From positions 1 to 64,000 of IMG/VR virus record IMGVR_UViG_3300037851_000476: a stretch of DNA of 64,000 bases. The stretch is one strand, 5' to 3'. Under the pieces are notes generated by a model. That model had not been told where the DNA came from. It made no database searches and saw only the letters and a list, made by a program, of their open reading frames with translations. Source of the DNA: a virus. Of the stretch, positions 1 to 64,000 are shown one piece after another. Each line of letters opens with the position of its first letter. Positions within the stretch are counted from its first letter, which is position 1. Made by a program: the position numbers and the translations under genes.

Positions 1-58
1 GGTTCTACTAGCGCTATTTTCGGCCGGCTGCGCCAGCAATGGGAAATCGATCACCGGC

Positions 59-337
59 ATGAGCCCGAAGGAAAAGGCCGCCTTCGCCATGTCGATGTAT
101 AACTCGGCCTTTGACGATTACAAGTTCCAGTTCGAGCAGATGAGCGCGGGCGGGCTGGACGGCAAGGAAAAGGAGTTTCTATCCGGATACCTCAAGACGC
201 TGGAAAACTCCTATCGCGCCATCGGCATGTATAACCACTACGCCGCCTCCGGCACGACGGCAACGCCCGAGGCAGAGGCCGCCCTGGTGGCCGCCGTGCG
301 AGAGCTGACCGCACTTCTGGCGAAAGGAGGCAAGTAA
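59..337 (+). CDS. hypothetical protein (92 aa)
   Basis: ORF track. Protein-like composition. 2-nt gap to the next same-strand ORF. Confidence 0.5.
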   Translation: MSPKEKAAFAMSMYNSAFDDYKFQFEQMSAGGLDGKEKEFLSGYLKTLENSYRAIGMYNHYAASGTTATPEAEAALVAAVRELTALLAKGGK

Positions 338-339
338 CC

Positions 340-522
340 ATGGACCCGACCGTAGCGAATCTGATTGCGTCTTTGACCGTGCAATCGATCCACGCCTATT
401 TCACCTACATGCAGATGCAGGGCAAAACGCCCGAGGAGATCGAAACCTTTTACCAGCAGCAGCTCGCCGAGTTCAATTCCAAGAACCCCGCGAGCCTTCC
501 CAGGCCCTACGAGGAGGAATAG
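340..522 (+). CDS. hypothetical protein (60 aa)
   Basis: ORF track. Tightly packed between same-strand ORFs. Confidence 0.45.
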   Translation: MDPTVANLIASLTVQSIHAYFTYMQMQGKTPEEIETFYQQQLAEFNSKNPASLPRPYEEE

Positions 523-770
523 TGGAAATCAAAGTAACCGAGTTCGGATCAGTTGTGGCGGCCTTGATGCTTGTGGGCGGGATACTGAAAAATGCGCTGC
601 CTAAATTTCCCAACCGGATGATCCCGCTTGTAATCCTTGTGCTTGGGGTCGTGGCCTACCTTACGTTGACTGCCGGATGGGGCGACCCAATACAATGGAT
701 AGCGGCAATAGTTGCAGCAGCAACCGCTGTCGGGGCGCATAGCGGGGTGAAAAATACCATGGAGGGTTAG
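522..770 (+). CDS. small membrane protein, holin-like (82 aa)
   Basis: Hydrophobic helices VVAALMLVGGIL, MIPLVILVLGVVAYLTLTA and IAAIVAAATAVGA. Size is typical of holins. GTG start overlaps the previous stop by 1 nt. The function is an inference. Confidence 0.45.
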   Translation: MEIKVTEFGSVVAALMLVGGILKNALPKFPNRMIPLVILVLGVVAYLTLTAGWGDPIQWIAAIVAAATAVGAHSGVKNTMEG

Positions 771-937
771 TCAACCCGTTTGCCATCGGCGAACTCTTTG
801 AGGAGCGACAGCCGGCGGGCTATTGTCTTGGCCTGCCGGCGCCGCTCGATGCGGGTGTCGATAAGGTCAGCCACAACGATAGCGGTTCCCACCAAGAGGT
901 AAGCCGCTGGGTAGAGCAGCAAGTATTCAGACATCAT
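767..937 (-). CDS. possible 56-aa membrane peptide (below ORF-track cutoff)
   Basis: Hand translation: MMSEYLLLYPAAYLLVGTAIVVADLIDTRIERRRQAKTIARRLSLLKEFADGKRVD, stop at 769-767. It has an N-terminal hydrophobic helix. It lies beside the att region. Confidence 0.3.
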   Translation of the reverse strand: MMSEYLLLYPAAYLLVGTAIVVADLIDTRIERRRQAKTIARRLSLLKEFADGKRVD

Positions 938-950
938 CGACTCCGTTTGC

Positions 951-983
951 TTTTAGGATGGTTTTAGGATAGTTTTAGGATCT
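951..983 (+). promoter_or_regulatory. three tandem TTTTAGGAT repeats at 11-bp phasing (candidate integrase arm-type sites)
   Basis: TTTTAGGAT at 951-959, 962-970 and 973-981. The third copy extends to TTTTAGGATCTA, which recurs exactly at 1097-1108. Confidence 0.5.
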
Positions 984-1022
984 AAATTCGGCGGGTGGCA
1001 GGGCTGAAAACATTGGGAAAAA

Positions 1023-1056
1023 TGGCGGAAGTGCATGGGAATCGAACCCATGCATC
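1023..1056 (-). other. tRNA 3'-end fragment (att core candidate), not a complete tRNA
   Basis: The reverse complement reads GATGCATGGGTTCGATTCCCATGCACTTCCGCCA. This gives a T-arm (ATGGG-TTCGATT-CCCAT), an acceptor 3' strand and a CCA-like end. The upstream sequence is the integrase C-terminus, so no D or anticodon arms are present. Confidence 0.6.
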
Positions 1057-1067
1057 GTTCAATAAAA

Positions 1068-2228
1068 TCAGCCACTTTCACCCACCTTTAGGCTCTTTTT
1101 AGGATCTAGTCGGATCACTTTCCCCTCAAGCAGCTCCTTTCTTCTCGCCTCCTCGACAACCGCGTACCTCTTGACCGAATCAAGCCGCGCCCAATCCCCG
1201 GCCATCTGCAGCTCGGAGAGCGATAGGCCATGATCGTTCACGAGCTGGCAGGCCGTTGAGTGTTTCAGCCCCGCGTAGAGCGGGATCTGCTCGCCGACTT
1301 TTTCGCAGGCCGTTTTCCATATCCGGTTGAGGCTTTCGAGCGTGTAGCCCTTGCCTTTGGCGCGGGCGAGTCGATTGACGAAGATATGCGGCTCAAAGCC
1401 GCGTCTAAGAACATCGATAACTGGCCTAAATAGCTGGTGGCAAGGGACTCGATGTATCGCACCTGTCTTTGTAGACTCAACAATTTCTCGTGCAGAAATA
1501 CCGCGTCGGATCGTGAAAACTTTGCCATCCCAATCCTCCCATTTCAAAGCGCAGGCTTCCCCGGGCCGGCGTAAGTGGTATTTCAGGAAAAGAAAGATCG
1601 GCCGGTCGGCCTCGGGGATCGCCTCGATGATCGCCATTTGCCGGTCCTCGGGCAGCCATTTGATCGGAGGCGGCTGATACCGGATTTTGGGAAACGGCGG
1701 CACGACCGGGATCCGTCCCGATCTCCAAGCATAATTCAGGCAGGCATGCAGGCAGCCCAGGACGTTTTTCTTGCCCTTGGGGCTCCGGTTGATCGAGTTG
1801 GCAAGCTCCTGCAGCGTGTCGTATCCGATCTCGTGAATAAAGATGCGCCGGCCGGAAAAGAAGGGCTCCATGTGCCGGATGCTGACCTCGTAATCCTTCA
1901 CGGTGGCCGGCGCGAGAGTCTGCTCGACCGCTTTCAACCACACCCAAAGATACTCGACCGGCTCATTCCATTCCTGCTTGGTGAACTTCTCAAGTCGGAA
2001 TACCCCGTTTTCGGTGTCGCCCTGCATCTGCGCGAGCAGCTTTTGAGCGATGCGCCGGTCGTATATCTTCGCCCCGCGGTAGCGGTAGACCTTGATCGAT
2101 TTCTTGCGGTTGTGGTCGTACCAAAGGACAAACCAGCACTTGCCACGTTTTTGATAGTGGATGGTTCCGGACATGCAGCCCCCACCGGTTACGGTTTGGG
2201 GCCGATGATATGCGGAAATAATTTCCAT
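1068..2228 (-). CDS. int: tyrosine recombinase / phage integrase
   Basis: Contains RRPGEACALKWEDW (Arg box). The C-terminal LKHSTACQLV...GDWARLDSVKRYA has His and Tyr in the expected order. It is adjacent to the tRNA fragment. An alternative start is at 2174 (MSGTIHYQ). Confidence 0.85.
   Translation of the reverse strand: MEIISAYHRPQTVTGGGCMSGTIHYQKRGKCWFVLWYDHNRKKSIKVYRYRGAKIYDRRIAQKLLAQMQGDTENGVFRLEKFTKQEWNEPVEYLWVWLKAVEQTLAPATVKDYEVSIRHMEPFFSGRRIFIHEIGYDTLQELANSINRSPKGKKNVLGCLHACLNYAWRSGRIPVVPPFPKIRYQPPPIKWLPEDRQMAIIEAIPEADRPIFLFLKYHLRRPGEACALKWEDWDGKVFTIRRGISAREIVESTKTGAIHRVPCHQLFRPVIDVLRRGFEPHIFVNRLARAKGKGYTLESLNRIWKTACEKVGEQIPLYAGLKHSTACQLVNDHGLSLSELQMAGDWARLDSVKRYAVVEEARRKELLEGKVIRLDPKKSLKVGESG
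1097..1108 (+). promoter_or_regulatory. fourth TTTTAGGATCTA copy on the other side of the tRNA-like core
   Basis: Exact 12-mer match to 973-984. It lies inside the 3' end of the integrase gene. Confidence 0.4.
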
Positions 2229-2253
2229 ATCAAGAGCAGTAGTTTTTCTAATC

Positions 2254-2325
2254 CCTCTGCGACATGTCGCGTAGACCTTGATCCAGTATTTTTAGGTCTT
2301 TAACCCAACCTCTGCGACATGTCGC
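2254..2325. promoter_or_regulatory. two identical 17-bp repeats, each containing the 12-bp palindrome GCGACATGTCGC (candidate operators upstream of int)
   Basis: CCTCTGCGACATGTCGC at 2254-2270 and 2309-2325, with a 55-bp centre-to-centre distance, in the int/recT intergenic region. Confidence 0.55.
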
Positions 2326-2339
2326 ATATCAAACTGGAA

Positions 2340-3872
2340 TCACTCAACCGGTGGATGCCGTTCTAAAATGTTTTCGATCTCGGCCAGAACGGTGTTCGCA
2401 GCATCGAGCGTGTCCTCTGCGCTGATCCGCAAGTTTGCGCGCGCTTGTTTGACATAGAGGGGGTGCCGCGCCTCGTAGTCGGCGATCATGGCCTTGAGCT
2501 TCTGCAGCTCCGAGGATTCCGGATCCTGGTTTGATGCCGCCTGCGGCGGCGCCGGCTGTGCCGGAGGCGGCGGCGGCGCCTGCGGATCGAGCGGCCATGG
2601 CTCCTCGCCCTTGTAGACGTTGAGCCACTTGCCGCGCGCCTCCGACAGGACATCGGCGGGGGCGGCCATGAACGCCTCGATGTGTGTTTTGACGTAGGCC
2701 GCATACCCGGGACCGCGAAGGTTGATCCAGTTCTTCCGCGCCCATGGGGCGGCGGGGGGTGTGTTGTTGGCCTCGGCCTGCGGGGCGGGGGCTGCTGCAG
2801 GGGGCGCCTGGGGCGCCGGAGCGGCCTGCTGCGGGGCCTTTGGCTGAAACCCAAAGGATCGCTCGTATGCCGCCCAAAGATCGGCGAAACGGCCATCGCC
2901 GGCCACCTTCCGCTTGAACTCCTCGACGGTCATGTTATTGCCGCTGGCGGTTGCCGCGACGAAGTTATCCCATGACTCGCTCGGCCAGGACATCAAACGC
3001 TCCTTGGCCAGGGTGTCGAAGTCGGCTGCGGGGGCTTGCAGCTTCGCAGGGCTGTCGCCAAATTCGTAGTTGGTTAGCGGCGAGTACCCGGCGCCGTTGT
3101 CCTTGGTATCATCGAACTCGACCGCCTGCATGAACTCGATCGATGCCGGCACCAGCTTCGCGGAGTGTTTGATAACGGTCTTGAGCGCCATTTCCTCGGG
3201 CCATTGATGCCAAACGCTATCCTGCTTGCCGCCGCCCTTGTTCGGGTCGCCGGTTTCGGCCCAGGTGTAGCTCTGGCTCTTGGCGCGGCGCTTGTGGATC
3301 TCGAACGCCGGCATAAAATCGGGGTGCATCGTGCCGTCTTTGAGCTTCCAGACCACATAGGCGCCGATAAACTCCCCGGGCTGGCCGGCCTTGCGTTTCT
3401 CGGGATCCATGAACCATGGCTTATGGACGAGGGTTCTTTCCATGCCGTAGGAAAGATCGAAGATGTCGTTTTCGTAGACGCATGATCCCCACACATCGAG
3501 GATCAGTCCGGATCTGCGGCCGAGGTCAACAAAGCCCTGGTAGCCGACCTGGGGCTGCACTTCGTACTGCTTTACCCATCGCCCATCGACCTGTTTGCTG
3601 TTCAGGTAGGGAACGAGGTAGGCGCGGCCGAGGATCGGTTCAAGGCCGAGCTGGCTGAAAAACATGGCCGCCTGCAGCATGCTCTCGGTGGTGCATTCAA
3701 CCAGCTTCGGGTTGCGCAGGATCGCGCCGTAAAAGACCTTGAGAAACCGCTCGGCGTTCAGCATCTTCGGGGCGGCAGCCATGATCTGAGCCTTGATACC
3801 CTCGCTATTCAGGTATCTCTTGAGGCTGATCGCCTTCTCGTTGTAGGGGGCTAATTCTTTTCCGTTTGCCAT
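2340..3872 (-). CDS. recT: RecT-family single-strand annealing protein with a long C-terminal extension
   Basis: Core motifs are LGLEPILGRAYLVPY, QVGYQGFVDLGRRSG and VYENDIFD. The last ~230 aa are Pro/Ala/Gln-rich with helical islands. Confidence 0.8.
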   Translation of the reverse strand: MANGKELAPYNEKAISLKRYLNSEGIKAQIMAAAPKMLNAERFLKVFYGAILRNPKLVECTTESMLQAAMFFSQLGLEPILGRAYLVPYLNSKQVDGRWVKQYEVQPQVGYQGFVDLGRRSGLILDVWGSCVYENDIFDLSYGMERTLVHKPWFMDPEKRKAGQPGEFIGAYVVWKLKDGTMHPDFMPAFEIHKRRAKSQSYTWAETGDPNKGGGKQDSVWHQWPEEMALKTVIKHSAKLVPASIEFMQAVEFDDTKDNGAGYSPLTNYEFGDSPAKLQAPAADFDTLAKERLMSWPSESWDNFVAATASGNNMTVEEFKRKVAGDGRFADLWAAYERSFGFQPKAPQQAAPAPQAPPAAAPAPQAEANNTPPAAPWARKNWINLRGPGYAAYVKTHIEAFMAAPADVLSEARGKWLNVYKGEEPWPLDPQAPPPPPAQPAPPQAASNQDPESSELQKLKAMIADYEARHPLYVKQARANLRISAEDTLDAANTVLAEIENILERHPPVE

Positions 3873-3887
3873 CTTTGGGGCTCCTTT

Positions 3888-4592
3888 CTATAGCCGGATC
3901 TGTACCGACTCCTCTTGGTAGATTTCGATTCCAGGGATCACCCTCGCGCCGGCCCGAACCGCCTTGTTGAGCGCCACGGAGTCGATCACAAGGTACTCAC
4001 GCGGAACCTGCGCGATGTCTACGAGCTTCCATTTCCAATCGGCCCGCTGGCTGGCGCTGCCCTCCTCGGTTCGTACCGGCTCCTGCTTCTGAGGAAGCAC
4101 CGGCATCTGCACCTCGACCCGGGGCAGGTTCTTCTCGGCCGATTCCGCGTCAAGCCGCTCCTGCAGCCTGCGGGCCTCCTCCTGGGCGCGGCGCTCGGCT
4201 TCGAGCCGTTCGAGCTTGAGCTTGGACAGGTAGGCGTTGATCTTGGGCTTGAGGATGATTCTCTCGATGTTTTCAAGAACATCGGTGTAGACCTTGGCGA
4301 GGTTTGTGACCGCCTTGGTGTACTGCTGATAGGGGCCGACCTTTTCCTTGCGCATGTCCTCGATCAGCTTTGCCAACCGTTTTGCCTGGGCGGCCATTTC
4401 GACTGCCGAGCGGTTGCTTTCATCATCGACCACTTGATGATTCTCGGCGGTTTGCTTCATCGATGCGACTTCGGCCTCGTATGCCTTGAGGGCATCGCGG
4501 ACGGGCGCGACATCGAACGGATCCCTCGCGGCCGGTGGCGGCGCGGCCTTCTTTGCTTTCTTAGGTTTTGCTGCGACATCAAAATCAAGCAT
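3888..4592 (-). CDS. coiled-coil protein of the recombination module (function unknown)
   Basis: ORF track. Charged heptad-like central region. C-terminal WKWKLVDIAQVPREYLVID...IPGIEIY. It is translationally close to recT. Confidence 0.6.
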   Translation of the reverse strand: MLDFDVAAKPKKAKKAAPPPAARDPFDVAPVRDALKAYEAEVASMKQTAENHQVVDDESNRSAVEMAAQAKRLAKLIEDMRKEKVGPYQQYTKAVTNLAKVYTDVLENIERIILKPKINAYLSKLKLERLEAERRAQEEARRLQERLDAESAEKNLPRVEVQMPVLPQKQEPVRTEEGSASQRADWKWKLVDIAQVPREYLVIDSVALNKAVRAGARVIPGIEIYQEESVQIRL

Positions 4593-4647
4593 CGTCTGCC
4601 TCCTTTGTTCTTTGTCCCCGGGAAATGTAGACGATAATTTTAAAGGT

Positions 4648-4682
4648 CAGCCGGGGGCCGAACCGCTCAAGGCCCCCGGCTG
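4648..4682 (-). terminator. perfect 12-bp stem hairpin (possible attenuator/terminator within the leftward operon)
   Basis: CAGCCGGGGGCC (4648-4659) pairs with GGCCCCCGGCTG (4671-4682) around an 11-nt loop. On the minus strand it is followed only by a weak A/U-rich tract. Confidence 0.35.
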
Positions 4683-4741
4683 CGGCAGCGACATATCTCG
4701 GCGGGGTGCCATCCACTACCGAGAGCCCGGACACCGGGGGT

Positions 4742-4948
4742 TCACCGCTGGCCTCCTTCCCTGTTCCGGAACTGTTCTGCGTCCGGACAGGTATCCCAGT
4801 GGATCGGGTAACAATCCCCGATCCAAACCGTTTCCCCGTCCTTCGTCATCATCGCCATTCGACGGGGGTTATCGTCCAGGGGCATGTTCTTGCCCTTGCT
4901 GGTTTTCTTCCAGATGATCTCGGCACCGCACGATTTGCATGTTGGCAC
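4742..4948 (-). CDS. small zinc-ribbon-like protein (68 aa)
   Basis: CKSCGAEIIW...GKNMPLD plus a distal Cys/His. ORF track. Confidence 0.55.
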   Translation of the reverse strand: MPTCKSCGAEIIWKKTSKGKNMPLDDNPRRMAMMTKDGETVWIGDCYPIHWDTCPDAEQFRNREGGQR

Positions 4949-5477
4949 TTGATTTTTTCTCCCTTATTTTTCGTTGTGCTTCGGCATTACAACTGCGGTG
5001 AATAGCAGCCCTGCCGTCATGGTTTATATAAAGATTTTTTGGGTCATCGTACTCGTGGCAATATTTGCACTTTCTCCAATTTGCATGCCCGCATGTGCGA
5101 AATGCCTGTGTTCTTGCTTCGATGAGTCTGTGATAAGATTTACTCTCACAGATAACCAACTTAGCCCTGGACTCATCGCTATAGCCATCATAGTGATGAA
5201 CCTCGGCACCGGGAGGAAGCGGTTTGCCTAACACCTTTTCGGCAATTAGACGGTGTTCTCGATCTCGTATCCCAGGGCTGCGCCAAACTCGAAAATACTT
5301 TTCACCAGAACGGCTACGACCGCCATTCCAGTTCCAGTTTGCAGAACCTCGGCAATGGTGATTATGGATAAATCTAAGCGGCTGCCCTTTTATCCAACCG
5401 CGTTTTTTGTCCGTGCGCGGAGCAAAATTAGTAATTTCACCGCATCCACATTGACAATACCCATAGGGTTCCTTCAT
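4869..5477 (-). CDS. HNH endonuclease
   Basis: CQCGCG zinc knuckle. EVHHYDG...KLVICESKSYHRLIE is an H-N-H type core. The start at 5477 follows AGGTGA. The ORF-track start at 5507 would overlap the upstream gene. The gene lies in a low-GC patch. Confidence 0.75.
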   Translation of the reverse strand: MKEPYGYCQCGCGEITNFAPRTDKKRGWIKGQPLRFIHNHHCRGSANWNWNGGRSRSGEKYFRVWRSPGIRDREHRLIAEKVLGKPLPPGAEVHHYDGYSDESRAKLVICESKSYHRLIEARTQAFRTCGHANWRKCKYCHEYDDPKNLYINHDGRAAIHRSCNAEAQRKIREKKSSANMQIVRCRDHLEENQQGQEHAPGR

Positions 5478-5481
5478 TTTT

Positions 5482-6036
5482 TCACCTGCCGATATATCGA
5501 TGAACATTTAATGCTGATAAAAAAACAGAGAAATCTCTATCACTATGGATATACTCGTCTGCAAGTGGCATCCCACCGTTTTCTTTTAATCTAAGAGAAA
5601 AAAGCCTTGAGTTATTCGTAATTCCCCATCCTGATTTTTGCGCCAAATTTTTATAGGCTGAAAGCTGTAGATTCCATAACTTGCCTTTTGTTTTTCCGGT
5701 TTTAAGATCTACGATTGAAAGCTCTTTATCGTTACTCATACGCACGATCAGGTCGGGCTTGCCGGTGTATTGGAGATCGTGGTCTACGAGCGCGGGCTCG
5801 ACGGCCACCACCTCGGCGACCATGGCAAACCACTTCAAAAACGAGTCGAAATATCCCTGCACCTCGGGCTTGGCCATCACAAACTGCATCCCGGCTGCCA
5901 GGGCCAAGCAGGGGGTGTGCGCGTCGGTTCCGCGCTCGCATGCGGCCTCCAAGATGTCGGGCCGCACCCGATCAAATCCGCAATACGGCCCGAGTACCTG
6001 GGTTACTGACGGGTATGGGAAATTAGGGTTAGGCAT
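5482..6036 (-). CDS. PD-(D/E)xK (Cas4/RecB-like) nuclease, probable exonuclease partner of RecT
   Basis: Contains GKPDLIV...IVDLKTGK...QLSAY (D, D-x-K and Q-x-x-x-Y motifs). The position is next to the recT module. Confidence 0.65.
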   Translation of the reverse strand: MPNPNFPYPSVTQVLGPYCGFDRVRPDILEAACERGTDAHTPCLALAAGMQFVMAKPEVQGYFDSFLKWFAMVAEVVAVEPALVDHDLQYTGKPDLIVRMSNDKELSIVDLKTGKTKGKLWNLQLSAYKNLAQKSGWGITNNSRLFSLRLKENGGMPLADEYIHSDRDFSVFLSALNVHRYIGR

Positions 6037-6616
6037 CCTCGCTCCACCGCTCGGCGGCCTCGGCCGTCATCAAGGGCTGCAGCCAATCATAAATGGCGTC
6101 GAACCGGACCTTGCCGCCATCGCGCGGGATCGGTGCGATGAACTTGGATTTAAAGTCCTGATAATGGTTGAGCGCGATCGCGTACAGCTCGCCCTCGGCG
6201 CCCATGTAGTTCTGAAACTTGCGCTTCCGGCCGCCCCAATTCAGGTGGCGCAGAAAGGCCTCGACCGCATTCAAGGCAAGATCGGCGGGACCGCTGCCGG
6301 CATAGCCAAACTCGAAGCCGTCGGGGCTATGGTGGGTCACGATATGCGGGATATTGGTGTAGACCACGCCACGCTCCCGCATGCAGAAAAGCCCCTCGGA
6401 AAGCGGTAGGCAGTAGTAGCGGTCGGACTCGTGTGAAGCCCCTACCGACCTGGCGGCCGTTTTGCCGGAGCAGACCGGACCCATGCCGCGATCAACGCTC
6501 GCCGGATCCGAGAGGCGCCGGCCGCAGACAGAGCATTTACCGATCGAGCGGTGCGCCAGGGCAACGGCCCGCTCGACTTCTTCGGCGCCACCATAAGGAC
6601 AATGCAGTTCGTTCAT
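6029..6616 (-). CDS. hypothetical protein with a zinc-ribbon-like CxxCGR...GxGPxC motif
   Basis: Contains CSVCGRRLSDPASVDRGMGPVC followed by HHSPDGFEFGYAGSGPADLA. I believe these correspond to DUF-type phage domains. Not searched. Confidence 0.6.
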   Translation of the reverse strand: MNELHCPYGGAEEVERAVALAHRSIGKCSVCGRRLSDPASVDRGMGPVCSGKTAARSVGASHESDRYYCLPLSEGLFCMRERGVVYTNIPHIVTHHSPDGFEFGYAGSGPADLALNAVEAFLRHLNWGGRKRKFQNYMGAEGELYAIALNHYQDFKSKFIAPIPRDGGKVRFDAIYDWLQPLMTAEAAERWSEDA

Positions 6617-6628
6617 TAGGCACCCCCT

Positions 6629-7018
6629 TTACTTAATGGAGAGAATGTCGGCCAAGCTCTCGCCGGTTTCCTCTCCCCATTGCGAACGAGGGGCAAGCGC
6701 TTGGCCCGCGAAATTGTAATCGCTCCCGCAGCGGCAGGTGTTTGTAAACCCGTCCAAAACGACCTCTCTGCCGCAATGGCATCGGCCGACCGCGGGCTCC
6801 GTCCAGCGATGGGCAAACATCCGAAGCCCCTTGTAGCGCAGCTTGCCGGCCTTAACGTCCTGCTGCAGCTCCGCGTATCTTTCGCGGGCGGCCTTATCGA
6901 TGGGCTGCCCGCTCTCGCTGCAGTTGATCGCAAAGCCACGACTCGGATCCTCGACGCTCACAAAATCGTGGACGTACTCGATTTCCTCTTTTCTCTCGCG
7001 TTGACGGATGATTTTCAT
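6629..7018 (-). CDS. hypothetical Cys-rich protein (129 aa)
   Basis: GRCHCGREVVLDGFTNTCRCGSDYNF zinc-binding-like pattern. ORF track. Confidence 0.6.
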   Translation of the reverse strand: MKIIRQRERKEEIEYVHDFVSVEDPSRGFAINCSESGQPIDKAARERYAELQQDVKAGKLRYKGLRMFAHRWTEPAVGRCHCGREVVLDGFTNTCRCGSDYNFAGQALAPRSQWGEETGESLADILSIK

Positions 7019-7033
7019 TTGGCACCCCCTGGT

Positions 7034-7327
7034 TTACTGGCAATGGTTGTCAAAGCAGTCACACGAACGATCTGCCGGCTTTTCCGATCCGCAGCGCTCG
7101 CAGACTTCGCCCATTTCGAGCGCCAGCAGGGCCATGCGTATCAGCCGCATCATGCCGGACTCCAAGTTGCGCGCGCGCATGGCTTTTGGTTTCAGAGTGC
7201 AGAGGATATAGCCGTTGCTCTTGCCGGGGAGCGTCCAGCCGTTGCCGGAAAAAACCAAAATGGCATCCTTCCTCGCCGTGACTGCTACCCGTTGCTCGTC
7301 TGAAAAGATGACTTCAATCGTTTTCAT
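7034..7327 (-). CDS. hypothetical protein (97 aa)
   Basis: ORF track. C-terminal CERCG...CDCFDNHC. Confidence 0.55.
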   Translation of the reverse strand: MKTIEVIFSDEQRVAVTARKDAILVFSGNGWTLPGKSNGYILCTLKPKAMRARNLESGMMRLIRMALLALEMGEVCERCGSEKPADRSCDCFDNHCQ

Positions 7328-7351
7328 TTGGCACCCCCTTGGTTTTATAGT

Positions 7352-7600
7352 TCACTTCTTCGGAAAGGCGGCCCGGCCAAGGCACCTCATCACCTCGTCC
7401 TCAACCGACTTCGACCAAAAGCCGCCAGTAAACGCCCTGGTTATGTTGCGGGCCATGACGATAGCGCAGACATCGGAATGGTTTCGAACGGCCGCCAGAT
7501 CCTCAAGCATTTGCTTCGCCTGCGTGTGCGGGATTTCCTTCACGCGGCGGCGGGCCTTCGCCAGAAGTTTTTTGATCCCATCGCCTGCCTGCCTGCCCAT
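7352..7600 (-). CDS. hypothetical protein, first gene of the leftward early operon
   Basis: AAGGAGG lies 4 nt upstream of the ATG. It is directly downstream of the consensus promoter. Confidence 0.6.
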   Translation of the reverse strand: MGRQAGDGIKKLLAKARRRVKEIPHTQAKQMLEDLAAVRNHSDVCAIVMARNITRAFTGGFWSKSVEDEVMRCLGRAAFPKK

Positions 7601-7624
7601 AAGCCCTCCTTGCTGTGGTGGCAG

Positions 7625-7653
7625 ATATTAGAAATTTTTTCAGTTAATGTCAA
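7625..7653 (-). promoter_or_regulatory. sigma70-type promoter (early-left)
   Basis: The minus strand reads TTGACA (7653-7648), a 17-nt spacer, then TAATAT (7630-7625). The RBS and ATG of 7352..7600 follow. Confidence 0.7.
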
Positions 7654-7685
7654 GAAAAATTTTCAGGAAGTTACCTTGGAACCCG

Positions 7686-7719
7686 CGAAAAAAAGCCCTC
7701 GCGGTTACGCCGAGGGCTT
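7686..7719 (-). terminator. rho-independent terminator downstream of the repressor gene
   Basis: Stem AAGCCCTCG (7693-7701) pairs with CGAGGGCTT (7711-7719). The minus-strand transcript would end in a U7 tract (complement of the A-run at 7687-7693). Confidence 0.7.
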
Positions 7720-7824
7720 AAAAATAAACAACTTCTATTATTTATCCTGTTGCCTTGACAATTCTAAGGTCTGTTGTGGGGCTACTTTCGAGGGGGGAAG
7801 CTCCGCGAGGTTGTCTTTTTTTGG

Positions 7825-8232
7825 TTATCCTGACAGGTTGCTTCGCGGAGCATTCGGTAAAGGGTGGCCGCTTAATCTGCGCACCTCGATTTCCATGCCC
7901 GTAAGCCGCTCATCAAGGGAATCGAGGCGTCGCTGTATTGACATAATAGCCTTAAATATCTCAAGATCCACGTTCTCCTCTGCCTCCTTTCTTTCTGTTA
8001 TGGTTTCAGTTTTTTGCGTTCCCCCGGCCGTTGACATCATCAATAGGCTTTCTGTCGTGACTCCCAGCACCGTAGCCATTTTCTTGTGATATTTGCGGTG
8101 TGGGTAGCTCTTGCCAGAAAACCACTTCTGAGGAGCATCGGGATGGCAGTCGATGGCTTTTGCGAAGGCCGCTACGGTGAGGCCGGCATCGGCCACGAGG
8201 TTTTTCAAATGCTGCCCGAAGTCCACGCTCAT
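7825..8232 (-). CDS. CI-like HTH (XRE-family) repressor
   Basis: HTH segment LTVAAFAKAIDCHPDAPQKWFSGKSYP...MATVLGVTTESLL. Coiled C-terminal half. Divergent from a Cro-like gene. Confidence 0.75.
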   Translation of the reverse strand: MSVDFGQHLKNLVADAGLTVAAFAKAIDCHPDAPQKWFSGKSYPHRKYHKKMATVLGVTTESLLMMSTAGGTQKTETITERKEAEENVDLEIFKAIMSIQRRLDSLDERLTGMEIEVRRLSGHPLPNAPRSNLSG

Positions 8233-8279
8233 GCTTTACTCCCCCCTTTTTTTAACTGGCATTCGAAGGAAATTTATTC

Positions 8280-8308
8280 TTGACTTTACCTCCACTTTCG
8301 TTTATCGT
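8280..8308 (+). promoter_or_regulatory. sigma70-type promoter (early-right)
   Basis: TTGACT (8280-8285), a 17-nt spacer, then TATCGT (8303-8308). The ATG at 8317 is only 8 nt after the -10 element. Confidence 0.6.
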
Positions 8309-8316
8309 CCTGAGTC

Positions 8317-8571
8317 ATGGCTACCATCGCGCCACAAGACAGGGGCAAGAGTTGGAATGTGCTGGCGAGCGAGCTTGCGGCCAGAATGATTCCTCCCAGG
8401 CATCCCGACACGCTGATTAAGGCCCGCCGAAAAGGATCCACCCGTCCCGACACGGCCAAGGAGCTTGAGCGGATTACGGGCATCGACCGGAGAAAGTTCC
8501 TTTATCCGGACGAGTTCGGAGATCCTTGGCCCGAGCTGCTTTCCGACGGGAGCGGGAATAACAGAAACTAA
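8317..8571 (+). CDS. Cro/YdaS-like DNA-binding protein
   Basis: Contains TAKELERITGIDRRKFLYPDEF, similar to the YdaS/Cro-type C-terminal motif. The position is divergent from the repressor. Confidence 0.6.
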   Translation: MATIAPQDRGKSWNVLASELAARMIPPRHPDTLIKARRKGSTRPDTAKELERITGIDRRKFLYPDEFGDPWPELLSDGSGNNRN

Positions 8572-8584
8572 CACATAATCCCTA

Positions 8585-8599
8585 CGGAAATAATTTCCG
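8585..8599. promoter_or_regulatory. 15-bp perfect palindrome CGGAAAT-A-ATTTCCG
   Basis: Seen directly. It sits between the cro-like gene and the next ORF. Confidence 0.4.
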
Positions 8600-8617
8600 G
8601 ATGTCAATAGGCAGGCC

Positions 8618-8887
8618 ATGGCGCAAGACAAGTTGACCGAGAGGTACACGGTCCCAATCTCGGCGCACATGCGGGATCTGATGCTCTCGGTTTTGGACGA
8701 GCGGGCGAAAGAGCGGCTGCGGTGCCGTATCAGATATGAGATTGCGAGAGTCATACACGAGAGCCTTTTTGATCCTGGCGTCTACCTTAGCGAAGACTCC
8801 GAAGCGGTGCAAAGTTTACTTGGGAAACTGTTAAACAAAAACAGGCAAGACGGTAAACCATCGAAAAACAAGGTGGACGAGGAGTGA
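8618..8887 (+). CDS. hypothetical protein (89 aa)
   Basis: ORF track. Overlaps the next ORF by 4 nt. Confidence 0.55.
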   Translation: MAQDKLTERYTVPISAHMRDLMLSVLDERAKERLRCRIRYEIARVIHESLFDPGVYLSEDSEAVQSLLGKLLNKNRQDGKPSKNKVDEE

Positions 8888-9213
8888 AAGGGGCATCATT
8901 CCATAACACCGTCGAGGCCCGCGGCGCCGATCTTACATCCTACGAGTCCCGGGCATCCAGCCAAGAGCTGCTGATCCTGTCGTTTTTCAAGTCCCATCCT
9001 ACCAGAATGTTCACCCCGAGCGAAATCCACAAGCGGCTTTTTGACCCGATCATAACCCCCCTCACCTCGGTTCGCAGGGCGATCACCAACCTTTGCTCTG
9101 CCGGGGAGCTGCGCAAAACCGACATCAAAGTTACCGGACCCTACGGCATGCCGGAGCATTGCTGGTATCGGCCGCCGGCAGCACAAAAGCTGACCCAATT
9201 ATCGCTATTTTGA
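8884..9213 (+). CDS. winged-helix DNA-binding-like protein
   Basis: Contains ILSFFKSHPTRMFTPSEIHKRL...TSVRRAITNLCSAGELRK, a MarR/wHTH-like pattern. Confidence 0.5.
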   Translation: MKGASFHNTVEARGADLTSYESRASSQELLILSFFKSHPTRMFTPSEIHKRLFDPIITPLTSVRRAITNLCSAGELRKTDIKVTGPYGMPEHCWYRPPAAQKLTQLSLF

Positions 9214-9222
9214 GGCCTAAAA

Positions 9223-10020
9223 ATGGCTGACTACACGACCGTCAACTCGACTTTTTGGACCGGTGAAACAGGCCGAAAACTTCGAGAAGCAGGGCCGGAG
9301 GCGCAGCTTGTAGCTCTCTATCTCCTGTCAAATTCGCACCGCAACCCCCTCGGAATTTATTATCTCCCCAAGCTATTGATATCTCACGAAACTGCGCTCG
9401 ATGCGAAAGGGGCTTCGAAGGGGCTTCAAAGGGGCATCCAGAGTTCGTTTTGTGCCTACGATGACCATAGCGAGGTAGTTTGGGTGTTCAAAATGGCTAC
9501 CTACCAGATAGGAGATAGCCTAAAGCTCGGAGATAAGCGGGTAAAGTGGGTTAACGACCTTTACGCCTCGTTACCTAACAACCAGTTTTTACACGCTTTT
9601 TGGGAGGAATACGGAGCTAAGTACCACATCGAAAAAAGAAGGGGCATCGAAGGGGCTTGGAAGGGGCTTCAATGCCCCATCGAAGCCAATAGCAATAGCA
9701 ATAGCAATAGCAATAGCAATAGAGAGGGACGGCCTGCGGCCTCCCCGCGCCCCCGACGCTGCGCTGTGCCTGAAAACTTCAAACTGACCGAGGACATGAT
9801 CGCCTACGCCAAGAGCCACGGAATTAACGGCAACGTCGATCTGGTCTTCGATCACTTCATCGAAAACCACAAGGCCAAGGGAACCGTTCACCTCGATTGG
9901 AAAGCCGCATGGAGAACCTGGGTGATGAGAGAGATCCAATTCTCCAAGCCCAAATACCAGCAACCATACGACCTCGAAGCCGAGAGCGCCAAAGCCCGAA
10001 AGCTGGCGCTGGGAGAATGA
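9223..10020 (+). CDS. putative replication initiation/organizer protein
   Basis: N-terminal FWTGE...LVALYLLSN...GIYYLP resembles YdaU/DnaD-like phage initiators. C-terminal DWKAAWRTWVMRE. Contains internal iteron-like arrays. Confidence 0.55.
   Translation: MADYTTVNSTFWTGETGRKLREAGPEAQLVALYLLSNSHRNPLGIYYLPKLLISHETALDAKGASKGLQRGIQSSFCAYDDHSEVVWVFKMATYQIGDSLKLGDKRVKWVNDLYASLPNNQFLHAFWEEYGAKYHIEKRRGIEGAWKGLQCPIEANSNSNSNSNSNREGRPAASPRPRRCAVPENFKLTEDMIAYAKSHGINGNVDLVFDHFIENHKAKGTVHLDWKAAWRTWVMREIQFSKPKYQQPYDLEAESAKARKLALGE
9407..9722 (+). repeat. iteron-like 11-bp repeat clusters plus a (CAATAG)x6 microsatellite (candidate origin)
   Basis: AAGGGGCTTCG, AAGGGGCTTCA and AAGGGGCATCC at 9407-9439. 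AAGGGGCATCG, AAGGGGCTTGG and AAGGGGCTTCA at 9639-9671, followed by an inverted ATGCCCC. CAATAG x6 at 9687-9722. Confidence 0.6.
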
Positions 10021-10024
10021 GCCT

Positions 10025-10567
10025 ATGGAGATCGACCAAGGCACCAGACTGTCAGAGGCCTTCATCGCCTACGACGGCATGATGAAGACCCTCTACAACT
10101 ACTTCGGCGCCAACTACAAAGCCGAGCGGGTCGCCGCCATCTGGAATTTCCTCAAGCCCTGCCGGATCAAGCCCGCGGAATACGTGAGGCTTGCTGAGAT
10201 CGCGCAGCAAAAGCTCGAATCGATGAACGGCAACCTCGGCAGCCGGCTAAAAGACATCTACCACCAGGACATCCGAACCGCCGGCCAGGGAGCAGTCGCC
10301 TACGATCTGACCGAGGATTTCAAATACCCGATCGGCAACCTCCACCAGGGGCTACTCATCCTGCGGGACAAAGGCGAGGAGGCATTCGATAAATTCGCCA
10401 AGATGACCAACATGCCCCTCAACGACCGCTCAAGGGTGCGGCATACGCTTCTGGTGCGCTACCCCGACTTCAAAGCCCCGCTGCAGGCCGAGCGCAGCGC
10501 CAAAGTCATTCCCATCGCACAAACCGAGATCTTCAAAACCGCCGAAAGGAGAAACCTACCGGCATGA
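10025..10567 (+). CDS. hypothetical protein (180 aa), replication-module position
   Basis: ORF track. No NTPase motif seen. Confidence 0.6.
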   Translation: MEIDQGTRLSEAFIAYDGMMKTLYNYFGANYKAERVAAIWNFLKPCRIKPAEYVRLAEIAQQKLESMNGNLGSRLKDIYHQDIRTAGQGAVAYDLTEDFKYPIGNLHQGLLILRDKGEEAFDKFAKMTNMPLNDRSRVRHTLLVRYPDFKAPLQAERSAKVIPIAQTEIFKTAERRNLPA

Positions 10568-10974
10568 ACGAGATCCAAGAGCCCCAAGCCAAAGAGCCGC
10601 CAAAAGACCCCCTGCGCGAGCTAGTGTCAAGCCTGACCCCCGAAGGAAGCAACAATCTCAAGGCGGTCTTCCTGCCCCCCAAGACGGGGATCATGTTTTT
10701 GATCGGCCCGTTTGTCTATCGAGTCGGCGCAATCAACGAGGGAAAGCTCAGATTCAGCGCCGATTTTTACGGCATCAGGACCGCCGACGGCAAGGGCATC
10801 ATACGCCCCGGGGGGGAAATCGAATACGGCCCACCGCCGCCAATCCAGCAACCACCACCCCCACCACCACCCCCCAGCTCGAAAAACATCACCCTCGATG
10901 TCCATTCCGGCAGCCTCGATGGGGCCGCTATTTTCAAGCCAAGAGCAGCTAATGGGCAAACCCCGGTCGAATAG
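10564..10974 (+). CDS. hypothetical protein with a poly-Pro tract
   Basis: ORF track. Contains PPPPIQQPPPPPPPPSS. ATGA overlap with the previous ORF. Confidence 0.55.
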   Translation: MNEIQEPQAKEPPKDPLRELVSSLTPEGSNNLKAVFLPPKTGIMFLIGPFVYRVGAINEGKLRFSADFYGIRTADGKGIIRPGGEIEYGPPPPIQQPPPPPPPPSSKNITLDVHSGSLDGAAIFKPRAANGQTPVE

Positions 10975-11401
10975 CTCCGAGCTAATAGCTCAAGCTGACG
11001 AGTGGCGCGAGCAGGTAGCTGTGTTTAGCTGGGCAGAGATAGCCAAGGCGAGCTATCCGGAGCTGGAAATGCTGATCGGCAGCCTGAACGGTGTGCGGCT
11101 TTCGATCGGCAGCGCGGTTAAGGCGGCCAGGGCGGGACTCAAACGCGGGTATCCGGACATCGCCCTGGATGTTCCGAGATCGTTGATCCTGGGGCGAGAT
11201 AGCTCATTTGGTGGGGGGTTTAGAATCTACTGCGGCCTGCGGATCGAGCTGAAAAGGTCGGAAAGCGGCAAATTAAAGCCTGAACAGGTCCGTTGGATCG
11301 AGCTGTTGCGAGCTAATAGCTACCGCGCCGTAGCTTGCTGGGGAGCTAAGGCAGCTATTAGCGAGATAGAGAGCTATTTGGCTCTGCCTAAGTGGGGTTA
11401 G
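10952..11401 (+). CDS. VRR-NUC domain nuclease
   Basis: Contains GYPDIALDV...LRIELKRSESGKLKPEQVRW (D...E-x-K core). The ATG at 10952 is chosen because the upstream part of ORF 10712 is a low-complexity off-frame read of the previous gene. Confidence 0.7.
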   Translation: MGKPRSNSSELIAQADEWREQVAVFSWAEIAKASYPELEMLIGSLNGVRLSIGSAVKAARAGLKRGYPDIALDVPRSLILGRDSSFGGGFRIYCGLRIELKRSESGKLKPEQVRWIELLRANSYRAVACWGAKAAISEIESYLALPKWG

Positions 11402-11408
11402 CGAGCTA

Positions 11409-12056
11409 ATGGGAGCTAAGGTCAAGCGAGAGATAGATTGGGACTCTATCAGGTCGCTTTATCGCACCGACCAGATGCCGGTTAGGGCAATAGCTCGGCG
11501 CTATTCGATCAGCGAGAAGCTAATCCGAGTTAAGGCTAAGTCGGAGGGCTGGGCCAAGGACTTGGCTTCCCAGGTAGCTACCGGAGTCAAGGAGGCGGTT
11601 ATCCGCGCCTCGTCCGCAAAAGGGTCCGCACCTGCGGACAATGCGGCGCTGCGGAAGAAAACTGCGGACATAGTAGCCTCGGCCATCGAGCAGGGCAAGG
11701 TTGTTGTTTTGAAGCACCAAGCCCTCGGCAAGGTGCTGACCCATAACTCCGAGCTGATAGCGCAGATCATCGGCCGGGAGATCGCCAAGGTCGAGAAAGC
11801 GATGGAGGAGGAGCCGTCCGAGGAGCTGAAACCGGCCGAGCAGTTCCAGCGCGCCGTTTCCCTGGCCAAGCGGCTTGAGATCCTGTCAAAGGCCCATGAC
11901 AATATCGCCCGGGCCTCGTTGAACGCGGTCACGATCGAGCGCAAGAGCCGCGGCCTGGATGACCAGCCGGCCGATCCCGATGCACCTCCATCAATCCACG
12001 TTACGTTTTATCGTAGTGACAAGGTGTTGAATGTCAAAAGCGGAGGTCTGACATGA
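11409..12056 (+). CDS. terS: terminase small subunit
   Basis: N-terminal HTH (MPVRAIARRYSISEKLIRVKAKSEGW). Directly upstream of the large subunit. Confidence 0.7.
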   Translation: MGAKVKREIDWDSIRSLYRTDQMPVRAIARRYSISEKLIRVKAKSEGWAKDLASQVATGVKEAVIRASSAKGSAPADNAALRKKTADIVASAIEQGKVVVLKHQALGKVLTHNSELIAQIIGREIAKVEKAMEEEPSEELKPAEQFQRAVSLAKRLEILSKAHDNIARASLNAVTIERKSRGLDDQPADPDAPPSIHVTFYRSDKVLNVKSGGLT

Positions 12057-12172
12057 ATGCTATGGGAACGGTAAGGGGCAAGTGGCGGATTGTTAATTGG
12101 CCGTTTGTTATTTTTTGGGGCAGCTACGTTGTGGGGGCCGCGCTGCTGGCTATGTGGTGGTTTGGGGAATGA
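12053..12172 (+). CDS. 39-codon membrane micro-ORF between terS and terL
   Basis: Hand translation: MNAMGTVRGKWRIVNWPFVIFWGSYVVGAALLAMWWFGE. GGAGG lies 7 nt upstream. ATGA overlaps at both ends (12053-12056 and 12169-12172). Confidence 0.4.
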   Translation: MNAMGTVRGKWRIVNWPFVIFWGSYVVGAALLAMWWFGE

Positions 12173-13782
12173 GGGGCCAAGCGGCCATAGCTGGCACCGG
12201 CCCCGACTTTGACACCGAGCTTGCCAAGTTCACCCCGCGGCAGATGGACGCCGTTCGCCTGCTGGACTCCGGCCGGATCAAGTTTCTGCTTTATGGCGGC
12301 GCCTTGGGCGGCGGCAAGAGCTTTTTCCTGCGCTGGTGGTCGCTGCGCCGGCTCTACACGCTTGCCAGGGTCTTCGGCGTCCGGCAGCCGGTCGGCATGC
12401 TCGCCTGTGAGGACTACCCCAGCCTCAAGGACCGGCAGCTCTCCAAGATCTCCCGCGAGTTCCCGGCCTGGTTTGGCAAGCTGCATCAGGATCACAAAGA
12501 GTACGGCCGCTGCTACATCATCCATCCAAATTGGGGCGGCGGCATTCTGTGTTTCCGCAATCTGGATGACCCCAGCAAGTACGCCTCGGCCGAGTTTTGT
12601 TTCATCTGCATCGATGAGCTGACCAAAAACCCGTACGAGGTGTTCGACCATGTGCGCACCCGGGCGCGGTGGAAGGGGCTTGAGGACATCGAATGCCAGT
12701 TTGTCGCCGGCACGAACCCGGGCTCGATCGGCCACGCCTGGGTCAAGCAGTTCTGGATGGATAAGCTATTCCCCCCCGAGTGGCGATCCCCGATCGATTA
12801 CAGTTCGACCTTTGCCTACGTTCCGAGCAAAGCCGATGACAACCCGCACCTGGATCCGGCCTATTGGGCGATGCTCGAAACCTTGGCCCCGAGCCTGCGC
12901 AAGGCCTTCCGCGATGGCGATTGGAACATCTTCCTGGGGCAAGCCTTCCCCGAGCTGGCCAAAGAGGCGCATACCTGCGAGCCCGTAACGATACCGAAAG
13001 GCGCCCATATCTATTCCACCTTTGATTGGGGCTTCGGCGCACCGTTTTCCTTCGGCTGGTGGTGGGTGGATGGCGACGGCAGGGTTTACCGCTTCCACGA
13101 GTGGTACGGCTGGAACGGGCAGCCGAACCAGGGCTTGAGGCTCTCCGATGAGGAGGTGGCGGTCAAGGCGATCCAGATCGAGCGCAGGATCCTTCCCGAG
13201 TGGGCCGAGCCCAGCCTGATCCAGCGGCTTGCCGGCCACGACATTTTCCAGAAGAAGCCCGACTACAAAGGCGGCGGCCAGGGGCCGAGTACGGCCGAGG
13301 TCTTCGCCGATGTGGGGCTGAAAGAGCGGTGGCAGTTCATTTGGCGAGTGGGGGATCCCAGCCGAACGCTCAAGATCCGGCAGTTCCATGAGCGGCTGCG
13401 CCGGCACGATCCCGACGGCAACCCGATCCGGCCGATGCTGCAGGTTTACCCCGGCTGCGATCACTTCTTCCGAACGATAGGAGGGCTGATACAGGACGAG
13501 CATAACATCGAGGACATCGACACGACCGGAGAGGACCACGTTTACGACGAGAGCTGCCTGATCTGCATGGCCCGCCCCCTAGCTCTGCCCGAGGACAGGC
13601 CGAAGCTGTCCGCAACCGACAAGCGCCTAGACAGGTTGGTAAGGGGGGATAGTGAACGATTCGATACAATCGCTACTATTGAGCAGGAGCGAGAGCTGGC
13701 AAGACTTCAATCAGGACGAGATAGCTGGGAGGGAGAGCCGGACGATGAGGGGAGCGACGGAGCTTTGCACCCAACAATTTAA
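12169..13782 (+). CDS. terL: terminase large subunit
   Basis: Walker A is YGGALGGGKSF and Walker B is CFICIDE. The C-terminal nuclease half is of typical length. The ATG at 12169 is preferred over the TTG at 12097 given by the ORF track. Confidence 0.85.
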   Translation: MRGQAAIAGTGPDFDTELAKFTPRQMDAVRLLDSGRIKFLLYGGALGGGKSFFLRWWSLRRLYTLARVFGVRQPVGMLACEDYPSLKDRQLSKISREFPAWFGKLHQDHKEYGRCYIIHPNWGGGILCFRNLDDPSKYASAEFCFICIDELTKNPYEVFDHVRTRARWKGLEDIECQFVAGTNPGSIGHAWVKQFWMDKLFPPEWRSPIDYSSTFAYVPSKADDNPHLDPAYWAMLETLAPSLRKAFRDGDWNIFLGQAFPELAKEAHTCEPVTIPKGAHIYSTFDWGFGAPFSFGWWWVDGDGRVYRFHEWYGWNGQPNQGLRLSDEEVAVKAIQIERRILPEWAEPSLIQRLAGHDIFQKKPDYKGGGQGPSTAEVFADVGLKERWQFIWRVGDPSRTLKIRQFHERLRRHDPDGNPIRPMLQVYPGCDHFFRTIGGLIQDEHNIEDIDTTGEDHVYDESCLICMARPLALPEDRPKLSATDKRLDRLVRGDSERFDTIATIEQERELARLQSGRDSWEGEPDDEGSDGALHPTI

Positions 13783-14260
13783 GTTTTTCCGGTCGGCCGG
13801 CTGCTTCAACCTCCTCGCTTCGGTGGTCCACCAAGCGGTTTTGGACGCCGACGAGGGCTGTATCCCGAGCAAACTTAAATCCGTTCAAACCGAGCGGCTG
13901 CTCTTGGCCGAGCAGGCGCTCGCCTGGATCGGCAGCAAGTCAAAGAAGCCATGGTCTTTTATATGGTGCTGCGAGTTTTTAGGCATCTGTCATAGACAAG
14001 CCAGCCGCGAGGTGCTTTCCCGCTGCCTGCGCAAGGTGGCCGAGCTGCGGCGGCGCTGGGCGCAAGTGAAGAAAGGAGCTTTCAGCTTTTATGAATACTG
14101 CGATTGGGTGGCAAGATCTGATCCTGATAGCGGCGGCATCGTTTACTCTGGCCGTCATATCGATCGGCATTTCCGCAGCCGCGGGGTATTGGGCCGGAAG
14201 AAACAGCCGCGAGCTGCCGTTTCGAAGCAAAAACAACCCGCGGCGCGAAAGGCCGCCTGA
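13745..14260 (+). CDS. hypothetical protein
   Basis: The ORF-track frame begins at 13652. The ATG at 13745 follows GGGAGGGAG. Contains AEQALAWIGSKSKKPWSFIWCCEFLGI. The Arg-rich C-terminal tail overlaps the next ORF. Confidence 0.5.
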   Translation: MRGATELCTQQFKFFRSAGCFNLLASVVHQAVLDADEGCIPSKLKSVQTERLLLAEQALAWIGSKSKKPWSFIWCCEFLGICHRQASREVLSRCLRKVAELRRRWAQVKKGAFSFYEYCDWVARSDPDSGGIVYSGRHIDRHFRSRGVLGRKKQPRAAVSKQKQPAARKAA

Positions 14261-14366
14261 TGTGACGGTTGCAACCGGCGAGCCCGAGGGTGGGGATATC
14301 TTCGCCGAGGCTGCGTACGGTGAGGATAAGGGGCCGGTGCCGACGATCATGACAGGGAAAGGATAG
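14091..14366 (+). CDS. single-pass membrane protein (91 aa)
   Basis: TM helix LILIAAASFTLAVISIGISAAAGYW. Its third-position G/C content is higher than that of the overlapping frame (hand count). Confidence 0.45.
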   Translation: MNTAIGWQDLILIAAASFTLAVISIGISAAAGYWAGRNSRELPFRSKNNPRRERPPDVTVATGEPEGGDIFAEAAYGEDKGPVPTIMTGKG

Positions 14367-14373
14367 GCAAACC

Positions 14374-14538
14374 ATGAGAGCCATCGTTGTTTGGGTCATT
14401 GGGTTTTTCTGCGGCTTCGGGCTGATGGCGTTTTTTCACGCCAAGCGGATAGAGCAGATCGAGCGTTGGCACCACGATGCGCAAAGCGAGCTGGCATCGC
14501 TTCGCGGCGTGATGGCGTGGAGGGATGATCTGAAATGA
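14374..14538 (+). CDS. 54-aa membrane peptide (below ORF-track cutoff)
   Basis: Hand translation: MRAIVVWVIGFFCGFGLMAFFHAKRIEQIERWHHDAQSELASLRGVMAWRDDLK. GGAAAGGA lies upstream. ATGA overlap with 14535. Confidence 0.45.
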   Translation: MRAIVVWVIGFFCGFGLMAFFHAKRIEQIERWHHDAQSELASLRGVMAWRDDLK

Positions 14539-15146
14539 GCCTGCATAAACTGATATGCGAGATCTGCCGCGAGCCGATCGCAACCTTTGATCCCACCGAG
14601 GTGGTGCCGCGCGCCGAAATGTCGGGGCTGGTCAACCTGCAGGCGTTTCGAAGCCTCTACCCCGAGCGGCAGGTGCCGCCGCCGTTTCCGGCAGCACTCG
14701 ATGATTGGAGGCTTGCCGCATGCCCGAGGTGCCGCTGCCGGCCGTTTTTCAACCACATGGAGAAGGGCGACGGCACGGTAATTATCGCTACCGGCGAAAC
14801 GGTTCCCGAAGGCGGCCAATGGTATCTTTCGGTTGAGGGGGATAGTGGCCTGATTGAAAAGGTGCTACTATCAGAGATCAGAGAACAAGCCCCCCCCGAG
14901 CAGCCGTCACAAATCCGCGTTGAAGCAAACAAGAACGTACCAGAAAACGAGCTTTGGTTTGTTAAAGATGGCGAGCCGAAAGCCATTCTGACAGGCATCG
15001 AAGCCGATTCCGAGCCGACCGGCAACTACACGAGCCGGCCGGTACTCTGCCCGCATTGCGGCAAGCAGTTCCGAAGCCAAGGCCGCCTTGAGAAGTACCA
15101 TACACCCTGTCCCAGCCTGCCCCCCCAGGAAGGATTTAAGATCTGA
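14535..15146 (+). CDS. Cys-rich (zinc-finger-like) protein
   Basis: CEIC...CPRCRC and CPHCGK...H..CP pairs. TGATG junction with the portal gene. Confidence 0.6.
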   Translation: MSLHKLICEICREPIATFDPTEVVPRAEMSGLVNLQAFRSLYPERQVPPPFPAALDDWRLAACPRCRCRPFFNHMEKGDGTVIIATGETVPEGGQWYLSVEGDSGLIEKVLLSEIREQAPPEQPSQIRVEANKNVPENELWFVKDGEPKAILTGIEADSEPTGNYTSRPVLCPHCGKQFRSQGRLEKYHTPCPSLPPQEGFKI

Positions 15147-17440
15147 TGGCTACCGATACCGCCGATCAGTACAGCGGCCCCGAGCTGCTGCCGCCCGAGG
15201 GGCATCCCCGCGTTGGCTACACCGTATTCGAGATCCTGGCCGAGGTGCTGCAGCACAAGCAGGACTTGGGGCTGCCGGCCAAGTGGATGCGCCACTACGA
15301 GCTGTCCAAAAACCGGCATTGGCGCTCAACATCGCGCAAAGCGCCGCTTGTTACCGCGAATCTGCTGCATGCCCACCGTGTCAGGACCGTCAACACGCTC
15401 ACCGACAACAACCCCACGTTTAACGTAATGCAGGTGGGCGAGGTGGAGCCCGAAAAAGAGGATGTGTTCGACACCCTGCTCAAGACCTGCGAGTTCTGGT
15501 GGACCGACGCCGAGCAGCAAAACGTATTGGAGCAATCGGTCCTCAACGGAGAGCTTTACGGCTGCACGTTCGAGAAGATGATCTTCAACCCGCGCCTTGA
15601 AGGGGGCCTGGGCGAGGTCGAAACCGTGGTGGTGGATCCGTTTTATATCGGCTGGTATCCGGTCAAGTGCATGGATATCCAGAAAGCGCATGCGGTTTTG
15701 CACTTCTACCCGATGAGTGTGCGCGAGGCCCGCTGGCGCTGGCCCGACAAGGCAAGCGAGATCATGTCCGATGACGAGGCGATCAAGGCGCTGGGCGACA
15801 CGCGCATGGAAATCAAGGCCAACAGCCTGGGCCAGCACGACCAGGGCTATTTCACCTCGATCGGAAACGCGATCAAGCAGGTGTTTTCAGCCTTTGGGGC
15901 CGGCGGCGGCAAGGGGGCGGCCAACATCAGCGACGAGGTGCTGATCGTTGAGTGCTGGATAAAGGACTACAGCCGCGCCAAGGGCAAAAGCGAGATCGAG
16001 GAGGACAAATACCCCGGCAACCTGCGCTGCGTGACGGTTTGCTGCGGGGGCAAGGTGGTCTTGGAAGACAAGCCGAACCCCTCCATCAACCCCGAGCTGC
16101 CGGCCGAGCAGGCGGCGCAAACCTACCTGTGGGACCGCTTTCCCTTCTCCAAGACCCAAAGCCACACCGACACCGGCAACCCATGGGGGATGAGCGACCT
16201 CGAACAGCTCGAAATGCTCAACATCGAGATCAACAAGACCATCAGCCAGCTTACCCTCGTAAAGGACCGTATCGCCCGTATCAAGCTCGTCAACCCGAAG
16301 GATAGCGGGGTCAGCAACGACGAGTTCACCAACGCCCCGGGCATCATCAACCCCTCCAACAGCCTCGCGGCCCAGGCGATCCGCTACCTCGACCCGCCCA
16401 CCATCAACGCCGATATGTTCAAGTTCCTCGATGTCTACCAGAGCCTTTTCTTCCAGGTGGCCGGCTCATTCGAGCTGGAACAGGCCGATGCGACCGGCAA
16501 GAACGTCATCGCCTACAAGGCGATCGCGGCCCTCTTGGAGCGGGCGGCGACCATGCTGCGCGGCAAGATCCGCAACTACTCCAAGATGATCCGCGAGCGC
16601 GGCCGGATGTATCTTTCCCATGCGATGAATTGGTACACCGAGGACCGCTTCATCAGCTACGAGCAGGACGGCGAGAGCATGGCCCAGGCGATCCGCGGCG
16701 ATCAAATGCTGATCCCGGCGAAGCTCAACGTGGTTTCGGGCTCGACCATGCCGGTTTCCAGGGTGCAGGAGCGCGAGGAGGCCCTTGCCCTGTTCGACAA
16801 GGGCGCAATCGACGCCGAGGAGCTGCTGAAAAAGATCGATTGGAAGAACTGGAAGGATGTCATTGCCCGAATCAAGTCCGGCCCGATAGGCGAGTTTTTG
16901 TCCAAGCTCGAAATGATGGGCTTCCCGCCCGCGATGATCCAAGGCCTGCAGGAGATCGGCACTATGGAGATGGATGACTTCGAAAAGGCGCTCGAAGACG
17001 GCGAGATCCCCATGCTGCCGCAACTGCTATCTGCACCCTCGCCGTTTGAAGGCGGCGCAAGCCCGCTTGAGCAGGGGGAAATGGAGCTTTCAGCCGCAAA
17101 GGCCGATGTCGAGCGCGCCAACGCCGAGCTGATCCGCGAAAAGACCAAGACCGAGCAGGTGATCCAGGCGACCAAGTTGGCCGGCATGAAGTTCGACAAG
17201 GAAAAGCTCGCCCAGGATCGGGCGCTTGCGATCGCCAAGATCAGGGCCGACAAGCACACCCAGGCCATGACCGACAAGCAGCTTGGCATCAAGGACCGCG
17301 AGGCCGGCATCAAGGCCAAATCCCTTGGGGTGAAGGAGGATAAGCCCAAGCCCGACAAGGCGGCCCAGGACCGCTACCAGAACCCGCAAGGCCCGTATGT
17401 GGAGAAGGGTATGGAATCAAACAACGAGGCAGGCAGGTAA
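15146..17440 (+). CDS. portal protein (putative)
   Basis: 764 aa. Lies between the terminase and scaffold/capsid genes. Charged coiled C-terminal tail. Assigned by size, position and general resemblance. Confidence 0.65.
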   Translation: MATDTADQYSGPELLPPEGHPRVGYTVFEILAEVLQHKQDLGLPAKWMRHYELSKNRHWRSTSRKAPLVTANLLHAHRVRTVNTLTDNNPTFNVMQVGEVEPEKEDVFDTLLKTCEFWWTDAEQQNVLEQSVLNGELYGCTFEKMIFNPRLEGGLGEVETVVVDPFYIGWYPVKCMDIQKAHAVLHFYPMSVREARWRWPDKASEIMSDDEAIKALGDTRMEIKANSLGQHDQGYFTSIGNAIKQVFSAFGAGGGKGAANISDEVLIVECWIKDYSRAKGKSEIEEDKYPGNLRCVTVCCGGKVVLEDKPNPSINPELPAEQAAQTYLWDRFPFSKTQSHTDTGNPWGMSDLEQLEMLNIEINKTISQLTLVKDRIARIKLVNPKDSGVSNDEFTNAPGIINPSNSLAAQAIRYLDPPTINADMFKFLDVYQSLFFQVAGSFELEQADATGKNVIAYKAIAALLERAATMLRGKIRNYSKMIRERGRMYLSHAMNWYTEDRFISYEQDGESMAQAIRGDQMLIPAKLNVVSGSTMPVSRVQEREEALALFDKGAIDAEELLKKIDWKNWKDVIARIKSGPIGEFLSKLEMMGFPPAMIQGLQEIGTMEMDDFEKALEDGEIPMLPQLLSAPSPFEGGASPLEQGEMELSAAKADVERANAELIREKTKTEQVIQATKLAGMKFDKEKLAQDRALAIAKIRADKHTQAMTDKQLGIKDREAGIKAKSLGVKEDKPKPDKAAQDRYQNPQGPYVEKGMESNNEAGR

Positions 17441-18310
17441 ATGAACACCCTAAAACGATCCCCAAAGTTCCTGCTGGTCGGCGCTGCCGGCTACGTTGCC
17501 CCCCGGCACATGGAGGCGATCAAGGCCGTGGGCGGCGAGCTGGTCGCAGCCGTTGACCCCTGCGATCAGGTGGGCATCCTCGACCGGTACTTTCCCAGGT
17601 GCGATTTTTACCGTACCGAGCTGCCCGGGGTGATCCCGCTCACCAATATCGACTATTGCGTGATCTGCACCCCGAACGACACCCATGCCCATATCGCCTG
17701 CTGGGCGCTCGAAAACGGGATGAACGTGATCCTTGAGAAGCCGGCCGCGCTGCGGGTCGAGGATCTTGACCGGATCAGGGCCTATGCCCAATCGAGATTC
17801 AAGACGGTCAACTGCATCCTGAACCTGCGCCTGCACCATGACGCAATCCTGCTGCGGGCCGTGTCCAGGCTCCTCAAGGACCGCGCCGTGGTCGATATCG
17901 AGTACTGCACTCCGCGGGGGCCATGGTACGCAAGAAGCTGGAAATCTCAATTTTACAGGTCCGGAGGGCTGCTGTTCAACATCGGGGTGCATCTGATCGA
18001 CTTGGCGCTTCTGGCGTTTGGGCCGCTTGACCCGTTCATGGCGCCCAAGATGTGCGCCCGCGCCGATCAGTCCTGGGCGGTCGGCGCGCTGCACCTCGAA
18101 AAGGCCGACGTATTCATCAAGCTCTCGATCGACCGCCGCCCGAAACGGCGCACGTTCACCGTCGGGGGCGCCGAGTTCGACTTCACCAACGGGTTCGAGG
18201 ATCTGCACATCGAGAGCTACCGGCGCATAATCCGCGGCCAAGGGTTTTCCCTCGAAGACGCCAAGCCCGCAATCGAGCTTTGCGAAAGGATCGGCGGTCA
18301 TGCCAGTTGA
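17441..18310 (+). CDS. wbpB: Gfo/Idh/MocA oxidoreductase, WbpB-like (UDP-GlcNAcA 3-oxidase type)
   Basis: VGAAGYVAPRHMEAIKAVG, PRGPWYARSWKS, NIGVHLIDLA and FTNGFEDLHIESYRRIIRGQGF align with my recollection of P. aeruginosa WbpB. The ATG directly follows the portal TAA. Confidence 0.75.
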   Translation: MNTLKRSPKFLLVGAAGYVAPRHMEAIKAVGGELVAAVDPCDQVGILDRYFPRCDFYRTELPGVIPLTNIDYCVICTPNDTHAHIACWALENGMNVILEKPAALRVEDLDRIRAYAQSRFKTVNCILNLRLHHDAILLRAVSRLLKDRAVVDIEYCTPRGPWYARSWKSQFYRSGGLLFNIGVHLIDLALLAFGPLDPFMAPKMCARADQSWAVGALHLEKADVFIKLSIDRRPKRRTFTVGGAEFDFTNGFEDLHIESYRRIIRGQGFSLEDAKPAIELCERIGGHAS

Positions 18311-18755
18311 GCAGTCCAAGATCGGCGAGGGAACGATCATCCACCAGCCCGAGCTTTGCAACATTTACTATTCCTCCATCGGCCGCGACTGCCGCATAGC
18401 GGCTTTCTGCGAGATAGGCTTCTGCCTGATCGGCGATCGGGTTTTTATCCAGAGCTTTGCCTTCATTCCCCCGAAAGTGGTCATCGACAATGATGTTTTC
18501 ATCGGCCCGCGAGTCACCTTCTGCAACGACAAGTACCCGCCGAGCAAAGGCTACTGGCAAGAGAACAAAGTAACTCATGTGCGTAGTAGGGCCTCGATCG
18601 GGGCAGGGGCCATCATACTGCCGGAGGTCACGATCGGAGAAGGCGCCAGGATCGCGGCCGGCGCGGTCATAACCAAGGACGTTCCCCCAGGAGTGCTTTC
18701 TTATGGAGCTTACGGCAAGGGTTCAAGCGGTTCTGAGACATGGCCAGTTCGTTAA
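18300..18755 (+). CDS. wbpD: left-handed beta-helix (hexapeptide) N-acetyltransferase, WbpD-like
   Basis: Hexapeptide repeats. VFIGPRVTFCNDKYPPS and ASIGAGAIILPEVTIGEGARIAAGAVITKDVPP are present. Confidence 0.7.
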   Translation: MPVEQSKIGEGTIIHQPELCNIYYSSIGRDCRIAAFCEIGFCLIGDRVFIQSFAFIPPKVVIDNDVFIGPRVTFCNDKYPPSKGYWQENKVTHVRSRASIGAGAIILPEVTIGEGARIAAGAVITKDVPPGVLSYGAYGKGSSGSETWPVR

Positions 18756-19767
18756 CGGCCCCGAGGTCGGCGAGTTCGAGCGGGCCATGGCCCGCTACAT
18801 CGGCGTTGGAAATGCGGTTGCGCTCAACTCCGGAACCGATGCGCTCATATTGGCGCTGCGTGTTTTGGGGGTGGGCGAGGGGGATGTCGTTGCGCTTCCG
18901 GCCTTCACCTTTTCGGCGACCGCCTCCGCGGCGGCCATGTGCGGGGCGATTATCCACCTTGCCGATATCCGCGAGTCCGACTTCGGGATCGACGTAAACA
19001 CGCTATCCGATCCGGACGTTTTGAAAGCCATGATTGCAGTCGATATGTTCGGGATCCCCTGCGATTGGCCGTCGGTCATCGATATTTGCGCAACGCACAG
19101 GATCCATCTGGTCGAGGACGCCGCCCAGGCGATCGGCGCCCGATTCGCGGGGGCGAAGTGCGGCAGCATCGGGATGATCGGCTGCGCCTCGTTTTACCCC
19201 AGCAAGCCGCTGCCTTGCGCGGGCGATGGCGGCATGCTGTTCACCAACTACGACAGCATCGCCCAGCGGGCGCGCATGCTCGCAAACCACGGCCGCGTGT
19301 CCGAGCGCCGGTACGAGGCCGAGCGCGTCGGCACAAACAGCCGGCTCGACACCATCCAGGCCGCCGTCCTGCTCGACCGGCTAAAGGTCTTTGAAAGCCG
19401 CGAGATCCCCTGGCGCATTGCCCAGGCCCAGGAATACGGCAACCGGCTGCCCGCCTGCAGGCACCACGAGCCCAGGCCCGGGCGCGAGCCGGTCTGGTCG
19501 TGGTATCCGGTGCTGTACGAATCAAGGAAAGAGCGCGACGATGTTTTGCAGAACTACGGCGGCTACGTCGGGGCGCGGGTGATCTACCCGACCCCGATCC
19601 ATCTGATGCCGGCCTTTGAATACCTCGGCTACCGACGGGGGGATTTTCCGGTCGCCGAGTCGGTCTGCGAGCGGATCTTAGCCTTTCCGATTGTCCACCA
19701 TTGGGAGGTCAACCGATGCCTGTCTACGATCGGCAATGCCGAGAGTGCGGCCGTGTGTTTGAGGTGA
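18703..19767 (+). CDS. wbpE: DegT/DnrJ/EryC1-type PLP aminotransferase, WbpE-like
   Basis: VLRHGQFVNGPEV, NSGTDALILAL, VEDAAQA and SFYPSKPLPCAGDGGMLF (PLP-Lys region) are present. An in-frame stop at 18670-18672 limits the N-terminus. Confidence 0.8.
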   Translation: MELTARVQAVLRHGQFVNGPEVGEFERAMARYIGVGNAVALNSGTDALILALRVLGVGEGDVVALPAFTFSATASAAAMCGAIIHLADIRESDFGIDVNTLSDPDVLKAMIAVDMFGIPCDWPSVIDICATHRIHLVEDAAQAIGARFAGAKCGSIGMIGCASFYPSKPLPCAGDGGMLFTNYDSIAQRARMLANHGRVSERRYEAERVGTNSRLDTIQAAVLLDRLKVFESREIPWRIAQAQEYGNRLPACRHHEPRPGREPVWSWYPVLYESRKERDDVLQNYGGYVGARVIYPTPIHLMPAFEYLGYRRGDFPVAESVCERILAFPIVHHWEVNRCLSTIGNAESAAVCLR

Positions 19768-20111
19768 TCGAGCGCATTGCCGATGAAAAACGTCCATGCC
19801 CGAGCTGCGGCGGCAGAGCGCCAAGGATCATCAGCGCCGGCAAGTGTTTCACGGGAAACAATGACGCCGCCTGGGTCAGGACCGTGCGCGATGTGGTCGC
19901 CAAGGGCGGCGATGCCGACATCAACGACCGCAAGTTTCTCTCGTCGGGCATGACCAAGCAGGATTTAAGGGCTTGGATGAAGGCCAAGGGGATCCGGCAC
20001 CTCGAAAGAGGCGAGCCGCTTAAACCGAAACCCCCCGATATGTCCAATGCGGCCGACGGCATTATGAAAATGCGCCAGCAGCGCAGGCGTATCGACATCA
20101 GAACGAGATAG
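19716..20111 (+). CDS. FmdB-type zinc-ribbon protein
   Basis: MPVYDRQCRECGRVFEV...CPSCGG. GGGAGG lies 7 nt upstream of the ATG at 19716. Confidence 0.65.
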   Translation: MPVYDRQCRECGRVFEVIERIADEKRPCPSCGGRAPRIISAGKCFTGNNDAAWVRTVRDVVAKGGDADINDRKFLSSGMTKQDLRAWMKAKGIRHLERGEPLKPKPPDMSNAADGIMKMRQQRRRIDIRTR

Positions 20112-20124
20112 GAGGGCTTGTACC

Positions 20125-20322
20125 ATGCCAGAACCAGGGCTTGCAGAACAACTCACCGGATGGTCGAAGAAAGTACAGCGTTTCAGCGATGCCTTGCCCA
20201 GCCTCGGAATGCGCACCCCCGAGGAGGAAGCGGCGCGAAAGCGGCGCCTTGAGCAGTACAAGGCCGAGGACGCTGCCGCCGCCAACCCGAAGCCGGCCCC
20301 GAAAGGTAAAAACAAACCATGA
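20125..20322 (+). CDS. hypothetical protein (65 aa)
   Basis: ORF track. ATGA overlap with the amidase gene. Confidence 0.5.
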   Translation: MPEPGLAEQLTGWSKKVQRFSDALPSLGMRTPEEEAARKRRLEQYKAEDAAAANPKPAPKGKNKP

Positions 20323-20756
20323 CGCCGACAGAGATCATCTTGCACCATTCGGCTACCAAAGACAGCGGGACCGTTAGCTGGAACGCCATTCGCAGGTATC
20401 ATGTCAACGAGTGCGTGTGGGGTGATATCGGCTATCACTTCGGCATCGAGCTTACGCCCGACAAGGGCTATGCCCCGGGCAGCTACGAGATACTGATGGG
20501 CCGCATGCCGGATGTCCCGGGCGCCCATACCAAGGACCACAACCAGACAAGCCTCGGCGTGTGCTTTGTCGGCGCCTTTGACTCCGAGCCGGTGCCGGCG
20601 ATGCAATGGGAAAAGGGCCTCGCCCTGGTCCGGTGGCTCTGCCGGAATTGGGGCATACCGGTCGCAAGGGTGTTCGGACACCGGGAGTTTGCAAACAAGA
20701 CATGCCCCGGGCTCTTATTTGATTTGGATAGGTTCAGATGCGAGCTGAAACTCTAA
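20319..20756 (+). CDS. N-acetylmuramoyl-L-alanine amidase (Amidase_2/PGRP, T7-lysozyme-like)
   Basis: ILHHSAT, GYHFGI and FGHREF..KTCPG are the zinc-ligand pattern. Confidence 0.85.
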   Translation: MTPTEIILHHSATKDSGTVSWNAIRRYHVNECVWGDIGYHFGIELTPDKGYAPGSYEILMGRMPDVPGAHTKDHNQTSLGVCFVGAFDSEPVPAMQWEKGLALVRWLCRNWGIPVARVFGHREFANKTCPGLLFDLDRFRCELKL

Positions 20757-20769
20757 AAGGAGAGGATCA

Positions 20770-20943
20770 ATGGCAAATTACGCGATCACCGACTACACCA
20801 CCAGCCGGCAGAACTCGGTTGCAGCCTGCACGGCTCTGATCGAGGCCTACCTCGAAACCGTTGACGATACCAAGACGGTCATCGCCTGCGGGGTCATCGC
20901 CATCGGCGGGGAATACGAGGGATACGTCATCCACAAAGCCTAA
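20770..20943 (+). CDS. 57-aa hypothetical protein (below ORF-track cutoff)
   Basis: Hand translation: MANYAITDYTTSRQNSVAACTALIEAYLETVDDTKTVIACGVIAIGGEYEGYVIHKA. AAGGAGAGG lies upstream. It replaces the spurious minus-strand ORF 20767..21003. Confidence 0.5.
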   Translation: MANYAITDYTTSRQNSVAACTALIEAYLETVDDTKTVIACGVIAIGGEYEGYVIHKA

Positions 20944-20963
20944 GAAAGGAGAGCAAGCCCCCA

Positions 20964-21191
20964 ATGGAACCAAACGAAAAAGAGCTGATCGAGGAGATGT
21001 CAACGAGGTTCACCTACCACCCCCCGAAGCAAGGGCAGCCGATAAAGTACGAGGATCTGCGCGAAGCCGGGAGGATGCTGGCATTAAAAATCTGCAACCT
21101 TTGTCCTGAAAGCAGGGAGCGTTCCGTTGCGCTTACCAAGCTGGATGAGGTTGTAATGTGGGCGAACGCCGCGATTGCCAGGAGGGAGTGA
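20964..21191 (+). CDS. small phage protein resembling the Acb2/Tad1-hairpin family (possible cyclic-nucleotide sponge)
   Basis: FTYHPP...YEDLREAGRMLALKICNLCPESRERSVALTKLDEVVMWANAAIARRE matches a very common phage small-protein motif. I recall that motif being annotated as Acb2/Tad1. Not verified. Confidence 0.5.
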   Translation: MEPNEKELIEEMSTRFTYHPPKQGQPIKYEDLREAGRMLALKICNLCPESRERSVALTKLDEVVMWANAAIARRE

Positions 21192-21418
21192 TGGACAAAT
21201 ACCGAAAGGCGGTTGTCGAGCTGTGCGCGGCGATCGAGCTTGCCAACGCCCGCGCAAATACCGGCCAGAAGGTGATGATCGACCTAAACGATTGGAGAGC
21301 GGCCTTGAAGCTGGTCGGGGAGATCAAGGCCAGCATGAACCACGGCGAGCAGTACCGCTACGAGCAGCACCTCGAACGCGAGCGCGGGTTCAGACAGGCA
21401 AAGGAGGCCCCCGCATGA
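21191..21418 (+). CDS. hypothetical protein (75 aa)
   Basis: TGATG junction with the previous ORF and an ATGA junction with the next. Confidence 0.5.
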   Translation: MDKYRKAVVELCAAIELANARANTGQKVMIDLNDWRAALKLVGEIKASMNHGEQYRYEQHLERERGFRQAKEAPA

Positions 21419-22599
21419 ACATCCTTTTCGTGGCCTATCACACCTGCGCCCGCGCCGCCAAGGAGGCCCGGGCGCTTGGAAAGGCGGGCCATCAGGTCAT
21501 CATCCTGCAGCATGTGGCCGCCAGCGAGGAGATCCTGTATTCAACCGAGCTTTCATCTTTCTACCACGGTGAGCAGGCCCTCCGCGAACGGATCGCCTAT
21601 TTTTCCGATTGGGCCGAGGTGATCCATGTCCACAACGAGCCCAACTGGATCGTCATCGCCGCCGCCGCCGAGCGCGACCGCTCATGCCCCGGCGTTCCGG
21701 TTGTCTTCGACGTTCACGACCTCGAATCCATGCGCGAATCGGGGGATACCGACAAGGACGAAACCGCGGCGATCCATGCGGCCGATGCCTTCATCTTCCC
21801 CAGCAGGGCCTATATGCACGGTGTCCGCACAAGCCGCAACGTAGATTCCGTGCCGTGCAGGGTCATCTATTCCATGTGTGGGCGAGATGAGATCGTTGAC
21901 CAGCCGCTTCCGAGGGTAAACGGCATCGTCTACGAGGGCGCGGCGGTCGCGCCGCTTCTGAACTTCAACAACAAGTCTCCCGGGTGGAAGGGCTATCGTG
22001 ACTACTCAAGCATGACGCGCGCCTTGACCGGCGCGTTCGTGCCGTTTCATCTGTACGGGATCCGCAAGGAGTTCCAGCAGCCCTACATCAACGCCGGGGC
22101 GATCGTCCACGACATGATCCGCTACCCCGACCTCTTGAAGCAGCTATCGCGCTACGATTGGGGGCTTTGCGGACACCTCGAAAGCCACCCCCAATGGAAC
22201 AAGGCCATGCCGAACAAGCTGTTCGAGTATCTGGCGGCCGGGATCCCGGTCATTTCGATCAACGCCGACGAGGTTTCCGATTTTGTTTCAAAGCACGGCC
22301 TGGGAGTGGTCGCCAAGGACTTGAACGAGCTGAACAAGATCGCCCGGGACCGTAAGATGCGCTCCTCCCTGGCCGAAAAGGTCGAGGACGAGCGCGAGCG
22401 GTTCACGATGGGGGGCCAAGTGAATGAGATCGAGGCGCTTTATGCACAAGCCTCCGCTTATCGCAAAATCCGACTTGATGCTGGGATGTGGATGCACGAC
22501 GGCGAGCAAAGGCCGGGAGCTGATCGAGCGTGGGTATGTAGCGCAAGGCCCGAAGACTTTGCCAAGGATAACGGCGGCGGCGATCAACTGCTCTCATAG
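21415..22599 (+). CDS. GT-B fold glycosyltransferase (GT4-like)
   Basis: AAGGAGG precedes the ATG at 21415. N-terminal MNILFVAYH. C-terminal NKLFEYLAAGIPVISINADEVSDFV is an E-x7-E type motif. Confidence 0.75.
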   Translation: MNILFVAYHTCARAAKEARALGKAGHQVIILQHVAASEEILYSTELSSFYHGEQALRERIAYFSDWAEVIHVHNEPNWIVIAAAAERDRSCPGVPVVFDVHDLESMRESGDTDKDETAAIHAADAFIFPSRAYMHGVRTSRNVDSVPCRVIYSMCGRDEIVDQPLPRVNGIVYEGAAVAPLLNFNNKSPGWKGYRDYSSMTRALTGAFVPFHLYGIRKEFQQPYINAGAIVHDMIRYPDLLKQLSRYDWGLCGHLESHPQWNKAMPNKLFEYLAAGIPVISINADEVSDFVSKHGLGVVAKDLNELNKIARDRKMRSSLAEKVEDERERFTMGGQVNEIEALYAQASAYRKIRLDAGMWMHDGEQRPGADRAWVCSARPEDFAKDNGGGDQLLS

Positions 22600-23161
22600 C
22601 TTCGAGCGGATACTTGCGACCATTAAAGGCAGGTACAAGGCAAACTTCATCCGTGAGGCCCAAAAAGCGAAAAAGGCCACGGTCTGCAGCATGTTTTCGC
22701 CGGCAGCCCTGGCAGATGAGATCGAAACCATTAACAAAAGCATGGCCGTTAGAAGCGGCGGCCCGATGCGCCCTGGCTATCACCGATCGGCCGATGAACT
22801 CAGGCAGGCCTACCGAGCAGAGCCCGATACCAGATGCCGATACCATTGCTCGCTGTGGTGGGGATGCTTCGAGATCGACCATGACGCGGACAGGCATAGA
22901 GCAAGCGGACTCCTCGCCTACCTGCAGCTCCGACGATACGGAAATCTTTGTTGTTATTCGACGCTGCTCGGTCACGGCCGCCACCTCGCCCTCGGGGTCA
23001 TGCCGTTCTTACACCTGCAGGTGATGGAGGCGGTCTGCTCGTGGCTGTGGCCGGATGAGATCGATTGGCTCATGTACGCCGGCTGGCATGACGGCGGCCG
23101 AGGGTTGCAGCTTTGGAAGAAAAAGGCCGGCTTTGAGCCGGTGATGTTCGTCCTTCCGTGA
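22424..23161 (+). CDS. hypothetical protein, possibly an acyltransferase-like fold
   Basis: ORF track. C-terminal GLQLWKKKAGFEP is reminiscent of GNAT/FemAB-type ends. The start is uncertain (22424, 22442, 22478 or 22691). Confidence 0.45.
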   Translation: MRSRRFMHKPPLIAKSDLMLGCGCTTASKGRELIERGYVAQGPKTLPRITAAAINCSHSFERILATIKGRYKANFIREAQKAKKATVCSMFSPAALADEIETINKSMAVRSGGPMRPGYHRSADELRQAYRAEPDTRCRYHCSLWWGCFEIDHDADRHRASGLLAYLQLRRYGNLCCYSTLLGHGRHLALGVMPFLHLQVMEAVCSWLWPDEIDWLMYAGWHDGGRGLQLWKKKAGFEPVMFVLP

Positions 23162-23279
23162 AAATTCACCGGGATCTGACACCTGATTTTTTGAATAAAT
23201 TAAGGGGTCAGATCGGTTGAGCGTGAATTTTCACCGAAGCAAACAATAACCTCCCCCAAAAAAGGCCAAAAAGGGGAGG
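23158..23279 (+). promoter_or_regulatory. compound inverted repeats in the only sizeable gap of the accessory cassette
   Basis: GTGAAAATTCAC (23158-23169) pairs with GTGAATTTTCAC (23223-23234). GATCTGAC (23173-23180) pairs with GTCAGATC (23207-23214). CCTCCCC (23250-23256) pairs with GGGGAGG (23273-23279). Confidence 0.4.
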
Positions 23280-23307
23280 GTTAATCCGTATTGACAGGAG
23301 AAACGCT

Positions 23308-24024
23308 ATGGCACGGCATCCAATTTTGGACATTTTCGACCGGATCACGACCCGCGCCCCCTTCATCCGGCCGATTGCGTTAGAGCTTTTCTGCGGCGCC
23401 GGCAAGGGGCAGGCAATAGAATACGCCTCGATGTGCGAATACTTCGAGGGCTGGGACATGCGCGAGGAAAAGATCGCCGAGCTGCGGCGCAACATCCCCG
23501 GCGCCAGGGGCAAGGTGTGCGATGTCTACACGGCGCTTTTGCAGCCGCGGGAGATCACCGAGACAGACAAGTTCAACGTGATCCTGGTCGATAACTCGGC
23601 CCTGATCGCACAGAACGGGCATTTCGAGCATTTCGACGTATTCCCCGGGATTTACAACCTGATGAGCCCGGCATGCTGTTTCGTGGTCTTCTCTGTTATT
23701 CCGGACCCCTACGGCTACGCCGAGCCGAGGAAAGATGCGATCCGCAAGGCGTTCGCCCGCCCCGAGGAGTTCATGGCCGATTGGGACGCCGCCCGGGATA
23801 AGTTTTACCATCTGCCGCCGCTTGACCCGGACAACATGCCAAAGCCGAGGCCGGTGTCATCCATACGCTTGAGAGACATGGAAGACCTCTACCGCGACCG
23901 GTTCGAATCCGACCGGTGGAGCGTACCCTATACCTTTTCCTGCATGCGCAGCAGGGCGGCCGGCTATGTGCTGGTCGAGGCCAAGCAAGCGCCCGCCGAC
24001 TTGAAAGGAGCCACTTCACGATGA
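23308..24024 (+). CDS. class I SAM-dependent methyltransferase (substrate unknown)
   Basis: Motif I-like LELFCGAGKG and a later acidic strand VILVDN. No DPPY or PCQ motif seen. Confidence 0.5.
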   Translation: MARHPILDIFDRITTRAPFIRPIALELFCGAGKGQAIEYASMCEYFEGWDMREEKIAELRRNIPGARGKVCDVYTALLQPREITETDKFNVILVDNSALIAQNGHFEHFDVFPGIYNLMSPACCFVVFSVIPDPYGYAEPRKDAIRKAFARPEEFMADWDAARDKFYHLPPLDPDNMPKPRPVSSIRLRDMEDLYRDRFESDRWSVPYTFSCMRSRAAGYVLVEAKQAPADLKGATSR

Positions 24025-24281
24025 GCCAGCAGCAGCCCCCAGCCATTCCGATAAACGCAATCGACAAGCCCGTTTTCGTCATCAGGATCAACGTGATGGC
24101 GAGCGGAAAGCTCGAAGTCAACGGCTTCCCGGCCGAGTACAATCAGGCGATGAACGCTATGGGGCTCGCCCAGCGCGTAGTCATGGACTTCTTTATGTCC
24201 AAAGCCGTCAAGGGGGAGTTCAGAGAGCAGAAGCTATTTATGCCTAATCAGGAACAAATCTCCAAAATTACAAGGAATTGA
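24021..24281 (+). CDS. hypothetical protein (86 aa)
   Basis: AAAGGAG RBS. ATGA overlap with the methyltransferase stop. Confidence 0.5.
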   Translation: MSQQQPPAIPINAIDKPVFVIRINVMASGKLEVNGFPAEYNQAMNAMGLAQRVVMDFFMSKAVKGEFREQKLFMPNQEQISKITRN

Positions 24282-24288
24282 GGCCGCG

Positions 24289-25047
24289 ATGACCGATTTC
24301 GCCAGCAAGCGCAACGGAACCGGCATAAGCTATTTCGGCCTTCTTGGGATGGTGGATGGCAGCCTCATCGAGCCAAGCCCTGAAAACCTCGAAAGAAAAC
24401 CGACACCCGACGGCCGGCGCTACTGGATCAGGCACGATGTCGATGACCGTATCGATGCCGCCTGGGACATGGCCAGAGCCGAGAGCGACCGCGGAATCAA
24501 GGCGGTCTATTTTTTTCTCAACACGGCGGCCTATTTCCGCTGGGACGCTTTCTTGCCGATGGCAAAGGATTTTGTACGGGCCGGCCACGCGATAGGCCTG
24601 CACAACAACAGCGTCACGGCCGCTTTCATGGCCGGGGAGCCGAAGCTCGCCGAGGAGATTTTGCTGCGGGATCTGGCTTACCTGCGCCAAGCGGGCGATG
24701 TCTGGATCACGGCAAGCCATGGGGATGCCTGGAACCGGCACCACAACGTCCTCAACTATGAAATGTTCACCGAATGCCGGCGCCCGGGGCGCGGAAGCCC
24801 CTTGGAGCGTAAGCCGCTTGCCCGCTACGGTCTGAAACACGAGGCCTACTTCACCCCCTATGACGTTTATCTGAGCGATTCCGGAGGTAAATGGGCTGGG
24901 TCGAAGCTCGGCGATGCCGGCTCGTGGTCGAGCCCTGGCGCCGCGATCGACCACTTCAACCAATGCGATCATGCAATTATGCAGATCCTCGTCCACCCCG
25001 AATGGTGGGAACCAACCAACACCCAAGCGAAAGGAGTAGAACCATGA
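24289..25047 (+). CDS. polysaccharide deacetylase / carbohydrate-esterase-like protein
   Basis: WIRHDVDD...GIKAVYFFL...GLHNN...SHGD resembles the NodB-type Asp-Asp and His motifs. The match is weak. Confidence 0.4.
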   Translation: MTDFASKRNGTGISYFGLLGMVDGSLIEPSPENLERKPTPDGRRYWIRHDVDDRIDAAWDMARAESDRGIKAVYFFLNTAAYFRWDAFLPMAKDFVRAGHAIGLHNNSVTAAFMAGEPKLAEEILLRDLAYLRQAGDVWITASHGDAWNRHHNVLNYEMFTECRRPGRGSPLERKPLARYGLKHEAYFTPYDVYLSDSGGKWAGSKLGDAGSWSSPGAAIDHFNQCDHAIMQILVHPEWWEPTNTQAKGVEP

Positions 25048-25466
25048 GGAAAGTATCGGCGTTACTGGCAATTTGTATCGTTTTCACGCTTCTGCCGGCA
25101 ATCTGCGCGGCGCAGACATGGCACACGGCGAATCAGGTAACGGTCGCCTGGGATCCGGTGGCGAAACTGCAGCCGACCGACACGATCAGCTATCAGGTCT
25201 ACACCAAGTTCGGGATGCCGACGGCCACCCCGCAGGCGGCGGGGGCGCCGGTCACGGCTACCCAGCAGACGATCAGCTTCTCAGCCGAGGGCCGCTATTT
25301 CGTCTGCGTTGAGTCCCTGCGCCTGCCGCAGGGGGAAACCGAGGTGCAGCGCAGCGCCCGTATGGCCTGCAGCGATGTGGCGACCGATGTGGCTGGCGGC
25401 GCGACCTTCGGAGTCAAGTATTTCATCCCGCCAGCCGACGCCACCGGGATCCGACTGCAGCCGTAG
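25044..25466 (+). CDS. secreted FN3/Ig-like protein
   Basis: Signal peptide MRKVSALLAICIVFTLLPAICAAQ. VTVAWDPV...YQVY beta-sandwich-like pattern. ATGA overlap with the previous gene. Confidence 0.55.
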   Translation: MRKVSALLAICIVFTLLPAICAAQTWHTANQVTVAWDPVAKLQPTDTISYQVYTKFGMPTATPQAAGAPVTATQQTISFSAEGRYFVCVESLRLPQGETEVQRSARMACSDVATDVAGGATFGVKYFIPPADATGIRLQP

Positions 25467-25476
25467 GGGCGATGAA

Positions 25477-25665
25477 GTGCTAAACACTACCCATAGCGTA
25501 CCGTCCGAAGCTACTGCACAAAGGCTGCTTGACATAGTGCAAAAAATAGTGGAAGATTGTAGAAAAAGCCGGTACACCGGATGCATTTCACTCGTAGTCA
25601 CCTTTAAAGATGGTGGGCTTAGGTCATGTGAGCAGCACAATAGCCACTTAGTTTGTCTTGATTAG
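25477..25665 (+). CDS. possible small protein (62 aa, GTG start), YezD/DUF2292-like
   Basis: GCISLVVTFKDGGLRSCEQ resembles the DUF2292 core. Weak RBS. Low-GC stretch. Confidence 0.3.
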   Translation: MLNTTHSVPSEATAQRLLDIVQKIVEDCRKSRYTGCISLVVTFKDGGLRSCEQHNSHLVCLD

Positions 25666-25712
25666 GTCGGACCCTTAAAGCGGCCCGGGGCCAATCCCCG
25701 GAACCCGATAGA

Positions 25713-25754
25713 AGCCCGATTCAGGCGAATCGCCTGGGTCGGGCTTTTTTATTT
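25713..25754 (+). terminator. rho-independent terminator closing the accessory cassette
   Basis: AGCCCGA-TT-CAGGCG-AAT-CGCCTG-GG-TCGGGCT followed by TTTTTTATTT. Confidence 0.8.
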
Positions 25755-25781
25755 CAATCCCTCGCAAAGGAGATCGATCGA

Positions 25782-26690
25782 ATGGATGGCGAAGCAGGGG
25801 CGCTAAATACGGATGCAGGGTCATCGCCTCAACCTGCGCAAATTGGTGAGCTTGTCAGCACGGTCGAGTTTCATTCCCCGAAGCCGGCCGCAGCCGACAA
25901 AACGCCCGAGGGGGCGCTAAAGACCGAAGCCGCCAGCAAAGACAGCCAGCCAGCAGCAGGCAAGGAAACCGAAGGCGGGAAGACCGGCAAAGGCGAAAAG
26001 GCGCCCGGGGAAGATGACCGGTTCGACAAACATCCCCGCTTTCAGGAGTTAAACCAGCGGGTAAGGGAATCAGACCGCATTATCCGCGAGCTGAAACAGC
26101 AGGTTTCGGATCTCACCGCAAAAGCGGGCTCACCGCCGAAGGGCGAAAAGGACGATCAGGGCGATCTGCCATTCAAGGATATCTCCAAGATGAAGCCCGA
26201 GGAGCTTCTGGATTGGCAGAGCGAGAAGCCCCACGAGTTCTACCAAAACGTCCTTGCCCAGGCAAAACACGAGCTTTCCAAGGAGTTCACGCAAAACTTC
26301 GAGCAGCGCAGCCGCGAGGATGCCGTTGTGGCGACCTATGAGAGCTTCGCCAAAGAGCATCCCGACTTTGACCATATGTGGGACGAGGGCAAGCTGCAGG
26401 AGTTCATGCAATCCAACCCGGGCCACAACGCGATCTCAGCCTATTGGGCGATCACCGCCGAGGCCAAGGTCGCCGAGGCCGCCGAGAAAGCCGCCAAGGA
26501 AGCCGAAGCCAAGTTCATCAAGAACCAGCGAGCGAAACGAGCGGCAGATGTCCTCCCGCAAGGACCGTCCGCGCCGGGATCCTTCGGAACCGGCGACGAG
26601 GCGCTGAAAGATTCCAAAAAATTCGGCGGGACCACGGCGGTACTTGCTCAACGGTTAGCTGATCGAAGACGGTCACAGGCCGGCATGTAA
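25782..26690 (+). CDS. scaffolding protein (putative)
   Basis: Lys/Glu/Ala-rich helical protein directly upstream of the capsid gene. Confidence 0.55.
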   Translation: MDGEAGALNTDAGSSPQPAQIGELVSTVEFHSPKPAAADKTPEGALKTEAASKDSQPAAGKETEGGKTGKGEKAPGEDDRFDKHPRFQELNQRVRESDRIIRELKQQVSDLTAKAGSPPKGEKDDQGDLPFKDISKMKPEELLDWQSEKPHEFYQNVLAQAKHELSKEFTQNFEQRSREDAVVATYESFAKEHPDFDHMWDEGKLQEFMQSNPGHNAISAYWAITAEAKVAEAAEKAAKEAEAKFIKNQRAKRAADVLPQGPSAPGSFGTGDEALKDSKKFGGTTAVLAQRLADRRRSQAGM

Positions 26691-26739
26691 GGGCTGTCCG
26701 GTAGGTTCTGCTTCATTTCCCTAAGAGGAGGATCTACCC

Positions 26740-27714
26740 ATGGCATTGACCTTCGAAGAACTCGAAGCGATCACCAACGATTATTTCATGCTCGACGGCG
26801 GCAAAGCCGTCGATATCTATTTCTACGACTCCTTCCTTCTCAACTACCTGATGAAACAGCAGAAAGGTATTTGGGAGCGGCCGAACGGCGGCGAGAAAAT
26901 CCGTATCCCGCTGGAATACGACGGCCAGGAAGCCGAGTTCTACAGCCGGGGCGACACGGTTTCAAGCGATGACCGCGAAAGCATCAACGCGGCCTATTTC
27001 GAGTGGAAACACGCCTACGGTAACGCCACGATCTACCGGATTGACCAGTTGAAAAACTCCGGCGAGTACGCCGAGGTTCAGCTCGTCAGCCAGCGGGTCG
27101 GCGGCGCGCAGAAGTCCCTCACCAAGCTGCTCTCGGGATCCATCTACGACGATGCGGCCGGGGCCGGCAACCGCCTGACCGGTTTGAAGGCCCTCTGCAG
27201 CGAGTCCTCTGCGGTCGCCTACGGCGGCATTGCCGAGGATGACCTCGTTGCGGCCGACGGGACGAAGCCGTGGGAGGGCAAACGCACCACCTCCGCAGTC
27301 ACCCTCACCCTTCCCAACGTCAGAACCGCCCGCACCGCGGCCAAGATCCGCGACGGCGCGGCCGGCAAGCCGGATCTGATGGTCACGACCGAAACCAACT
27401 TCAATACCCTGGTGGACATCCTGCAGGTGCAGCAGCGGTTCACCAACGGCAAGGCGACCGTCGAGGCCGGCTTCACCGGGATCCTGCTCGAAGGCATGGA
27501 GGTTTTTCCCGATGACTACTGCCCGACCTCAACCGGCCTCTGGATCAACAGCAAGCATATCGGCTTTGCCGTCCATCAGCAGGGCTACATGATGCGGACC
27601 AAGTGGGAGAAAATCGCCGACTCCCCCGAGGATAAAACCATGAAGATCTACTTCGACGGCAACATGGTCTGCAACAACCGCAAGGGGTTCAACTGCTACA
27701 CATCCCTCGCTTAA
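26740..27714 (+). CDS. major capsid protein
   Basis: 324 aa with a strong RBS (AGAGGAGG). Position follows the scaffold gene. N-terminal LTFEELEAITNDYF and overall resemblance to HK97-fold coat proteins. Followed by a hairpin. Confidence 0.7.
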   Translation: MALTFEELEAITNDYFMLDGGKAVDIYFYDSFLLNYLMKQQKGIWERPNGGEKIRIPLEYDGQEAEFYSRGDTVSSDDRESINAAYFEWKHAYGNATIYRIDQLKNSGEYAEVQLVSQRVGGAQKSLTKLLSGSIYDDAAGAGNRLTGLKALCSESSAVAYGGIAEDDLVAADGTKPWEGKRTTSAVTLTLPNVRTARTAAKIRDGAAGKPDLMVTTETNFNTLVDILQVQQRFTNGKATVEAGFTGILLEGMEVFPDDYCPTSTGLWINSKHIGFAVHQQGYMMRTKWEKIADSPEDKTMKIYFDGNMVCNNRKGFNCYTSLA

Positions 27715-27802
27715 ACCCGTCAACTGACTGACACGGCCCCATAAAGGACGCCAGGAAGCGGCGCGGGGCCGAACAGGGTAGCTTCCGAAAAGGAGATTCG
27801 AA

Positions 27803-28531
27803 ATGAGCATCAAACCCATGAAACGGGCCGGCTGGAATCAGGGTGTTTTCGCCCAATCTGCAACCCAAAAAGAGGAGCTTGGCGCGCTGCGTATCCTGCG
27901 CGACGGGCGCAAGTTCCGTTACGCCAAGGCGGGCGCCTCGGCGCTTGCCGCCGGTAAGCTCGCCGTTGCGGCTGCGGTCGGCGCGACCGTGATGAACGAG
28001 GCCTGCGTTGCGGCGCATTTGGCCGGCGAAATGATTTTCACCGAAACGATCACGGCCGGCACCGCCTACGCCGAGAACTACTTCGCGGGCGGCTACCTGC
28101 AGATCAACGATGTGACCGGCGAGGGCCATCAATACAAGATCACCAGCTCCTCGGCCGTCACCGCCGCGGGAACCTCGATCACCCTCACCCTGGACGAGCC
28201 GATCCGCGTTGCGCTCGCCATCAACTCCGAGTTCACGATCGTCCACTCCCCCTGGATGGCGACCGTCGAATCCGCGACCCTCGGCCTTCCGGTCGGTGTC
28301 ACCCCGATCGTTGTGACGGCGGCCTACTTCTATTGGGCTCAGACCGGTGGCCCCGCGGTTGCGCTCTCCGGAAACGCCGACGCGGTGGGCAAGCCCCTTT
28401 TTCAGTCCACCAGCACGGCCGGCGCGCTCTCCGGCGCCGACACCGCGAGCTATTACCCGCAGGTTGCTATCGCCATGGGAACCGTCGGGGTCGCAACCGA
28501 GTACAAGCCCGTAATGCTGAACCTGGATTAA
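27803..28531 (+). CDS. capsid-associated (decoration-like) protein
   Basis: Ala/Gly/Thr-rich beta-type sequence next to the capsid gene. Followed by the GGGGGCGG/CCGCCCCC hairpin (28559-28580). Confidence 0.45.
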   Translation: MSIKPMKRAGWNQGVFAQSATQKEELGALRILRDGRKFRYAKAGASALAAGKLAVAAAVGATVMNEACVAAHLAGEMIFTETITAGTAYAENYFAGGYLQINDVTGEGHQYKITSSSAVTAAGTSITLTLDEPIRVALAINSEFTIVHSPWMATVESATLGLPVGVTPIVVTAAYFYWAQTGGPAVALSGNADAVGKPLFQSTSTAGALSGADTASYYPQVAIAMGTVGVATEYKPVMLNLD

Positions 28532-28607
28532 GGGCCGGCGCTTTCATGCAAACCGGGAGGGGGCGGCCCAACCCGCCCCCTTCGCCCCCGAACAAGGAGA
28601 CAGTCAA

Positions 28608-28871
28608 ATGGCTTTTTCTTCCGCAATCTCGCACAAAACCGTTTTCGGCAACAAACGGGTCAACTTCGGCACCTTCACCAACGGGGCCTCAGACACCGGA
28701 GGCGACATCAATACCGGCCTGCGCAGTTGTGAGGCGATGTTCCTGCAGGCAGGCGGCAACACCGCCGACAAGGCGGCGGCCCTGAACGAAACCCTGCCGG
28801 TCGCAGGCAGCGCCGTTACCATCGTCACCGCTGCCGGGGTCGATGGAAGCTGGATGGCCGTAGGATACTAG
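28608..28871 (+). CDS. small virion-module protein (87 aa)
   Basis: ORF track. AAGGAGA RBS. Confidence 0.55.
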   Translation: MAFSSAISHKTVFGNKRVNFGTFTNGASDTGGDINTGLRSCEAMFLQAGGNTADKAAALNETLPVAGSAVTIVTAAGVDGSWMAVGY

Positions 28872-28875
28872 CCCT

Positions 28876-29595
28876 ATGGCAAACGAACTCGACACAGAGC
28901 TTTTCAGCCTTGAGCTGTCTGCCGAGGTTCTGGCGGTCGAGGAGACATCCCAAACACTCGCCGACGATGTTCTCGATAAGGTGCAGGACGGCTCCTACTC
29001 GTGGGAAGATGCTGTCAAGCTGTTCAATGCCTGCCTGTATGAACTCGCCGGCGAGTTTTTAATCCCCGACCTCGAACAATGGACCGACCTCTATACCGAC
29101 CCGGGCGTGAACCATGCGCCGCTTCCGGCCGACTACATGCGCAACCTGCGCTATGTGCATTCGGTCACGCACAACCGGCCGCGGATCAGGATACAGGGCT
29201 CGGTCGTGCAGCTATTCCGGTGGTACTCGAACCTGGACCGCCAGGGGCCGGTGCGTCAGGTGGCCGTCAAAGGCCGCCAGCTCTATTACCAGCTCGTCCC
29301 GTCAACGGCCGAGCAGTTGCGGATCAACTATTTTTCCTACCCCGAGCGGCTGCGCCTGCGCGATGACAAGCCTACCTGTCTGCCGGCGCACCTCATCGAG
29401 CCGCTGCTGGTGGCCTACGCCTGCCGGGAGCTTTTCAACGAGATCGAGGACGCCCTGGAAGGCGCAAAGCCCAATACGGCCCATTGGGGGACCACGTACG
29501 ACAAGGCCAAGGCCCAGCTCGCAGCCTTTCTCGGACCCGAGAAGCGCGAGCCCGAGGAGTTCCGCGACGAGATCCATTGGGATGCTCTGGTCTGA
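28876..29595 (+). CDS. virion-module protein (possible head-tail adaptor)
   Basis: ORF track. The functional call rests on position only. Confidence 0.5.
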   Translation: MANELDTELFSLELSAEVLAVEETSQTLADDVLDKVQDGSYSWEDAVKLFNACLYELAGEFLIPDLEQWTDLYTDPGVNHAPLPADYMRNLRYVHSVTHNRPRIRIQGSVVQLFRWYSNLDRQGPVRQVAVKGRQLYYQLVPSTAEQLRINYFSYPERLRLRDDKPTCLPAHLIEPLLVAYACRELFNEIEDALEGAKPNTAHWGTTYDKAKAQLAAFLGPEKREPEEFRDEIHWDALV

Positions 29596-30503
29596 TGGCA
29601 GAACCGATCACCATATTCCGCGGCTCAAACGGCCTGAACGTCAAGACCGATCCGGCCAGGATCCGCTTTGACCCGCAGACCGGCATTCAGGACTTGGCCG
29701 CCGCGGTCAACATCGATCACGACCGGACGGGCCGCGTCAGCCGGCGTAAGGGCTTCACCGCCACAGCGGTAACGGCCCCCGTCCACTCGCTTTGGTGCGA
29801 TGGAGGCCCCTGCCTGTTCGTTGCCGGTGCCTCGCTTTGCCAGTTGGGCGCAAACTACGCTTTCACGGCGCTCGTAACGGTCACAGCCGGCGCGAGGGTG
29901 AGTTATTTCCAGCTCGACTCCCGCTCATACTGGCAAAATGGCTTCGAGAAGGGCTACATCGAGGCGGGCGCAAATAACGCCTGGGTGCGCTCGGCCTACG
30001 TCGGGCCGGCCACCACCCGCCAGTTTTCAGAGCCGCCGATCGGGCATCTGATCGCCTATGGCCACGGCCGCGCCTGGATCGCGCAGGGGCCGGTCATCTG
30101 GTACTCGGAGCCCTACAGCCTGAACGATTTCGACCTCGCCCGGGGATTTCTGCCGCTTGAGTCGCGGATCACCATGCTCCGGCCTGTCAAGGGCGGGGTC
30201 TTTTTCAGCGACTCGCAGCGCACCTACTTCGGCGCCGGGGCCGATCCAACAGCCATGGACATAGCCCTCGTGTCAGAGTCGCCCGCGATCGAGGGTACGG
30301 ACCAGCGCCTTGAAATGTTCAGGTTCGGCGACGGCTCGACGGCGGGAGAAGGCGCGATCTGGACCGCCAGAAACGGCATCTGCGTAGGCCTTCCCTCTGG
30401 CCAAGTCATCAACCTCACCTCTCAAAAACTGTCCTATCCGACGGCGCTAAAAGGCGCCGGCATTTGCTTTGACAGCCGCTACGTTGCGGCCCTCGAACCG
30501 TAG
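29595..30503 (+). CDS. virion-module protein (302 aa)
   Basis: TGATG junction. The ATG at 29595 is preferred over the ORF-track start at 29484. Confidence 0.6.
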   Translation: MAEPITIFRGSNGLNVKTDPARIRFDPQTGIQDLAAAVNIDHDRTGRVSRRKGFTATAVTAPVHSLWCDGGPCLFVAGASLCQLGANYAFTALVTVTAGARVSYFQLDSRSYWQNGFEKGYIEAGANNAWVRSAYVGPATTRQFSEPPIGHLIAYGHGRAWIAQGPVIWYSEPYSLNDFDLARGFLPLESRITMLRPVKGGVFFSDSQRTYFGAGADPTAMDIALVSESPAIEGTDQRLEMFRFGDGSTAGEGAIWTARNGICVGLPSGQVINLTSQKLSYPTALKGAGICFDSRYVAALEP

Positions 30504-30522
30504 AGACAAGGAGCGCCCCCCC

Positions 30523-31341
30523 ATGGCAAACACAAGGATTCTTTACCTGGAATGCGACAAGCAGGATGTCGCCGAGAAGTTTCTGGCCTCTAAACCGAAC
30601 TATTTCATGCGGCTGGAAGACGGCCGGATCGATTACCCGCGGCGCATGGCCTGGGATGGCCCTTGGATCTACACCAAAGCCCCGCGCTGGCAGAACTGCC
30701 ACCTCTGGCACCGGATCTATTTCGATATCCTTTTCGGAAAAACAATGGTCCCGAGCGGCTGCCAATCGTGTTGGAAGGTCGTTATCGAGCCTAGGACACT
30801 TGAGGAGCTGGTCGCAACCTACTTCCTGCAGCAAAACCTCGGCCGGCCCTCGAAGTGCGGCACCGAAACCGAGCGGGAAAACACGAGCAAGCTCTACGGC
30901 GGCTATTGGTACAACCACAGCCTTGAGGAAGGCCAGGAGTGCTATGAGGCCGTCGTAAAGGCGATCACCGAGATCGAGGCCTTTCAGCGGGTGGTCCTGG
31001 GGTGTCCGATAAAGGTGCGGTTCAACAAGGATCCGCTGCCCCCGATCATCCTGAAACGCGGCTGCACGGAGTTCGAGCAGCATGTGGGGCCGTCCGACAA
31101 GTGGCAGGTGAGCGAGGAGCAGGCCGAGAAAGAGGAGATCTACAACGGGATTTTTGTCGATGAGCGCATTCATCCGGCCCAGCCGGATCATGTGCTTGCC
31201 CATGTATTAAAGGGCTGGATTCACAACGCCTACAAGGTGGGCGATGAGTCCTACAAACTTTTCACGAACGGCAACGAGCTTTTCGCCCAACTCGTGACCT
31301 ACCACCACCAGCAGGCCCAAGGGGGAAAGAAGGATGGCTAA
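30523..31341 (+). CDS. hypothetical protein with Cys pairs (272 aa)
   Basis: AAGGAG RBS. Contains GCQSCW and KCGTE. Confidence 0.6.
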   Translation: MANTRILYLECDKQDVAEKFLASKPNYFMRLEDGRIDYPRRMAWDGPWIYTKAPRWQNCHLWHRIYFDILFGKTMVPSGCQSCWKVVIEPRTLEELVATYFLQQNLGRPSKCGTETERENTSKLYGGYWYNHSLEEGQECYEAVVKAITEIEAFQRVVLGCPIKVRFNKDPLPPIILKRGCTEFEQHVGPSDKWQVSEEQAEKEEIYNGIFVDERIHPAQPDHVLAHVLKGWIHNAYKVGDESYKLFTNGNELFAQLVTYHHQQAQGGKKDG

Positions 31342-31747
31342 AAGCGTACACGATAACGTCCTCGACGCGGCATTGAACTACATCAAAAGCAACGCGAACC
31401 GGCTTGTAGTCTGCACCGATGCGCCAAACTACGCCCAGGCGCAAGCCAACTTCGATAGCTCCGGCTATCGGCTCGCGCAGGCGACCATCAGCTCGGCCGA
31501 CTTTACGGGGCCGGCAAACGGCGACACCTCGGGGCGCAAGATCGCGGTCAACGCCCAAAGCTCCATGTCGATCAACGGGATCGCCTCCGGCGCGCAGAAC
31601 GCGACCCACGTTGCCCTGGTGAAAAACCACGCGAGCGCAAGCTCGCAGCTCGTAGTCTACGTCACCACCTGCACGAGCCAAAGCCTTACGGCCGGCAACA
31701 AGGTCAATACGCCGGCCTGGGACATCGAGATCCGTGACCCGTCCTAA
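31334..31747 (+). CDS. virion-module protein (137 aa)
   Basis: ORF track. 8-nt overlap with the previous gene. Confidence 0.6.
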   Translation: MAKSVHDNVLDAALNYIKSNANRLVVCTDAPNYAQAQANFDSSGYRLAQATISSADFTGPANGDTSGRKIAVNAQSSMSINGIASGAQNATHVALVKNHASASSQLVVYVTTCTSQSLTAGNKVNTPAWDIEIRDPS

Positions 31748-33353
31748 AAGGACGCCGACAGCCATGAAAAAAGCCCTTCTTCATATCTTCCTCGCGCTTT
31801 TGCTCGCGCTAAATGCGCAGGCAGCCAACTATTATTTTGACCTTGCCAGCGGCAACGACACGAGCGGAGATGGCACCTACGGCAACCCCTGGAAGACCAT
31901 CGACAAATGCACCACTTCCAGATCTGCGGGCGATGAGTGCCGGGGCGCCAAGACCACCATCACAACGCTTTCCGGAACGCTCACCTTCACCAACGGATCG
32001 ACTTCGGTTGCAACCTCCTCCGATCAAACCGCAGTCGTTGCGGCCGGGGATCTGGTCGGAAAAAATAGCGGACTTGAGGGCTGGTGGAAGGTTGCATCGC
32101 TCAACACGACTACCATCACTTTGACCTCTCAGTATTGGGGACTTTCGGGCTCCGGTTCTGCAGTTACGGGATACAAGATCACGCCGATAACTGCGAGCGA
32201 AGAATACGATGTCAACAGCAGCGGAAGTTCGGGCAGCTATATAAAGGTGTCCGGCGGCTGGAATCTAGTCAACCAGACACAGGAAGGGATCACAGCCCTT
32301 TCGTCAGGGTACAATAGCGGCATTGACCTTTCGGGTAAAAACTGGGTTGAACTTGAAAAATTCATCGTGTCATCTCCTTCACTTTATGGTCTGAATCTTG
32401 GAAGCACCACATACAATGTTTATGTCCATGACTGCTGGTTAGCCGAAGCTCCGTATTATGCGCTTCAATTAGGCGGCTCATCATATTCTAGTACCATTAA
32501 AAATGTTGTTGCCACAGGTGGGGCTGGATCTCAATTTTATTTAAGTGGTGGCAACCATACTTTTGAATCGGTTTATTCGTTTACAGCAGGAACCGGGGCT
32601 GGCGATTATGGATTCGAGACTTCTTCTGTTGCCTGCACATTAAAGGATGTAAGAGCTTACAATTCTTATGCAGCTAACTTCTCTTTTGGTGGCGAGTCCT
32701 TTGCCAACTTTATAATTGATCTGATTGCCAGTACCAACCGCTCAGCGACCTACTGCGTAACTCTTGCAACAGCATCAGGCGAAAACCGTTTTTTCAATCC
32801 AGACATATCAAGCTGTCAATATGGGCTCGGAGCTTCTTCTCATAGTACTAACAATTTCTTCATTGGCGGGAGCATTACCGGAACATCTACAGAATACCAA
32901 ACCTCGAGCAACGGACAAAGCGCGCTCGCCCCAGTTTTTATAATTCAAGAAAGCGGCACAGACTCAAGGATGATCTGGAACGACGGGGTTGTTGAGCATG
33001 ACAGCTCTGCAGAGTGCCGGAGCGGCAAGTGTTTGAAGTTTACCTCGACTTCTGCTTCTTACCCGCTAATTTATAAAGTGGGGAACGTAAAAATTCCGAG
33101 CGCATCATCAGATCTGACATTAAAAGCCTATCTCAAAGACGATTCATCTTTCAATGGGTCGGTCAATTACTTCGTATCCAGAAACGGCAAATTCATCTCG
33201 AAAACCGAGAAAACTCCCACGACTTCATGGGTTCAGAATACCGTAGTCGTTTCCGCTGCAGATCTCACAGCCGATGAATATTTAGACCTGTTTGTGATTG
33301 TGGGTGCTACGGCCGGGAATGTCTATATAGATGATTTCAGCGCGGAGCAATAA
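31734..33353 (+). CDS. right-handed beta-helix (pectate-lyase-fold-like) protein with an N-terminal signal-peptide-like segment
   Basis: MKKALLHIFLALLLALNAQA (alternative start 31764) followed by ANYYFDLASGNDTSGDGTYGNPWKTI, typical of beta-helix spikes/depolymerases. The C-terminal two thirds are visibly lower in GC. Confidence 0.6.
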   Translation: MTRPKRTPTAMKKALLHIFLALLLALNAQAANYYFDLASGNDTSGDGTYGNPWKTIDKCTTSRSAGDECRGAKTTITTLSGTLTFTNGSTSVATSSDQTAVVAAGDLVGKNSGLEGWWKVASLNTTTITLTSQYWGLSGSGSAVTGYKITPITASEEYDVNSSGSSGSYIKVSGGWNLVNQTQEGITALSSGYNSGIDLSGKNWVELEKFIVSSPSLYGLNLGSTTYNVYVHDCWLAEAPYYALQLGGSSYSSTIKNVVATGGAGSQFYLSGGNHTFESVYSFTAGTGAGDYGFETSSVACTLKDVRAYNSYAANFSFGGESFANFIIDLIASTNRSATYCVTLATASGENRFFNPDISSCQYGLGASSHSTNNFFIGGSITGTSTEYQTSSNGQSALAPVFIIQESGTDSRMIWNDGVVEHDSSAECRSGKCLKFTSTSASYPLIYKVGNVKIPSASSDLTLKAYLKDDSSFNGSVNYFVSRNGKFISKTEKTPTTSWVQNTVVVSAADLTADEYLDLFVIVGATAGNVYIDDFSAEQ

Positions 33354-34798
33354 TGGCCGACTTCGACTCAAACGATCTTGACGATCAGCACGAGGGCGAG
33401 CCGGTTGTCGGCCCTGCCGATACGGAGGGCTCCCTCGATGACCAGCACGAGGGGCAGCCGGTTGTCGGGTGGGAGTTCCCCTCAGATGTCGATCTGGTCG
33501 TTGCAGAGGCCTATCACGAGCATGCGGCCGATACCCTCGCGCTGACCCAGGAACACAATCTTGCCGTCGCAGACTGTTACCACACCCAAGCGGCCGATGC
33601 GCCTGCCATCGGGGTTTTTCTATCGGTCGCGGAATCCTCCCACGACCAAGCGGTTGATCCCCTTGCCATTACCCAGCAGCACACGCTCGCCGTCGCCGAG
33701 GCCCACCACGAGCATGCCTGCGATGCCTTGGCGCTGGCGGTCACGCTTTCAGTTGCCGAGGCCCACCACGAGCATGCGGCCCCGAACCTGACGATCACAA
33801 CGACGGGCGCAGTTGTCGATCTCACGGTTCAAGAAGCCCACCACGACCACGCGGCCGATTCGCTTATTCTCGGCCAGCAGCATGCGCTCGCCGTCGCGGA
33901 GTGCGCTCACGACCACGCGGCCGATCCGATCGGACTCACCGGCTCGCACACGCTTGCCGTCGCCGAGTCGCACCACGAGCATGCAGCCGACGGGCTCGAC
34001 ATCACCCAGCTCCACGTTTTGACGGTTGCCGAGTGCGCCCACGTTCACGATGCCCAGGCCCTCGCGCTGATTCAAAGCCATGCCCTACAGGTCGCCGAGT
34101 CAAGCCACGCGGTCCAATCGGATAATATCAGTTTTACGGGCGCCCAAAGCCTCGAAGTAGACAGCTCCGACCACGAGCATGCGGCCGACGGGCCGCTTGC
34201 CCTCTCTCAGCTTCACGCCCTTGCGGTTGCCGAGGCCCACCACGAGCAAACGGCAGACAGCCTCACGGTCACGACCGACGCTAATCTGGTTGTCGCCAGC
34301 AGCCACCACGCCCATGCGGCCGACACCCTTGCGCTGACCGGCACCCATTACCTATCGGTTGCCGACGGCTACCACGAACATGCCGCCGATGCCATGCGTC
34401 TTTACGGCACCCATTTCCTTGTAGTCGATGGCGAAAACTACCACGAGCATACGGCCGACGGCGCCCTGGTCTTGAGCATCAAGCACATCCTCGCGGTCGC
34501 AGACGGCTACCACGAGCATGCCGCCGACCATCTGGCGCTCACCCAGCAGCACTACCTCGACATGGACGCGAGCCACGGCTCCCATGTCGTTTTCTCCGAC
34601 AACATCGTTTTCCTGGCCCTTTCGCCGGTCGGGTACACGCAGCTTCACAGCCTTACGTTCCTCACCTCGCTTGCGAGCCTGACCCCCAATACCGCTATTG
34701 CCCAGCTCAACAGCCTGACTCCCGTCACAAGGCTTGCGAGCCTGACCCCCAACACCACCGTCGAACACTATGACGGCTACATAAGGATAGCCGCATGA
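33353..34798 (+). CDS. His-rich tandem-repeat protein (fibre-like)
   Basis: About 17 units of ~21-22 aa with the core [YHA]H[ED]HAAD...L.LTQ.H.LAVAE. ATGA-type junctions with both neighbours. Confidence 0.7.
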   Translation: MADFDSNDLDDQHEGEPVVGPADTEGSLDDQHEGQPVVGWEFPSDVDLVVAEAYHEHAADTLALTQEHNLAVADCYHTQAADAPAIGVFLSVAESSHDQAVDPLAITQQHTLAVAEAHHEHACDALALAVTLSVAEAHHEHAAPNLTITTTGAVVDLTVQEAHHDHAADSLILGQQHALAVAECAHDHAADPIGLTGSHTLAVAESHHEHAADGLDITQLHVLTVAECAHVHDAQALALIQSHALQVAESSHAVQSDNISFTGAQSLEVDSSDHEHAADGPLALSQLHALAVAEAHHEQTADSLTVTTDANLVVASSHHAHAADTLALTGTHYLSVADGYHEHAADAMRLYGTHFLVVDGENYHEHTADGALVLSIKHILAVADGYHEHAADHLALTQQHYLDMDASHGSHVVFSDNIVFLALSPVGYTQLHSLTFLTSLASLTPNTAIAQLNSLTPVTRLASLTPNTTVEHYDGYIRIAA

Positions 34799-35118
34799 TT
34801 ACCGAAACGATCCACAAAAACGCCGACAACACCATCAGCGTTGAACTGCGTTCAAACGGGGCTGCGATCACCGACCTTGCGAGCGCAAGCAAGGTCACGC
34901 TTGAGCTGGGGGGGCTGACTCTCAGCTCGGCCACCGCCACCGCTGGGGCGTTTGATTTCACGAGCTACGGGGCCGTCGGCCGGCTCGATATGAAGCTCGG
35001 CCATGAGGCCGCCGTGAAAACCCTGAAAAACGGGCAGTACAAGGCGACCTTGCGGGTCTTCGACACCACTTACCCGAACGGCCGCGTTTGGGATGACCTC
35101 ATCATCGAGGTGCGCTGA
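34795..35118 (+). CDS. small beta-sandwich-like virion-module protein
   Basis: ORF track. Overlapping junctions. Confidence 0.55.
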   Translation: MITETIHKNADNTISVELRSNGAAITDLASASKVTLELGGLTLSSATATAGAFDFTSYGAVGRLDMKLGHEAAVKTLKNGQYKATLRVFDTTYPNGRVWDDLIIEVR

Positions 35119-35600
35119 TGGCCGATACGATTGGACTTTGCGTAGAGCTTACCGGATCCCGCGCGAGCCAGTACGAAGGCTATGATTTCAACTCGTTTTG
35201 CAAGTTCGGCGAGGTCTACCTCGGCGCCGGGGATGCCGGGATCATGGTGCTGGACAGCGGGCATCTGGACGCCACGGCCAAGATCGAGGCGTTCTTCGAG
35301 CTGCCGACCTCGGACTTCGGCAGCGAGGCGCAAAAGCGGCTGCGCTCGGCCTACATCGGCGGGGAAACCAACGGCGAGCTGATGCTGACCGTGAAAGACG
35401 ATGACGGAAACGAGCGGGGGCTTCTGGTGTCTCCGAACCACTCCGCAAACCAGCAGCACTCCATGAAGGTGCCTATCGGCCGCAACGGCAAGGGGCGCTA
35501 CTGGATGCTCAAGATCGAAAACGTGAACGGCGCCGACTTCTCCATCGATTCAATCTCGGTGCTTCCGATTCTTATGAACCGCAAACCATCGGGGAGTTAG
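35118..35600 (+). CDS. virion-module protein (160 aa)
   Basis: ORF track. Confidence 0.6.
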   Translation: MADTIGLCVELTGSRASQYEGYDFNSFCKFGEVYLGAGDAGIMVLDSGHLDATAKIEAFFELPTSDFGSEAQKRLRSAYIGGETNGELMLTVKDDDGNERGLLVSPNHSANQQHSMKVPIGRNGKGRYWMLKIENVNGADFSIDSISVLPILMNRKPSGS

Positions 35601-35604
35601 GACA

Positions 35605-35979
35605 ATGGCTCTTGGGCTCTACGACCAAATCGAGGCGGCAAAGGCCCGCAATACCATAAACTTTGGATCGAGCTTCGATGCCCGCAAAAAGGCGCGCGCG
35701 CAGCTTGACTACTTGGGCAAGATCGATCCGGACAACGCGCCCCGCGAAACAACGCTTGACCCCGGCGCACCGGATGATCGCCGCAGGATTATCGACATGA
35801 TGAGCGCGAAAACCGCGCTTGGAATGGAGGCGCAGCAAAGTCTTAGGGAAAAACGGCCAGGGCTTTTCAAACAACCGCTTTTGCAAAATCAGGCCCAGGC
35901 AGATGAAGAAGGCTCCATTTTGAGGCGAAAGCGCAGGCTTGCGATGGCCGGCGTTAACGAGGGCGAAGAAGACTACTGA
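35605..35979 (+). CDS. hypothetical protein (124 aa)
   Basis: ORF track. Confidence 0.55.
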   Translation: MALGLYDQIEAAKARNTINFGSSFDARKKARAQLDYLGKIDPDNAPRETTLDPGAPDDRRRIIDMMSAKTALGMEAQQSLREKRPGLFKQPLLQNQAQADEEGSILRRKRRLAMAGVNEGEEDY

Positions 35980-36041
35980 TTTTTTTTGCCCTCTGGTTGG
36001 TAACTAATAGAAATTTTTTCTGAAAGAAGGAGGACTTTACC

Positions 36042-36800
36042 ATGTCGTTGAAACTTTCGACGGGATTAAGAGACAAGATGCTGGGGATGGTCGCCATTCC
36101 CAAGGCGGTCTACTCCGAGGGCATCGGCACCGGGGATCTCGCCTACGTCGATGGCGGGGCCGGAGAGGACACGATCACCCACAGCGCAAGCGGGTTCATC
36201 ACGGCGGGCTTCTCACCGGGGGATCTGATCTACACCTACGGCTCCACCACGGCCGGGAACAACCTCGTGGGGGTCGAGCTGACCGCCGTTGCGGCCGGAA
36301 CTCTGAGCTTTGCAACCGGCAGCATCGCGGCGGCCGAGGGCTTCGCGGCGACCACCTATATCGTCTGCTGCAAGGGCGGCTCGCTCAAGGACGTTTTCAA
36401 GGACGGGGTTCTCAAGATTTACTCGGGATCCCAGCCTTCTTCGCCCGATTCGGCGGTTTCCGGCACCCTGCTCGTCACCGTCACGCTTGCCTCGGGAACC
36501 TTTGTCGCGGGCGCGTTCGATAACGGGCTTGAGTTCGGAGCGGCGGGAAGCGGGGCGATCTCAAAGGCCGCGGGCGCCACATGGTCGGGGGCCGCGGGCG
36601 CCTCTGGCACGGCCGGCTATTTCAGGCTGTGCGCCAATCCGACCGACGCGGGGGGCGCTTCGACCTCGCTGCCGCGCATTGACGGCTCGATCGGGACCAG
36701 CGGGGCCGATCTCAACATGAGTTCGACCACCATCACGAGCGGTCAGACCTACACCATCGACACCTTCACGATCTCGCTGCCGCAGTATTACGGCGCATAA
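36042..36800 (+). CDS. virion-module protein (252 aa)
   Basis: AAGGAGG RBS. Gly/Ala/Ser/Thr-rich beta-type sequence. Confidence 0.6.
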   Translation: MSLKLSTGLRDKMLGMVAIPKAVYSEGIGTGDLAYVDGGAGEDTITHSASGFITAGFSPGDLIYTYGSTTAGNNLVGVELTAVAAGTLSFATGSIAAAEGFAATTYIVCCKGGSLKDVFKDGVLKIYSGSQPSSPDSAVSGTLLVTVTLASGTFVAGAFDNGLEFGAAGSGAISKAAGATWSGAAGASGTAGYFRLCANPTDAGGASTSLPRIDGSIGTSGADLNMSSTTITSGQTYTIDTFTISLPQYYGA

Positions 36801-36809
36801 AGGCAGGAG

Positions 36810-37679
36810 GTGGCCATGGCTGGCCTAAACGGGCAAACCAGCCCCCTCACCATATCGGCCAACACCGGGGCGGCGACGGCAAGCCCTCTAAACTTGCCGT
36901 CGCCCTCGCTGAACCGGTACGGCCTGTGGAGCCTGCTGCCGGCTTTAGAAACCGACTCAACGGACGAGATCGTTTCAAACAGCCTTGGCACCGACCCGCT
37001 TTCTCCACCCGTTTTACCGGCGCTCACCATCGAGGCCCAAGGCGAAACCGCGCTTTCGACCGTTTCGGGCGGGGCGCTGCTGCCGTGCATAGGGCTTGAG
37101 ATCAGGGTGGGCTATGCGGTTTCGGGGGTGCTTCCTGTTCCGGAGATCTCCGCGAGCGGGTCTTTCATCCAGGCCCTCAATCTCAACGGCGAGCTGCCGG
37201 CGCTCTCCCTCGATGCCACAACCGGCATTCGCTGCGGGACGCTGACGCTATCATTTCCCGAGCTTTCGATCTCGGGCGTCGGCGACCTCGTGGGGCGGCT
37301 TGACCGGCAAATGCCCGGGCTTGGCCTATCGGCCACCGGGGTTTCGCAAAACCTTGCCAGCTTAACAGGGTCCATCGCTGCGCTTTCGCTATCCGTATCG
37401 ATGTCGGCTACCGGAAGCGGATCACTTTCAAAATCGTTGCCCAGCCTTCAAATATCGGCCAGCGGCAGCCTTAACCATTACGGGCTACTCGATGCCGCCT
37501 TGCCGGGGCTGCTGGTTTCAAGCGGCGAAGCGCACCAATCGAGCATGAATCTTGATGCCGATCTGCCCACCTTGATCGTGCAGCTTGCGGGGCATGGGGC
37601 AAGCGGCATCGGGGGGGCTGGCTCGACCCTGGCAAATAACGAACGATTCGCGGATTACGTTTTAAGGCATTCGCGCTGA
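36810..37679 (+). CDS. repeat protein with about 12 LP.L.[IL]SA.G units
   Basis: Examples are LPALSLDATTG, MPGLGLSATGV, LPSLQISASGS and LPTLIVQLAGH. AGGAGG RBS. Confidence 0.6.
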   Translation: MAMAGLNGQTSPLTISANTGAATASPLNLPSPSLNRYGLWSLLPALETDSTDEIVSNSLGTDPLSPPVLPALTIEAQGETALSTVSGGALLPCIGLEIRVGYAVSGVLPVPEISASGSFIQALNLNGELPALSLDATTGIRCGTLTLSFPELSISGVGDLVGRLDRQMPGLGLSATGVSQNLASLTGSIAALSLSVSMSATGSGSLSKSLPSLQISASGSLNHYGLLDAALPGLLVSSGEAHQSSMNLDADLPTLIVQLAGHGASGIGGAGSTLANNERFADYVLRHSR

Positions 37680-39535
37680 TGCTTTATTTCCAACGCAACG
37701 GGATCCAGTTCAAAATACCGATCGGTAAGGATGCGGTCTATGACCATGACCTCCTCGAACGGCAGATAAAATGCGCCATGAGCGCCCTGCAGGCGCTAAA
37801 GGACCGCTCTCCCGGCCTGGATCAGATGCGCTACGAGCTTCCCGGCCAGTTCACGGTAAGCCGGAATTTCGGTGTGGATCAGATCACCATTGTACCGCAG
37901 AAGACAGCCGGAGGGCGCGCGGCGAAAGAGGCAAAGGAAAGGGTCTACGGCCCCAACTACGTCCTTTTAGTCGAAATGGGCGGCGGGCCGTCGGCCTTTG
38001 CCATCTTTGCTCCGTCTGAACGAGGGCAGGAAGCCAATACGGGCGATGGAAGCGCAAACCTTGCGCTTGCGGGCTGGACCGACATGGTGAGCGATATCAA
38101 CCTCGACCCTCCCGGCATCGTCGGCCAGCAGACTTTCAGGGCGCGATGGTGCGCCAAGGTGCTGGTATCGGGTGGCCCATACCCTATCGATATCCTGCCA
38201 GATGATCTCGAAGCCCTGGCGTTTGAGAGCGTCGAGCAGGTCAAAAGGGTCGATCAGGGCTATCTCGCCTACCCGGGGGAAAACGATACCGAGGAAGTGA
38301 CCCAATGCGGCACCTACTGGAACTATTGGACCTACGAGGACATTCCCGAAACCGAGTACCACGTTTACCCCGGCCCGCCGCCTCCGGACCTGTGCGGCTA
38401 CACTTGGAGCCCTCCCGGCGATAGCTCCGGTGAATACCACGATCTTCAACACCTTTTTTGGTATCGATTCAGGGGGCCAGCTCCTCAACCGGACGGCAGC
38501 GGCGGCCGGATCATCGATTTCTGGCCGGTGGAGTTCAACCAGGAATACATCTACGCGACCCATGTTAGGCGGGAGGGCGGGGTCTTCCGCTACATCGACT
38601 ACGACAGATCCGAATGGGACGATGCCGTTGATGTGGGGGTCATGCAGGCCTGCGGGGAGTTCCTGTTTGCGAACACCTTCACGAACATAGTCTCGCGCTG
38701 GGAAAACAGCCACCGCTATTTCGGGATCGTATGGGGAACCTACGCTTCCCCGGTTGACAACATACCGAGCGGCAGCTTCCCGTATGCGGGCTTCACCAAC
38801 GGGCCAGCCTACAGCGAGGAGGTGTCATCTGATTTCTCGCGGGTTTGGGATCTCGATGGCGTCTACGTCAAGGATGATACCAACTACTTCATTCAAGGGC
38901 TGCGCCGCAACACCGAGGGCAACTGGACCGACGGAACGGCCGGCCGGCTGGGCGAGCGCGAGGCGCGGATCCCCGCGAATATGTTTGACACCCCTCTTGT
39001 AGACGCAATGACCGAAAGACAGCTCACCATTTTAGAGGGAAACGAAGGGGCCGCGGCGTTCGAGTATAACCCCTGGACCCAAATTTGGGAATACGAGGAG
39101 CAAACCGACCCCGAACGCATAGAGCGGGATGTGATGATTAACGCGGGCGGGCGGGAATACTTCATTTTCCGCGAGCAAAAGCTCACCGCCACCGAGTTTA
39201 TTTCCAGCAGCTTTCAGGACTATGGGATTTTCACGAAAGAGAACACCGGGGTCAAAAAAAACAACGAGGTCGATGCTGAGAAGGTCGATCCGATCTATGC
39301 CTACTCGGTTTTGAAGGTCAACGAAAGCAACCAGGCGAAAAAAATCATCTACGGGATGGTGCTGGACGGATTGCACTATCGAACGGAGGAGTTTGACGGC
39401 GCAGACGGCGCTTACTCCGTGCCGGGAACCGAAAACGCTCCCGATCCCTGCACCGAGCGGGTGCGAATCGGCATTCGCAAGCCGAAGATAACCATTTTCG
39501 ATATTAAAGAGGTGTACGATGCCGAGGGTCGATAG
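37679..39535 (+). CDS. large virion-module protein (618 aa)
   Basis: ORF track. TGATG junction. Confidence 0.65.
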   Translation: MLYFQRNGIQFKIPIGKDAVYDHDLLERQIKCAMSALQALKDRSPGLDQMRYELPGQFTVSRNFGVDQITIVPQKTAGGRAAKEAKERVYGPNYVLLVEMGGGPSAFAIFAPSERGQEANTGDGSANLALAGWTDMVSDINLDPPGIVGQQTFRARWCAKVLVSGGPYPIDILPDDLEALAFESVEQVKRVDQGYLAYPGENDTEEVTQCGTYWNYWTYEDIPETEYHVYPGPPPPDLCGYTWSPPGDSSGEYHDLQHLFWYRFRGPAPQPDGSGGRIIDFWPVEFNQEYIYATHVRREGGVFRYIDYDRSEWDDAVDVGVMQACGEFLFANTFTNIVSRWENSHRYFGIVWGTYASPVDNIPSGSFPYAGFTNGPAYSEEVSSDFSRVWDLDGVYVKDDTNYFIQGLRRNTEGNWTDGTAGRLGEREARIPANMFDTPLVDAMTERQLTILEGNEGAAAFEYNPWTQIWEYEEQTDPERIERDVMINAGGREYFIFREQKLTATEFISSSFQDYGIFTKENTGVKKNNEVDAEKVDPIYAYSVLKVNESNQAKKIIYGMVLDGLHYRTEEFDGADGAYSVPGTENAPDPCTERVRIGIRKPKITIFDIKEVYDAEGR

Positions 39536-39755
39536 TAAAGAGCGGTTCGGGATCTCGCAGGACGAAATGGGGGCGGCGCAGAAACGGCCCAGCCGGAGGC
39601 TGATCCCCGAGATCGGCATTCTCGTGACCGATTCGGCGTTTGTCGTTCTTTTCTTCGATGACGCCGGCAACCAAGAGGCCCGCGTCATAAAAGACCTGGA
39701 CGATGCCCTGGCCGCCATACGCAGGCGCCTTAGAAAGCGAACCGAGGAGGAATAA
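39519..39755 (+). CDS. hypothetical protein (78 aa)
   Basis: ORF track. Confidence 0.45.
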   Translation: MPRVDSKERFGISQDEMGAAQKRPSRRLIPEIGILVTDSAFVVLFFDDAGNQEARVIKDLDDALAAIRRRLRKRTEEE

Positions 39756-39758
39756 CCG

Positions 39759-41708
39759 ATGGGCGAATGGTTGATTCCCGCTACGATCACCCCGCCAAGT
39801 AACGTCAGCTCAAGCGGCTCGCTGGTCAGCGACCGTTTCGAGCAGGCGCAAATCTACGGTGATGCCGCTTGGCAGACCGCATGGGAGCTGCTGGAAGCGT
39901 TGCGAGGCCAAACCTACCCGATAAGCTGGACGATCGACCCATGGGTATCTCCCAGCCCGGGAGGGCTGGACGGGCTCGCCATGAATGAGCCCACTCAGCC
40001 GACGATCGATGACGTTTCCATGGATATCCCGGTCTTCTCCGACGAAGCCCCGACGATGCCCGATGTCACCCTGGCGGCCACCACGCCGCCCGAGTTCAAC
40101 GTAGCCGATCCGGGCTTCCAGGTTCCAGCGGCCCCGACCGACGAGTTCCCGATATTTTCCACAAACGAGCCGGATATCAGCAATCCGAGCCTGCCGACGC
40201 GGCCCTCCTACAGCCTGCCGGCCGTTCCGGTATTGAGCGCCATTTCCATCCCATCGCCGCCCGAGTTCAACTGGCCCTCCTTCGAGGGGGAGCTGCCGAC
40301 GATGGACATCACCCCGCCCGAGCCGATGTTCGTATGGAACGAGGCCGAATACGACTCGGCGGTGAAACAGCAGCTTGCCACCAAGCTACTGAACGACCTT
40401 ATAAGCGGCGGCTCGGGGCTTGACGCGGAAACCGAACAGGCGATTTACGACCGCGCCACCGCGCGCCAGGAGCTTGAAAACCAGCAGATCTATGACGAGG
40501 CGCTTTCCTTTTTCGCCAACCGCGGGTTTCGCTTGCCCCCCGGGGCGCTCGCCGCCCGCCTGCAGGAGGCGGCCTACAAGATCGCCCAAACGCGCACCGA
40601 CATCAACAACGACATTCTGGTGCAGCAGAGCAAGCTCGCGCAGGAGAACACCCATTTCATCATCGATCGTGCGATCCAGCAGGAAAAAAACCTGATGGAC
40701 TACACGAATCAGTACCAGCAGCGGGCATTCGAGGCGGCCAAGTACGTTGTCGAGGCGGCCCTTATCATCTATCAAGCCAAGGTCGAGGCGTACAAAGCCC
40801 AGCTTGAGATCTACCGGACCCAGGCCCAGGTTTACGAAGCGCGGATCAGGGCCGAGGTCGCCCGGGCTGAGATCTATCGGGCGCAGATCGAGGCCGTCAA
40901 ACTGAGCGTTGAGGCCCAGCGGCTCTTGATCGAGGCCTACAAGGCGCAAGTCGAAAGTGTCATGACCATTATCGAGGTCTACAAGGCCGAGATGGAGGGC
41001 GCCAAGATCCAGGCGCAGATCGACGGCATACGGGTTGAGAGCTTCCGCGCGCTGGTTGAGGCCTACAAGGCGCGGATCGGCGCCGTCACGGCCAAGTATG
41101 AGGCCTATCAGGCGCAAGTCGCAGGCGAAAAGATAAAGGCCGAAATGTACGAGGCGCAGGTACGCGGGTACGCGGCCCGGGTCGAGGCCTACAAGGCGGC
41201 GGCCGAGGTCGATGTCGCCCGGGTCGAGGCCCAGGTTTCGCTGCTCAAAGGCCGGATCGAGGCCTATCGCGGCTCGATCGAACGGTACAAGGCACAGGTC
41301 GAGGCCGCAATCGAGCAGGCCAAGGTGGACATCGAGGAGGAAAAGCTGGGGGTTGCGGTCTACGAAGCGGACGTAAAGCGATACGAGGCCGAGGTCGAGG
41401 CGGTCAGCAAGGTTTACATCGGCCGAGTCGAGGAGGCCAAGGCCAAGGCCGACGTTCAAGTGAAGCAGGCCGAGGTCGCCGTAAGGGAAGCCGTCGCTCG
41501 GTACGGGCTCGCTACGGGCTCATCCGAGGCGATGGCGAGGGTCGCGGCGCAGCTCGCGGCATCGGCCCTTTCCATGGTGTCCGCGTCCGCGTCCCTCGGT
41601 TATCAGGAGGGCAGACATGACAGCCGGAGTTTCAGCGGCAGCATGAACGCAAGCGCCAGCTCCAACAGCTCGGTTTCCGTTGCCAATATCCACACATCAT
41701 CGGGTTAG
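39759..41708 (+). CDS. Pro-rich N-terminus plus long Tyr-punctuated coiled coil (internal/ejection-type protein?)
   Basis: EAYKAQLEIYRTQAQVYEARIRAEVARAEIYRAQIEAV... extends over about 250 aa. Confidence 0.65.
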   Translation: MGEWLIPATITPPSNVSSSGSLVSDRFEQAQIYGDAAWQTAWELLEALRGQTYPISWTIDPWVSPSPGGLDGLAMNEPTQPTIDDVSMDIPVFSDEAPTMPDVTLAATTPPEFNVADPGFQVPAAPTDEFPIFSTNEPDISNPSLPTRPSYSLPAVPVLSAISIPSPPEFNWPSFEGELPTMDITPPEPMFVWNEAEYDSAVKQQLATKLLNDLISGGSGLDAETEQAIYDRATARQELENQQIYDEALSFFANRGFRLPPGALAARLQEAAYKIAQTRTDINNDILVQQSKLAQENTHFIIDRAIQQEKNLMDYTNQYQQRAFEAAKYVVEAALIIYQAKVEAYKAQLEIYRTQAQVYEARIRAEVARAEIYRAQIEAVKLSVEAQRLLIEAYKAQVESVMTIIEVYKAEMEGAKIQAQIDGIRVESFRALVEAYKARIGAVTAKYEAYQAQVAGEKIKAEMYEAQVRGYAARVEAYKAAAEVDVARVEAQVSLLKGRIEAYRGSIERYKAQVEAAIEQAKVDIEEEKLGVAVYEADVKRYEAEVEAVSKVYIGRVEEAKAKADVQVKQAEVAVREAVARYGLATGSSEAMARVAAQLAASALSMVSASASLGYQEGRHDSRSFSGSMNASASSNSSVSVANIHTSSG

Positions 41709-41719
41709 GAGATTGAAGT

Positions 41720-42940
41720 ATGGCGACTTACCTGGAAAGCGTAGAGGCTCAACGCAAAAAGCGCGAGGGCAACGTCCTCGGCGGCGTTTGGGGCGCAGTC
41801 AGAAGCGAGCTGAACGCCATGGCCACCGGCAGCCCCGAAGGTCGCCAGCTCTACGAGCAGGGCCGTGACGCCATCCTGCGCGGGCCGCAGAACCCGTTTG
41901 GGACAACCGCGATCGGAACCTCCGAACAGGTCGGCCGCGGGGTGCAGGCAGCAAAGGACTTCCTGGGGGATGCCTTTACAAAAGAGGCCTTCACCACTTC
42001 CGCGGCTGACCGCAATCGCCGGCTGCAGATGGCGCAATACCCGTTGCAGCCGGCGCACGGCAGGCCCGTCGAGGCCCCCGTCATGGCCAAGAGCCAGCAA
42101 ACCGGCGAATCACGACCGGAGATAGGGCTAAGAAATGAAGGCCCGCCCGAGCAGGCGGCCTATGGCGCCGGAGAGCGAGCCGACCAGCGCACCATGCCCG
42201 CCAAGACCGGACAGGCGGTAGGCACCTCGACCGCCGCCAGCAGCTCGGGGCCGACGGCCGCGCCGTCCTCGGATCCCCGCAAGCGCTACATGGACATGGC
42301 CAAGATGAGCCTTGAACAGCGCGAGGCCTACCTTAACAAGCTGCCGGAGGGTCAGCGTCCGATTCATGCGATCCGCGGCACAAAAGAGAGCTGGTACTCC
42401 CCCGGCATGAGCCGTGAGTTTGCGACCATCCCCGAGGCGATGAGCGGCATCCAGGGCCGGCCGACCTACGAAAGCGAGGAGGAGCGGGCCGAGCATGCAG
42501 CGGGGCGCGCGGCGGTGTCCTCCCGGCAATCGGCCAGATTCGCCCACGAGCGGGCGATGAAGACCGACGAGTTCGCCCATGAGGAGAAGATGGCGAAGGA
42601 TTACGGCGTCGGGGTCAAGGGTAAGGGCAGCATCAAGGGCGCCGACGGCGACGAGTGGAAGCCTGAAAAGTTTACGCTGCCGGATGGGACCGAAGCGTTT
42701 CAGCTCTTTTCGAAAGCGGGCAAGACCGTCACGGTCAAGCCGAACCCCGAATCGGTCGGCGGCTTTCTGCCTGGAATGAACATGGATCATTCTCCAACCC
42801 GCCAGATGGCGCTCGACATGGTGATGGGCGTCAAAGACCCCGCCGAGCAGAACCGGCTTTTTATGAATCAGCCGAAGCACATTCAAGAGGCGATTCTGCA
42901 GGCAATCAAGGAGCGCAAGGAGCGGGAAGCCAAGAAATAG
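41720..42940 (+). CDS. virion-module protein (406 aa)
   Basis: ORF track. Confidence 0.6.
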   Translation: MATYLESVEAQRKKREGNVLGGVWGAVRSELNAMATGSPEGRQLYEQGRDAILRGPQNPFGTTAIGTSEQVGRGVQAAKDFLGDAFTKEAFTTSAADRNRRLQMAQYPLQPAHGRPVEAPVMAKSQQTGESRPEIGLRNEGPPEQAAYGAGERADQRTMPAKTGQAVGTSTAASSSGPTAAPSSDPRKRYMDMAKMSLEQREAYLNKLPEGQRPIHAIRGTKESWYSPGMSREFATIPEAMSGIQGRPTYESEEERAEHAAGRAAVSSRQSARFAHERAMKTDEFAHEEKMAKDYGVGVKGKGSIKGADGDEWKPEKFTLPDGTEAFQLFSKAGKTVTVKPNPESVGGFLPGMNMDHSPTRQMALDMVMGVKDPAEQNRLFMNQPKHIQEAILQAIKERKEREAKK

Positions 42941-42961
42941 CAGTAAAGGGGCCAGGGGAAA

Positions 42962-45900
42962 ATGAGCGGATTAGATGACCTTTTGCAGCGGTTCGAGTCG
43001 ATCAAGCGCGGAGAGGACGGCAAAGCGGTAGATCAGGCGCTTGCCAAGGTTCCCGCACCCCAGCAAGCCGGGACCGTCGAGCTTGATGACATGGAGCAGC
43101 GGTTCACCTCGGCCTATGAGCAGGGCCGGCGCGACCGCGGCGAGGAGCAGGGATACCTCGAAACGATCGGCAAGGGCCTCGTGCGGGGCGCCGAGGGGAT
43201 CGCTTCGGGGGTCGGCTCCATCGGCCATTGGGCCGGCGAGGCGGCCGGGGTCGATCCGCTTGCCAGGGGCGGCAAGTGGATGAGCGAGTACTTCGACAAG
43301 GCCGCAAAAGAGGGCTGGGCGGCTCCCGATCCGGTCGTTTTTAAGGGATCCTTCATGGACCGGCCGAGCCTGAAACGGGCGGCCGGCATTGTCTCCGAGG
43401 CGCTGCCTTCCTTGGCGGCGGCCCTGTTTACGGGCGGGGCGGCGGCGGGAGGGCTGCGAGCGGCCGGAGTTGCGGCGGGAGCTGCGCGCAAAGCAGGCGC
43501 CGCAGCCGGCGCGTTCGGACTTGGCGCGCTCGAAGGCGCTCCGGTCTACGAGGAGGCCAGGAAAGCCGGCAAGGATATCGGTGAGGCCTCGCTGTTGGGC
43601 GGGGCGGCGACCATCGGCACAGGGCTCCTTGAGTTCCTGCCGATCAGCCAGATGATGAAGCCCCTGGCGAAGGGCGGCATCGGCAAGCTCGCCATGAAGG
43701 CGGTTGAGTTCGGCGGCGAGGAGGCAGCACAGGAAGCCACCCAGCAGGTTTTCCAGAACGCCATCGCCAAGTACGGCTACGATGCCACCCGGGATCTCGC
43801 CGAGGGGCTGGCCGAGTCGATCATCGGCGGCTTCGGCTCCGGCGCGATCGCCGGCACCACCTCAAGCCGGATCAACCGCTGGATCGAGGACCGGCGCAAG
43901 CAGGGGGTTCCCGACGATCAGATCTCAAACGACATCGATCAGGTCGGAAACGCCATCGCCGACAGCATGGAGCGCACGGCCGACGAGGTTTCCCAGGCCC
44001 CGGTAACGGATGAAATTGCCACCAACGCCGATGCGATCCTGAAACAGGCCGAAGTACCTGCAGTCGATCCCGAGGACATCCTCATGGGCCGGAAGGTGCC
44101 GATCGAGGACATTCCCCCGGCGCTGCGCAGCTTCACCCCGGGGGCGGCCGTCGCTCCGGCAACCGGCCCGATCACCCCGCCGTCAGCTCTCGATGACATG
44201 CTTTCACGGTTCACGGCCATCCAGCAGGGCGAGGAGCCGCCCGCGCCGGCAGCGGTTCCGCCCGAGGCGGCTGCGGGTCAGCCTATTGAAATACCGCCGG
44301 AAGCAACGGGCGCACCGGCTGAACTGCAGCCAGGGCTGCAGCCTGCCGTCCAGGGACCAAACGACCAAGCGCCGGAGCCTCCCCCGTCCGTAGCTGGCCC
44401 TCCGATTGAGCCCACAGGACCGCAGGGACCGATTCCAGAAGGACCAAAGACCGAGCCGCCAGCAACGCCAGAGGACGCAGGGCAAGCGCCGGAGTCCAAG
44501 CCCGAGGCAGAGGCCGCACCCGTCGCCAAGGAGCCTGTAAAGCGGCCAGCAGGCCTCGACATCCTCCAAGAAAAGCACATTCGCGGCCGAATCGACCAGC
44601 TCGGCAGCCTTGAGGCCGTAAACAAGCAGTATAGCGGCGATACCACCGTTGAAAAGTACGCCCGGGCGCTCGCCGAGGAAAAGTACGGCACGGCCCAGGC
44701 AGCGCCGGCAGCAGCTCCCGCAGCCGGCATCAAGATCGAGGAGCCCGCCGAGATCACCCTCGGGGAGGGCGGAAAGCCGGTCGGCGGCCCGCGCACGGCG
44801 GCCGGGAAACCCGAAAAATTCACCGGCAAACCCGGGATGGCATGGGTAAACGACCAGCAGCGCCCGATCATCGGCGCGAAGGAGATAAACCGGGGCCGGC
44901 TAAAGGGCCATTTCATCGTCACCCTGCCAAACGGCAAAAACAAGACCGTTCCGGCCGGCTCGATCATCCGGATGCCGGAGGCGGCGCCGGCTGCCGAGCC
45001 AGGACAAACGGTGTCCGTGGAAGGACAAACGGTGTCAGAAACCCCGGCCAAAGAGCCGTGGCAGATGACGCTCGCAGATTTCAAGAAAGCGAACCCCAAT
45101 TTTTCAAGACCGGAAGAATACCACCACGATCAGGTTAGATTCGCGCAGCAAAGGAAGCTGGAAGTACCGCCCGAAGTCCTCGCCGGATACCCCGACCTGC
45201 AGCCGAAGGAAGCGCCTCCGGCTGCGCCGCAGAAAACGCCGCAAGTGGATGACTCTACAGCCGGCCTACTACAACGCAAAGCGCAGCAATATGGCTCTGT
45301 TGCCGCTGTAACCGAGGGCGGCAAGGGCATCCCGGTAGGCGCCGAAAGGATAGAGTACAGGTGGCGAGAGGCCGCCATGTACGACATTCTCGACGCCTTG
45401 AAGCAAGGAAAAACATTAGACGAAGCAAGGGATATAGCCAAAGAAAAGGCGAAAAGTCTCATCCTCGAACACAATAAAAGGCGCCCAAAAGATATAAACT
45501 GGCAACGGTGGGAAGGCAGTACAGATTCAACCATCGAAGACACGATCGCTGAAATAAAAAGGATGCAGGCGCAGCCGGCCGAGGGCGTCGGCATCGCAAT
45601 CGAGACACCGGAGGCGCCTCCGGCCGAGGAAGTCCAACCCCATGACGGATGGCGCGACAACCTCATAAAGGCCCGCACCTATGCAAAGGGGCTCGGTGTC
45701 AACCTTGAAGGTGTTGATTGGACCGACAAGGATTCGATCGTCGCTGCGATCGACAGCCACCTAAAAGCGAAGGAGGAAGCTGCTACCCCCAAGGGCGCCG
45801 CCGACCAGATCAACGAAATGTCGATGGAGGAGATCGACAAGGTTCTGGACGATGAGGAGAAAACGGCGACGGCCGCCGAGCAGGAAGCCGCAGCCCCGGC

Positions 45901-46111
45901 CGCCGAGGAAGAAACCCAGCCGCAAAAGCCGGAGGCACCGGCCGAGCAGCCAAAGCCGGGGATAGAGTTGAAGGACATCGAGGTGAACATCAAGGCCCTT
46001 GATGAAAACGGGCGCTCGTATTCGATGAAGGAAAAGGCAGATGTCGCGCTATCCGAGAATGAAAGCCAACTTTCATTGGCGAGGAGGATATTGGATTGCC
46101 TAAATATCTAA
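42962..46111 (+). CDS. 1,049-aa low-complexity protein with a Gly/Ala-rich hydrophobic segment (internal/ejection or tape-measure-like)
   Basis: LFTGGAAAGGLRAAGVAAGAARKAGAAAGAFGLGAL...LLGGAATIGTGLL. Contains Pro/Ala/Glu-rich linkers. Confidence 0.65.
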   Translation: MSGLDDLLQRFESIKRGEDGKAVDQALAKVPAPQQAGTVELDDMEQRFTSAYEQGRRDRGEEQGYLETIGKGLVRGAEGIASGVGSIGHWAGEAAGVDPLARGGKWMSEYFDKAAKEGWAAPDPVVFKGSFMDRPSLKRAAGIVSEALPSLAAALFTGGAAAGGLRAAGVAAGAARKAGAAAGAFGLGALEGAPVYEEARKAGKDIGEASLLGGAATIGTGLLEFLPISQMMKPLAKGGIGKLAMKAVEFGGEEAAQEATQQVFQNAIAKYGYDATRDLAEGLAESIIGGFGSGAIAGTTSSRINRWIEDRRKQGVPDDQISNDIDQVGNAIADSMERTADEVSQAPVTDEIATNADAILKQAEVPAVDPEDILMGRKVPIEDIPPALRSFTPGAAVAPATGPITPPSALDDMLSRFTAIQQGEEPPAPAAVPPEAAAGQPIEIPPEATGAPAELQPGLQPAVQGPNDQAPEPPPSVAGPPIEPTGPQGPIPEGPKTEPPATPEDAGQAPESKPEAEAAPVAKEPVKRPAGLDILQEKHIRGRIDQLGSLEAVNKQYSGDTTVEKYARALAEEKYGTAQAAPAAAPAAGIKIEEPAEITLGEGGKPVGGPRTAAGKPEKFTGKPGMAWVNDQQRPIIGAKEINRGRLKGHFIVTLPNGKNKTVPAGSIIRMPEAAPAAEPGQTVSVEGQTVSETPAKEPWQMTLADFKKANPNFSRPEEYHHDQVRFAQQRKLEVPPEVLAGYPDLQPKEAPPAAPQKTPQVDDSTAGLLQRKAQQYGSVAAVTEGGKGIPVGAERIEYRWREAAMYDILDALKQGKTLDEARDIAKEKAKSLILEHNKRRPKDINWQRWEGSTDSTIEDTIAEIKRMQAQPAEGVGIAIETPEAPPAEEVQPHDGWRDNLIKARTYAKGLGVNLEGVDWTDKDSIVAAIDSHLKAKEEAATPKGAADQINEMSMEEIDKVLDDEEKTATAAEQEAAAPAAEEETQPQKPEAPAEQPKPGIELKDIEVNIKALDENGRSYSMKEKADVALSENESQLSLARRILDCLNI

Positions 46112-46386
46112 ACAGCGCCGATGCCGCCAAGCTGCGGCTCAAGGGGAAAATAAAGCCCTTGGGCGGCGGCGAGGACCGCCTGCTGCCGGATAAAGTGCAG
46201 CCGAAAGAGGCCGCGGAACCGGTCAAGCCCCCGGCCAGGAACGAAAGCTATGAACTCATGCTGCTCTTGCTGTCCCGCGTGGTCAAGGTGCAGGAGCAGC
46301 TTGCGGTCCCAAGGCCGTCGGCGTGGGATTTCACGATTGAGCGGGACGCGGACGGCCGGATCAAAAAAGTTCTCGCCAAGTCGTAG
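46096..46386 (+). CDS. hypothetical protein (96 aa)
   Basis: ORF track. Confidence 0.45.
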   Translation: MPKYLNSADAAKLRLKGKIKPLGGGEDRLLPDKVQPKEAAEPVKPPARNESYELMLLLLSRVVKVQEQLAVPRPSAWDFTIERDADGRIKKVLAKS

Positions 46387-46417
46387 CCCATAAAAAATAA
46401 GGTGGAGGAAAGCCGAA

Positions 46418-48118
46418 ATGACCATCGCAACCGATTTTGAGATTCAAAACGACAAGGATATCCGGTACATCGGCGCGGCTCATGGTGCGGCCGGTGCCGG
46501 CTACTATACGGTGTTGGAGCTGCACCGCTGGCTGCAGGACTTGGCAGACGATGCGGCAGCCGCAGGCGACGATTACATGGACATCACGCGGGATACGCCC
46601 TCTGACAAGTCCTACGACACGATCATAACGCTGATAAACGATTATAACATCGACGCCACCGCTGCCGAACACCTCTACGGGGGCTCGATCATTCAGGATG
46701 GAGGCGACGAAATCTATGACGGCGTTCAGATCGTTGCGGCCGAGGGCTGTCATGTGGAGATCGTGCAAAGCGGGGCGATCATCGCCAACGACTTTTGGAA
46801 CTCCACTCCGAACGGCGAGACAACCGAGGGCCTGAACCGCGATACGGCAAACGGTATCTCGGCCCGCTTCATGGTGATGGTGCGCACGGCCGGGGCCGAC
46901 ACCGACGGCCGCAGGCTCTTGTTCCAGACCCGCGAATGGGGAAAGACTTACTCCGAGTTCAAGGTCAACGGCACCGGCCGGGGGGTGAACGTCGTACCTC
47001 TCACCTACGCCGACGATCTGAACAACGCAACGCTCATCGCAACCATCGCCGCCCTTGTGGATATCACAAACCTGTCTGCGGGCTATAACGGAATCGATGT
47101 CAACAACGACACCACCGACGAGTATTATTACTCCGAATGGGACCGCGGCGGGAACTCCATTAATACGTTTTACGAGTACATGAAGTGGCTGACGCGGCGC
47201 GGGTCGGCCAGCACTCTATACGGGCTAAACGGAGAGCTGTTCAGGGGCATCACCCACGAGATCAACGTGGACAACCCGAGCGCGACCGATTTCTCGGCGG
47301 TTGAGGCGGTGTCATGGTCCGGAGGGACCGGCCAGATGCTTGCCATCAACGATGTGAACAACCCCACGAAAATGTGGATACAGCTTCTAACCGGGGTAGC
47401 GCCGACCGACGGGCAGACGATCACCGGAGGCACCAGCACGGCGACCTGCACGGTTGACACGACCGTTACGGAGCGGTCGCTCTCATTCCCCTTCTGCGGC
47501 GTATCGACGGGTACGGCCTTGATCGGGGCCTACGGGTTCGGGATGCAGGCGCTTGACCTCTCAGCCTCCGATAAGGTGTTTGATCTGACCAACACCATGC
47601 GGCAGGCGCCCAACTACGTCACCTTCACGGTGGGCGGGTTGGAGTTTCCAAACGAGGATTACGTTCTGGTCGCCCCATACGATACGGGAGCCATCGAGTT
47701 TGACCAGATGACGCTTAACGGCGCATTGAGCGGGGCGGCGGTTACAAGCGTGGTGGTAAACGGCACTATTCCAGGCGACACGCCCGCGACCGGGACGATC
47801 CGGATACTGAGGGCAAGCGGCAAGTACACGCGGCATGAATACTCGGCGTGGAGCGGCAGCACGTTCACCATCACCAGCCATGACTTTTCGAGCGACAACG
47901 CGGCAAACGGCGCAAACGTCTTTATTTCCTACATCGACAAACTCGCGGCTGCCGCCTCGGAGAGCTTTACGGCGGTCTATGTCTCCGACCGCTCGTTGTT
48001 TGTGCGGGTCCGCAATGGCGTAGTCGGCGGCGAAGGCCCTATCAAGACGTTTGAAACGCAAGGCACCTTGGGATCGGCCGGGGGATCGGCCACGGCAGTT
48101 AGAAGATCAGACGCTTAA
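46418..48118 (+). CDS. virion-module protein (566 aa)
   Basis: GGTGGAGG RBS. ORF track. Confidence 0.65.
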   Translation: MTIATDFEIQNDKDIRYIGAAHGAAGAGYYTVLELHRWLQDLADDAAAAGDDYMDITRDTPSDKSYDTIITLINDYNIDATAAEHLYGGSIIQDGGDEIYDGVQIVAAEGCHVEIVQSGAIIANDFWNSTPNGETTEGLNRDTANGISARFMVMVRTAGADTDGRRLLFQTREWGKTYSEFKVNGTGRGVNVVPLTYADDLNNATLIATIAALVDITNLSAGYNGIDVNNDTTDEYYYSEWDRGGNSINTFYEYMKWLTRRGSASTLYGLNGELFRGITHEINVDNPSATDFSAVEAVSWSGGTGQMLAINDVNNPTKMWIQLLTGVAPTDGQTITGGTSTATCTVDTTVTERSLSFPFCGVSTGTALIGAYGFGMQALDLSASDKVFDLTNTMRQAPNYVTFTVGGLEFPNEDYVLVAPYDTGAIEFDQMTLNGALSGAAVTSVVVNGTIPGDTPATGTIRILRASGKYTRHEYSAWSGSTFTITSHDFSSDNAANGANVFISYIDKLAAAASESFTAVYVSDRSLFVRVRNGVVGGEGPIKTFETQGTLGSAGGSATAVRRSDA

Positions 48119-48130
48119 CGGGCGGCAACC

Positions 48131-50836
48131 GTGGCCAAAATACGCGATTTAACCGTAACCGAGTACGCTTCCAATACGCTCACCTGGGCGCCGGAAATGC
48201 CGGCCCATGTAAGCGGGGATCTCCTGCTTGTCTTCATCGGCAAGGACGGCAATACCGGGTTCACCGGAACGCCCTCCGGCTGGACGGCCGAGCAGACTCA
48301 AGCCTCGGCCGGCGCCTACATGGCGATCTATTCCAAGGTGGCGGCAAGCGCGGCCGAGACTTTTTCGATCACGCTTTCCACGACCGACACAGGGGTTATC
48401 ATCGTCGTTGCCGTCAAGGATGTTTATTCGGGCGGCGAGGTGAACGTCAGCGGCAAGCTCGGCTCCGATGACAGCACTATCCCGTTTGCCGGGGTTTCGG
48501 GAGTATCCACCAGCCAAGACAACTGCCTCGTCTTTCATATGTGCGGGGGCGATTCAGGCCTTGCGCCCACGGCCTACGCGCCCCTGGTCAACCTCTACTG
48601 CGGGGACGCCACGAACGGCAGCCTGGGGCTCGCCTATACGTTCCAGAAGACGGCCGGGGCCATCCCGCAGGTTGATTGGTTCGGCCGCGGCGCGGACGAT
48701 ACGCGCACCATGCTGATCGCCGTGCGCTCCTCCGGCTCCGGCGACCGGCAGGGATACTCCGACCCTGCAGTTTCCTCGGGGCAAGTGCTGCGTCCGGTGG
48801 TCGGGCTTTCCACCATGTTTTCGGACTCATGGCCGGTTGCGCTTACCTTCGGGATGCTTGGCAACGATTGGATCACGGCCTACAAATACAACGCCCCTTC
48901 CACCTATACCGACATCCTCTCTGCAGCCAACGATGCGACCACGGCCGATGTAACCTTCCCGACCGCTGTCGGCGATATGATTTACCTGGGCGCTGATCGC
49001 AAATTCGACGGCTGCACGGTGAACATCTCGACGGCCGGCGCTGCCGGTGTTCTGGCCTGGGAATACTACAACGGCAGCTCGTGGGTTTCGACCGGCGTAA
49101 CCGGCAGTAACCTTACTGCGACCGGCGTTACCCGTATCACTTTAAGCCCCGTTGCGATCGCGGCGCTCTCGCAAACCACGGTCAACAGCGTGTCGCGCTA
49201 CTGGCTGCGAGCGAGGATCACCACCCTTTACACAACCGCAATCATTATGTCCCAAAGCCGGGAAAGCGGGCGCGTGACCGCCTACATCGTTTCGGCGGCC
49301 TCGGGTGATAACGGGACCAACCCCTACTGCGACGGGGCATCCAACGCCGGCAGCTCCTCCACCGCGAACCTCGCGGGGTTCGAGCATCAGTTCGGCGCCT
49401 CGCTCGACATGGACACCGGCATCATCGTCAGCACCTTCCGCGGGGCGCTGGCGCGGGATCTCGCGGTCGATCAGGCGAAGCCCTTTCCGTTCAACAAGCC
49501 GGGAGGCTGCCAAGTGACCTTTGCCGACGCGAGCGGCTACTATGCGAGCTACACGGTTTCGGCCAAGGGCGCGCTTGATACCAACGTGGACGGCAGAAAC
49601 GTCTTTGCAATCGACTGGAACGGATCGGCCGAGGCCTTCGGCCTGCGCGGCAGCGTGAGTAAGTCGGCTGTGACGCGGCAGCTTTCGACCACCTACGGCT
49701 ATGATGGCGCGGTTGCGATCGTCTGGTCGATGCTCTCGCTTGTGACGCGGATCGGCTTCGCCGGGGGATCCTCCGGCACTCCGCTCGATTTCTCGGAGAT
49801 CGCCGACATCGCCAACAACTGCATCGGCAAGTTCCCGTTTTTCCAGCTTGCGGGCGATGCGGCCCTCATCTATGCGCCGCTGCAGTTCGGCGGGTCAGAT
49901 CCGGTTTACATAAATATAAACTTGAAGACCTTCCAGTTCCCCAGGCGCTACGACGGGGTGGACTATTTCTCGTGGAACGCGGCCGACGATGTGGCCGGGA
50001 TCAAGTTCTATCCGGTCAATTCCGGCGATGTCCTAAAGTTTACCAACTGCATATTCACGAGCCCCAGCCGCTACCGCTGGGAGTTCGACGCGAGCGCAAG
50101 CGCCAGCGCAACGATCGATTTCGCGGGATCGACGGTAATCGGCGCAAACGTCACCCTGCGCGATCTGAACACGGCCTTTGATTCGATGAACTTCATCGAT
50201 TGTCCGGTCTTTACGCAAAATGGGGCCGAGATCACCAACTGCGCTTTTGACAATACGAAAATTTCGGCCAGCTCTCCGGCGAACGCGGCGAAAATCCAAG
50301 ACTGCACCTTTATTTCGGGGGGAACCGGCCATGCCATCGAGATCTCCGGCTCGGCCGCAGACTTTTCCCTCGACGGCTGCCAGTTCAGCGGCTACGCGGC
50401 AAGCGACGGCTCAAGCGGAAATGAGGCGGTTTATGTCAACATCGCCTCCGGCACCATAACGATCTCGATTACTGGCGGCGGGTCAACGCCCTCTATCCGC
50501 ACGGCCGGGGCGACCGTGACGGTCCAAAGCGCCGTAACGGTCAAGGTAACGGTGAAAGACGTTAACACCGGGGCCGCGATTGAAAACGCGCGGGTGCTGG
50601 TCGAGGCGGCTGCGGGCGGCGACCTCTCGGAAGGCACCGATGTTCTGACGGGGCTCACCAATTCATCGGGGATCATCCAGACAACGAGCTTCAACTACAC
50701 CGACGATCAGCCGGTAACGGGCAAGGCGCGGCGCGCAAGCTCCGGCTACGGAACGCTTTACAAAACGAGCCCGATTTCGGCCACGATCACCAGCAGCGGG
50801 CTCGATATAACGGTGTTGCTGATACCGGACGAGTGA
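48131..50836 (+). CDS. tail spike/fibre-like protein with a parallel beta-helix and a carboxypeptidase-regulatory-like C-terminal domain
   Basis: NCIFTS...FIDCPVF...ITNCAFDN...IQDCTFISGGTGHAIEI repeats. VKVTVKDVNTGAAIENARVLVE is present. Confidence 0.65.
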   Translation: MAKIRDLTVTEYASNTLTWAPEMPAHVSGDLLLVFIGKDGNTGFTGTPSGWTAEQTQASAGAYMAIYSKVAASAAETFSITLSTTDTGVIIVVAVKDVYSGGEVNVSGKLGSDDSTIPFAGVSGVSTSQDNCLVFHMCGGDSGLAPTAYAPLVNLYCGDATNGSLGLAYTFQKTAGAIPQVDWFGRGADDTRTMLIAVRSSGSGDRQGYSDPAVSSGQVLRPVVGLSTMFSDSWPVALTFGMLGNDWITAYKYNAPSTYTDILSAANDATTADVTFPTAVGDMIYLGADRKFDGCTVNISTAGAAGVLAWEYYNGSSWVSTGVTGSNLTATGVTRITLSPVAIAALSQTTVNSVSRYWLRARITTLYTTAIIMSQSRESGRVTAYIVSAASGDNGTNPYCDGASNAGSSSTANLAGFEHQFGASLDMDTGIIVSTFRGALARDLAVDQAKPFPFNKPGGCQVTFADASGYYASYTVSAKGALDTNVDGRNVFAIDWNGSAEAFGLRGSVSKSAVTRQLSTTYGYDGAVAIVWSMLSLVTRIGFAGGSSGTPLDFSEIADIANNCIGKFPFFQLAGDAALIYAPLQFGGSDPVYININLKTFQFPRRYDGVDYFSWNAADDVAGIKFYPVNSGDVLKFTNCIFTSPSRYRWEFDASASASATIDFAGSTVIGANVTLRDLNTAFDSMNFIDCPVFTQNGAEITNCAFDNTKISASSPANAAKIQDCTFISGGTGHAIEISGSAADFSLDGCQFSGYAASDGSSGNEAVYVNIASGTITISITGGGSTPSIRTAGATVTVQSAVTVKVTVKDVNTGAAIENARVLVEAAAGGDLSEGTDVLTGLTNSSGIIQTTSFNYTDDQPVTGKARRASSGYGTLYKTSPISATITSSGLDITVLLIPDE

Positions 50837-50840
50837 TTTT

Positions 50841-51449
50841 ATGGCAATTTCGATCGATTGGGCGACCCAAATCATCACGGTGCCGCAGAGCTACCTGACG
50901 CATATTTCGGGTGCGCTCTACGAGCTGGACGTTGACCAGCTCCGGCTGGATCTGAAAGACATCGAGGACTCCGAGGAGGGCATGGCCTTCCCCGACACCC
51001 ACCGGCACAACACGGCCGTAACACTATCGGGAGTTACCTATGCGCGGACGGTGGAGATCATCAACGGCTACACCGTGACGTTTGAAAACGGCAATTACTC
51101 GGTGCGCTGCGTGGGGGCGAACCACAACATCGGCGATGTGAAAAACGTCAATTCGGTCAGCCTCATCATCGGCAACGCCGCGGGCCTGATTTCGGTGTCA
51201 TCCGGTTCGGGGCTCGACGCCTCGCAGGACGCCAAGCTGACGGCGATCAACGCGCAGCTCGCGGAGATAGAGGCCGGCTACGGCCATGCGCAGCTCATGC
51301 GCCTATTTGCTGCGGCGCTGGCCGGGATTGTCAGCGGCGCGGCCGGCACCAATGTCAAATTCCGCGACCTGGGCGACACCAAGGACCGGATCGACGCGAC
51401 GGTGGATCAATACGGCAACCGGTCGGCGGTCGTGTTGGATGCGGATTAA
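50841..51449 (+). CDS. virion-module protein (202 aa)
   Basis: ORF track. Confidence 0.6.
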   Translation: MAISIDWATQIITVPQSYLTHISGALYELDVDQLRLDLKDIEDSEEGMAFPDTHRHNTAVTLSGVTYARTVEIINGYTVTFENGNYSVRCVGANHNIGDVKNVNSVSLIIGNAAGLISVSSGSGLDASQDAKLTAINAQLAEIEAGYGHAQLMRLFAAALAGIVSGAAGTNVKFRDLGDTKDRIDATVDQYGNRSAVVLDAD

Positions 51450-51688
51450 TGTTTGCGCGGTCCTATTTCAGCGGAGCGTATTTTCCACCGGTTTACTTTC
51501 CTCCGGTGGTGGCGCTGGTTGTTGTCATCCCCACCCCTGCCCCTGTGAGTTACGGCGACTACCGGCAGTATGCGGGAAACGGCCCTGGCGGCGCTTTCGT
51601 GCCGATCAGGCGCCAAGCGTGGATTGACGCAAGCGATGATGAGATTGTCGAGCTTATCGCCATCTTCCTAATTTTGATGGGGTCGTGA
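51449..51688 (+). CDS. hypothetical protein (79 aa)
   Basis: ORF track. Overlapping junctions on both sides. Confidence 0.5.
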   Translation: MFARSYFSGAYFPPVYFPPVVALVVVIPTPAPVSYGDYRQYAGNGPGGAFVPIRRQAWIDASDDEIVELIAIFLILMGS

Positions 51689-54600
51689 CCATGAGCAGCC
51701 TTTCGGTGTGCCTGAAACGGATCGGTGTAGGAAAGCATGAGGATGCCATCTTGCGCGCCATGGCGGGCGATTACGTCCGCGACGGATACGCGGCGCATGA
51801 GGCGGCGGTCAGCGCGGTAAAGGACTACATCGCCGAGCTGGAAAAAGAGCGCGAGGAAATCCTTAATCAGGCGAAGGCTGCCGGCTGGGCCGAGCCGACG
51901 GCCGCAGCTCCGGAGGCAGCGCCCGAGGCGACCGCTATAACCATCGAGGAGGGCGGGCCAAAGCCGCCGAGAAAGCCCCGGCAGAAGCGCACCGCGGCCG
52001 AGATTGTCGAAAGCGCCGGGGCGCATGGGGTGAAGGGGATCGGGGAGGCGGTATCCGGCCTCTACGAGCTTTTCGGAGGCAAGAGCTTGAAGTCTTTCCC
52101 GGGCGGCATCGATGAGGACACCTACGCCAAGGCAAAGCCGCATTTCCAGAAAGCCCTTGAGGAGTTCCAGGCGGCCGGCCGCGACATCAAGGCCCTGGTG
52201 AAGTGGGCCTACGACAACTTCTCAACCAAGATCAAGCCCTACCTGCGCCGGTTCATCGCCGAGAAAAAGGCTGACGCGGTAACTGCGGCGGCCGAAGAAG
52301 GCGGCAGCGGCATCACCATCGAAACGCCGGAGGAGCAGGGCGGCAAAAAGAAGCGCGGCCCGAAGCTGCAGGATACCGGCGAGGCCTTGGGCGGCAAGCG
52401 GTCGAGCAAGGATCACCGCACCCGCACCGAGGCAATCGAGATCGAGCTTGGCGGTGCGTCGGAAAACGCCAGCGCCCAGCAGCTCGTCGCCTCCCTGGTG
52501 AAAAAGACCAACCGGAGCAACCTTTTCAAAATCGAGCATCCGGTGGAGGGGCGCACCTTCGGGGTCAAGCGCTTCCTGAATCAGGTCAGAAACCTCACCC
52601 ATACTTGGCACGATCGGACATCCTACGACTTTGGCCGTTACCGCAGGGAAAACGCCGTCAAGGCGCTCGAACGCTACGCCGAGGATCCCAAGCACTATAA
52701 AGACATGACCGCCAAGGCTGCCGAATATATCTCAGTATTCGAGCAGCTAAACGATGCGGTCAAGACCGCCTCCACCGTGGCCGAAGCAAGGCACGGCCTG
52801 CTCAAGGCCATCCTTGGCGAGGAGCTGGCCGAGAAGTTCACCGATGTCGATGCGATGAAAGAGCATTTCGGTGGAGCCAACCCCAGCCGGTTTTTTTCGA
52901 CCGAGCAGGAAAAATTCACCGACATGGGCAAGGCCTTAGTCAAGTGGGTCGAAAAGCCCTATGCGTTCGGCGACATGCTTTTTAACGGGTGGCTGCGCTT
53001 TGCCGCAAACGAAGGCGACCAGACCAAGAACCTGCCGATTGTGCGCGAGCGCAAGAACATTTTCGAGATCGAAACCCCCGAAACCTACCGCAACGGGCGC
53101 GATGTCACCCCCGAGGAGCTGATCGAGACTTTCAGCCTGCGGGGCATCGACTTCGGCGAATGGGTCGAGGCCGATTTCAGGCAGCGCAGCGTCAACCTCA
53201 CCTATGACTCCTTCAAGATGCTGGCCGAGGCGCTCGGCGCAAACGACAAGGGCATCAGCCTCTCGGATACTATGCGCCTGGGGATCGGCTGGGGCGCGCG
53301 CGGCCAGGGCGGCAAAACGGCCGCCGCCTTCTGGCCGGGAAACCGTGTCATCGGGCTCACCAAGACCAAGGGCGACGGCTCGCTTGCCCACGAGTGGGGG
53401 CATGCCTTCGATTTCATGGTGAACCGTGAAAACATGATCGCCCAGGTGGACGGCCGGGAGGTTCACGCAATAGATGACCTCAAGGACGCCCTCAAGAACT
53501 ATTACAAGGTCGAAGACCTCGAAAACCGGCTCATGGACCGGCTGCGCGGCATGTGGTCAAGCGCGCGCAACCGGACGAGCCGCCTGCAGGAGGCCAAGAA
53601 CTACCTCAAAAATGAGGCGATCAACGATGTGCGCGAGTACACCGAGTTTTTCAATGGCGCTCGAAAACTCGATGGCGGCCTCGTCGGCAAGTATTGGAGC
53701 AAGAAAGAGGAGATGTGGGCGCGGTCGTTTGAGGCCTACGTCGCCGACAAGCTGCAGGGATCGAACCTCTACCTTGTCGATGAGGCGTTCGTCGCCCCGG
53801 GCGGCGTCGAGCAGATGTTCAACCGCAAGGATCCGGCCTACCCGACGGCCGCCGAGCGGGAACGGTTCAAGCAGCTATTTGATGACTTTTTCAGCCAAAT
53901 CGAATGGTCCGAGGACGGGGTTCCCAAGCTCAAGCCCGATTATGTGCCTGTCACGACCCTTGAAAAGCAGCGGGCCGAGAAATACATCAACGACCTCGCC
54001 GAGCGGGTCGATTCGATCTATGAGGCCCTTTACGGCGGCGAGCAGTCAGAGGACGGCCTTTATTGGTACGCCTACGAGCAGACTTCCCGCGGGGTCGCCG
54101 CCCAGCCCAAGGGCTACATCGCCTACGATGACAGCTATAAGATCGAAACGGAATCAGCATTTGCCGGCACCGGGGCGGTCGCCTACTCGGAACCGCTTAA
54201 AGCCGATGATGTCCTCGGGTATTTCCTGAGATCCGTGAAACATGATAGAAACGCAACGACCATAGAGTTGGAGGTTCCAGATGGCACAATTACAGACATG
54301 GGGCCACGCGGCATTGAAGCATTGGAAGAAGCACCGCCCGAAGATGTGCGCCCACCTGCAGGAGCAGGGGTTACTGGAACAGGCGGCGTTGCAGGCGCAG
54401 GAGAGGGCGGTGGAGGCGGTGCTGGATCTGATGGGGTCGGGGGCGAACGTGGAGGAGGCGAAGGAATTGGTATTGACGAAGTTGATCTATCTCCCGTCGG
54501 AGGAGGAGGAGCCGACACTTCCACCGGACTTGATGCCGTTCAGTCAGCCCCCAAGTTAGACTACACCATCCGGCCGAGCAGCAACCTTGAAACGACCAAC

Positions 54601-57600
54601 GTAGCCGAGCGTTTCAACAACAATATCGCGGCCATCCGGACCTTGAAACAAATCGAGGCCGAGGGCCGCATGGCTACCGCGCAAGAACAGGATATCCTCG
54701 TCAGATACAGCGGGTGGGGCGAGCTTGCCAACTCGCTTGACTCGGATCCTCCGAGGGCATGGCAGGGCAGAGCCGAGATCGTCCATGCGCTGCTGACGGA
54801 CGAAGAAATCCAGGCCGCCCGCCGCAGCTCGCTCGACGCCTACTACACGCCGCCCTCCATCGGACACTCCATCTATGAGGGCCTGCAGCGTTTGGGCTTT
54901 TCGGGCGGCAAGGTCATCGAGCCCTCATCGGGAATCGGGCATTTCTTCGGCACCATGCCCGAGGACATGCGCCGCAATTCGGTCCTGACCGCCGTTGAAA
55001 TGGACAGCCTCACGGCCAGGATCGCCCGCCAGCTTTACCAGACCGCCAATGTTCTGAACCAGCCGTTCGAAAAGACATCGGTTCCGGACAATTTCTACGA
55101 CCTCTCCATTTCAAACGTGCCTTTCGGCGACCAGCAGATCCACGACCGCAAGCACAACCCCGAAGGCTTCCGAATCCACGATTATTTCATTAACAAGATG
55201 GTGAACATCACCAAGCCCGGGGGGCTCGTCGTGGCGATCTCCTCGACCGGCACGATGGATAAGGAAAACTCCCGGGCGCGCAAGGTGTTCTCGGAGAAAG
55301 CCGAGCTGATCGGGGCGATCCGGCTGCCGAACGGCATTTTCCCGGGGGCGGCTGCCGGCGCTGACATCATCTTCTTGCGTAAAAAGGGTGAGGGGCTGGT
55401 GCAGTTGCCGAAGGTGGCCGATTGGGTCAAGGCCGACGAGATTACCCTGCCCGCCGTTTTCGACAACGGCACCTCGCGCGGGTACACAAGCACGGTGCCG
55501 GTCAACCACTATTTCGCCGAGAACAAAGACAACATCATCGGGCCGCTTGCGGCCGGAGTCAACCGCTACGGTCAGCCGCAGGTTTACATCCAGAAGCAAA
55601 CCGACACCGACCAGAAGATCGCAGCGGCGATCGACCGGCTTCCGGCCTCGGTTTACACGACGGCGCAGGCGCCGATCGACATAGACCCCGCCAGCATGAT
55701 CCCCGAGGCCGGTTTCGTCAAGGACTTCGCCTACTACGTCGGCGAGGACGGCAAAATCTACCAGAACCAGGGCGGCAACCCGAAGCTGCAGGAGGACTTG
55801 AGCGAGGATCAGATCAATCGAGTGGCCGCCATGATCGGCATGCGCGACACGATCCGGAGCCTTTTGAGGTCGCAGGCGCTCGACAATCCGGAGAATGTCA
55901 TCAAAAGGCTCCGTAAACGCCTCAACGCCGAGTACGATGCGTTTGTCGATAAATACGGCCCGCTCAACCTGCGCAAGAATGCGCGGCTCATACTCCAAAA
56001 CCCCGATGCCGGCCTGCTGTTTGGGCTGGAACATTGGGACAAAACGCAGCAGAAGGTAAAGCAAAAAGCCGCGATTTTTTTCAGGAACACGGTTCAGCGG
56101 GCAAGGCCGCCCAAGTCGGCAGAAACCTCGCACGAGGGACTGCTCCATTCGCTCATGTGGCGCGGGCGCGTAGACCTGAACTATATCGGCCAACTCACCG
56201 GCAAGACAAGGGACACGGTTTTAAGCGAGCTGAAAGGCCGGATATTCGATGACCCTGAAAAAGGGTTCGTAACGAGCGACGAGTACCTTAGCGGCAACGT
56301 CAAGCAGAAGCTCGCGGCGGCGAAGTCTGCGGCCGAGATGGACCCGAAATACAAGGAGAACGTCGAGGCCCTTGAAATTGTCCAGCCGCTAATGATCCCG
56401 GCCCACGAGATCGGCGTCAAGCTCGGGGCCTCGTGGATCCCGGCCGATGTGGTGCGCGTGTTCGTGAACGATCTGTTCGGCGGCCACCTGGGCGGGTTTC
56501 ATATCGACCACGTTATCGAAACCGGCCTGTGGCACCCGCATTTCAGGGGGCGCACACAAGCGCAGGCAAAACGCTACGAGCAGACCGCAAAAAGCCACAC
56601 CGTTGCAACCGACGAGTTCGGCACCCGGGAGGTCAACCTCTTTGGCGGCACCGAGTACCACCGCAAGGGGATCCTCGACTACGCCCTGAACGGTGGTTTT
56701 CCGGAGGTCTACATCGAGGTCGTGGATGATTTTGGCGGGACGCGGAGAGTAAAAAGCGCGCGGCTGACCGACGCTGCGAACGCCAAACTATCGGCCCTGC
56801 ATGCTAGATTCAGCAGTTGGGTGGCTGAAAACGAGAGCATCCAGAAGAAAATCGAAGAAGTCTACAACGACCGGTTTAACGCCCTTGTCGAGCGCAAGTT
56901 CGACGGCGGCCACCTGACTTTCCCGGGCAAGGTTCCCGATGAAGTCCTCGCCTTGCGGCCTCACCAGAAAAACGCCGTTTGGCGGGCGCTGCAGACCGGC
57001 AAGACCTACTTCGCCCATGAAGTCGGCACCGGCAAGACCTTCTCCATGATCGGATCGATCATGGAATCTCGCCGGCTCGGGCTCGCCAAGAAGCCCATGA
57101 TGATCGTCAAGAAGGCGACCATCGAGCAGATAGCCGGGGAGTTCCTGCGGCTTTACCCGGGCGCCAACATCCTGGTGCTTAAAATCCCCGAGAACATGGA
57201 AAAGCGCAAGCGGGTTATGAGCAGGGTCGCAACCGGGGATTATGATGCCGTCATCATCAACCACGATTCTTTCAAGCGCATTCCGATCCTGCCGGAAACC
57301 GAGGGCGAGATCATCAACCACGAGCTGCAGCGCTTTGCGCGGGCGCTCGAAGAAGCCCAGGCCGCCAACGCGGCAAGGCACACTATCAGGGACATCGAGC
57401 GCCGTGTCGAGCAGCTAAGGCAGAAACTTGCGGCGCTTGCGGATCAAGAGCGCGATCCGGTCCCGACGATAGAGGAAATGGGCATCGACATGGTGGTGGT
57501 CGATGAAGCCCATATCCATAAGAACATCGGCTTTCCAACCAAGTTCGCCAACCTGAAAGGGGTGGAGCCGAAAGAGTCCGATATCGCCTTTGACCTGTTT

Positions 57601-60600
57601 ATGAAGACTCAATACCTGCACAAACGGTATGGGCGCGGCATCATCATGGCGAGCGGAACCCCGCTCACCAACTCGGTCGGAGAGCTTTACAACATATCCC
57701 GGTATCTGCATCCGGATGACCTCGACCGGCTGGGGATCTCCACCTTCGACGCCTGGGCGCAGACGTTCGGCGAAATGAAAAAAGAGGCCGAGTACGCTCC
57801 GGAGGGCGGCGGGTTCAAGCTGACGAGCCGCTTTGCCCGTTTTGTGAACGTGCCGGAGCTGATGGCGCTCACGCGGCAGAATATGGACATCAAGACCGCT
57901 GACGAGCTTTCCATCCCGCGGCCGGCCATCAAAAACGGCAAGCCCGAGCCGGTCATGGTGGAGCAAAACGAGTACGTCAGACAGTTCCAGCAGATCCTTA
58001 AATCCCGAGTAATCGAGGTCCGCATGCGCGGCCCGCGCGCCGAATATCGCGGCTACAACGACAACATGCTGCGGATCGTGACCGACGGGCGGCTGGTTGC
58101 GATGGACCCGCGCCTCTACGATACGGAGCTTCCGGACTACCCCGAAACCAAGACGAACGAAGCGGTGGGGCGAATCCATGAGCTTTACCGGCAGCAGGTC
58201 GATGCGGTTGAGAATGACCCCGAATCCAAAAATTACGGGAAGCCCTACAAGGAAAAGCGCCATCTGCAGTTGATCTTCGCCGATCGCGGAGTGCCAGGAG
58301 GCGAGGAAAAGTTCAACCTCTACAAGGACATCAAGGATAAGCTGGTGGCTAAGGGCGTCCCGGCCGGCGAGATCGCATTCATCCATGACGCCAAGAACGA
58401 TAGCCAGAAGCTCGAATTGTTCCGCAAGGCAAATGCCGGCGAGATCCGCATTCTCATCGGCTCGACCGGAATGATGGGCATTGGGGTGAACGTGCAGCAG
58501 CGGGTTTCCAACATGCACCACCTCGATGTCGATTGGACCTACGCCAACTACGAGCAGAGAAACGGCCGCGGCTGGCGGTTCGGCAACCGCGTCAAGGAAG
58601 TCGGCATCTACAACTACGGCACCAAGCAAACGGTAGACGCCTTCATGTGGTCTACGGTTGCCTTCAAGGAGCGGGTGCTGAAACAGGTGATGAGCAACGA
58701 TCCGAAGATCCGGCACGTTGAGGACATTTCCAAGACCTCGATCGAGGCCTCCGAAATGGAGGGGCTGCTCGCCGACGATCCCCTGCACAAGGAAAAGATC
58801 GAACTTGAGGATGAGGTTCGCCGGCTGTCGAACATCCGATCAGAGTACGAGGCCTCCCGCCGCAGGGCGCGCGAGCGGCTGGCCCGGGTGCCGCTTGAAA
58901 TCCAGGCCCAGGAAAAGGCCGTTGAGAACAACCATATCCATCTACAGATTGCCGAGTCGATCAACGCCCTGCAGGTGGGGGATCAGGCTTTCAACCTTGA
59001 GACAGAGGGCGCCAAGGCAAACGAGGCCGCAAAATCCATTGTATTGCCGGTTGCCGGGAACCGGCCCGTAGGGCAATTCGGCCATCTTGTCACAGTCGAA
59101 ACGACGGTGAAGGAGAAAGACAAAAAGGGAGAGGAAGTCGAGAAAAAGGTCAAAAGCAAACGCTTCCTGCCGATCGCCGCATGGCTCATGGGGCCGCACC
59201 CAGGAGTCGGCCTATACAAGATCGGGCAGGATGTGCGTTACGAATACCCGACCATCCTCGCAAACGGGGTCAGCCGCGGGCTCACCAATGTCAAAAACGG
59301 CTTGGAGGCAAACCGCAAGGAGGCGTTTGATAAAGCCAACAGCCTGAGAAAAGAGATCCCGCGCCTTGAGAAGCTGCTCGCAACCCCATGGGACCAAGAA
59401 AACGAGCTGGCGCAAAAGGATCAGCGCCTACGCCAGATCACCGAGGAGCTGCTGCGCCGCCAGGACGAGGAAGACGCCCGCATGCGCCGCGAGATCCAAG
59501 AGCGCGAGGCGGCCGGCGCCGAGGAAACCGATGCAGACGATACCGATGAAGTCAGGCTTGCCGTCGGCGACATCGCTTTAGGCAAGGTGGCCGAGCGCGG
59601 CCTCGGCATGCAGCGCGGCAGCGTCGAGCGGATCCGCGAGCTGGTGCCGGTGGTCGAGCGGGCCATGCGTCGGGCGGGGCTGCCCCAGGAGGCTATCGAT
59701 CTGGTCCGGATCGAGCTTAAACCGATCATCGATCTCAGCGGGAGAAATGTCGATCAGACCCTCGCCGATTGGGCGGCAGAGGGCAAGACGATGAGCCAGA
59801 TCCTCGGGGCGACCACCATGCGCAAATGGACGGCCCTGGTGGAACTAAGCCTTGAGCAGGATTTGCGCAGTCTTGAGAGAACGGCTTACCACGAATCTTT
59901 CCATATTGCGGCCAAGTGGTTGCTGCCTGAAACCGATTACGACCGGATCATGCAGCACTACCAGAGTGAGGAGGGCGCGGCCGAGGCGTTCGCTGATTTT
60001 GTGTCTCGGCGCTCGGGGGGGCAGCCAGCACCAATCGGCGCCTTGCGCCGCGCCTTCCTTAAACTGCGCGAGCTGCTGCGCCAGGTGGGGGATTTTCTGC
60101 GCGGCAGGGGGTGGACGAACCCCGAGGAGATCTTCGGGCGGCTTACTGCCGGCAAGTACCCTACGCATTTCGAGGCCTGGGGGCAGGGGGAAACGACCAC
60201 CGCCCTACGGAAATCCGCACCCCAGGCAAGCATCATCGAGCAAGTCACTCCGGCCCATGTCCACGAGCGGGTCAAGAAGGCCTTCGGCGGTATCGACCGC
60301 GGGCCGGCGCTGCAAAAGATCAAGGAAGGGCTCAAGGAAATCGTCAAAACCTTTACGCCCGGGCGCGAATACCTCGCCATGAACCCTAAACACTTTGGCA
60401 AGGCCTACGAGATCCTGCGAAACTTCAAGGCGACCAAGCAGTATGCCGACAGAAAGGCACTCGACAGCCTGCGCGAGATTCTTGACCCCAAGAACATGAG
60501 CAAGCAGGACTACGAGCTTTTCACGCTCAAGATCGCCTTAGAGGATCTGGCGCGCGAGCTGGGGGAGAACGGCAAATACGCGAATTGGGAGGCGATGGTC

Positions 60601-63321
60601 GAAAAATACGGGGCGCTGCAGTTCGGGTTCCAATCGGCTGACGAGGTGATGGAGTCGCTTGGCAAGGTCGATGCCCTGGTTAAGGAAAACGCCAAGGTGA
60701 AGGGCGCCCTCGCGCGGCGCGAGGAAATTACCGGATCCCTGTTGAAACGAGTCGTAGAGGCGAAGCTGCTGCCCGAGTCCGTCCTCAAGGATAAGCGCTA
60801 CTTCCACCACCAAGTCCTCGAATACCTGAACGACAAATTCGGGGCCGGCACCGGGGCCGGGGCCTTGCGTGTCGGCAAGCGCGGCTATCAGTTCGGCCGG
60901 ATCGAGAACGTGAAGGACTACAGCCTTGCCTATATCGAGTCCGAGTACGAGGTCATTGCGCACCAGATCAGCCAGATCGAGAAGCAGAAAAACCTCGATG
61001 AGATGAAGGCGGCCTATGACATCGCCAAGCGGCTGCGCGACAAGGCCAAGCAGATGAACTATGTGGCCGTTGTCGGCGGCCAGGAGAACATGAACCGGAT
61101 CAACCACCTGCGCGGGCTGATCGCTGAGATGAAGGGCTCCGGCGAAAAACTCGATTCGGGCGAAAAGGCGCAGCTCAAGGAGTGGGCCGAGGAAATCAGG
61201 GAACTCGACCCGACCATGCCGTACCGGCAGAGAATCGCCATCGGCTACGCCAAACTGAGTAAGGCGCTCGGCCTGAACGTCGATGAGGCCGACGTTGACG
61301 ATTACGCGATCGACATGGGCGAGATCGCCAAGTATGCGGAGTCCTCCGACGAGGCGCTGGCCATCCCGGCCAGGATGATTTTCAAGGCCATGGGCGAGCG
61401 CAACGCCTTTATTCAGGAAACCCTCGGCGGCAAGTTTGTCACCGAAACCGACCTCGCCCGCGATGAGAAGCCGATCGAGGGCTCGCAGGGCTGGACCGAA
61501 TGGGTGCCAAACCCCAGGAGCGCTTTCTACCTGACAGGCTCGATTCAGGATGCCACCGCCCAGCAGATCATCGCCGGAAGCCGCGAGCTGCAGGAAAGCG
61601 ACATCCATCCGGTCCTGGCCCGGGGGCGCGATGAAACCTGGATCATACCCCAGGAACTCGCCGCGGCGCTCGAATCCCGGCAGTTTTTCAACATGCCGCA
61701 TGAAACCATTGTCTCCCGGGTATCCGAAAAGACTCTCAACGCCTGGAAGCGGTGGGTACTGATTAACCCTATGCGGATCGTGAAGTACAACCTCAACAAC
61801 ACCTCCGGCGACTTCGACATCGCCTTCGCCTACGACCCGAAGATCCTGAAATACGCGAAGCAGGCGGCGGCCGACCTGTGGCGCTGGCACTACGGCAAGG
61901 AAATGACCCCGGCGCTCAAGTCCGAGCTGGACACCGCTCTGAGAGATGAGGTGATCGGCTCCGGCATGACGGTTCACGACATCCCCGATGTGCGCAACCA
62001 GGAGGGCCTGCAGCAGTTGGTGGATGCCATGGGGGCGGGACACCATTCGGCGTTGCGCACTATCGAAAAGTTCTGGCAGGGCTCGAAGAACTTCACGACT
62101 TGGCGCGAAAACGTCCTGCGGCTGGCGGCCTACCGCTACTTTAAGGCCAAAATCGGCGCCGGCAAGCGGGTCTACGGGGCGAGCCTCCCGGCCAAGGTCG
62201 ATGCCACGACCGACCCCGACCGTAAAGCCGCGCTTTTGTCCCGAGAGCTGGTGGGCGATTACGGGGCGCTTTCGCAGGGCGGGCAATGGCTGCGCCGTAA
62301 GCTGATACCCTTTTACAGTTGGTTGGAGATCAACGCTCCGCGTTACTACCGGCTGTATTCCAACTTGGCCGTCGAGGGGGAGTCCCGGGGGCGCGAGCTT
62401 CGAATGGGGGCCGTAGCCGCGAAGAAGGGGCTCCTCCTCTCGGCCAAGGTGTTCGCCGTGTACGCTGCGGCGCAGATGTTCAACCACCTGTTCTGGCCGG
62501 ATGAGGAGGAGGAGCTGGGGGAAACCGGCCGCCGACAGGCGCATTTGATCCTGGGCCGGCGCGAGGATGGATCGATCATCACCCTGCGCCTGCAGGGGGC
62601 GCTATCGGATGCCTTGAGCTGGTTAAACCTGCACGACTTCCCCGAGGACATGCGCGAGATCGCTACCGGCAAAAAGACCGTTTATCAATGGATGGCCGAG
62701 GCCGCCGTCGAGCCGGTCAACAAGATGGTGCAGGGGGTGCGACCGGAGATCAAGGCCCCCACCGAGCTTATCACCGGAAGGACCATCTACCCTGAATTTT
62801 GGAAGCCGCGCCCGATCCGCGACCGTGCGGAGTATGTGGCGCAGATGCTTTCAGCCGATTCCCTGTATCGTCGGGCCGCGGGGAAACCCCTACGGGGAGA
62901 CTCCGTTGAGCAGCGGGTGCTTTCAGACCTACTTTCGATTTTCACCTACTCGGCAGACCCAGGAGAAACCTCTTACTACAAGGCGCGAGATCTGGTGAAC
63001 GAGTATCTGAGGGGCCACAACCTCGAACGTCCCTTAGCGGACCCGACGAGCAGGGTAAACTCCCTTTTCTATTACAAACAGGCGATCAAGTACGGTGATG
63101 CCAAGGCCGCCGAAAAGTACCTGCAGCAATATAAGGATCTTGGCGGCGACATGAAAGGCATCCAGATGAGCGTGAAGCGAGCCCACCCGCTTGGGAACCT
63201 GCCGGCCGCCCATCGCAGCCGTTTTTTTAACTCCCTTGACGCCCAGGACCGCGAAACAGTAAAGCGGGCAACCGCGTGGTATCGAGACACCTATAAACAG
63301 GGAGGGAGGGAAGCGGCATGA
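51685..63321 (+). CDS. giant polyvalent protein (3,878 aa): HExxH module, N6-adenine DNA methyltransferase, SNF2/DEAD-type helicase, second HExxH module, long C-terminal region. DarB-like.
   Basis: HEWGH at 53389-53403. MTase motif I VIEPSSGIGHFFG (54913-) and motif IV SNVPFG (55111-55128). Helicase GTGKT (57025-57039), DEAH (57502-57513), ASGTPLTNS and QRNGRGWRFGN. HESFH at 59890-59904. The frame is uninterrupted. Confidence 0.85.
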   Translation: MTMSSLSVCLKRIGVGKHEDAILRAMAGDYVRDGYAAHEAAVSAVKDYIAELEKEREEILNQAKAAGWAEPTAAAPEAAPEATAITIEEGGPKPPRKPRQKRTAAEIVESAGAHGVKGIGEAVSGLYELFGGKSLKSFPGGIDEDTYAKAKPHFQKALEEFQAAGRDIKALVKWAYDNFSTKIKPYLRRFIAEKKADAVTAAAEEGGSGITIETPEEQGGKKKRGPKLQDTGEALGGKRSSKDHRTRTEAIEIELGGASENASAQQLVASLVKKTNRSNLFKIEHPVEGRTFGVKRFLNQVRNLTHTWHDRTSYDFGRYRRENAVKALERYAEDPKHYKDMTAKAAEYISVFEQLNDAVKTASTVAEARHGLLKAILGEELAEKFTDVDAMKEHFGGANPSRFFSTEQEKFTDMGKALVKWVEKPYAFGDMLFNGWLRFAANEGDQTKNLPIVRERKNIFEIETPETYRNGRDVTPEELIETFSLRGIDFGEWVEADFRQRSVNLTYDSFKMLAEALGANDKGISLSDTMRLGIGWGARGQGGKTAAAFWPGNRVIGLTKTKGDGSLAHEWGHAFDFMVNRENMIAQVDGREVHAIDDLKDALKNYYKVEDLENRLMDRLRGMWSSARNRTSRLQEAKNYLKNEAINDVREYTEFFNGARKLDGGLVGKYWSKKEEMWARSFEAYVADKLQGSNLYLVDEAFVAPGGVEQMFNRKDPAYPTAAERERFKQLFDDFFSQIEWSEDGVPKLKPDYVPVTTLEKQRAEKYINDLAERVDSIYEALYGGEQSEDGLYWYAYEQTSRGVAAQPKGYIAYDDSYKIETESAFAGTGAVAYSEPLKADDVLGYFLRSVKHDRNATTIELEVPDGTITDMGPRGIEALEEAPPEDVRPPAGAGVTGTGGVAGAGEGGGGGAGSDGVGGERGGGEGIGIDEVDLSPVGGGGADTSTGLDAVQSAPKLDYTIRPSSNLETTNVAERFNNNIAAIRTLKQIEAEGRMATAQEQDILVRYSGWGELANSLDSDPPRAWQGRAEIVHALLTDEEIQAARRSSLDAYYTPPSIGHSIYEGLQRLGFSGGKVIEPSSGIGHFFGTMPEDMRRNSVLTAVEMDSLTARIARQLYQTANVLNQPFEKTSVPDNFYDLSISNVPFGDQQIHDRKHNPEGFRIHDYFINKMVNITKPGGLVVAISSTGTMDKENSRARKVFSEKAELIGAIRLPNGIFPGAAAGADIIFLRKKGEGLVQLPKVADWVKADEITLPAVFDNGTSRGYTSTVPVNHYFAENKDNIIGPLAAGVNRYGQPQVYIQKQTDTDQKIAAAIDRLPASVYTTAQAPIDIDPASMIPEAGFVKDFAYYVGEDGKIYQNQGGNPKLQEDLSEDQINRVAAMIGMRDTIRSLLRSQALDNPENVIKRLRKRLNAEYDAFVDKYGPLNLRKNARLILQNPDAGLLFGLEHWDKTQQKVKQKAAIFFRNTVQRARPPKSAETSHEGLLHSLMWRGRVDLNYIGQLTGKTRDTVLSELKGRIFDDPEKGFVTSDEYLSGNVKQKLAAAKSAAEMDPKYKENVEALEIVQPLMIPAHEIGVKLGASWIPADVVRVFVNDLFGGHLGGFHIDHVIETGLWHPHFRGRTQAQAKRYEQTAKSHTVATDEFGTREVNLFGGTEYHRKGILDYALNGGFPEVYIEVVDDFGGTRRVKSARLTDAANAKLSALHARFSSWVAENESIQKKIEEVYNDRFNALVERKFDGGHLTFPGKVPDEVLALRPHQKNAVWRALQTGKTYFAHEVGTGKTFSMIGSIMESRRLGLAKKPMMIVKKATIEQIAGEFLRLYPGANILVLKIPENMEKRKRVMSRVATGDYDAVIINHDSFKRIPILPETEGEIINHELQRFARALEEAQAANAARHTIRDIERRVEQLRQKLAALADQERDPVPTIEEMGIDMVVVDEAHIHKNIGFPTKFANLKGVEPKESDIAFDLFMKTQYLHKRYGRGIIMASGTPLTNSVGELYNISRYLHPDDLDRLGISTFDAWAQTFGEMKKEAEYAPEGGGFKLTSRFARFVNVPELMALTRQNMDIKTADELSIPRPAIKNGKPEPVMVEQNEYVRQFQQILKSRVIEVRMRGPRAEYRGYNDNMLRIVTDGRLVAMDPRLYDTELPDYPETKTNEAVGRIHELYRQQVDAVENDPESKNYGKPYKEKRHLQLIFADRGVPGGEEKFNLYKDIKDKLVAKGVPAGEIAFIHDAKNDSQKLELFRKANAGEIRILIGSTGMMGIGVNVQQRVSNMHHLDVDWTYANYEQRNGRGWRFGNRVKEVGIYNYGTKQTVDAFMWSTVAFKERVLKQVMSNDPKIRHVEDISKTSIEASEMEGLLADDPLHKEKIELEDEVRRLSNIRSEYEASRRRARERLARVPLEIQAQEKAVENNHIHLQIAESINALQVGDQAFNLETEGAKANEAAKSIVLPVAGNRPVGQFGHLVTVETTVKEKDKKGEEVEKKVKSKRFLPIAAWLMGPHPGVGLYKIGQDVRYEYPTILANGVSRGLTNVKNGLEANRKEAFDKANSLRKEIPRLEKLLATPWDQENELAQKDQRLRQITEELLRRQDEEDARMRREIQEREAAGAEETDADDTDEVRLAVGDIALGKVAERGLGMQRGSVERIRELVPVVERAMRRAGLPQEAIDLVRIELKPIIDLSGRNVDQTLADWAAEGKTMSQILGATTMRKWTALVELSLEQDLRSLERTAYHESFHIAAKWLLPETDYDRIMQHYQSEEGAAEAFADFVSRRSGGQPAPIGALRRAFLKLRELLRQVGDFLRGRGWTNPEEIFGRLTAGKYPTHFEAWGQGETTTALRKSAPQASIIEQVTPAHVHERVKKAFGGIDRGPALQKIKEGLKEIVKTFTPGREYLAMNPKHFGKAYEILRNFKATKQYADRKALDSLREILDPKNMSKQDYELFTLKIALEDLARELGENGKYANWEAMVEKYGALQFGFQSADEVMESLGKVDALVKENAKVKGALARREEITGSLLKRVVEAKLLPESVLKDKRYFHHQVLEYLNDKFGAGTGAGALRVGKRGYQFGRIENVKDYSLAYIESEYEVIAHQISQIEKQKNLDEMKAAYDIAKRLRDKAKQMNYVAVVGGQENMNRINHLRGLIAEMKGSGEKLDSGEKAQLKEWAEEIRELDPTMPYRQRIAIGYAKLSKALGLNVDEADVDDYAIDMGEIAKYAESSDEALAIPARMIFKAMGERNAFIQETLGGKFVTETDLARDEKPIEGSQGWTEWVPNPRSAFYLTGSIQDATAQQIIAGSRELQESDIHPVLARGRDETWIIPQELAAALESRQFFNMPHETIVSRVSEKTLNAWKRWVLINPMRIVKYNLNNTSGDFDIAFAYDPKILKYAKQAAADLWRWHYGKEMTPALKSELDTALRDEVIGSGMTVHDIPDVRNQEGLQQLVDAMGAGHHSALRTIEKFWQGSKNFTTWRENVLRLAAYRYFKAKIGAGKRVYGASLPAKVDATTDPDRKAALLSRELVGDYGALSQGGQWLRRKLIPFYSWLEINAPRYYRLYSNLAVEGESRGRELRMGAVAAKKGLLLSAKVFAVYAAAQMFNHLFWPDEEEELGETGRRQAHLILGRREDGSIITLRLQGALSDALSWLNLHDFPEDMREIATGKKTVYQWMAEAAVEPVNKMVQGVRPEIKAPTELITGRTIYPEFWKPRPIRDRAEYVAQMLSADSLYRRAAGKPLRGDSVEQRVLSDLLSIFTYSADPGETSYYKARDLVNEYLRGHNLERPLADPTSRVNSLFYYKQAIKYGDAKAAEKYLQQYKDLGGDMKGIQMSVKRAHPLGNLPAAHRSRFFNSLDAQDRETVKRATAWYRDTYKQGGREAA
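54281..54559 (+). CDS. 92-aa helical protein encoded in the +1 frame inside the giant ORF (nested gene)
   Basis: GGAGG at 54270-54274 lies 6 nt before the ATG. The frame is bounded by TAG at 54263-54265 and TAG at 54557-54559. Third-position G/C is about 74/92 in this frame versus about 35/92 in the giant-ORF frame (hand count). Confidence 0.65.
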   Translation: MAQLQTWGHAALKHWKKHRPKMCAHLQEQGLLEQAALQAQERAVEAVLDLMGSGANVEEAKELVLTKLIYLPSEEEEPTLPPDLMPFSQPPS

Positions 63322-63752
63322 CGGTCGAAACTTTGCTCGGCAGCGGCGGCGTGGCCTTGCTTGGGGTTGTGGGATACTTTCTCAAGAAAACGCACGACAA
63401 AATAGATGCAACCGCCGCTGCCGTGGAAAGAATAGGCTCCGACGTTGATACGCGCATTGACAGGCTGGAAGATAAGCTCTCCGTTGAAACGAAGTCGGCT
63501 AGAACCGAAATTATTCATGTCTTTCAAGAGGTTTGCCACGAGCGGCAGGAGTCATGCGCGCGCCTGCGCGATGCGAAGCTCGCAACGACCGAGAACAGGG
63601 TGGAAGCGCAATGCAAAAAGATGCAGGCCATAATCGCCGATCGTGATCGCAAGTGGGAAAAGCAGGAAGCTCTAAACGAAAAATTCAAATCGCATATCTA
63701 CAAAACCAAGGATGGCGGGTCTTCCTGGGACTTGCAAAACGGCGACAAGTAG
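63318..63752 (+). CDS. N-terminally anchored coiled-coil membrane protein (i-spanin-like or other lysis/structural role)
   Basis: TM helix LLGSGGVALLGVVGYFL followed by a charged coiled coil. ATGA overlap with the giant ORF stop. Confidence 0.55.
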   Translation: MTVETLLGSGGVALLGVVGYFLKKTHDKIDATAAAVERIGSDVDTRIDRLEDKLSVETKSARTEIIHVFQEVCHERQESCARLRDAKLATTENRVEAQCKKMQAIIADRDRKWEKQEALNEKFKSHIYKTKDGGSSWDLQNGDK

Positions 63753-63810
63753 CCCCGCGAAATTGAAATGAAAGAACCCCCTTCTTTCGAAACAAGGGGC
63801 CTATTACACA

Positions 63811-64000
63811 ATGGCCGTCAAATGCGCCTATCGCGGGTGGCCGGTTTGCGCGGCAACCTCATTCAACGACCAACGCGAGTGCGAATGCTTCGAGAAATCG
63901 TCCATGGATGACCGTTGTTTTTACCGAATGCTGGGATCCTCGCAGGATTGTATGTCCTACCGAGCCCAGCAAATAACGCTTGATGCGGCAGGAAAAGGAG
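63811..64000 (+). CDS. partial Cys-rich ORF running off the window
   Basis: Hand translation MAVKCAYRGWPVCAATSFNDQRECECFEKSSMDDRCFYRMLGSSQDCMSYRAQQITLDAAGKG... has no stop before position 64000. Confidence 0.35.
   Translation, partial: MAVKCAYRGWPVCAATSFNDQRECECFEKSSMDDRCFYRMLGSSQDCMSYRAQQITLDAAGKG

Follow-up and report, generated by a model that had tools for sequence, protein, structure and literature searches.

Given that genes for sugar synthesis and glycan tailoring lie wedged between the portal and scaffold genes of a phage, we wondered what these genes make, and whether their product is destined for the virion or for the envelope of the host. The window analysed here comprises 64,000 nucleotides (positions 1 to 64,000 of the IMG/VR record IMGVR_UViG_3300037851_000476) and derives from an uncultured, temperate podovirus-like phage, the host of which probably belongs to Syntrophia/Desulfobacterota.

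The portal-scaffold gap as a cargo slot

Between the portal gene and the scaffold gene (25782-26690), the latter followed by the gene for the major capsid protein (MCP; 26740-27714), lie 17 closely packed genes, all on the + strand. The features discussed below are the following.

15146-17440, +: portal protein, upstream boundary of the slot (phrog_156 portal, E 7e-20)
17441-18310, +: WbpB/WlbA-type NAD-dependent sugar 3-dehydrogenase, cassette gene 1 (Gfo/Idh/MocA; PDB 3o9z, 3oa2)
18300-18755, +: left-handed beta-helix (LbH) N-acetyltransferase of the 3-amino-sugar class, cassette gene 2 (Pfam Hexapep, 6.5e-22)
18703-19767, +: DegT-family PLP sugar C3-aminotransferase, cassette gene 3 (Pfam DegT, 3e-85)
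19716-20111, +: FmdB-type Zn-ribbon protein (Pfam Zn_ribbon_8, 1.6e-11; TIGR02605)
20319-20756, +: N-acetylmuramoyl-L-alanine amidase, endolysin (Pfam Amidase_2, 3e-17; phrog_1493/822, 2e-23)
20964-21191, +: Acb2/Tad1 hairpin-domain protein, candidate anti-CBASS/anti-Thoeris sponge (Pfam PF24729, E 3.6e-20)
21415-22599, +: GT-B glycosyltransferase (GT), cassette gene 4 (Pfam Glyco_transf_4, 3.4e-8; Glyco_trans_1_2, 6.4e-8)
22442-23161, +: 239-aa tailoring-domain protein, possibly GNAT-like, cassette gene 5
23153-23239, +: compound inverted repeat (hairpin) of repeats I1 and I2 (RNA fold -55.4 kcal/mol, z -3.95)
23308-24024, +: putative methyltransferase-like protein, cassette gene 6 (E26-x-F-C-G-x-G32 motif; fold matches)
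24289-25047, +: divergent CE4/NodB-fold deacetylase-like protein without signal peptide, cassette gene 7 (AF2 and Foldseek)
25044-25466, +: secreted beta-rich protein (N-terminal hydrophobic segment, KD19 2.58)
25477-25665, +: small gene with a probable GTG start (cluster c2, in six loci)
25710-25757, +: intrinsic terminator (18-pair stem with 10 GC pairs, plus T-run)
25782-27714, +: scaffold and MCP, downstream boundary (phrog_8865, phrog_9953)

The portal is 44-89% identical in relatives, and the MCP 50-89% identical in 36 related loci. Across the phage family the gap between portal and scaffold varies from 0.8 to 8.3 kb; it is a hypervariable cargo slot, in which relatives also carry lectin, CBM and protease genes as unrelated cargo. 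The initial annotation had described a glycan operon at this site. Glycan enzymes are indeed encoded here, but the block is not purely one of glycan genes: beyond those it listed are the genes at 19716-20111, 20319-20756, 20964-21191 and 22442-23161 plus four small ORFs, among them the endolysin, the Acb2/Tad1-like gene and the Zn-ribbon gene. The last of these represents the largest cluster of slot proteins (27 members), occupies the portal-scaffold interval of almost every relative with slot sequence, and is the sole family-core gene of the slot, outside the glycan set. The amidase has no match in the sister phages L037, L039 and L041 and is cargo unrelated to the glycan cassette, while the Acb2/Tad1-like gene is matched by a homologue in the slot of L037. 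In several relatives the small gene at 25477-25665 immediately precedes the terminator, and tblastn matches in relatives span residues 51-118 of the ORF 25309-25665. The strong terminator said to end the operon is present, about 25-38 nt before the scaffold gene. An equivalent hairpin and T-run, with compensatory stem changes, was found in 18 of the 22 relatives checked, among them the little-cargo locus L005 and others without glycan genes, so the terminator is a family-wide element and not part of the glycan cassette.

As previously described, the portal stop codon (TAA, 17438-17440) is directly followed by an ATG at 17441. From there to 25665 all junctions are overlaps or gaps of at most 20 nt, with the single exception of a 146-nt gap; this gap contains the hairpin and is unique to the present phage, the corresponding junction of the sisters measuring 17-22 nt. 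Such tight packing argues for the predicted co-transcription with the portal, in line with the earlier suggestion of expression together with structural genes. The phage also encodes RecT and an integrase (1068-2228), the latter about 15 kb from the glycan block, which bears out the placement of these genes among the head genes of a temperate phage.

A putative C3-amination pathway

The product of the first gene had been called a WbpB-like oxidoreductase, and homology searches place it as a true WbpB/WlbA-type enzyme: it matches 3o9z (1.7e-47) and 3oa2 (5.6e-45) over its full length, WbpB/WlbA being its best solved relatives and the next family member reaching just 2e-12. It conserves the EKP and NIGVH motifs, and the JGI annotation names it UDP-N-acetyl-2-amino-2-deoxyglucuronate dehydrogenase. 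The assignment of a WbpE-like aminotransferase likewise holds at the level of the DegT family, WbpE (1.9e-59) being one among several equally good sugar aminotransferase matches (4qgr, 1.7e-62; DesV, 7e-56; QdtB, 1e-51), some of which act at C3; the SFYPSKP lysine motif is present. This protein does start about 15 residues later than WbpE, and the in-frame stop noted ahead of it (TAA, 18670-18672) is confirmed. An AGGAG lies upstream of its ATG, and the missing N-terminus is not hidden in another frame. The sister phages start equally late, so the short N-terminus is a trait of the clade rather than a defect.

The WbpD-like hexapeptide acetyltransferase fared differently: it is an LbH acetyltransferase, but its closest relatives are 7s3u (4.6e-29, 105 bits) and 4mzu (2.9e-24, 89 bits), which outscore WlbB (3mqg; 9.5e-13, 52 bits) and stand ahead of QdtC (4.4e-12), so WbpD/WlbB orthology was rejected. 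We take 7s3u and 4mzu to be LbH N-acetyltransferases acting on neutral dTDP-3-amino-sugars. Sequence comparison thus supports a reading of the trio as putative C3-oxidation, C3-transamination and N-acetylation enzymes headed by a WbpB/WlbA-type dehydrogenase. In agreement with the initial annotation, none of the large ORFs of the window showed a UDP-sugar 6-dehydrogenase (WbpA-type) domain; WbpA is absent from the sister loci too, and no WbpI is present. The supply of UDP-GlcNAcA would consequently depend on the host.

Glycosyltransferase and candidate tailoring enzymes

Both Pfam matches of the GT exceed the gathering cut-offs, confirming the GT4-like glycosyltransferase. Its catalytic part comprises residues about 1-346, whereas the final ~50 residues overlap the gene at 22442-23161, and the dN/dS of this tail (0.5-1.1) exceeds that of the body (0.15-0.32); in sister phages the protein is 57-73% identical. 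The best PDB matches, limited to the C-terminal half, are Gtf3 enzymes (4w6q, 1e-3; 9hu9), which extend protein-linked glycans in the cytoplasm. The best NCBIfam matches are O-antigen-type sugar transferases or galactofuranosyltransferases. The overlapping gene, missed previously, keeps its Met start in four phages and is 54-66% identical to its counterparts in the sister phages (dN/dS 0.23-0.30). It has 353 representative homologues, and in cellular proteins its domain forms fusions with sulfotransferase, AsnB-type amidotransferase, methyltransferase or LbH domains; weak GNAT matches in 5 of 42 family members suggest that it is possibly GNAT-like.

For the proposed SAM methyltransferase, searches of Pfam, NCBIfam, PHROG and PDB sequences returned no methyltransferase support, and its 18 homologues carry no Pfam domain. 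The ExFCGxG motif is invariant among them, however, and nearly all of the best 50 Foldseek matches in the PDB are SAM methyltransferases (E from 2e-4, TM 0.3-0.43), obtained with a low-confidence AF2 model (pLDDT 55); the protein may, weakly, be called methyltransferase-like. The deacetylase-like assignment stands at the level of fold: with a model of pLDDT 93.3, CE4 deacetylases make up all of the top Foldseek matches (2vyo, 6e-5, TM 0.51/0.61), a profile search against the PDB reached CE4 peptidoglycan deacetylases at E 0.025, and R48, H49, D50, H105, H144 and H236 are invariant. As for the protein encoded at 25044-25466, its hydrophobicity backs the signal peptide, while the FN3-like domain ascribed to it found no Pfam match even at E<=1; its homologues (L003, L004, L030, L037) include some from slots that carry glycan genes and some from slots that do not. 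Signal peptides and TM segments are lacking in all seven cassette enzymes.

Conservation of the seven-enzyme set

The whole set occupies the same position in three sister phages (identity 50-81%), where the WbpB-type gene is followed by the LbH, DegT, Zn-ribbon, GT, 22442-type, 23308-type and 24289-type genes. Among 5.8 billion protein clusters, the nearest WbpB homologues belong to these sisters (L041, L037, L039/L040; 56-62% identity) and are encoded directly behind the portal; cellular homologues reach at most 47% identity, indicating that the cassette is old in the present phage lineage. The cassette genes are under purifying selection similar to that on structural genes (dN/dS 0.12-0.36 vs 0.09-0.23 for portal, scaffold and MCP). 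Other combinations occupy the same slot elsewhere, namely WbpB-like with LbH genes (L012/L020/L026) and GT with CE4-like and LbH genes (L030), and in the unrelated viral contigs L062 and L053 WbpB-like/LbH pairs adjoin terminase or head-closure genes. A glycan cassette in the head region is unusual phage cargo, yet not unprecedented. An artefact, either bacterial sequence wrongly joined to phage DNA during assembly or a passenger in decay, has in its favour only that the contig comes from a metagenome. It is effectively refuted by the identical gene order in four assemblies, made independently from different samples, and by the selection just described; one sister protein recurs in 34 collection blocks, GC content stays level throughout the block, and the block abuts the portal with zero gap.

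Possible acceptors

We regard the block as a conserved phage-borne glycosylation cassette whose acceptor is tentatively a virion protein (probability about 0.4); its substrate, expression timing, tailoring order and, above all, acceptor we infer as follows. From an accessory slot at the 3' end of a terminase-portal transcription unit, the WbpB-type dehydrogenase would oxidise C3 of a host UDP-HexNAc, most likely UDP-GlcNAcA, since the enzyme is far nearer to WbpB/WlbA than to UDP-GlcNAc 3-dehydrogenases. The DegT enzyme would transaminate the 3-keto sugar and the LbH enzyme N-acetylate the new amine, giving UDP-GlcNAc3NAc(A) and thus a doubly N-acetylated amino sugar, which the soluble GT-B enzyme would move onto a cytoplasmic acceptor; the CE4-like, GNAT-like and methyltransferase-like proteins might modify the sugar through steps such as de-N-acetylation, re-acylation and methylation. 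The lack of export signals on all seven enzymes makes a cytoplasmic acceptor likely and, together with the packing behind the portal and a GT whose nearest solved relatives modify proteins, favours a virion protein glycosylated during head assembly. Against this, the similarity of the GT to Gtf3 is weak and NCBIfam favours O-antigen-type transferases; the missing WbpA, which leaves UDP-GlcNAcA to be supplied by the host, the non-WbpD-type acetyltransferase and the weak methyltransferase and GNAT assignments also count against the explanation as a whole. The MCP and the 242-aa protein following it show no Ser/Thr-rich extension and no clade-specific acceptor patch, and the unrelated cargo of the slot means that position alone is no proof of a head-related function.

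A serious rival, possible if somewhat doubtful, is that the GT adds the same nucleotide sugar to a lipid-linked or cell-surface glycan of the host (O-antigen or LPS core, capsule, or S-layer glycan), either in lysogens, for superinfection exclusion or serotype change, or late in infection, keeping progeny from re-adsorbing to debris. The phage is temperate, so lysogenic conversion is possible; the slot resembles a moron site with host-interaction cargo, the NCBIfam matches of the GT fit, and the Wbp/Wlb pathway is known solely from O-antigen/LPS synthesis (PMC10622841; PMC4031482). The seven enzymes are all soluble, however; neither a membrane enzyme nor a flippase, polymerase or ligase is present, and the CE4-like protein has lost the hydrophobic leader that its distant cellular homologues bear (P0160, P0164, P0165, P0167). 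Most known seroconversion modules adjoin int/att, unlike this cassette, whose trio abuts the portal stop so tightly that no room is left for a promoter; the 146-nt gap and its hairpin could hold independent regulatory signals, but the sisters lack that gap.

The chemistry itself might differ, a reading that we consider about as probable as the envelope rival: the dehydrogenase would use UDP-GlcNAc, with no need of a host WbpA, and the pathway would end in UDP-GlcNAc3NAc or in a neutral sugar that has been tailored further. This would be compatible with either acceptor. Archaeal and lipid-A GlcN3N routes have a dehydrogenase of this kind, and in Methanococcus the pathway begins with the amination of UDP-GlcNAc and leaves C6 oxidation to the final step; the missing WbpA and the grouping of the acetyltransferase with presumed neutral-sugar enzymes agree with such a route. 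Yet the first ORF scores 165 bits to WbpB/WlbA structures, against 24.5 to an archaeal UDP-GlcNAc 3-dehydrogenase model and 28 to 7bvj, and shares with WbpB/WlbA the block TxRGxWYxxSWK...SGGxxxNIGxH. Glycosylation of phage DNA or a small molecule as counter-defence appears very improbable. GTs used by phages for DNA hypermodification have been described in work cited in PMC12619734, and the Acb2/Tad1-like gene in the slot and a DarB-like giant protein encoded in the genome would suit this role. The large ORFs, though, yielded no hydroxymethylase or thymidylate-synthase-like gene, no nucleotide kinase and no DNA polymerase; the cassette lies outside any replication module, and the phage appears reliant on host replication. 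A precedent for the favoured virion acceptor comes from mycobacteriophages, in which glycosylation of virions by GTs encoded in the phage genome is documented in work cited in PMC12619734.

Organization of the late-gene array

The plus strand of the window from 12097 to about 51000 forms a phage late-gene array, in which the named head genes run from the terminase large subunit to a head-closure protein that follows the SU10-type adaptor at their downstream end. Between portal and scaffold lie seven glycan genes, referred to here as the cassette and named by their start coordinates (17441, 18300, 18703, 21415, 22442, 23308 and 24289).

Head-gene landmarks and the cassette gene missed by the initial annotation (window coordinates)
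12097-13782, plus strand, terminase large subunit
15146-17440, plus strand, portal
22442-23161, plus strand, 239-aa tailoring-domain gene with a 158-nt out-of-frame overlap with the tail of the glycosyltransferase gene
25782-26690, plus strand, scaffold
26740-27714, plus strand, major capsid protein (MCP)
27803-28531 and 28608-28871, plus strand, further head proteins
28876-29595, plus strand, SU10-type adaptor

As the initial annotation had stated, the portal stop codon (TAA, 17438-17440) is followed immediately by the ATG of the first cassette gene at 17441. From the portal to 25665, all junctions but one are overlaps or gaps of at most 20 nt, and the GC content stays flat at 0.58-0.63 across the block. 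Given these tight junctions, we infer that the cassette is cotranscribed with the terminase and portal genes, and that a conserved terminator just upstream of the scaffold and capsid genes closes this unit. This terminator had been proposed to end a dedicated glycan operon. The hairpin itself stands (18-pair stem with a T-run, 25710-25757), but its assignment to a glycan operon can be ruled out because it is present family-wide: a hairpin with a T-run lies upstream of the scaffold gene in 18 of the 22 relatives checked, is strong in most of them and shows compensatory stem changes. It marks where the terminase-portal unit ends in these phages and has no particular tie to the cassette. Only about 25-70 nt separate the terminator from the scaffold start, in the window as at the equivalent sites in relatives, and candidate routes for scaffold and capsid transcription past it are read-through, processing or an overlapping promoter. 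A scan for sigma-70 promoters gave no excess over the shuffled expectation, and an Rfam scan of window positions 14000-27000 gave no match.

A separate feature is a compound inverted repeat at 23153-23239, a long hairpin (-55.4 kcal/mol, z -3.95) that lacks a U-run and contains two GTGAAWWTTCAC palindromes. The 146-nt gap at 23162-23307, together with the hairpin, is absent from all three sister phages, so it may represent an inserted element or a regulatory site.

The nucleotide-sugar trio

The first three cassette genes encode a dehydrogenase, an acetyltransferase and an aminotransferase, in the wbpB-wbpD-wbpE order recognized in the initial annotation. The first, 17441-18310, is a Gfo/Idh/MocA oxidoreductase (PF01408, 5e-14, plus PF22725 and PF02894) with an N-terminal NAD-binding Rossmann domain and a second domain. 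Its only close solved relatives, which align end to end, are UDP-GlcNAcA 3-dehydrogenases of the WbpB/WlbA class (EC 1.1.1.335), 3o9z from Thermus thermophilus (1.7e-47, 165 bits) and 3oa2, the WbpB of P. aeruginosa (5.6e-45, 157 bits), whereas all other solved Gfo/Idh/MocA members score at most 50 bits (2e-12 or worse), including 7bvj, which we take to be GnnA, at 28 bits; a model for the archaeal UDP-GlcNAc 3-dehydrogenase reaches only 24.5 bits. This family comparison, which puts the WbpB/WlbA structures far ahead of other Gfo/Idh/MocA enzymes, bears out the earlier WbpB-like assignment. The EKP and SGG...NIGxH motifs also align with 3o9z and 3oa2, and in a set of 28 sequences none of their residues E99, K100, P101, S174, G175, G176, N180 and H184 varies. 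Enzymes of the WbpB/WlbA class use UDP-GlcNAcA rather than UDP-GlcNAc and recycle NADH with 2-oxoglutarate; homology makes UDP-GlcNAcA the likeliest substrate of this protein.

The second gene, 18300-18755, encodes a hexapeptide acetyltransferase of the left-handed beta-helix (LbH) fold (PF00132, 6.5e-22), and here the proposed WbpD-like identity had to be given up. The best PDB matches are 7s3u (4.6e-29, 104.7 bits), presumably a dTDP-3-amino-sugar N-acetyltransferase of Helicobacter pullorum, and the acetyltransferase domain of 4mzu (2.9e-24, 89.2 bits), presumably the FdtD enzyme of Shewanella; WlbB (3mqg, 9.5e-13, 51.7 bits) and QdtC (4.4e-12) come next, such that the broad LbH fold is shared with WlbB but the protein is no orthologue. 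Since all four of these enzymes are, as we understand them, N-acetyltransferases of the 3-amino group of a nucleotide sugar, the sequence fits that class, with WbpD/WlbB orthology excluded.

The third gene, 18703-19767, encodes a DegT aminotransferase (PF01041, 3e-85) whose SFYPSKP motif aligns with the PLP-lysine region of solved enzymes. By sequence it appears about equally close to 4qgr (215 bits), 8e77 (209 bits, with 8e75 also near), WbpE (205 bits, 1.9e-59), DesV (193 bits) and QdtB (179 bits), and 7b0d scores 203 bits; those of its solved relatives that we recognize are presumably C3 aminotransferases. The initial annotation had described an N-terminus shorter than that of WbpE, with an in-frame stop preventing extension. 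Indeed, TAA lies in frame at 18670-18672, upstream of the start at 18703, which is preceded by AGGAG, so that the protein begins about 15 residues after the position of the WbpE start. The sister phages share this start, which makes the short N-terminus a clade trait. Residues hidden in another frame can be ruled out, as no alternative frame encodes them. A search of window ORFs of at least 400 aa and of the gene tables for the sister loci yielded no WbpA or WbpI domain, in line with the earlier observation that a 6-dehydrogenase is missing from the window.

Glycosyltransferase and tailoring genes

The product of 21415-22599 is a GT4-type GT-B glycosyltransferase that exceeds the Pfam gathering scores of both Glyco_transf_4 (34.1 bits, cut-off 28.5) and Glyco_trans_1_2 (33.1 bits, cut-off 25). 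Its best solved relatives, at weak scores, are the Gtf3 glucosyltransferases (4w6q, 1e-3), which we take to act on proteins in the cytoplasm.

The tail of this gene overlaps the 22442-type gene, which automatic gene callers skip or truncate. The out-of-frame overlap of 158-230 nt is kept in four phages (window 22442-22599; sister phages L037, L039 and L041), and the Met start and sequence of the downstream gene are conserved in all four, each with a GAGG ribosome-binding site. Purifying selection acts mainly on the 22442 frame, and the overlapping glycosyltransferase tail is under little constraint (dN/dS as high as 1.1). A programmed frameshift joining the two genes is ruled out by the conserved Met start with its GAGG and by the lax glycosyltransferase tail. 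The encoded domain has 353 representative homologues and is fused, in cellular proteins, to sulfotransferase, AsnB-type amidotransferase, methyltransferase or LbH domains. A few family members show weak GNAT matches, and a family profile searched against the PDB gave no meaningful match and no solved relative.

Among 5.8 billion clusters, the protein of 23308-24024 has just 18 homologues, with an invariant ExFCGxG motif; it matched nothing in Pfam, NCBIfam or PDB sequences, nor did its family profile against the PDB. Its structural model is poor (pLDDT 55), yet SAM methyltransferases account for almost every one of the 50 best fold matches (TM at most 0.43), and we regard it as a plausible candidate for a class I SAM methyltransferase. 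Neither the 22442-type nor the 23308-type family has a characterized member. The protein of 24289-25047, which has no Pfam match and only 31 homologues, is modeled confidently (pLDDT 93.3) as a NodB (beta/alpha) barrel, the first 25 Foldseek matches all being CE4/NodB-type deacetylases or esterases (best 6e-5, TM 0.51/0.61); its sequence profile points weakly to CE4 peptidoglycan deacetylases. HDVD, H105, H144 and H236 are invariant in the family, and the second His of the canonical HxxxH is missing (GLHNNSV). Leader peptides are present at the N-terminus of several distant cellular homologues but not of the phage proteins. In fact, none of the seven cassette enzymes has a signal peptide or transmembrane segment. 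The only such protein in the block is that of 25044-25466, for which the previously noted signal peptide stands but the FN3 assignment gained no support, with no Pfam match at E<=1 and no PHROG match.

Phage family, cargo slot and conservation of the cassette

The window makes up nearly all of a 64,166-bp JGI metagenome contig, which the 289-aa product of the 17441 gene matches at 100% identity. The window phage encodes an integrase (1068-2228) and RecT. Its MCP has no close relative among GenBank phages (less than 30% identity to Mx8, Mx9 and Brucella phages); 32 relatives were found in IMG/VR, and further matches lie in MAGs, those of Syntrophus and Syntrophorhabdus among them; one match, in a 188-kb contig, is probably a prophage. 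In the relative L018, the MCP gene is split by about 950 nt (9053-10000) that match Rfam group I introns twice, each time slightly under the gathering score (E 7e-10 and 2e-7), and L005 (8977-10000) probably carries the same split. Elsewhere in the window, an ORF of 54 aa (14374-14538) whose product has a hydrophobic helix at the N-terminus, just upstream of a 203-aa gene and the portal, may encode a small membrane protein such as a holin, and a single 3878-aa ORF (51685-63321) matches DarB-like antirestriction proteins, DNA methyltransferases and helicases (phrog_10089, 1409 bits).

The distance from portal to scaffold ranges from 0.8 to 7.4 kb in relatives and is largest in the window, at 8.3 kb. 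Only a Zn-ribbon gene (window 19716-20111) is common to nearly all of these slots, and the remainder is cargo, which in the window also includes an amidase endolysin and an Acb2/Tad1-like protein. The latter (20964-21191, 75 aa, Pfam E 3.6e-20; L037 counterpart at 14402-14620) has the Acb2/Tad1 hairpin domain and is by sequence a candidate anti-CBASS/anti-Thoeris sponge. A 57-aa ORF at 20770-20943 occupies the slot in the window and sister phages, while relatives that lack the cassette have its homologue downstream of the capsid gene, for example at L004 11235-11405, between the MCP and the next head gene. Slots of relatives also hold a LamG/ConA-like lectin (L011 7603-8385), two CBM5/12 proteins, one with a collagen-like repeat (L022 1134-4541), and a papain-like protease (L012 2553-3608), possibly cargo for the particle surface or host interaction. 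Other glycan sets found there are a WbpB-like gene with an LbH gene in L012, L020 and L026, and a glycosyltransferase with CE4-like and LbH genes in L030. In this family the gap between portal and scaffold is a hot spot for cargo, where genes for glycans, lectins, lysis and anti-defence accumulate.

Within this slot, the closest WbpB homologues found anywhere (56-62% identity) lie directly after the portal in the sister phages L041, L037 and L039/L040, which then carry the same LbH (in one or two copies), DegT, Zn-ribbon, glycosyltransferase, 22442-, 23308- and 24289-type genes. Sister divergence tracks that of the backbone, L041 being nearest for every gene, and dN/dS is 0.12-0.36 in the cassette against 0.09-0.23 in structural genes. 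The presence of the same cassette after the portal in the sister phages excludes an assembly artefact. Taken together, these sequence comparisons indicate that the glycan genes are no casual insertion and form a conserved, co-inherited seven-gene set.

Proposed function and alternatives

The trio would convert a host UDP-HexNAc, by homology most likely UDP-GlcNAcA, into UDP-GlcNAc3NAc(A). With neither WbpA nor WbpI, such a route would stop at the gluco configuration and would depend on UDP-GlcNAcA from the host. Transfer of the sugar would then fall to the glycosyltransferase, and its tailoring to the CE4-like, GNAT-like and methyltransferase-like proteins. As all components are soluble and the nearest solved relatives of the glycosyltransferase are directed at proteins, the analysis favors a virion protein, glycosylated during head assembly, as the acceptor, a tentative choice that we hold to be somewhat short of an even chance. 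The MCP and the head protein after it were examined for signs of an acceptor (Ser/Thr-rich tails or extensions, clade-specific patches), and none was found. The main rival, to which we give a somewhat lower probability, is remodelling of a host LPS, capsule or S-layer glycan, in lysogens or late in infection; the lack of a membrane component in the cassette, its distance from int and the missing promoter space count against it. Glycosylation of DNA is unlikely, because genes for base hydroxymethylation and replication were not found among the large ORFs of the window.

The boldest reading, to which we assign a probability of roughly 0.35, is that a tailed phage of Gram-negative anaerobes carries a self-contained route that turns host UDP-HexNAc into a 2,3-diacetamido (uronic) sugar, tailors it and uses it to glycosylate the phage's own capsid in the cytoplasm. 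If capsid glycosylation holds, this would be, to our knowledge, the first virion-glycosylation system outside actinobacteriophages and the first in a tailed phage with its own nucleotide-sugar pathway. With a virion acceptor, glycan shielding of phage particles would reach well beyond mycobacteriophages, and phages could carry a whole amino-sugar pathway for it, with a bearing on phage-host recognition, environmental stability and any recognition of therapeutic phages by the immune system. The anatomy of the cassette is solid and the acceptor a tentative assignment; neither phage nor host is in culture. Whichever the acceptor, the cassette is a compact, co-inherited set of seven genes, and fusions of one of its families, the 22442 type, to sulfotransferases and amidotransferases are widespread among bacteria.

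Comparison with known systems

The UDP-ManNAc3NAcA pathway of the Wbp/Wlb type comprises five enzymes, WbpA, B, E, D and I (PMC10622841). The cassette resembles its versions in P. aeruginosa O5, B. pertussis (WlbA-D) and T. thermophilus in the 3-dehydrogenase, a C3 aminotransferase no further from WbpE than from any other solved enzyme, the LbH N-acetyltransferase and the gene order. It differs in lacking the WbpA 6-dehydrogenase and the WbpI 2-epimerase, in an acetyltransferase nearer to 7s3u and 4mzu than to WlbB, and in being encoded by a phage, behind its portal gene. Seroconversion modules (gtrABC, Oac, the phage D3 cluster) likewise place glycan-modifying genes in temperate phages. Their enzymes are membrane-bound, act on finished O-antigen, usually lie beside int/att and are expressed in lysogens, whereas those of the cassette are all soluble and packed behind the portal, 15 kb from int.

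Environmental phages, cyanophages among them, also carry glycan or LPS islands. Although the WbpB-like gene has no match in 50,697 GenBank phage records, a WbpB-like gene adjoins an LbH gene in about 50 of 80 unrelated viral contigs from IMG/VR, some of these pairs beside terminase or head-closure genes. Identity of these copies is no more than 34-43%, and they come without the complete set of seven genes. With such pairs in dozens of unrelated contigs, phage-borne versions of this chemistry are already in public data, where they appear unstudied. In L053 (4106-11962) and L062 (2585-8852), WbpB-like and LbH genes (plus a glycosyltransferase) lie beside a head-closure gene or the terminase large subunit, so glycan genes in packaging or head modules may be a wider pattern.

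Giant viruses (Mimivirus L136 with its N-acetyltransferase partner, and chloroviruses with their capsid glycans) share with the cassette a virus-encoded DegT enzyme, N-acetyltransferase, glycosyltransferases and methylation that serve the virus's own particle; L136 (7mfo) is a very distant PDB match of the 18703 protein (5e-5). They differ in their eukaryotic hosts, other sugars such as viosamine, the lack of a WbpB-type dehydrogenase and an unrelated genome context.

In mycobacteriophages, the glycosyltransferase genes sit in the structural gene region, and the glycans lie on C-terminal extensions of capsid and tail-tube subunits, in phages of actinobacterial hosts. Freeman et al. 2023 is reportedly the source study for this virion glycosylation. 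We know of no glycosylating mycobacteriophage that encodes a nucleotide-sugar synthesis trio or tailoring enzymes besides its glycosyltransferases. The window phage, too, has its glycosyltransferase gene within the structural, late array, between portal and scaffold with packed junctions, and the acceptor proposed here is likewise a virion protein; unlike in mycobacteriophages, the C-terminal acceptor extensions of the capsid are absent. Virion glycosylation of the Che8/Corndog/Myrna type is documented, as cited in PMC12619734, and has been demonstrated in mycobacteriophages, whereas in the window phage it is inferred from the genes. What sets the window phage apart from both mycobacteriophages and giant viruses is its host range, the lack of known acceptor tails and a nucleotide-sugar pathway of its own.

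Follow-up and report, generated by a model that had tools for sequence, protein, structure and literature searches.

A 3,878-residue DarB-like polyvalent protein of a podovirus-like phage and its widespread C-terminal module without database annotation

DarB (defence against restriction B) of phage P1 is a 2,255-residue protein, and its packaging into the virion of this myovirus depends on DarA, Hdf and DdrA. It is an anti-restriction factor that is carried in the virion and acts from there (record annotation; PMC9144972). Related giant proteins, described by the profile phrog_10089, are encoded by podoviruses with genomes of about 60 kb; they are annotated as 'DarB-like antirestriction' proteins in Lessievirus, Lastavirus, Gervaisevirus, Pavtokvirus and others, and include Bcep22 gp75, JC1 gp69 (4,515 aa), SopranoGao gp06 (4,369 aa, 'PLxRFG protein'), Gervaise gp28, Pavtok gp27 (5,007 aa), Atu_ph08 gp21, VvAW1 gp01 and the protein of Mwe-JY07. 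Mass spectrometry of virions purified on CsCl identified JC1 gp69 by 51 unique peptides (PMC9144972). The giant virion protein of Stx phages (phi24B gp47; AU6Stx1 gp77, 2,807 aa) has the architecture LPD5-LPD1-MuF_C-LPD38; phi24B gp47 is virion-associated by proteomics and has been proposed to be an ejection protein that forms a transperiplasmic conduit. LPD38 is the C-terminal domain of both JC1 gp69 and Stx-phage gp47/gp77, and their ~900-residue C-termini are mutually homologous. Another giant enzyme that is encapsidated and ejected by a podovirus is the N4 virion RNA polymerase (vRNAP; ~3,500 aa), whose encapsidation requires a C-terminal region that contains a zincin-like domain (Iyer et al. 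2017, PMC5512222). Giant polyvalent proteins occupy about one fifth of the genome in these phages.

We analysed a 64-kb window (the whole stretch of viral DNA), in which a giant gene is preceded, on the same strand, by genes for terminase, P22-like portal, scaffold, major head and head closure. As judged from its sequence, the window is that of a podovirus-like phage (short-tailed, P22-like portal). An initial annotation had reported a single ORF of 3,878 aa at the end of the virion module. The ORF was borne out, with 3,878 codons open at 51685..63321 (+), and the gene closes the co-directional virion block, thereby being encoded among the virion/late genes of the phage. The ORF, its modules and its two neighbours are as follows.

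51449..51688, + strand: upstream 79-aa hydrophobic ORF; its ATG overlaps the preceding stop (TAATG) and its TGA overlaps the giant GTG
51685..63321, + strand: giant polyvalent protein ORF, complete, 3,878 aa; GTG start, alternative ATG at 51691
51685..53064, + strand: N-terminal region, aa 1-460; no family match
53077..53904, + strand: first zincin-like module, aa 465-740; HEWGH at aa 569 and LPD1 helix (EEMWARSFEAYV)
54397..54564, + strand: Gly/Ala-rich low-complexity stretch, aa ~905-960; 23 Gly in the block aa 901-1000
54523..59541, + strand: DarB-like core, aa 947-2619; phrog_10089 match
54787..55389, + strand: gamma-class N6-adenine methyltransferase, aa ~1035-1235; YYTPP, EPSSGIGHF (motif I), NVPF (motif IV)
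56950..58692, + strand: SNF2/SF2 helicase, aa ~1756-2336; GTGKT, DEAH, SGTP, QRNGRGxR
58693..59751, + strand: charged region, aa ~2337-2689; its first part is still inside the phrog_10089 and DarB alignments
59752..60198, + strand: second HExxH module, aa ~2690-2838; HESFH at aa 2736, then EEGAAEAFADFV
60199..63318, + strand: C-terminal module (C-module), aa 2839-3878 (~1,040 residues); mostly alpha-helical, conserved
63318..63752, + strand: downstream 144-aa ORF, overlapping the giant stop (ATGA); N-terminal hydrophobic anchor, charged helical remainder

The modules therefore follow one another in the order N-terminal region, HExxH/LPD1, Gly-rich linker, methyltransferase-helicase, second HExxH and ~1,040-residue C-module. 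The core matched phrog_10089 ('DarB-like antirestriction') with E=0 and 1,409 bits, profile positions 1559-3242 of 4,647 aligning with aa 947-2619. This match already begins some 90 residues ahead of the methylase, so that the stretch preceding the methylase is conserved; no Pfam match to LPD36 was found N-terminal to the methylase in the giant protein. The methyltransferase, with EPSSGIGHF at aa 1079 and SNVPFG at aa 1143, scored 21.0 bits against the Pfam family N6_Mtase (cut-off 20.4). The helicase scored 30.9 for SNF2-rel_dom (cut-off 24.9) and 37 for Helicase_C (cut-off 23.5), with ResIII also matched, and carries GTGKT at aa 1781, DEAH at aa 1940, SGTPLTNS at aa 1990 and QRNGRGWRFG at aa 2291. 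In BLASTP comparisons with P1 DarB, the methylase aligned with DarB aa 65-274 (34% identity, 5e-26, NVPFG common to both) and the helicase aligned at 2e-16 and 1e-11, colinearly. The protein thus contains a P1 DarB-type methyltransferase with an SF2/SNF2 helicase fused directly C-terminal to it, and it combines the disparate activities of a phage-type polyvalent protein (zincin/LPD1, methylase, helicase) in one ORF.

These searches agree with the initial annotation, which had proposed a gamma-type N6-adenine methyltransferase and an SNF2/DEAD-type helicase and had regarded their pairing as the signature of DarB: both families are significantly matched by profile HMMs (Pfam, PHROGs), helicase motifs I, II, III and VI are intact, and a sequence scan located all the motifs quoted for the ORF at their residues. 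In the PADLOC comparison, the methylase domain and the C-terminal helicase domain resembled DrmD, DpdE and methyltransferases, in a generic manner only. We rejected a reading of the core as a defence system, the similarity being one of shared folds and the gene sitting in a virion operon.

We compared the core by tblastn with the giant proteins of 131 phage records. The podoviral phrog_10089 giants proved to be 31-38% identical to it over 84-98% of its length. Their genes are the last of the virion block, just before the lysis genes, a position equivalent to that of the gene described here. Seven of the eight podoviral giants examined have a post-helicase HExxH in the corresponding place, and ~900-1,100 further residues follow downstream. 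Their N-termini, in contrast, are unlike that of the giant protein; several contain a lytic transglycosylase, which is absent here, Pfam giving no SLT or lysozyme match anywhere in the protein. The C-termini also differ, being of the LPD38 type in JC1 and Gervaise and of the LPD39/PLxRFG type in SopranoGao, Pavtok, Atu_ph08 and Mwe-JY07, whereas the giant protein has neither, tblastn and HMM searches yielding no match to those C-termini. P1 DarB has the same colinear arrangement of methyltransferase and then SF2 helicase, but has no counterpart of either HExxH module, of the first 950 residues or of the 1,040-aa C-module. No significant equivalents of DarA, Hdf or DdrA were found here, the only trace being a sub-threshold match to DarA_C (E 0.074). 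The earlier claim that the size and the two HExxH modules go beyond DarB consequently holds against P1 DarB but not against the podoviral homologues; since the latter measure 3,640-5,007 aa and mostly possess a post-helicase HExxH, neither the size nor the second HExxH of the giant protein is new. A giant multi-enzyme DarB-like protein is of an already known kind and adds no new principle.

The two HExxH modules that flank the methylase-helicase dyad had both been noticed in the initial annotation. In the first, which had been called zincin-like, the HEWGH helix is followed downstream by EEMWARSFE. It matched the CLCA_X-like zincin of NCBIfam over aa 465-739 (1.3e-31), the score of 109.9 bits lying below the curated cut-off of 260, and it matched LPD1 of Pfam (5e-16), with YWSKKEEMWARSFEAYV at aa 670; MPTase-PolyVal gave no Pfam match in this module. 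The zincin/LPD1 module is 32-36% identical to giant proteins of Stx phages and other phages; the Stx-phage giant protein shares it at 35.6% identity over aa 473-732 but is without the methylase-helicase dyad. The Gly/Ala-rich stretch that follows reads as a putative linker joining the N-terminal block to the DarB-like core.

On the other side of the dyad, the region of aa ~2330-2690, formerly described as a coiled coil, is charged (34-38% DEKR). The HESFH beyond it, present as claimed, is followed downstream by EEGAAEAF and is the positional equivalent of the post-helicase HExxH of the known relatives. The module aligned with Mwe-JY07 aa 3724-3889 (BLASTP E 0.004), with the HEVGH of the cluster representative P0001 and, by tblastn, with the metagenomic relative L013 (4e-7), with weak HMM support. 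Judged only by motif and position, it is a putative peptidase. The possibility that the two HExxH modules are duplicates was dismissed, as they have no mutual similarity.

The new part of the protein is its last ~1,040 residues, which are common in metagenomes and have no database annotation. The C-module had no match in Pfam, PHROGs, NCBIfam or the PDB, and none among 50,697 GenBank phage records, but an exhaustive HMM search retrieved 2,609 protein clusters (50% identity). This result overturned the impression that the C-module is very rare, which had come from a word-indexed search that gave 7 homologues (one more was added by profile). Carriers include prophages of Desulfobacterota, Nitrospirota, Gemmatimonadota, Planctomycetota, Synergistota, Verrucomicrobiota and others. 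The motifs of the C-module are YFHHQVL, NNxSGDxD, RENxLRLAAYR, GDYGNxS, PFYSWxEIN, FPDEE and PRPIRD, and those invariant across the alignments, in which the module spans ~900-1,000 aa, are YFHHQVL, NNxSGDxD, RENxxR, GDYG and SWxExN. Among the invariant residues are N534, D538, D540, R636, E637, R641, R682, D687, Y688, E710 and R715, counted within the 1,040-aa module.

Each of the 7 close homologues has the module at its C-terminus. The same is true of almost every one of the 150 best representatives, with up to ~350 aa following it in a few; the giant ORFs at the bacterial genome and MAG loci examined contain it in their C-terminal portion. Homologous giant genes end phage structural blocks at four loci (L001, L004, L016 and L017). 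Six known endolysins used as probes matched no lysis genes after the homologous giant genes in the MAG loci, a result that is uninformative. The N-terminal cargo of the proteins with a C-module varies and comprises ART-PolyVal, GGDEF, RadC, SLT, Peptidase_M23, PBECR3 and Sno/SNF2 helicases; variable cargo of this kind is typical of injected effectors. Of the 150 best representatives, 4 resemble the N-terminal region of the giant protein at BLAST level, as do 2 of the 38 genome loci with a C-module match. One metagenomic relative with frameshifts conserves only aa 115-191 of that region (62% identity).

An AlphaFold (AF2) model of the C-module, built from a 54-sequence alignment, is all-alpha (pLDDT 82.9, pTM 0.80); a 7-sequence alignment gave a pLDDT of only 58. 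The structures that resemble it are all C-terminal pieces of other large polyvalent proteins from phages, with moderate Foldseek TM-scores (0.3-0.54). Some of them are annotated as LPD38; these are other BFVD proteins, unrelated to the Stx-phage giant protein. In the PDB chain library there was no sequence match and, for the C-module, no Foldseek match at E <= 0.001 (best E 0.13). A large and confidently foldable C-module family is missing from Pfam, PHROGs, NCBIfam and the cultured-phage records.

We asked whether the C-module is a divergent LPD38/PLxRFG domain and found no firm ground for this assignment. LPD38, LPD39 and PLxRFG had no Pfam/NCBIfam match in the giant protein or in two close relatives, tblastn up to E 10 produced chance matches only, and an HMM of 161 sequence stretches found nothing in eight known giant proteins. 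HHalign comparisons with the LPD38/PLxRFG C-termini gave E 0.01-0.02 at a probability of <5%, repeatedly picking one colinear stretch (RENxLRLAAYR...DYGNxS...hydrophobic...DEE). In the Stx-phage giant protein, ENALRLSAY weakly matches RENxLRLAAYR, a likeness at the motif level only, the Stx-phage C-terminus having no detectable sequence homology to the C-module. A remote or fold-level similarity of the C-module to these C-termini is unproven. Over 19 residues, the hydrophobic stretch GLLLSAKVFAVYAAAQMF at aa 3582 averages only 1.28 on the Kyte-Doolittle scale and has lysines inside; we rejected a transmembrane reading of it as too weak.

The homology of the core to P1 DarB and to the podoviral giants, together with the shared gene position, sustains the central reading of the initial annotation, a DarB-like polyvalent protein at the end of the virion module. 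Because DarB is a virion-carried anti-restriction factor, a related role of the giant protein is plausible; we infer its anti-restriction activity by analogy. The position of its gene, last in the virion module, makes it probable that the protein is packaged and ejected. The explanation that we favour, with reasonable confidence, is that of a podophage polyvalent protein that would be packaged through its C-module and ejected with the DNA, and whose methylase-helicase dyad would serve in anti-restriction. It would be made late and co-translated with its neighbours, and incorporated into the capsid through the C-module and the adjacent HExxH region, in parallel with N4 vRNAP. It would then be expelled through the tail together with the DNA, the C-module perhaps adding to a trans-envelope ejection conduit. 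On entry, the dyad would shield the phage genome from restriction, just as P1 DarB counters type I systems, and the two flanking HExxH putative peptidases may cut the polyprotein into functional units; zincin processing of polyvalent proteins has been described (Iyer et al. 2017, PMC5512222). N4 vRNAP would be a functional analogue of this 'cargo plus packaging module' logic, but it carries an RNA polymerase in place of the methylase-helicase; it has no sequence similarity to the giant protein, and the C-module matched no PDB chain structurally at E <= 0.001.

By analogy, the C-module can be read as a packaging/ejection chassis. A broader proposition, for which we would claim a little less than an even chance, is that the C-module family is a widespread 'universal chassis' that would load swappable cargo into podovirus capsids and take part in ejection, or else a new enzymatic activity delivered at infection. 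On the chassis reading, the C-module would be a structural equivalent of the C-termini of the LPD38 and PLxRFG types. Given the invariant polar motifs NNxSGDxD, RENxxR and RELxGDYG, the C-module could also be an enzyme and not a chassis. The modular rule exposed here, a constant C-terminal module of ~1,000 residues with swappable enzymatic cargo, provides a handle for annotating thousands of metagenomic giant proteins, for testing what targets cargo to capsids and for engineering phages that deliver chosen proteins.

The alternative that survives best, which we nevertheless hold to be unlikely, is that the giant protein is primarily an ejection ('pilot') protein, with the C-module and helical regions as the conduit, the SNF2 motor aiding genome translocation and methylation secondary or absent. 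The conduit proposed for phi24B gp47 speaks for it, as do the family members with SLT and M23 peptidoglycan hydrolases, which are typical of ejection proteins. Podoviruses need internal envelope-spanning proteins, family searches recognised no other ejection protein in the window, and the all-alpha C-module (~1,040 aa) is big enough for such a role. On the other hand, no structural similarity emerged from the PDB chain library searched, the catalytic motifs of the methylase are all intact, and the core is directly homologous to DarB, a genetically defined anti-restriction factor; moreover, pilot and anti-restriction roles are not mutually exclusive. The SNF2 motor is likened in this alternative to N4 vRNAP or T7 RNAP pulling DNA in.

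We give little credence to the view that the giant protein is not packaged but acts late in the infected cell, for instance in methylating progeny DNA ahead of its packaging or remodelling host DNA, its gene position reflecting operon economy. That position does imply late expression, and the methyltransferases that phages encode often work inside the producing cell. However, JC1 gp69, a homologue with the same core and position, and Stx-phage gp47 are found in virions, P1 DarB acts from the virion (PMC9144972), and the combination of variable cargo with a constant C-module mirrors packaged MuF fusions, N4 vRNAP and DarB (PMC5512222). Despite the extreme length of the ORF and the splitting of the relative L013, which resembles a noisy assembly, into many frames, we find it hardly credible that the ORF was fused from separate genes by mis-assembly or is a pseudogene in decay, as GC by codon position is uniform over the twelve blocks computed (aa 1-3600), the catalytic motifs are all intact, and single ORFs with the same module order occur in four independent cluster representatives (P0012, P0014, P0026 and P0036; 4,642-6,639 aa) and at a Syntrophus chromosome locus (L019, >4,293 aa).

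The GC3 of the ORF is 0.72-0.84 in all twelve of the 300-codon blocks computed (aa 1-3600), which marks the frame as coding throughout these blocks. Long antisense ORFs within the gene (e.g. 60538..62544, 668 aa) were judged to be high-GC3 artefacts. Megablast of the giant gene against the 50,697 GenBank phage records found no near-identical DNA, and an exact 40-mer occurred in neither the genome-contig nor the viral-contig collection searched; the source phage is absent from these collections. The initial annotation had placed the gene after spike genes, an identity that is putative: the upstream proteins of 1,049, 566, 901 and 202 aa had no Pfam, PHROG or PDB match; the 901-aa protein has only an 83-residue N-terminal piece in common with Rhizobium phages. 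The downstream 144-aa ORF lies at the position of the lysis cassette in relatives and is a candidate lysis (holin or spanin-like) or membrane protein. Of the start/stop overlaps proposed for both neighbours, the downstream one (ATGA) stands, whereas the upstream one (GTGA) exists only with the GTG start, the ATG leaving a 2-nt gap. A G-run at 51679-51682 lies 8 nt ahead of the ATG at 51691 and only 2 nt ahead of the GTG at 51685; with this spacing, the ATG may be the true start of the giant ORF.

The giant ORF is an uninterrupted run of 3,878 codons, in which every motif quoted in the initial annotation was found in its place. Its GC3 is uniform (0.72-0.84 in each of the twelve 300-codon blocks computed, which cover aa 1-3600); long antisense ORFs inside the gene were rejected as genes, being by-products of the high GC3. 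The overlapping start and stop codons initially proposed to couple it to both neighbours are present, with the GTG start on the upstream side:

51449..51688 (+), 79-aa ORF, whose TGA overlaps the giant GTG (GTGA)
51685..63321 (+), giant ORF
63318..63752 (+), 144-aa ORF, whose ATG overlaps the giant TGA stop

The ATG of the 79-aa ORF in turn overlaps the stop of the preceding 202-aa gene (TAATG). Translation of the giant ORF may start at ATG 51691 instead of GTG 51685, a G-run lying 8 nt upstream of the former and only 2 nt upstream of the latter; the coupling is tight with either start. The 79-aa product is hydrophobic and Pro/Tyr/Phe-rich in its N-terminal half, and its C-terminal tail is also hydrophobic. 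The 144-aa protein starts with a hydrophobic anchor, is otherwise charged and helical, and may be a candidate holin or spanin-like protein, because the lysis cassette comes after the giant gene in relatives. A GC-rich hairpin without a T-run, CCCCTTCTTTCGAAACAAGGGG, was spotted by eye after this ORF (63753-63800).

Profile-HMM mapping, proposed in the initial annotation as a check, matched MTase, helicase and LPD1 families:

aa 465-740 (+), HEWGH and LPD1 module (Pfam LPD1, 5e-16; NCBIfam 'CLCA_X', 1.3e-31)
aa ~905-960 (+), Gly-rich linker, by sequence composition
aa 947-2619 (+), methylase-helicase core (phrog_10089 'DarB-like antirestriction', E=0, 1,409 bits)

As the CLCA_X score lies under the curated cut-off, it is taken as similarity, not membership; this zincin/LPD1 region is also matched by several PHROGs that represent giant phage proteins. 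The core contains the Pfam domains N6_Mtase, SNF2-rel_dom/ResIII and Helicase_C. BLASTP against P1 DarB (from NC_005856) gave three colinear alignments, covering the methylase (34% identity, 5e-26; both proteins have the NVPFG catalytic motif), the helicase N-lobe (2e-16) and the helicase C-lobe (1e-11). Neither the N-terminal 460 residues nor the region after aa ~2620 matched Pfam, PHROG or NCBIfam. Within the latter, the second HExxH module is a putative peptidase by motif and position, and the hydrophobic stretch at aa 3574-3600 was unconvincing as a membrane segment (Kyte-Doolittle mean 1.28). Just past the first zincin module, DarA_C gave a sub-threshold, non-significant Pfam match at 54022-54260 (aa ~793-851; E 0.074, 14 bits against a cut-off of 27), which, if real, would tie the giant protein to the P1 DarA packaging system.

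A tblastn search with the core matched 131 phage records; in 70 of them the match spans 80% or more of the core, with 31-38% identity. The matches include giant proteins of Lessievirus (Bcep22, JC1, DC1), Gervaisevirus, Lastavirus (SopranoGao, LASTA), Pavtokvirus/PEp14, Atu_ph08, POI1126, Itty13, VvAW1 and Mwe-JY07. Known giant DarB-like podoviral proteins have 3,640-5,007 aa, and their genes end the virion block, usually directly ahead of the lysis cassette; of eight such proteins inspected, seven contain a post-helicase HExxH (HELFH, HEAFH, HEMFH and similar). Mass spectrometry of JC1 virions ranked gp69 second by score (PMC9144972). The class itself was described by Iyer et al. 2017 (PMC5512222), with its SWI2/SNF2-methylase-LPD36 module and with zincin peptidases as the commonest hub. 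The size and flanking HExxH modules, initially held to go well beyond DarB, do exceed P1 DarB but do not go beyond the podoviral class. The DarB-like polyvalent reading is thus supported, and the protein is a new member of a class already known, the phage-type polyvalent, DarB-like giant virion proteins.

The window belongs to a tailed phage, with the following genes upstream (the first five on the same strand as the giant ORF):

12097, large terminase
15146, P22-like portal
25782, scaffold
26740, major head protein
29484, head-closure Hc3 homologue
39759-41708, 649-aa structural protein (phrog_10969, 1e-98), common to F116-like Pseudomonas podoviruses

The giant ORF is indeed the last large gene of the virion block, but its placement 'after the spike genes' lacks support, as the four genes directly 5' of it have no recognisable family. 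F116-like records name the 649-aa homologue 'structural protein' in some cases and, oddly, 'LigA' in others. It is also conserved in four loci with giant-gene relatives (L001-L003, L013) and may be a conserved partner of the giant protein. Sugar-metabolism-type genes take up about 8 kb in an unusual place, between the portal and scaffold/major-head genes (17441-25500). Among them are a DegT/DnrJ/EryC1 aminotransferase (18703..19767, 3e-85) and a GT4 glycosyltransferase (21175..22599); they might serve to glycosylate the capsid or the DNA, or to modify the host surface. Among GenBank phages, a 901-aa upstream protein resembles only large Rhizobium phages, with which it shares 83 N-terminal residues (aa 23-105; 48131-48450) at 39% identity. 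This match weakly hints at a rhizobial or other alphaproteobacterial host. The window has a GC content of ~59-60%.

The distinctive part of the protein is its C-module (aa 2839-3878), a member of a large, unannotated C-terminal module family without a solved structural relative. It had no match in the phage collection, even at E up to 10. A word-indexed protein search returned seven homologues, and one more with a profile; in all seven, similarity reaches the extreme C-terminus and the N-terminal parts differ. Two carry as N-terminal cargo a PBECR3 nuclease (Candidatus Magnetominusculus prophage) and RadC, respectively. The rarity judged from this search was overturned by an exhaustive HMM search, which yielded 2,609 cluster representatives with E<=1e-3 (1,915 with E<=1e-30); the indexed search alone gave a badly wrong estimate. 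The module almost always ends its protein (750-6,600 aa). Among the best 150 representatives, ~26 also have the methylase-helicase core and four (P0012, P0014, P0026, P0036) the whole architecture including N-terminal similarity. Pfam domains in 21 mid-sized members were ART-PolyVal (five), GGDEF (two), RadC (two) and, once each, Sno-type helicase, SNF2, Peptidase_M23, SLT and LPD3, a cargo that, by domain content, is typical of injected effectors.

Species-representative genomes contained 39 C-module loci, spread over a range of phyla that are for the most part uncultured (Desulfobacterota, Nitrospirota, Gemmatimonadota, Planctomycetota, Synergistota, Verrucomicrobiota, including a complete Nibricoccus genome, and Anaerolineales), a host range that probably explains the module's absence from cultured-phage records. 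At the 38 loci where it could be placed, it occupied the C-terminal portion of a giant ORF (more than 4,360 aa at the longest, contig permitting); one of these loci, on a Syntrophus chromosome, matches the giant protein in architecture. Where homologous genes could be viewed in context, at four loci, they close a phage structural block:

L001, SU10-type adaptor upstream of the giant-gene relative
L004, ERF/SSB downstream
L016, small genes and an SLT-like gene after it
L017, convergent replication genes after it

An AF2 model of the C-module built from a 54-sequence alignment (mean pLDDT 82.9, pTM 0.80; a 7-sequence alignment gave pLDDT 58) is almost all alpha-helical with few small beta elements. 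Foldseek found no match in the PDB (best E 0.13, TM about 0.1) and 59 in BFVD at E<=1e-3 (probability 1.0, TM 0.3-0.54). These are mostly second or later chunks ('_2' to '_4') of long phage proteins, the rest being complete proteins ~900-1,400 aa long; the name 'large polyvalent protein associated domain' is frequent, and some are called LPD38, ART-PolyVal, RelA/SpoT or LT_GEWL. By Pfam, LPD38 lies near the C-terminus of JC1 gp69 and of Stx-phage gp77/gp47, a virion-associated, proposed ejection protein, and LPD39 in the PLxRFG-type C-terminus of the SopranoGao protein; JC1/Gervaise and Stx gp77 share homologous C-termini of ~900 aa (26% identity, about 1e-65). HHalign of the C-module against LPD38/PLxRFG-type C-termini gave weak but recurrent, colinear matches (E 0.009-0.018, 110-254 columns), and an HMM hit in Stx gp77 places ENALRLSAYKHARD opposite RENxLRLAAYR. 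These comparisons are taken as fold-level equivalence, with the C-termini as candidate homologues only. An enzymatic C-module would also fit, given its many invariant polar residues (NNxSGDxD, RENxxR, RELxGDYG, SWxExN).

The identities and order of the domains, the genomic position, the spread of the family and a predicted fold are shown here, whereas the mode of action of the giant protein is inferred. It would be synthesized late, taken into the capsid by way of its C-terminal module and the neighbouring HExxH region, and ejected together with the DNA, whereupon the DarB-type dyad would act on the incoming DNA against restriction. The two HExxH modules bracketing the dyad might allow self-processing. 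Autoproteolytic processing of polyvalent proteins has been proposed, and a zincin-containing region of N4 vRNAP is needed for encapsidation (Iyer et al. 2017, PMC5512222).

One metagenomic relative, L013 (ENA ERZ25039461 contig_61203, 7663-21812), has the same module order broken into many short frames, probably by noisy long-read assembly. A GGDEF+InPase gene directly upstream may belong to this giant ORF as well. This locus also holds the only detectable homologue of giant-protein N-terminal residues 115-191 (62% identity).
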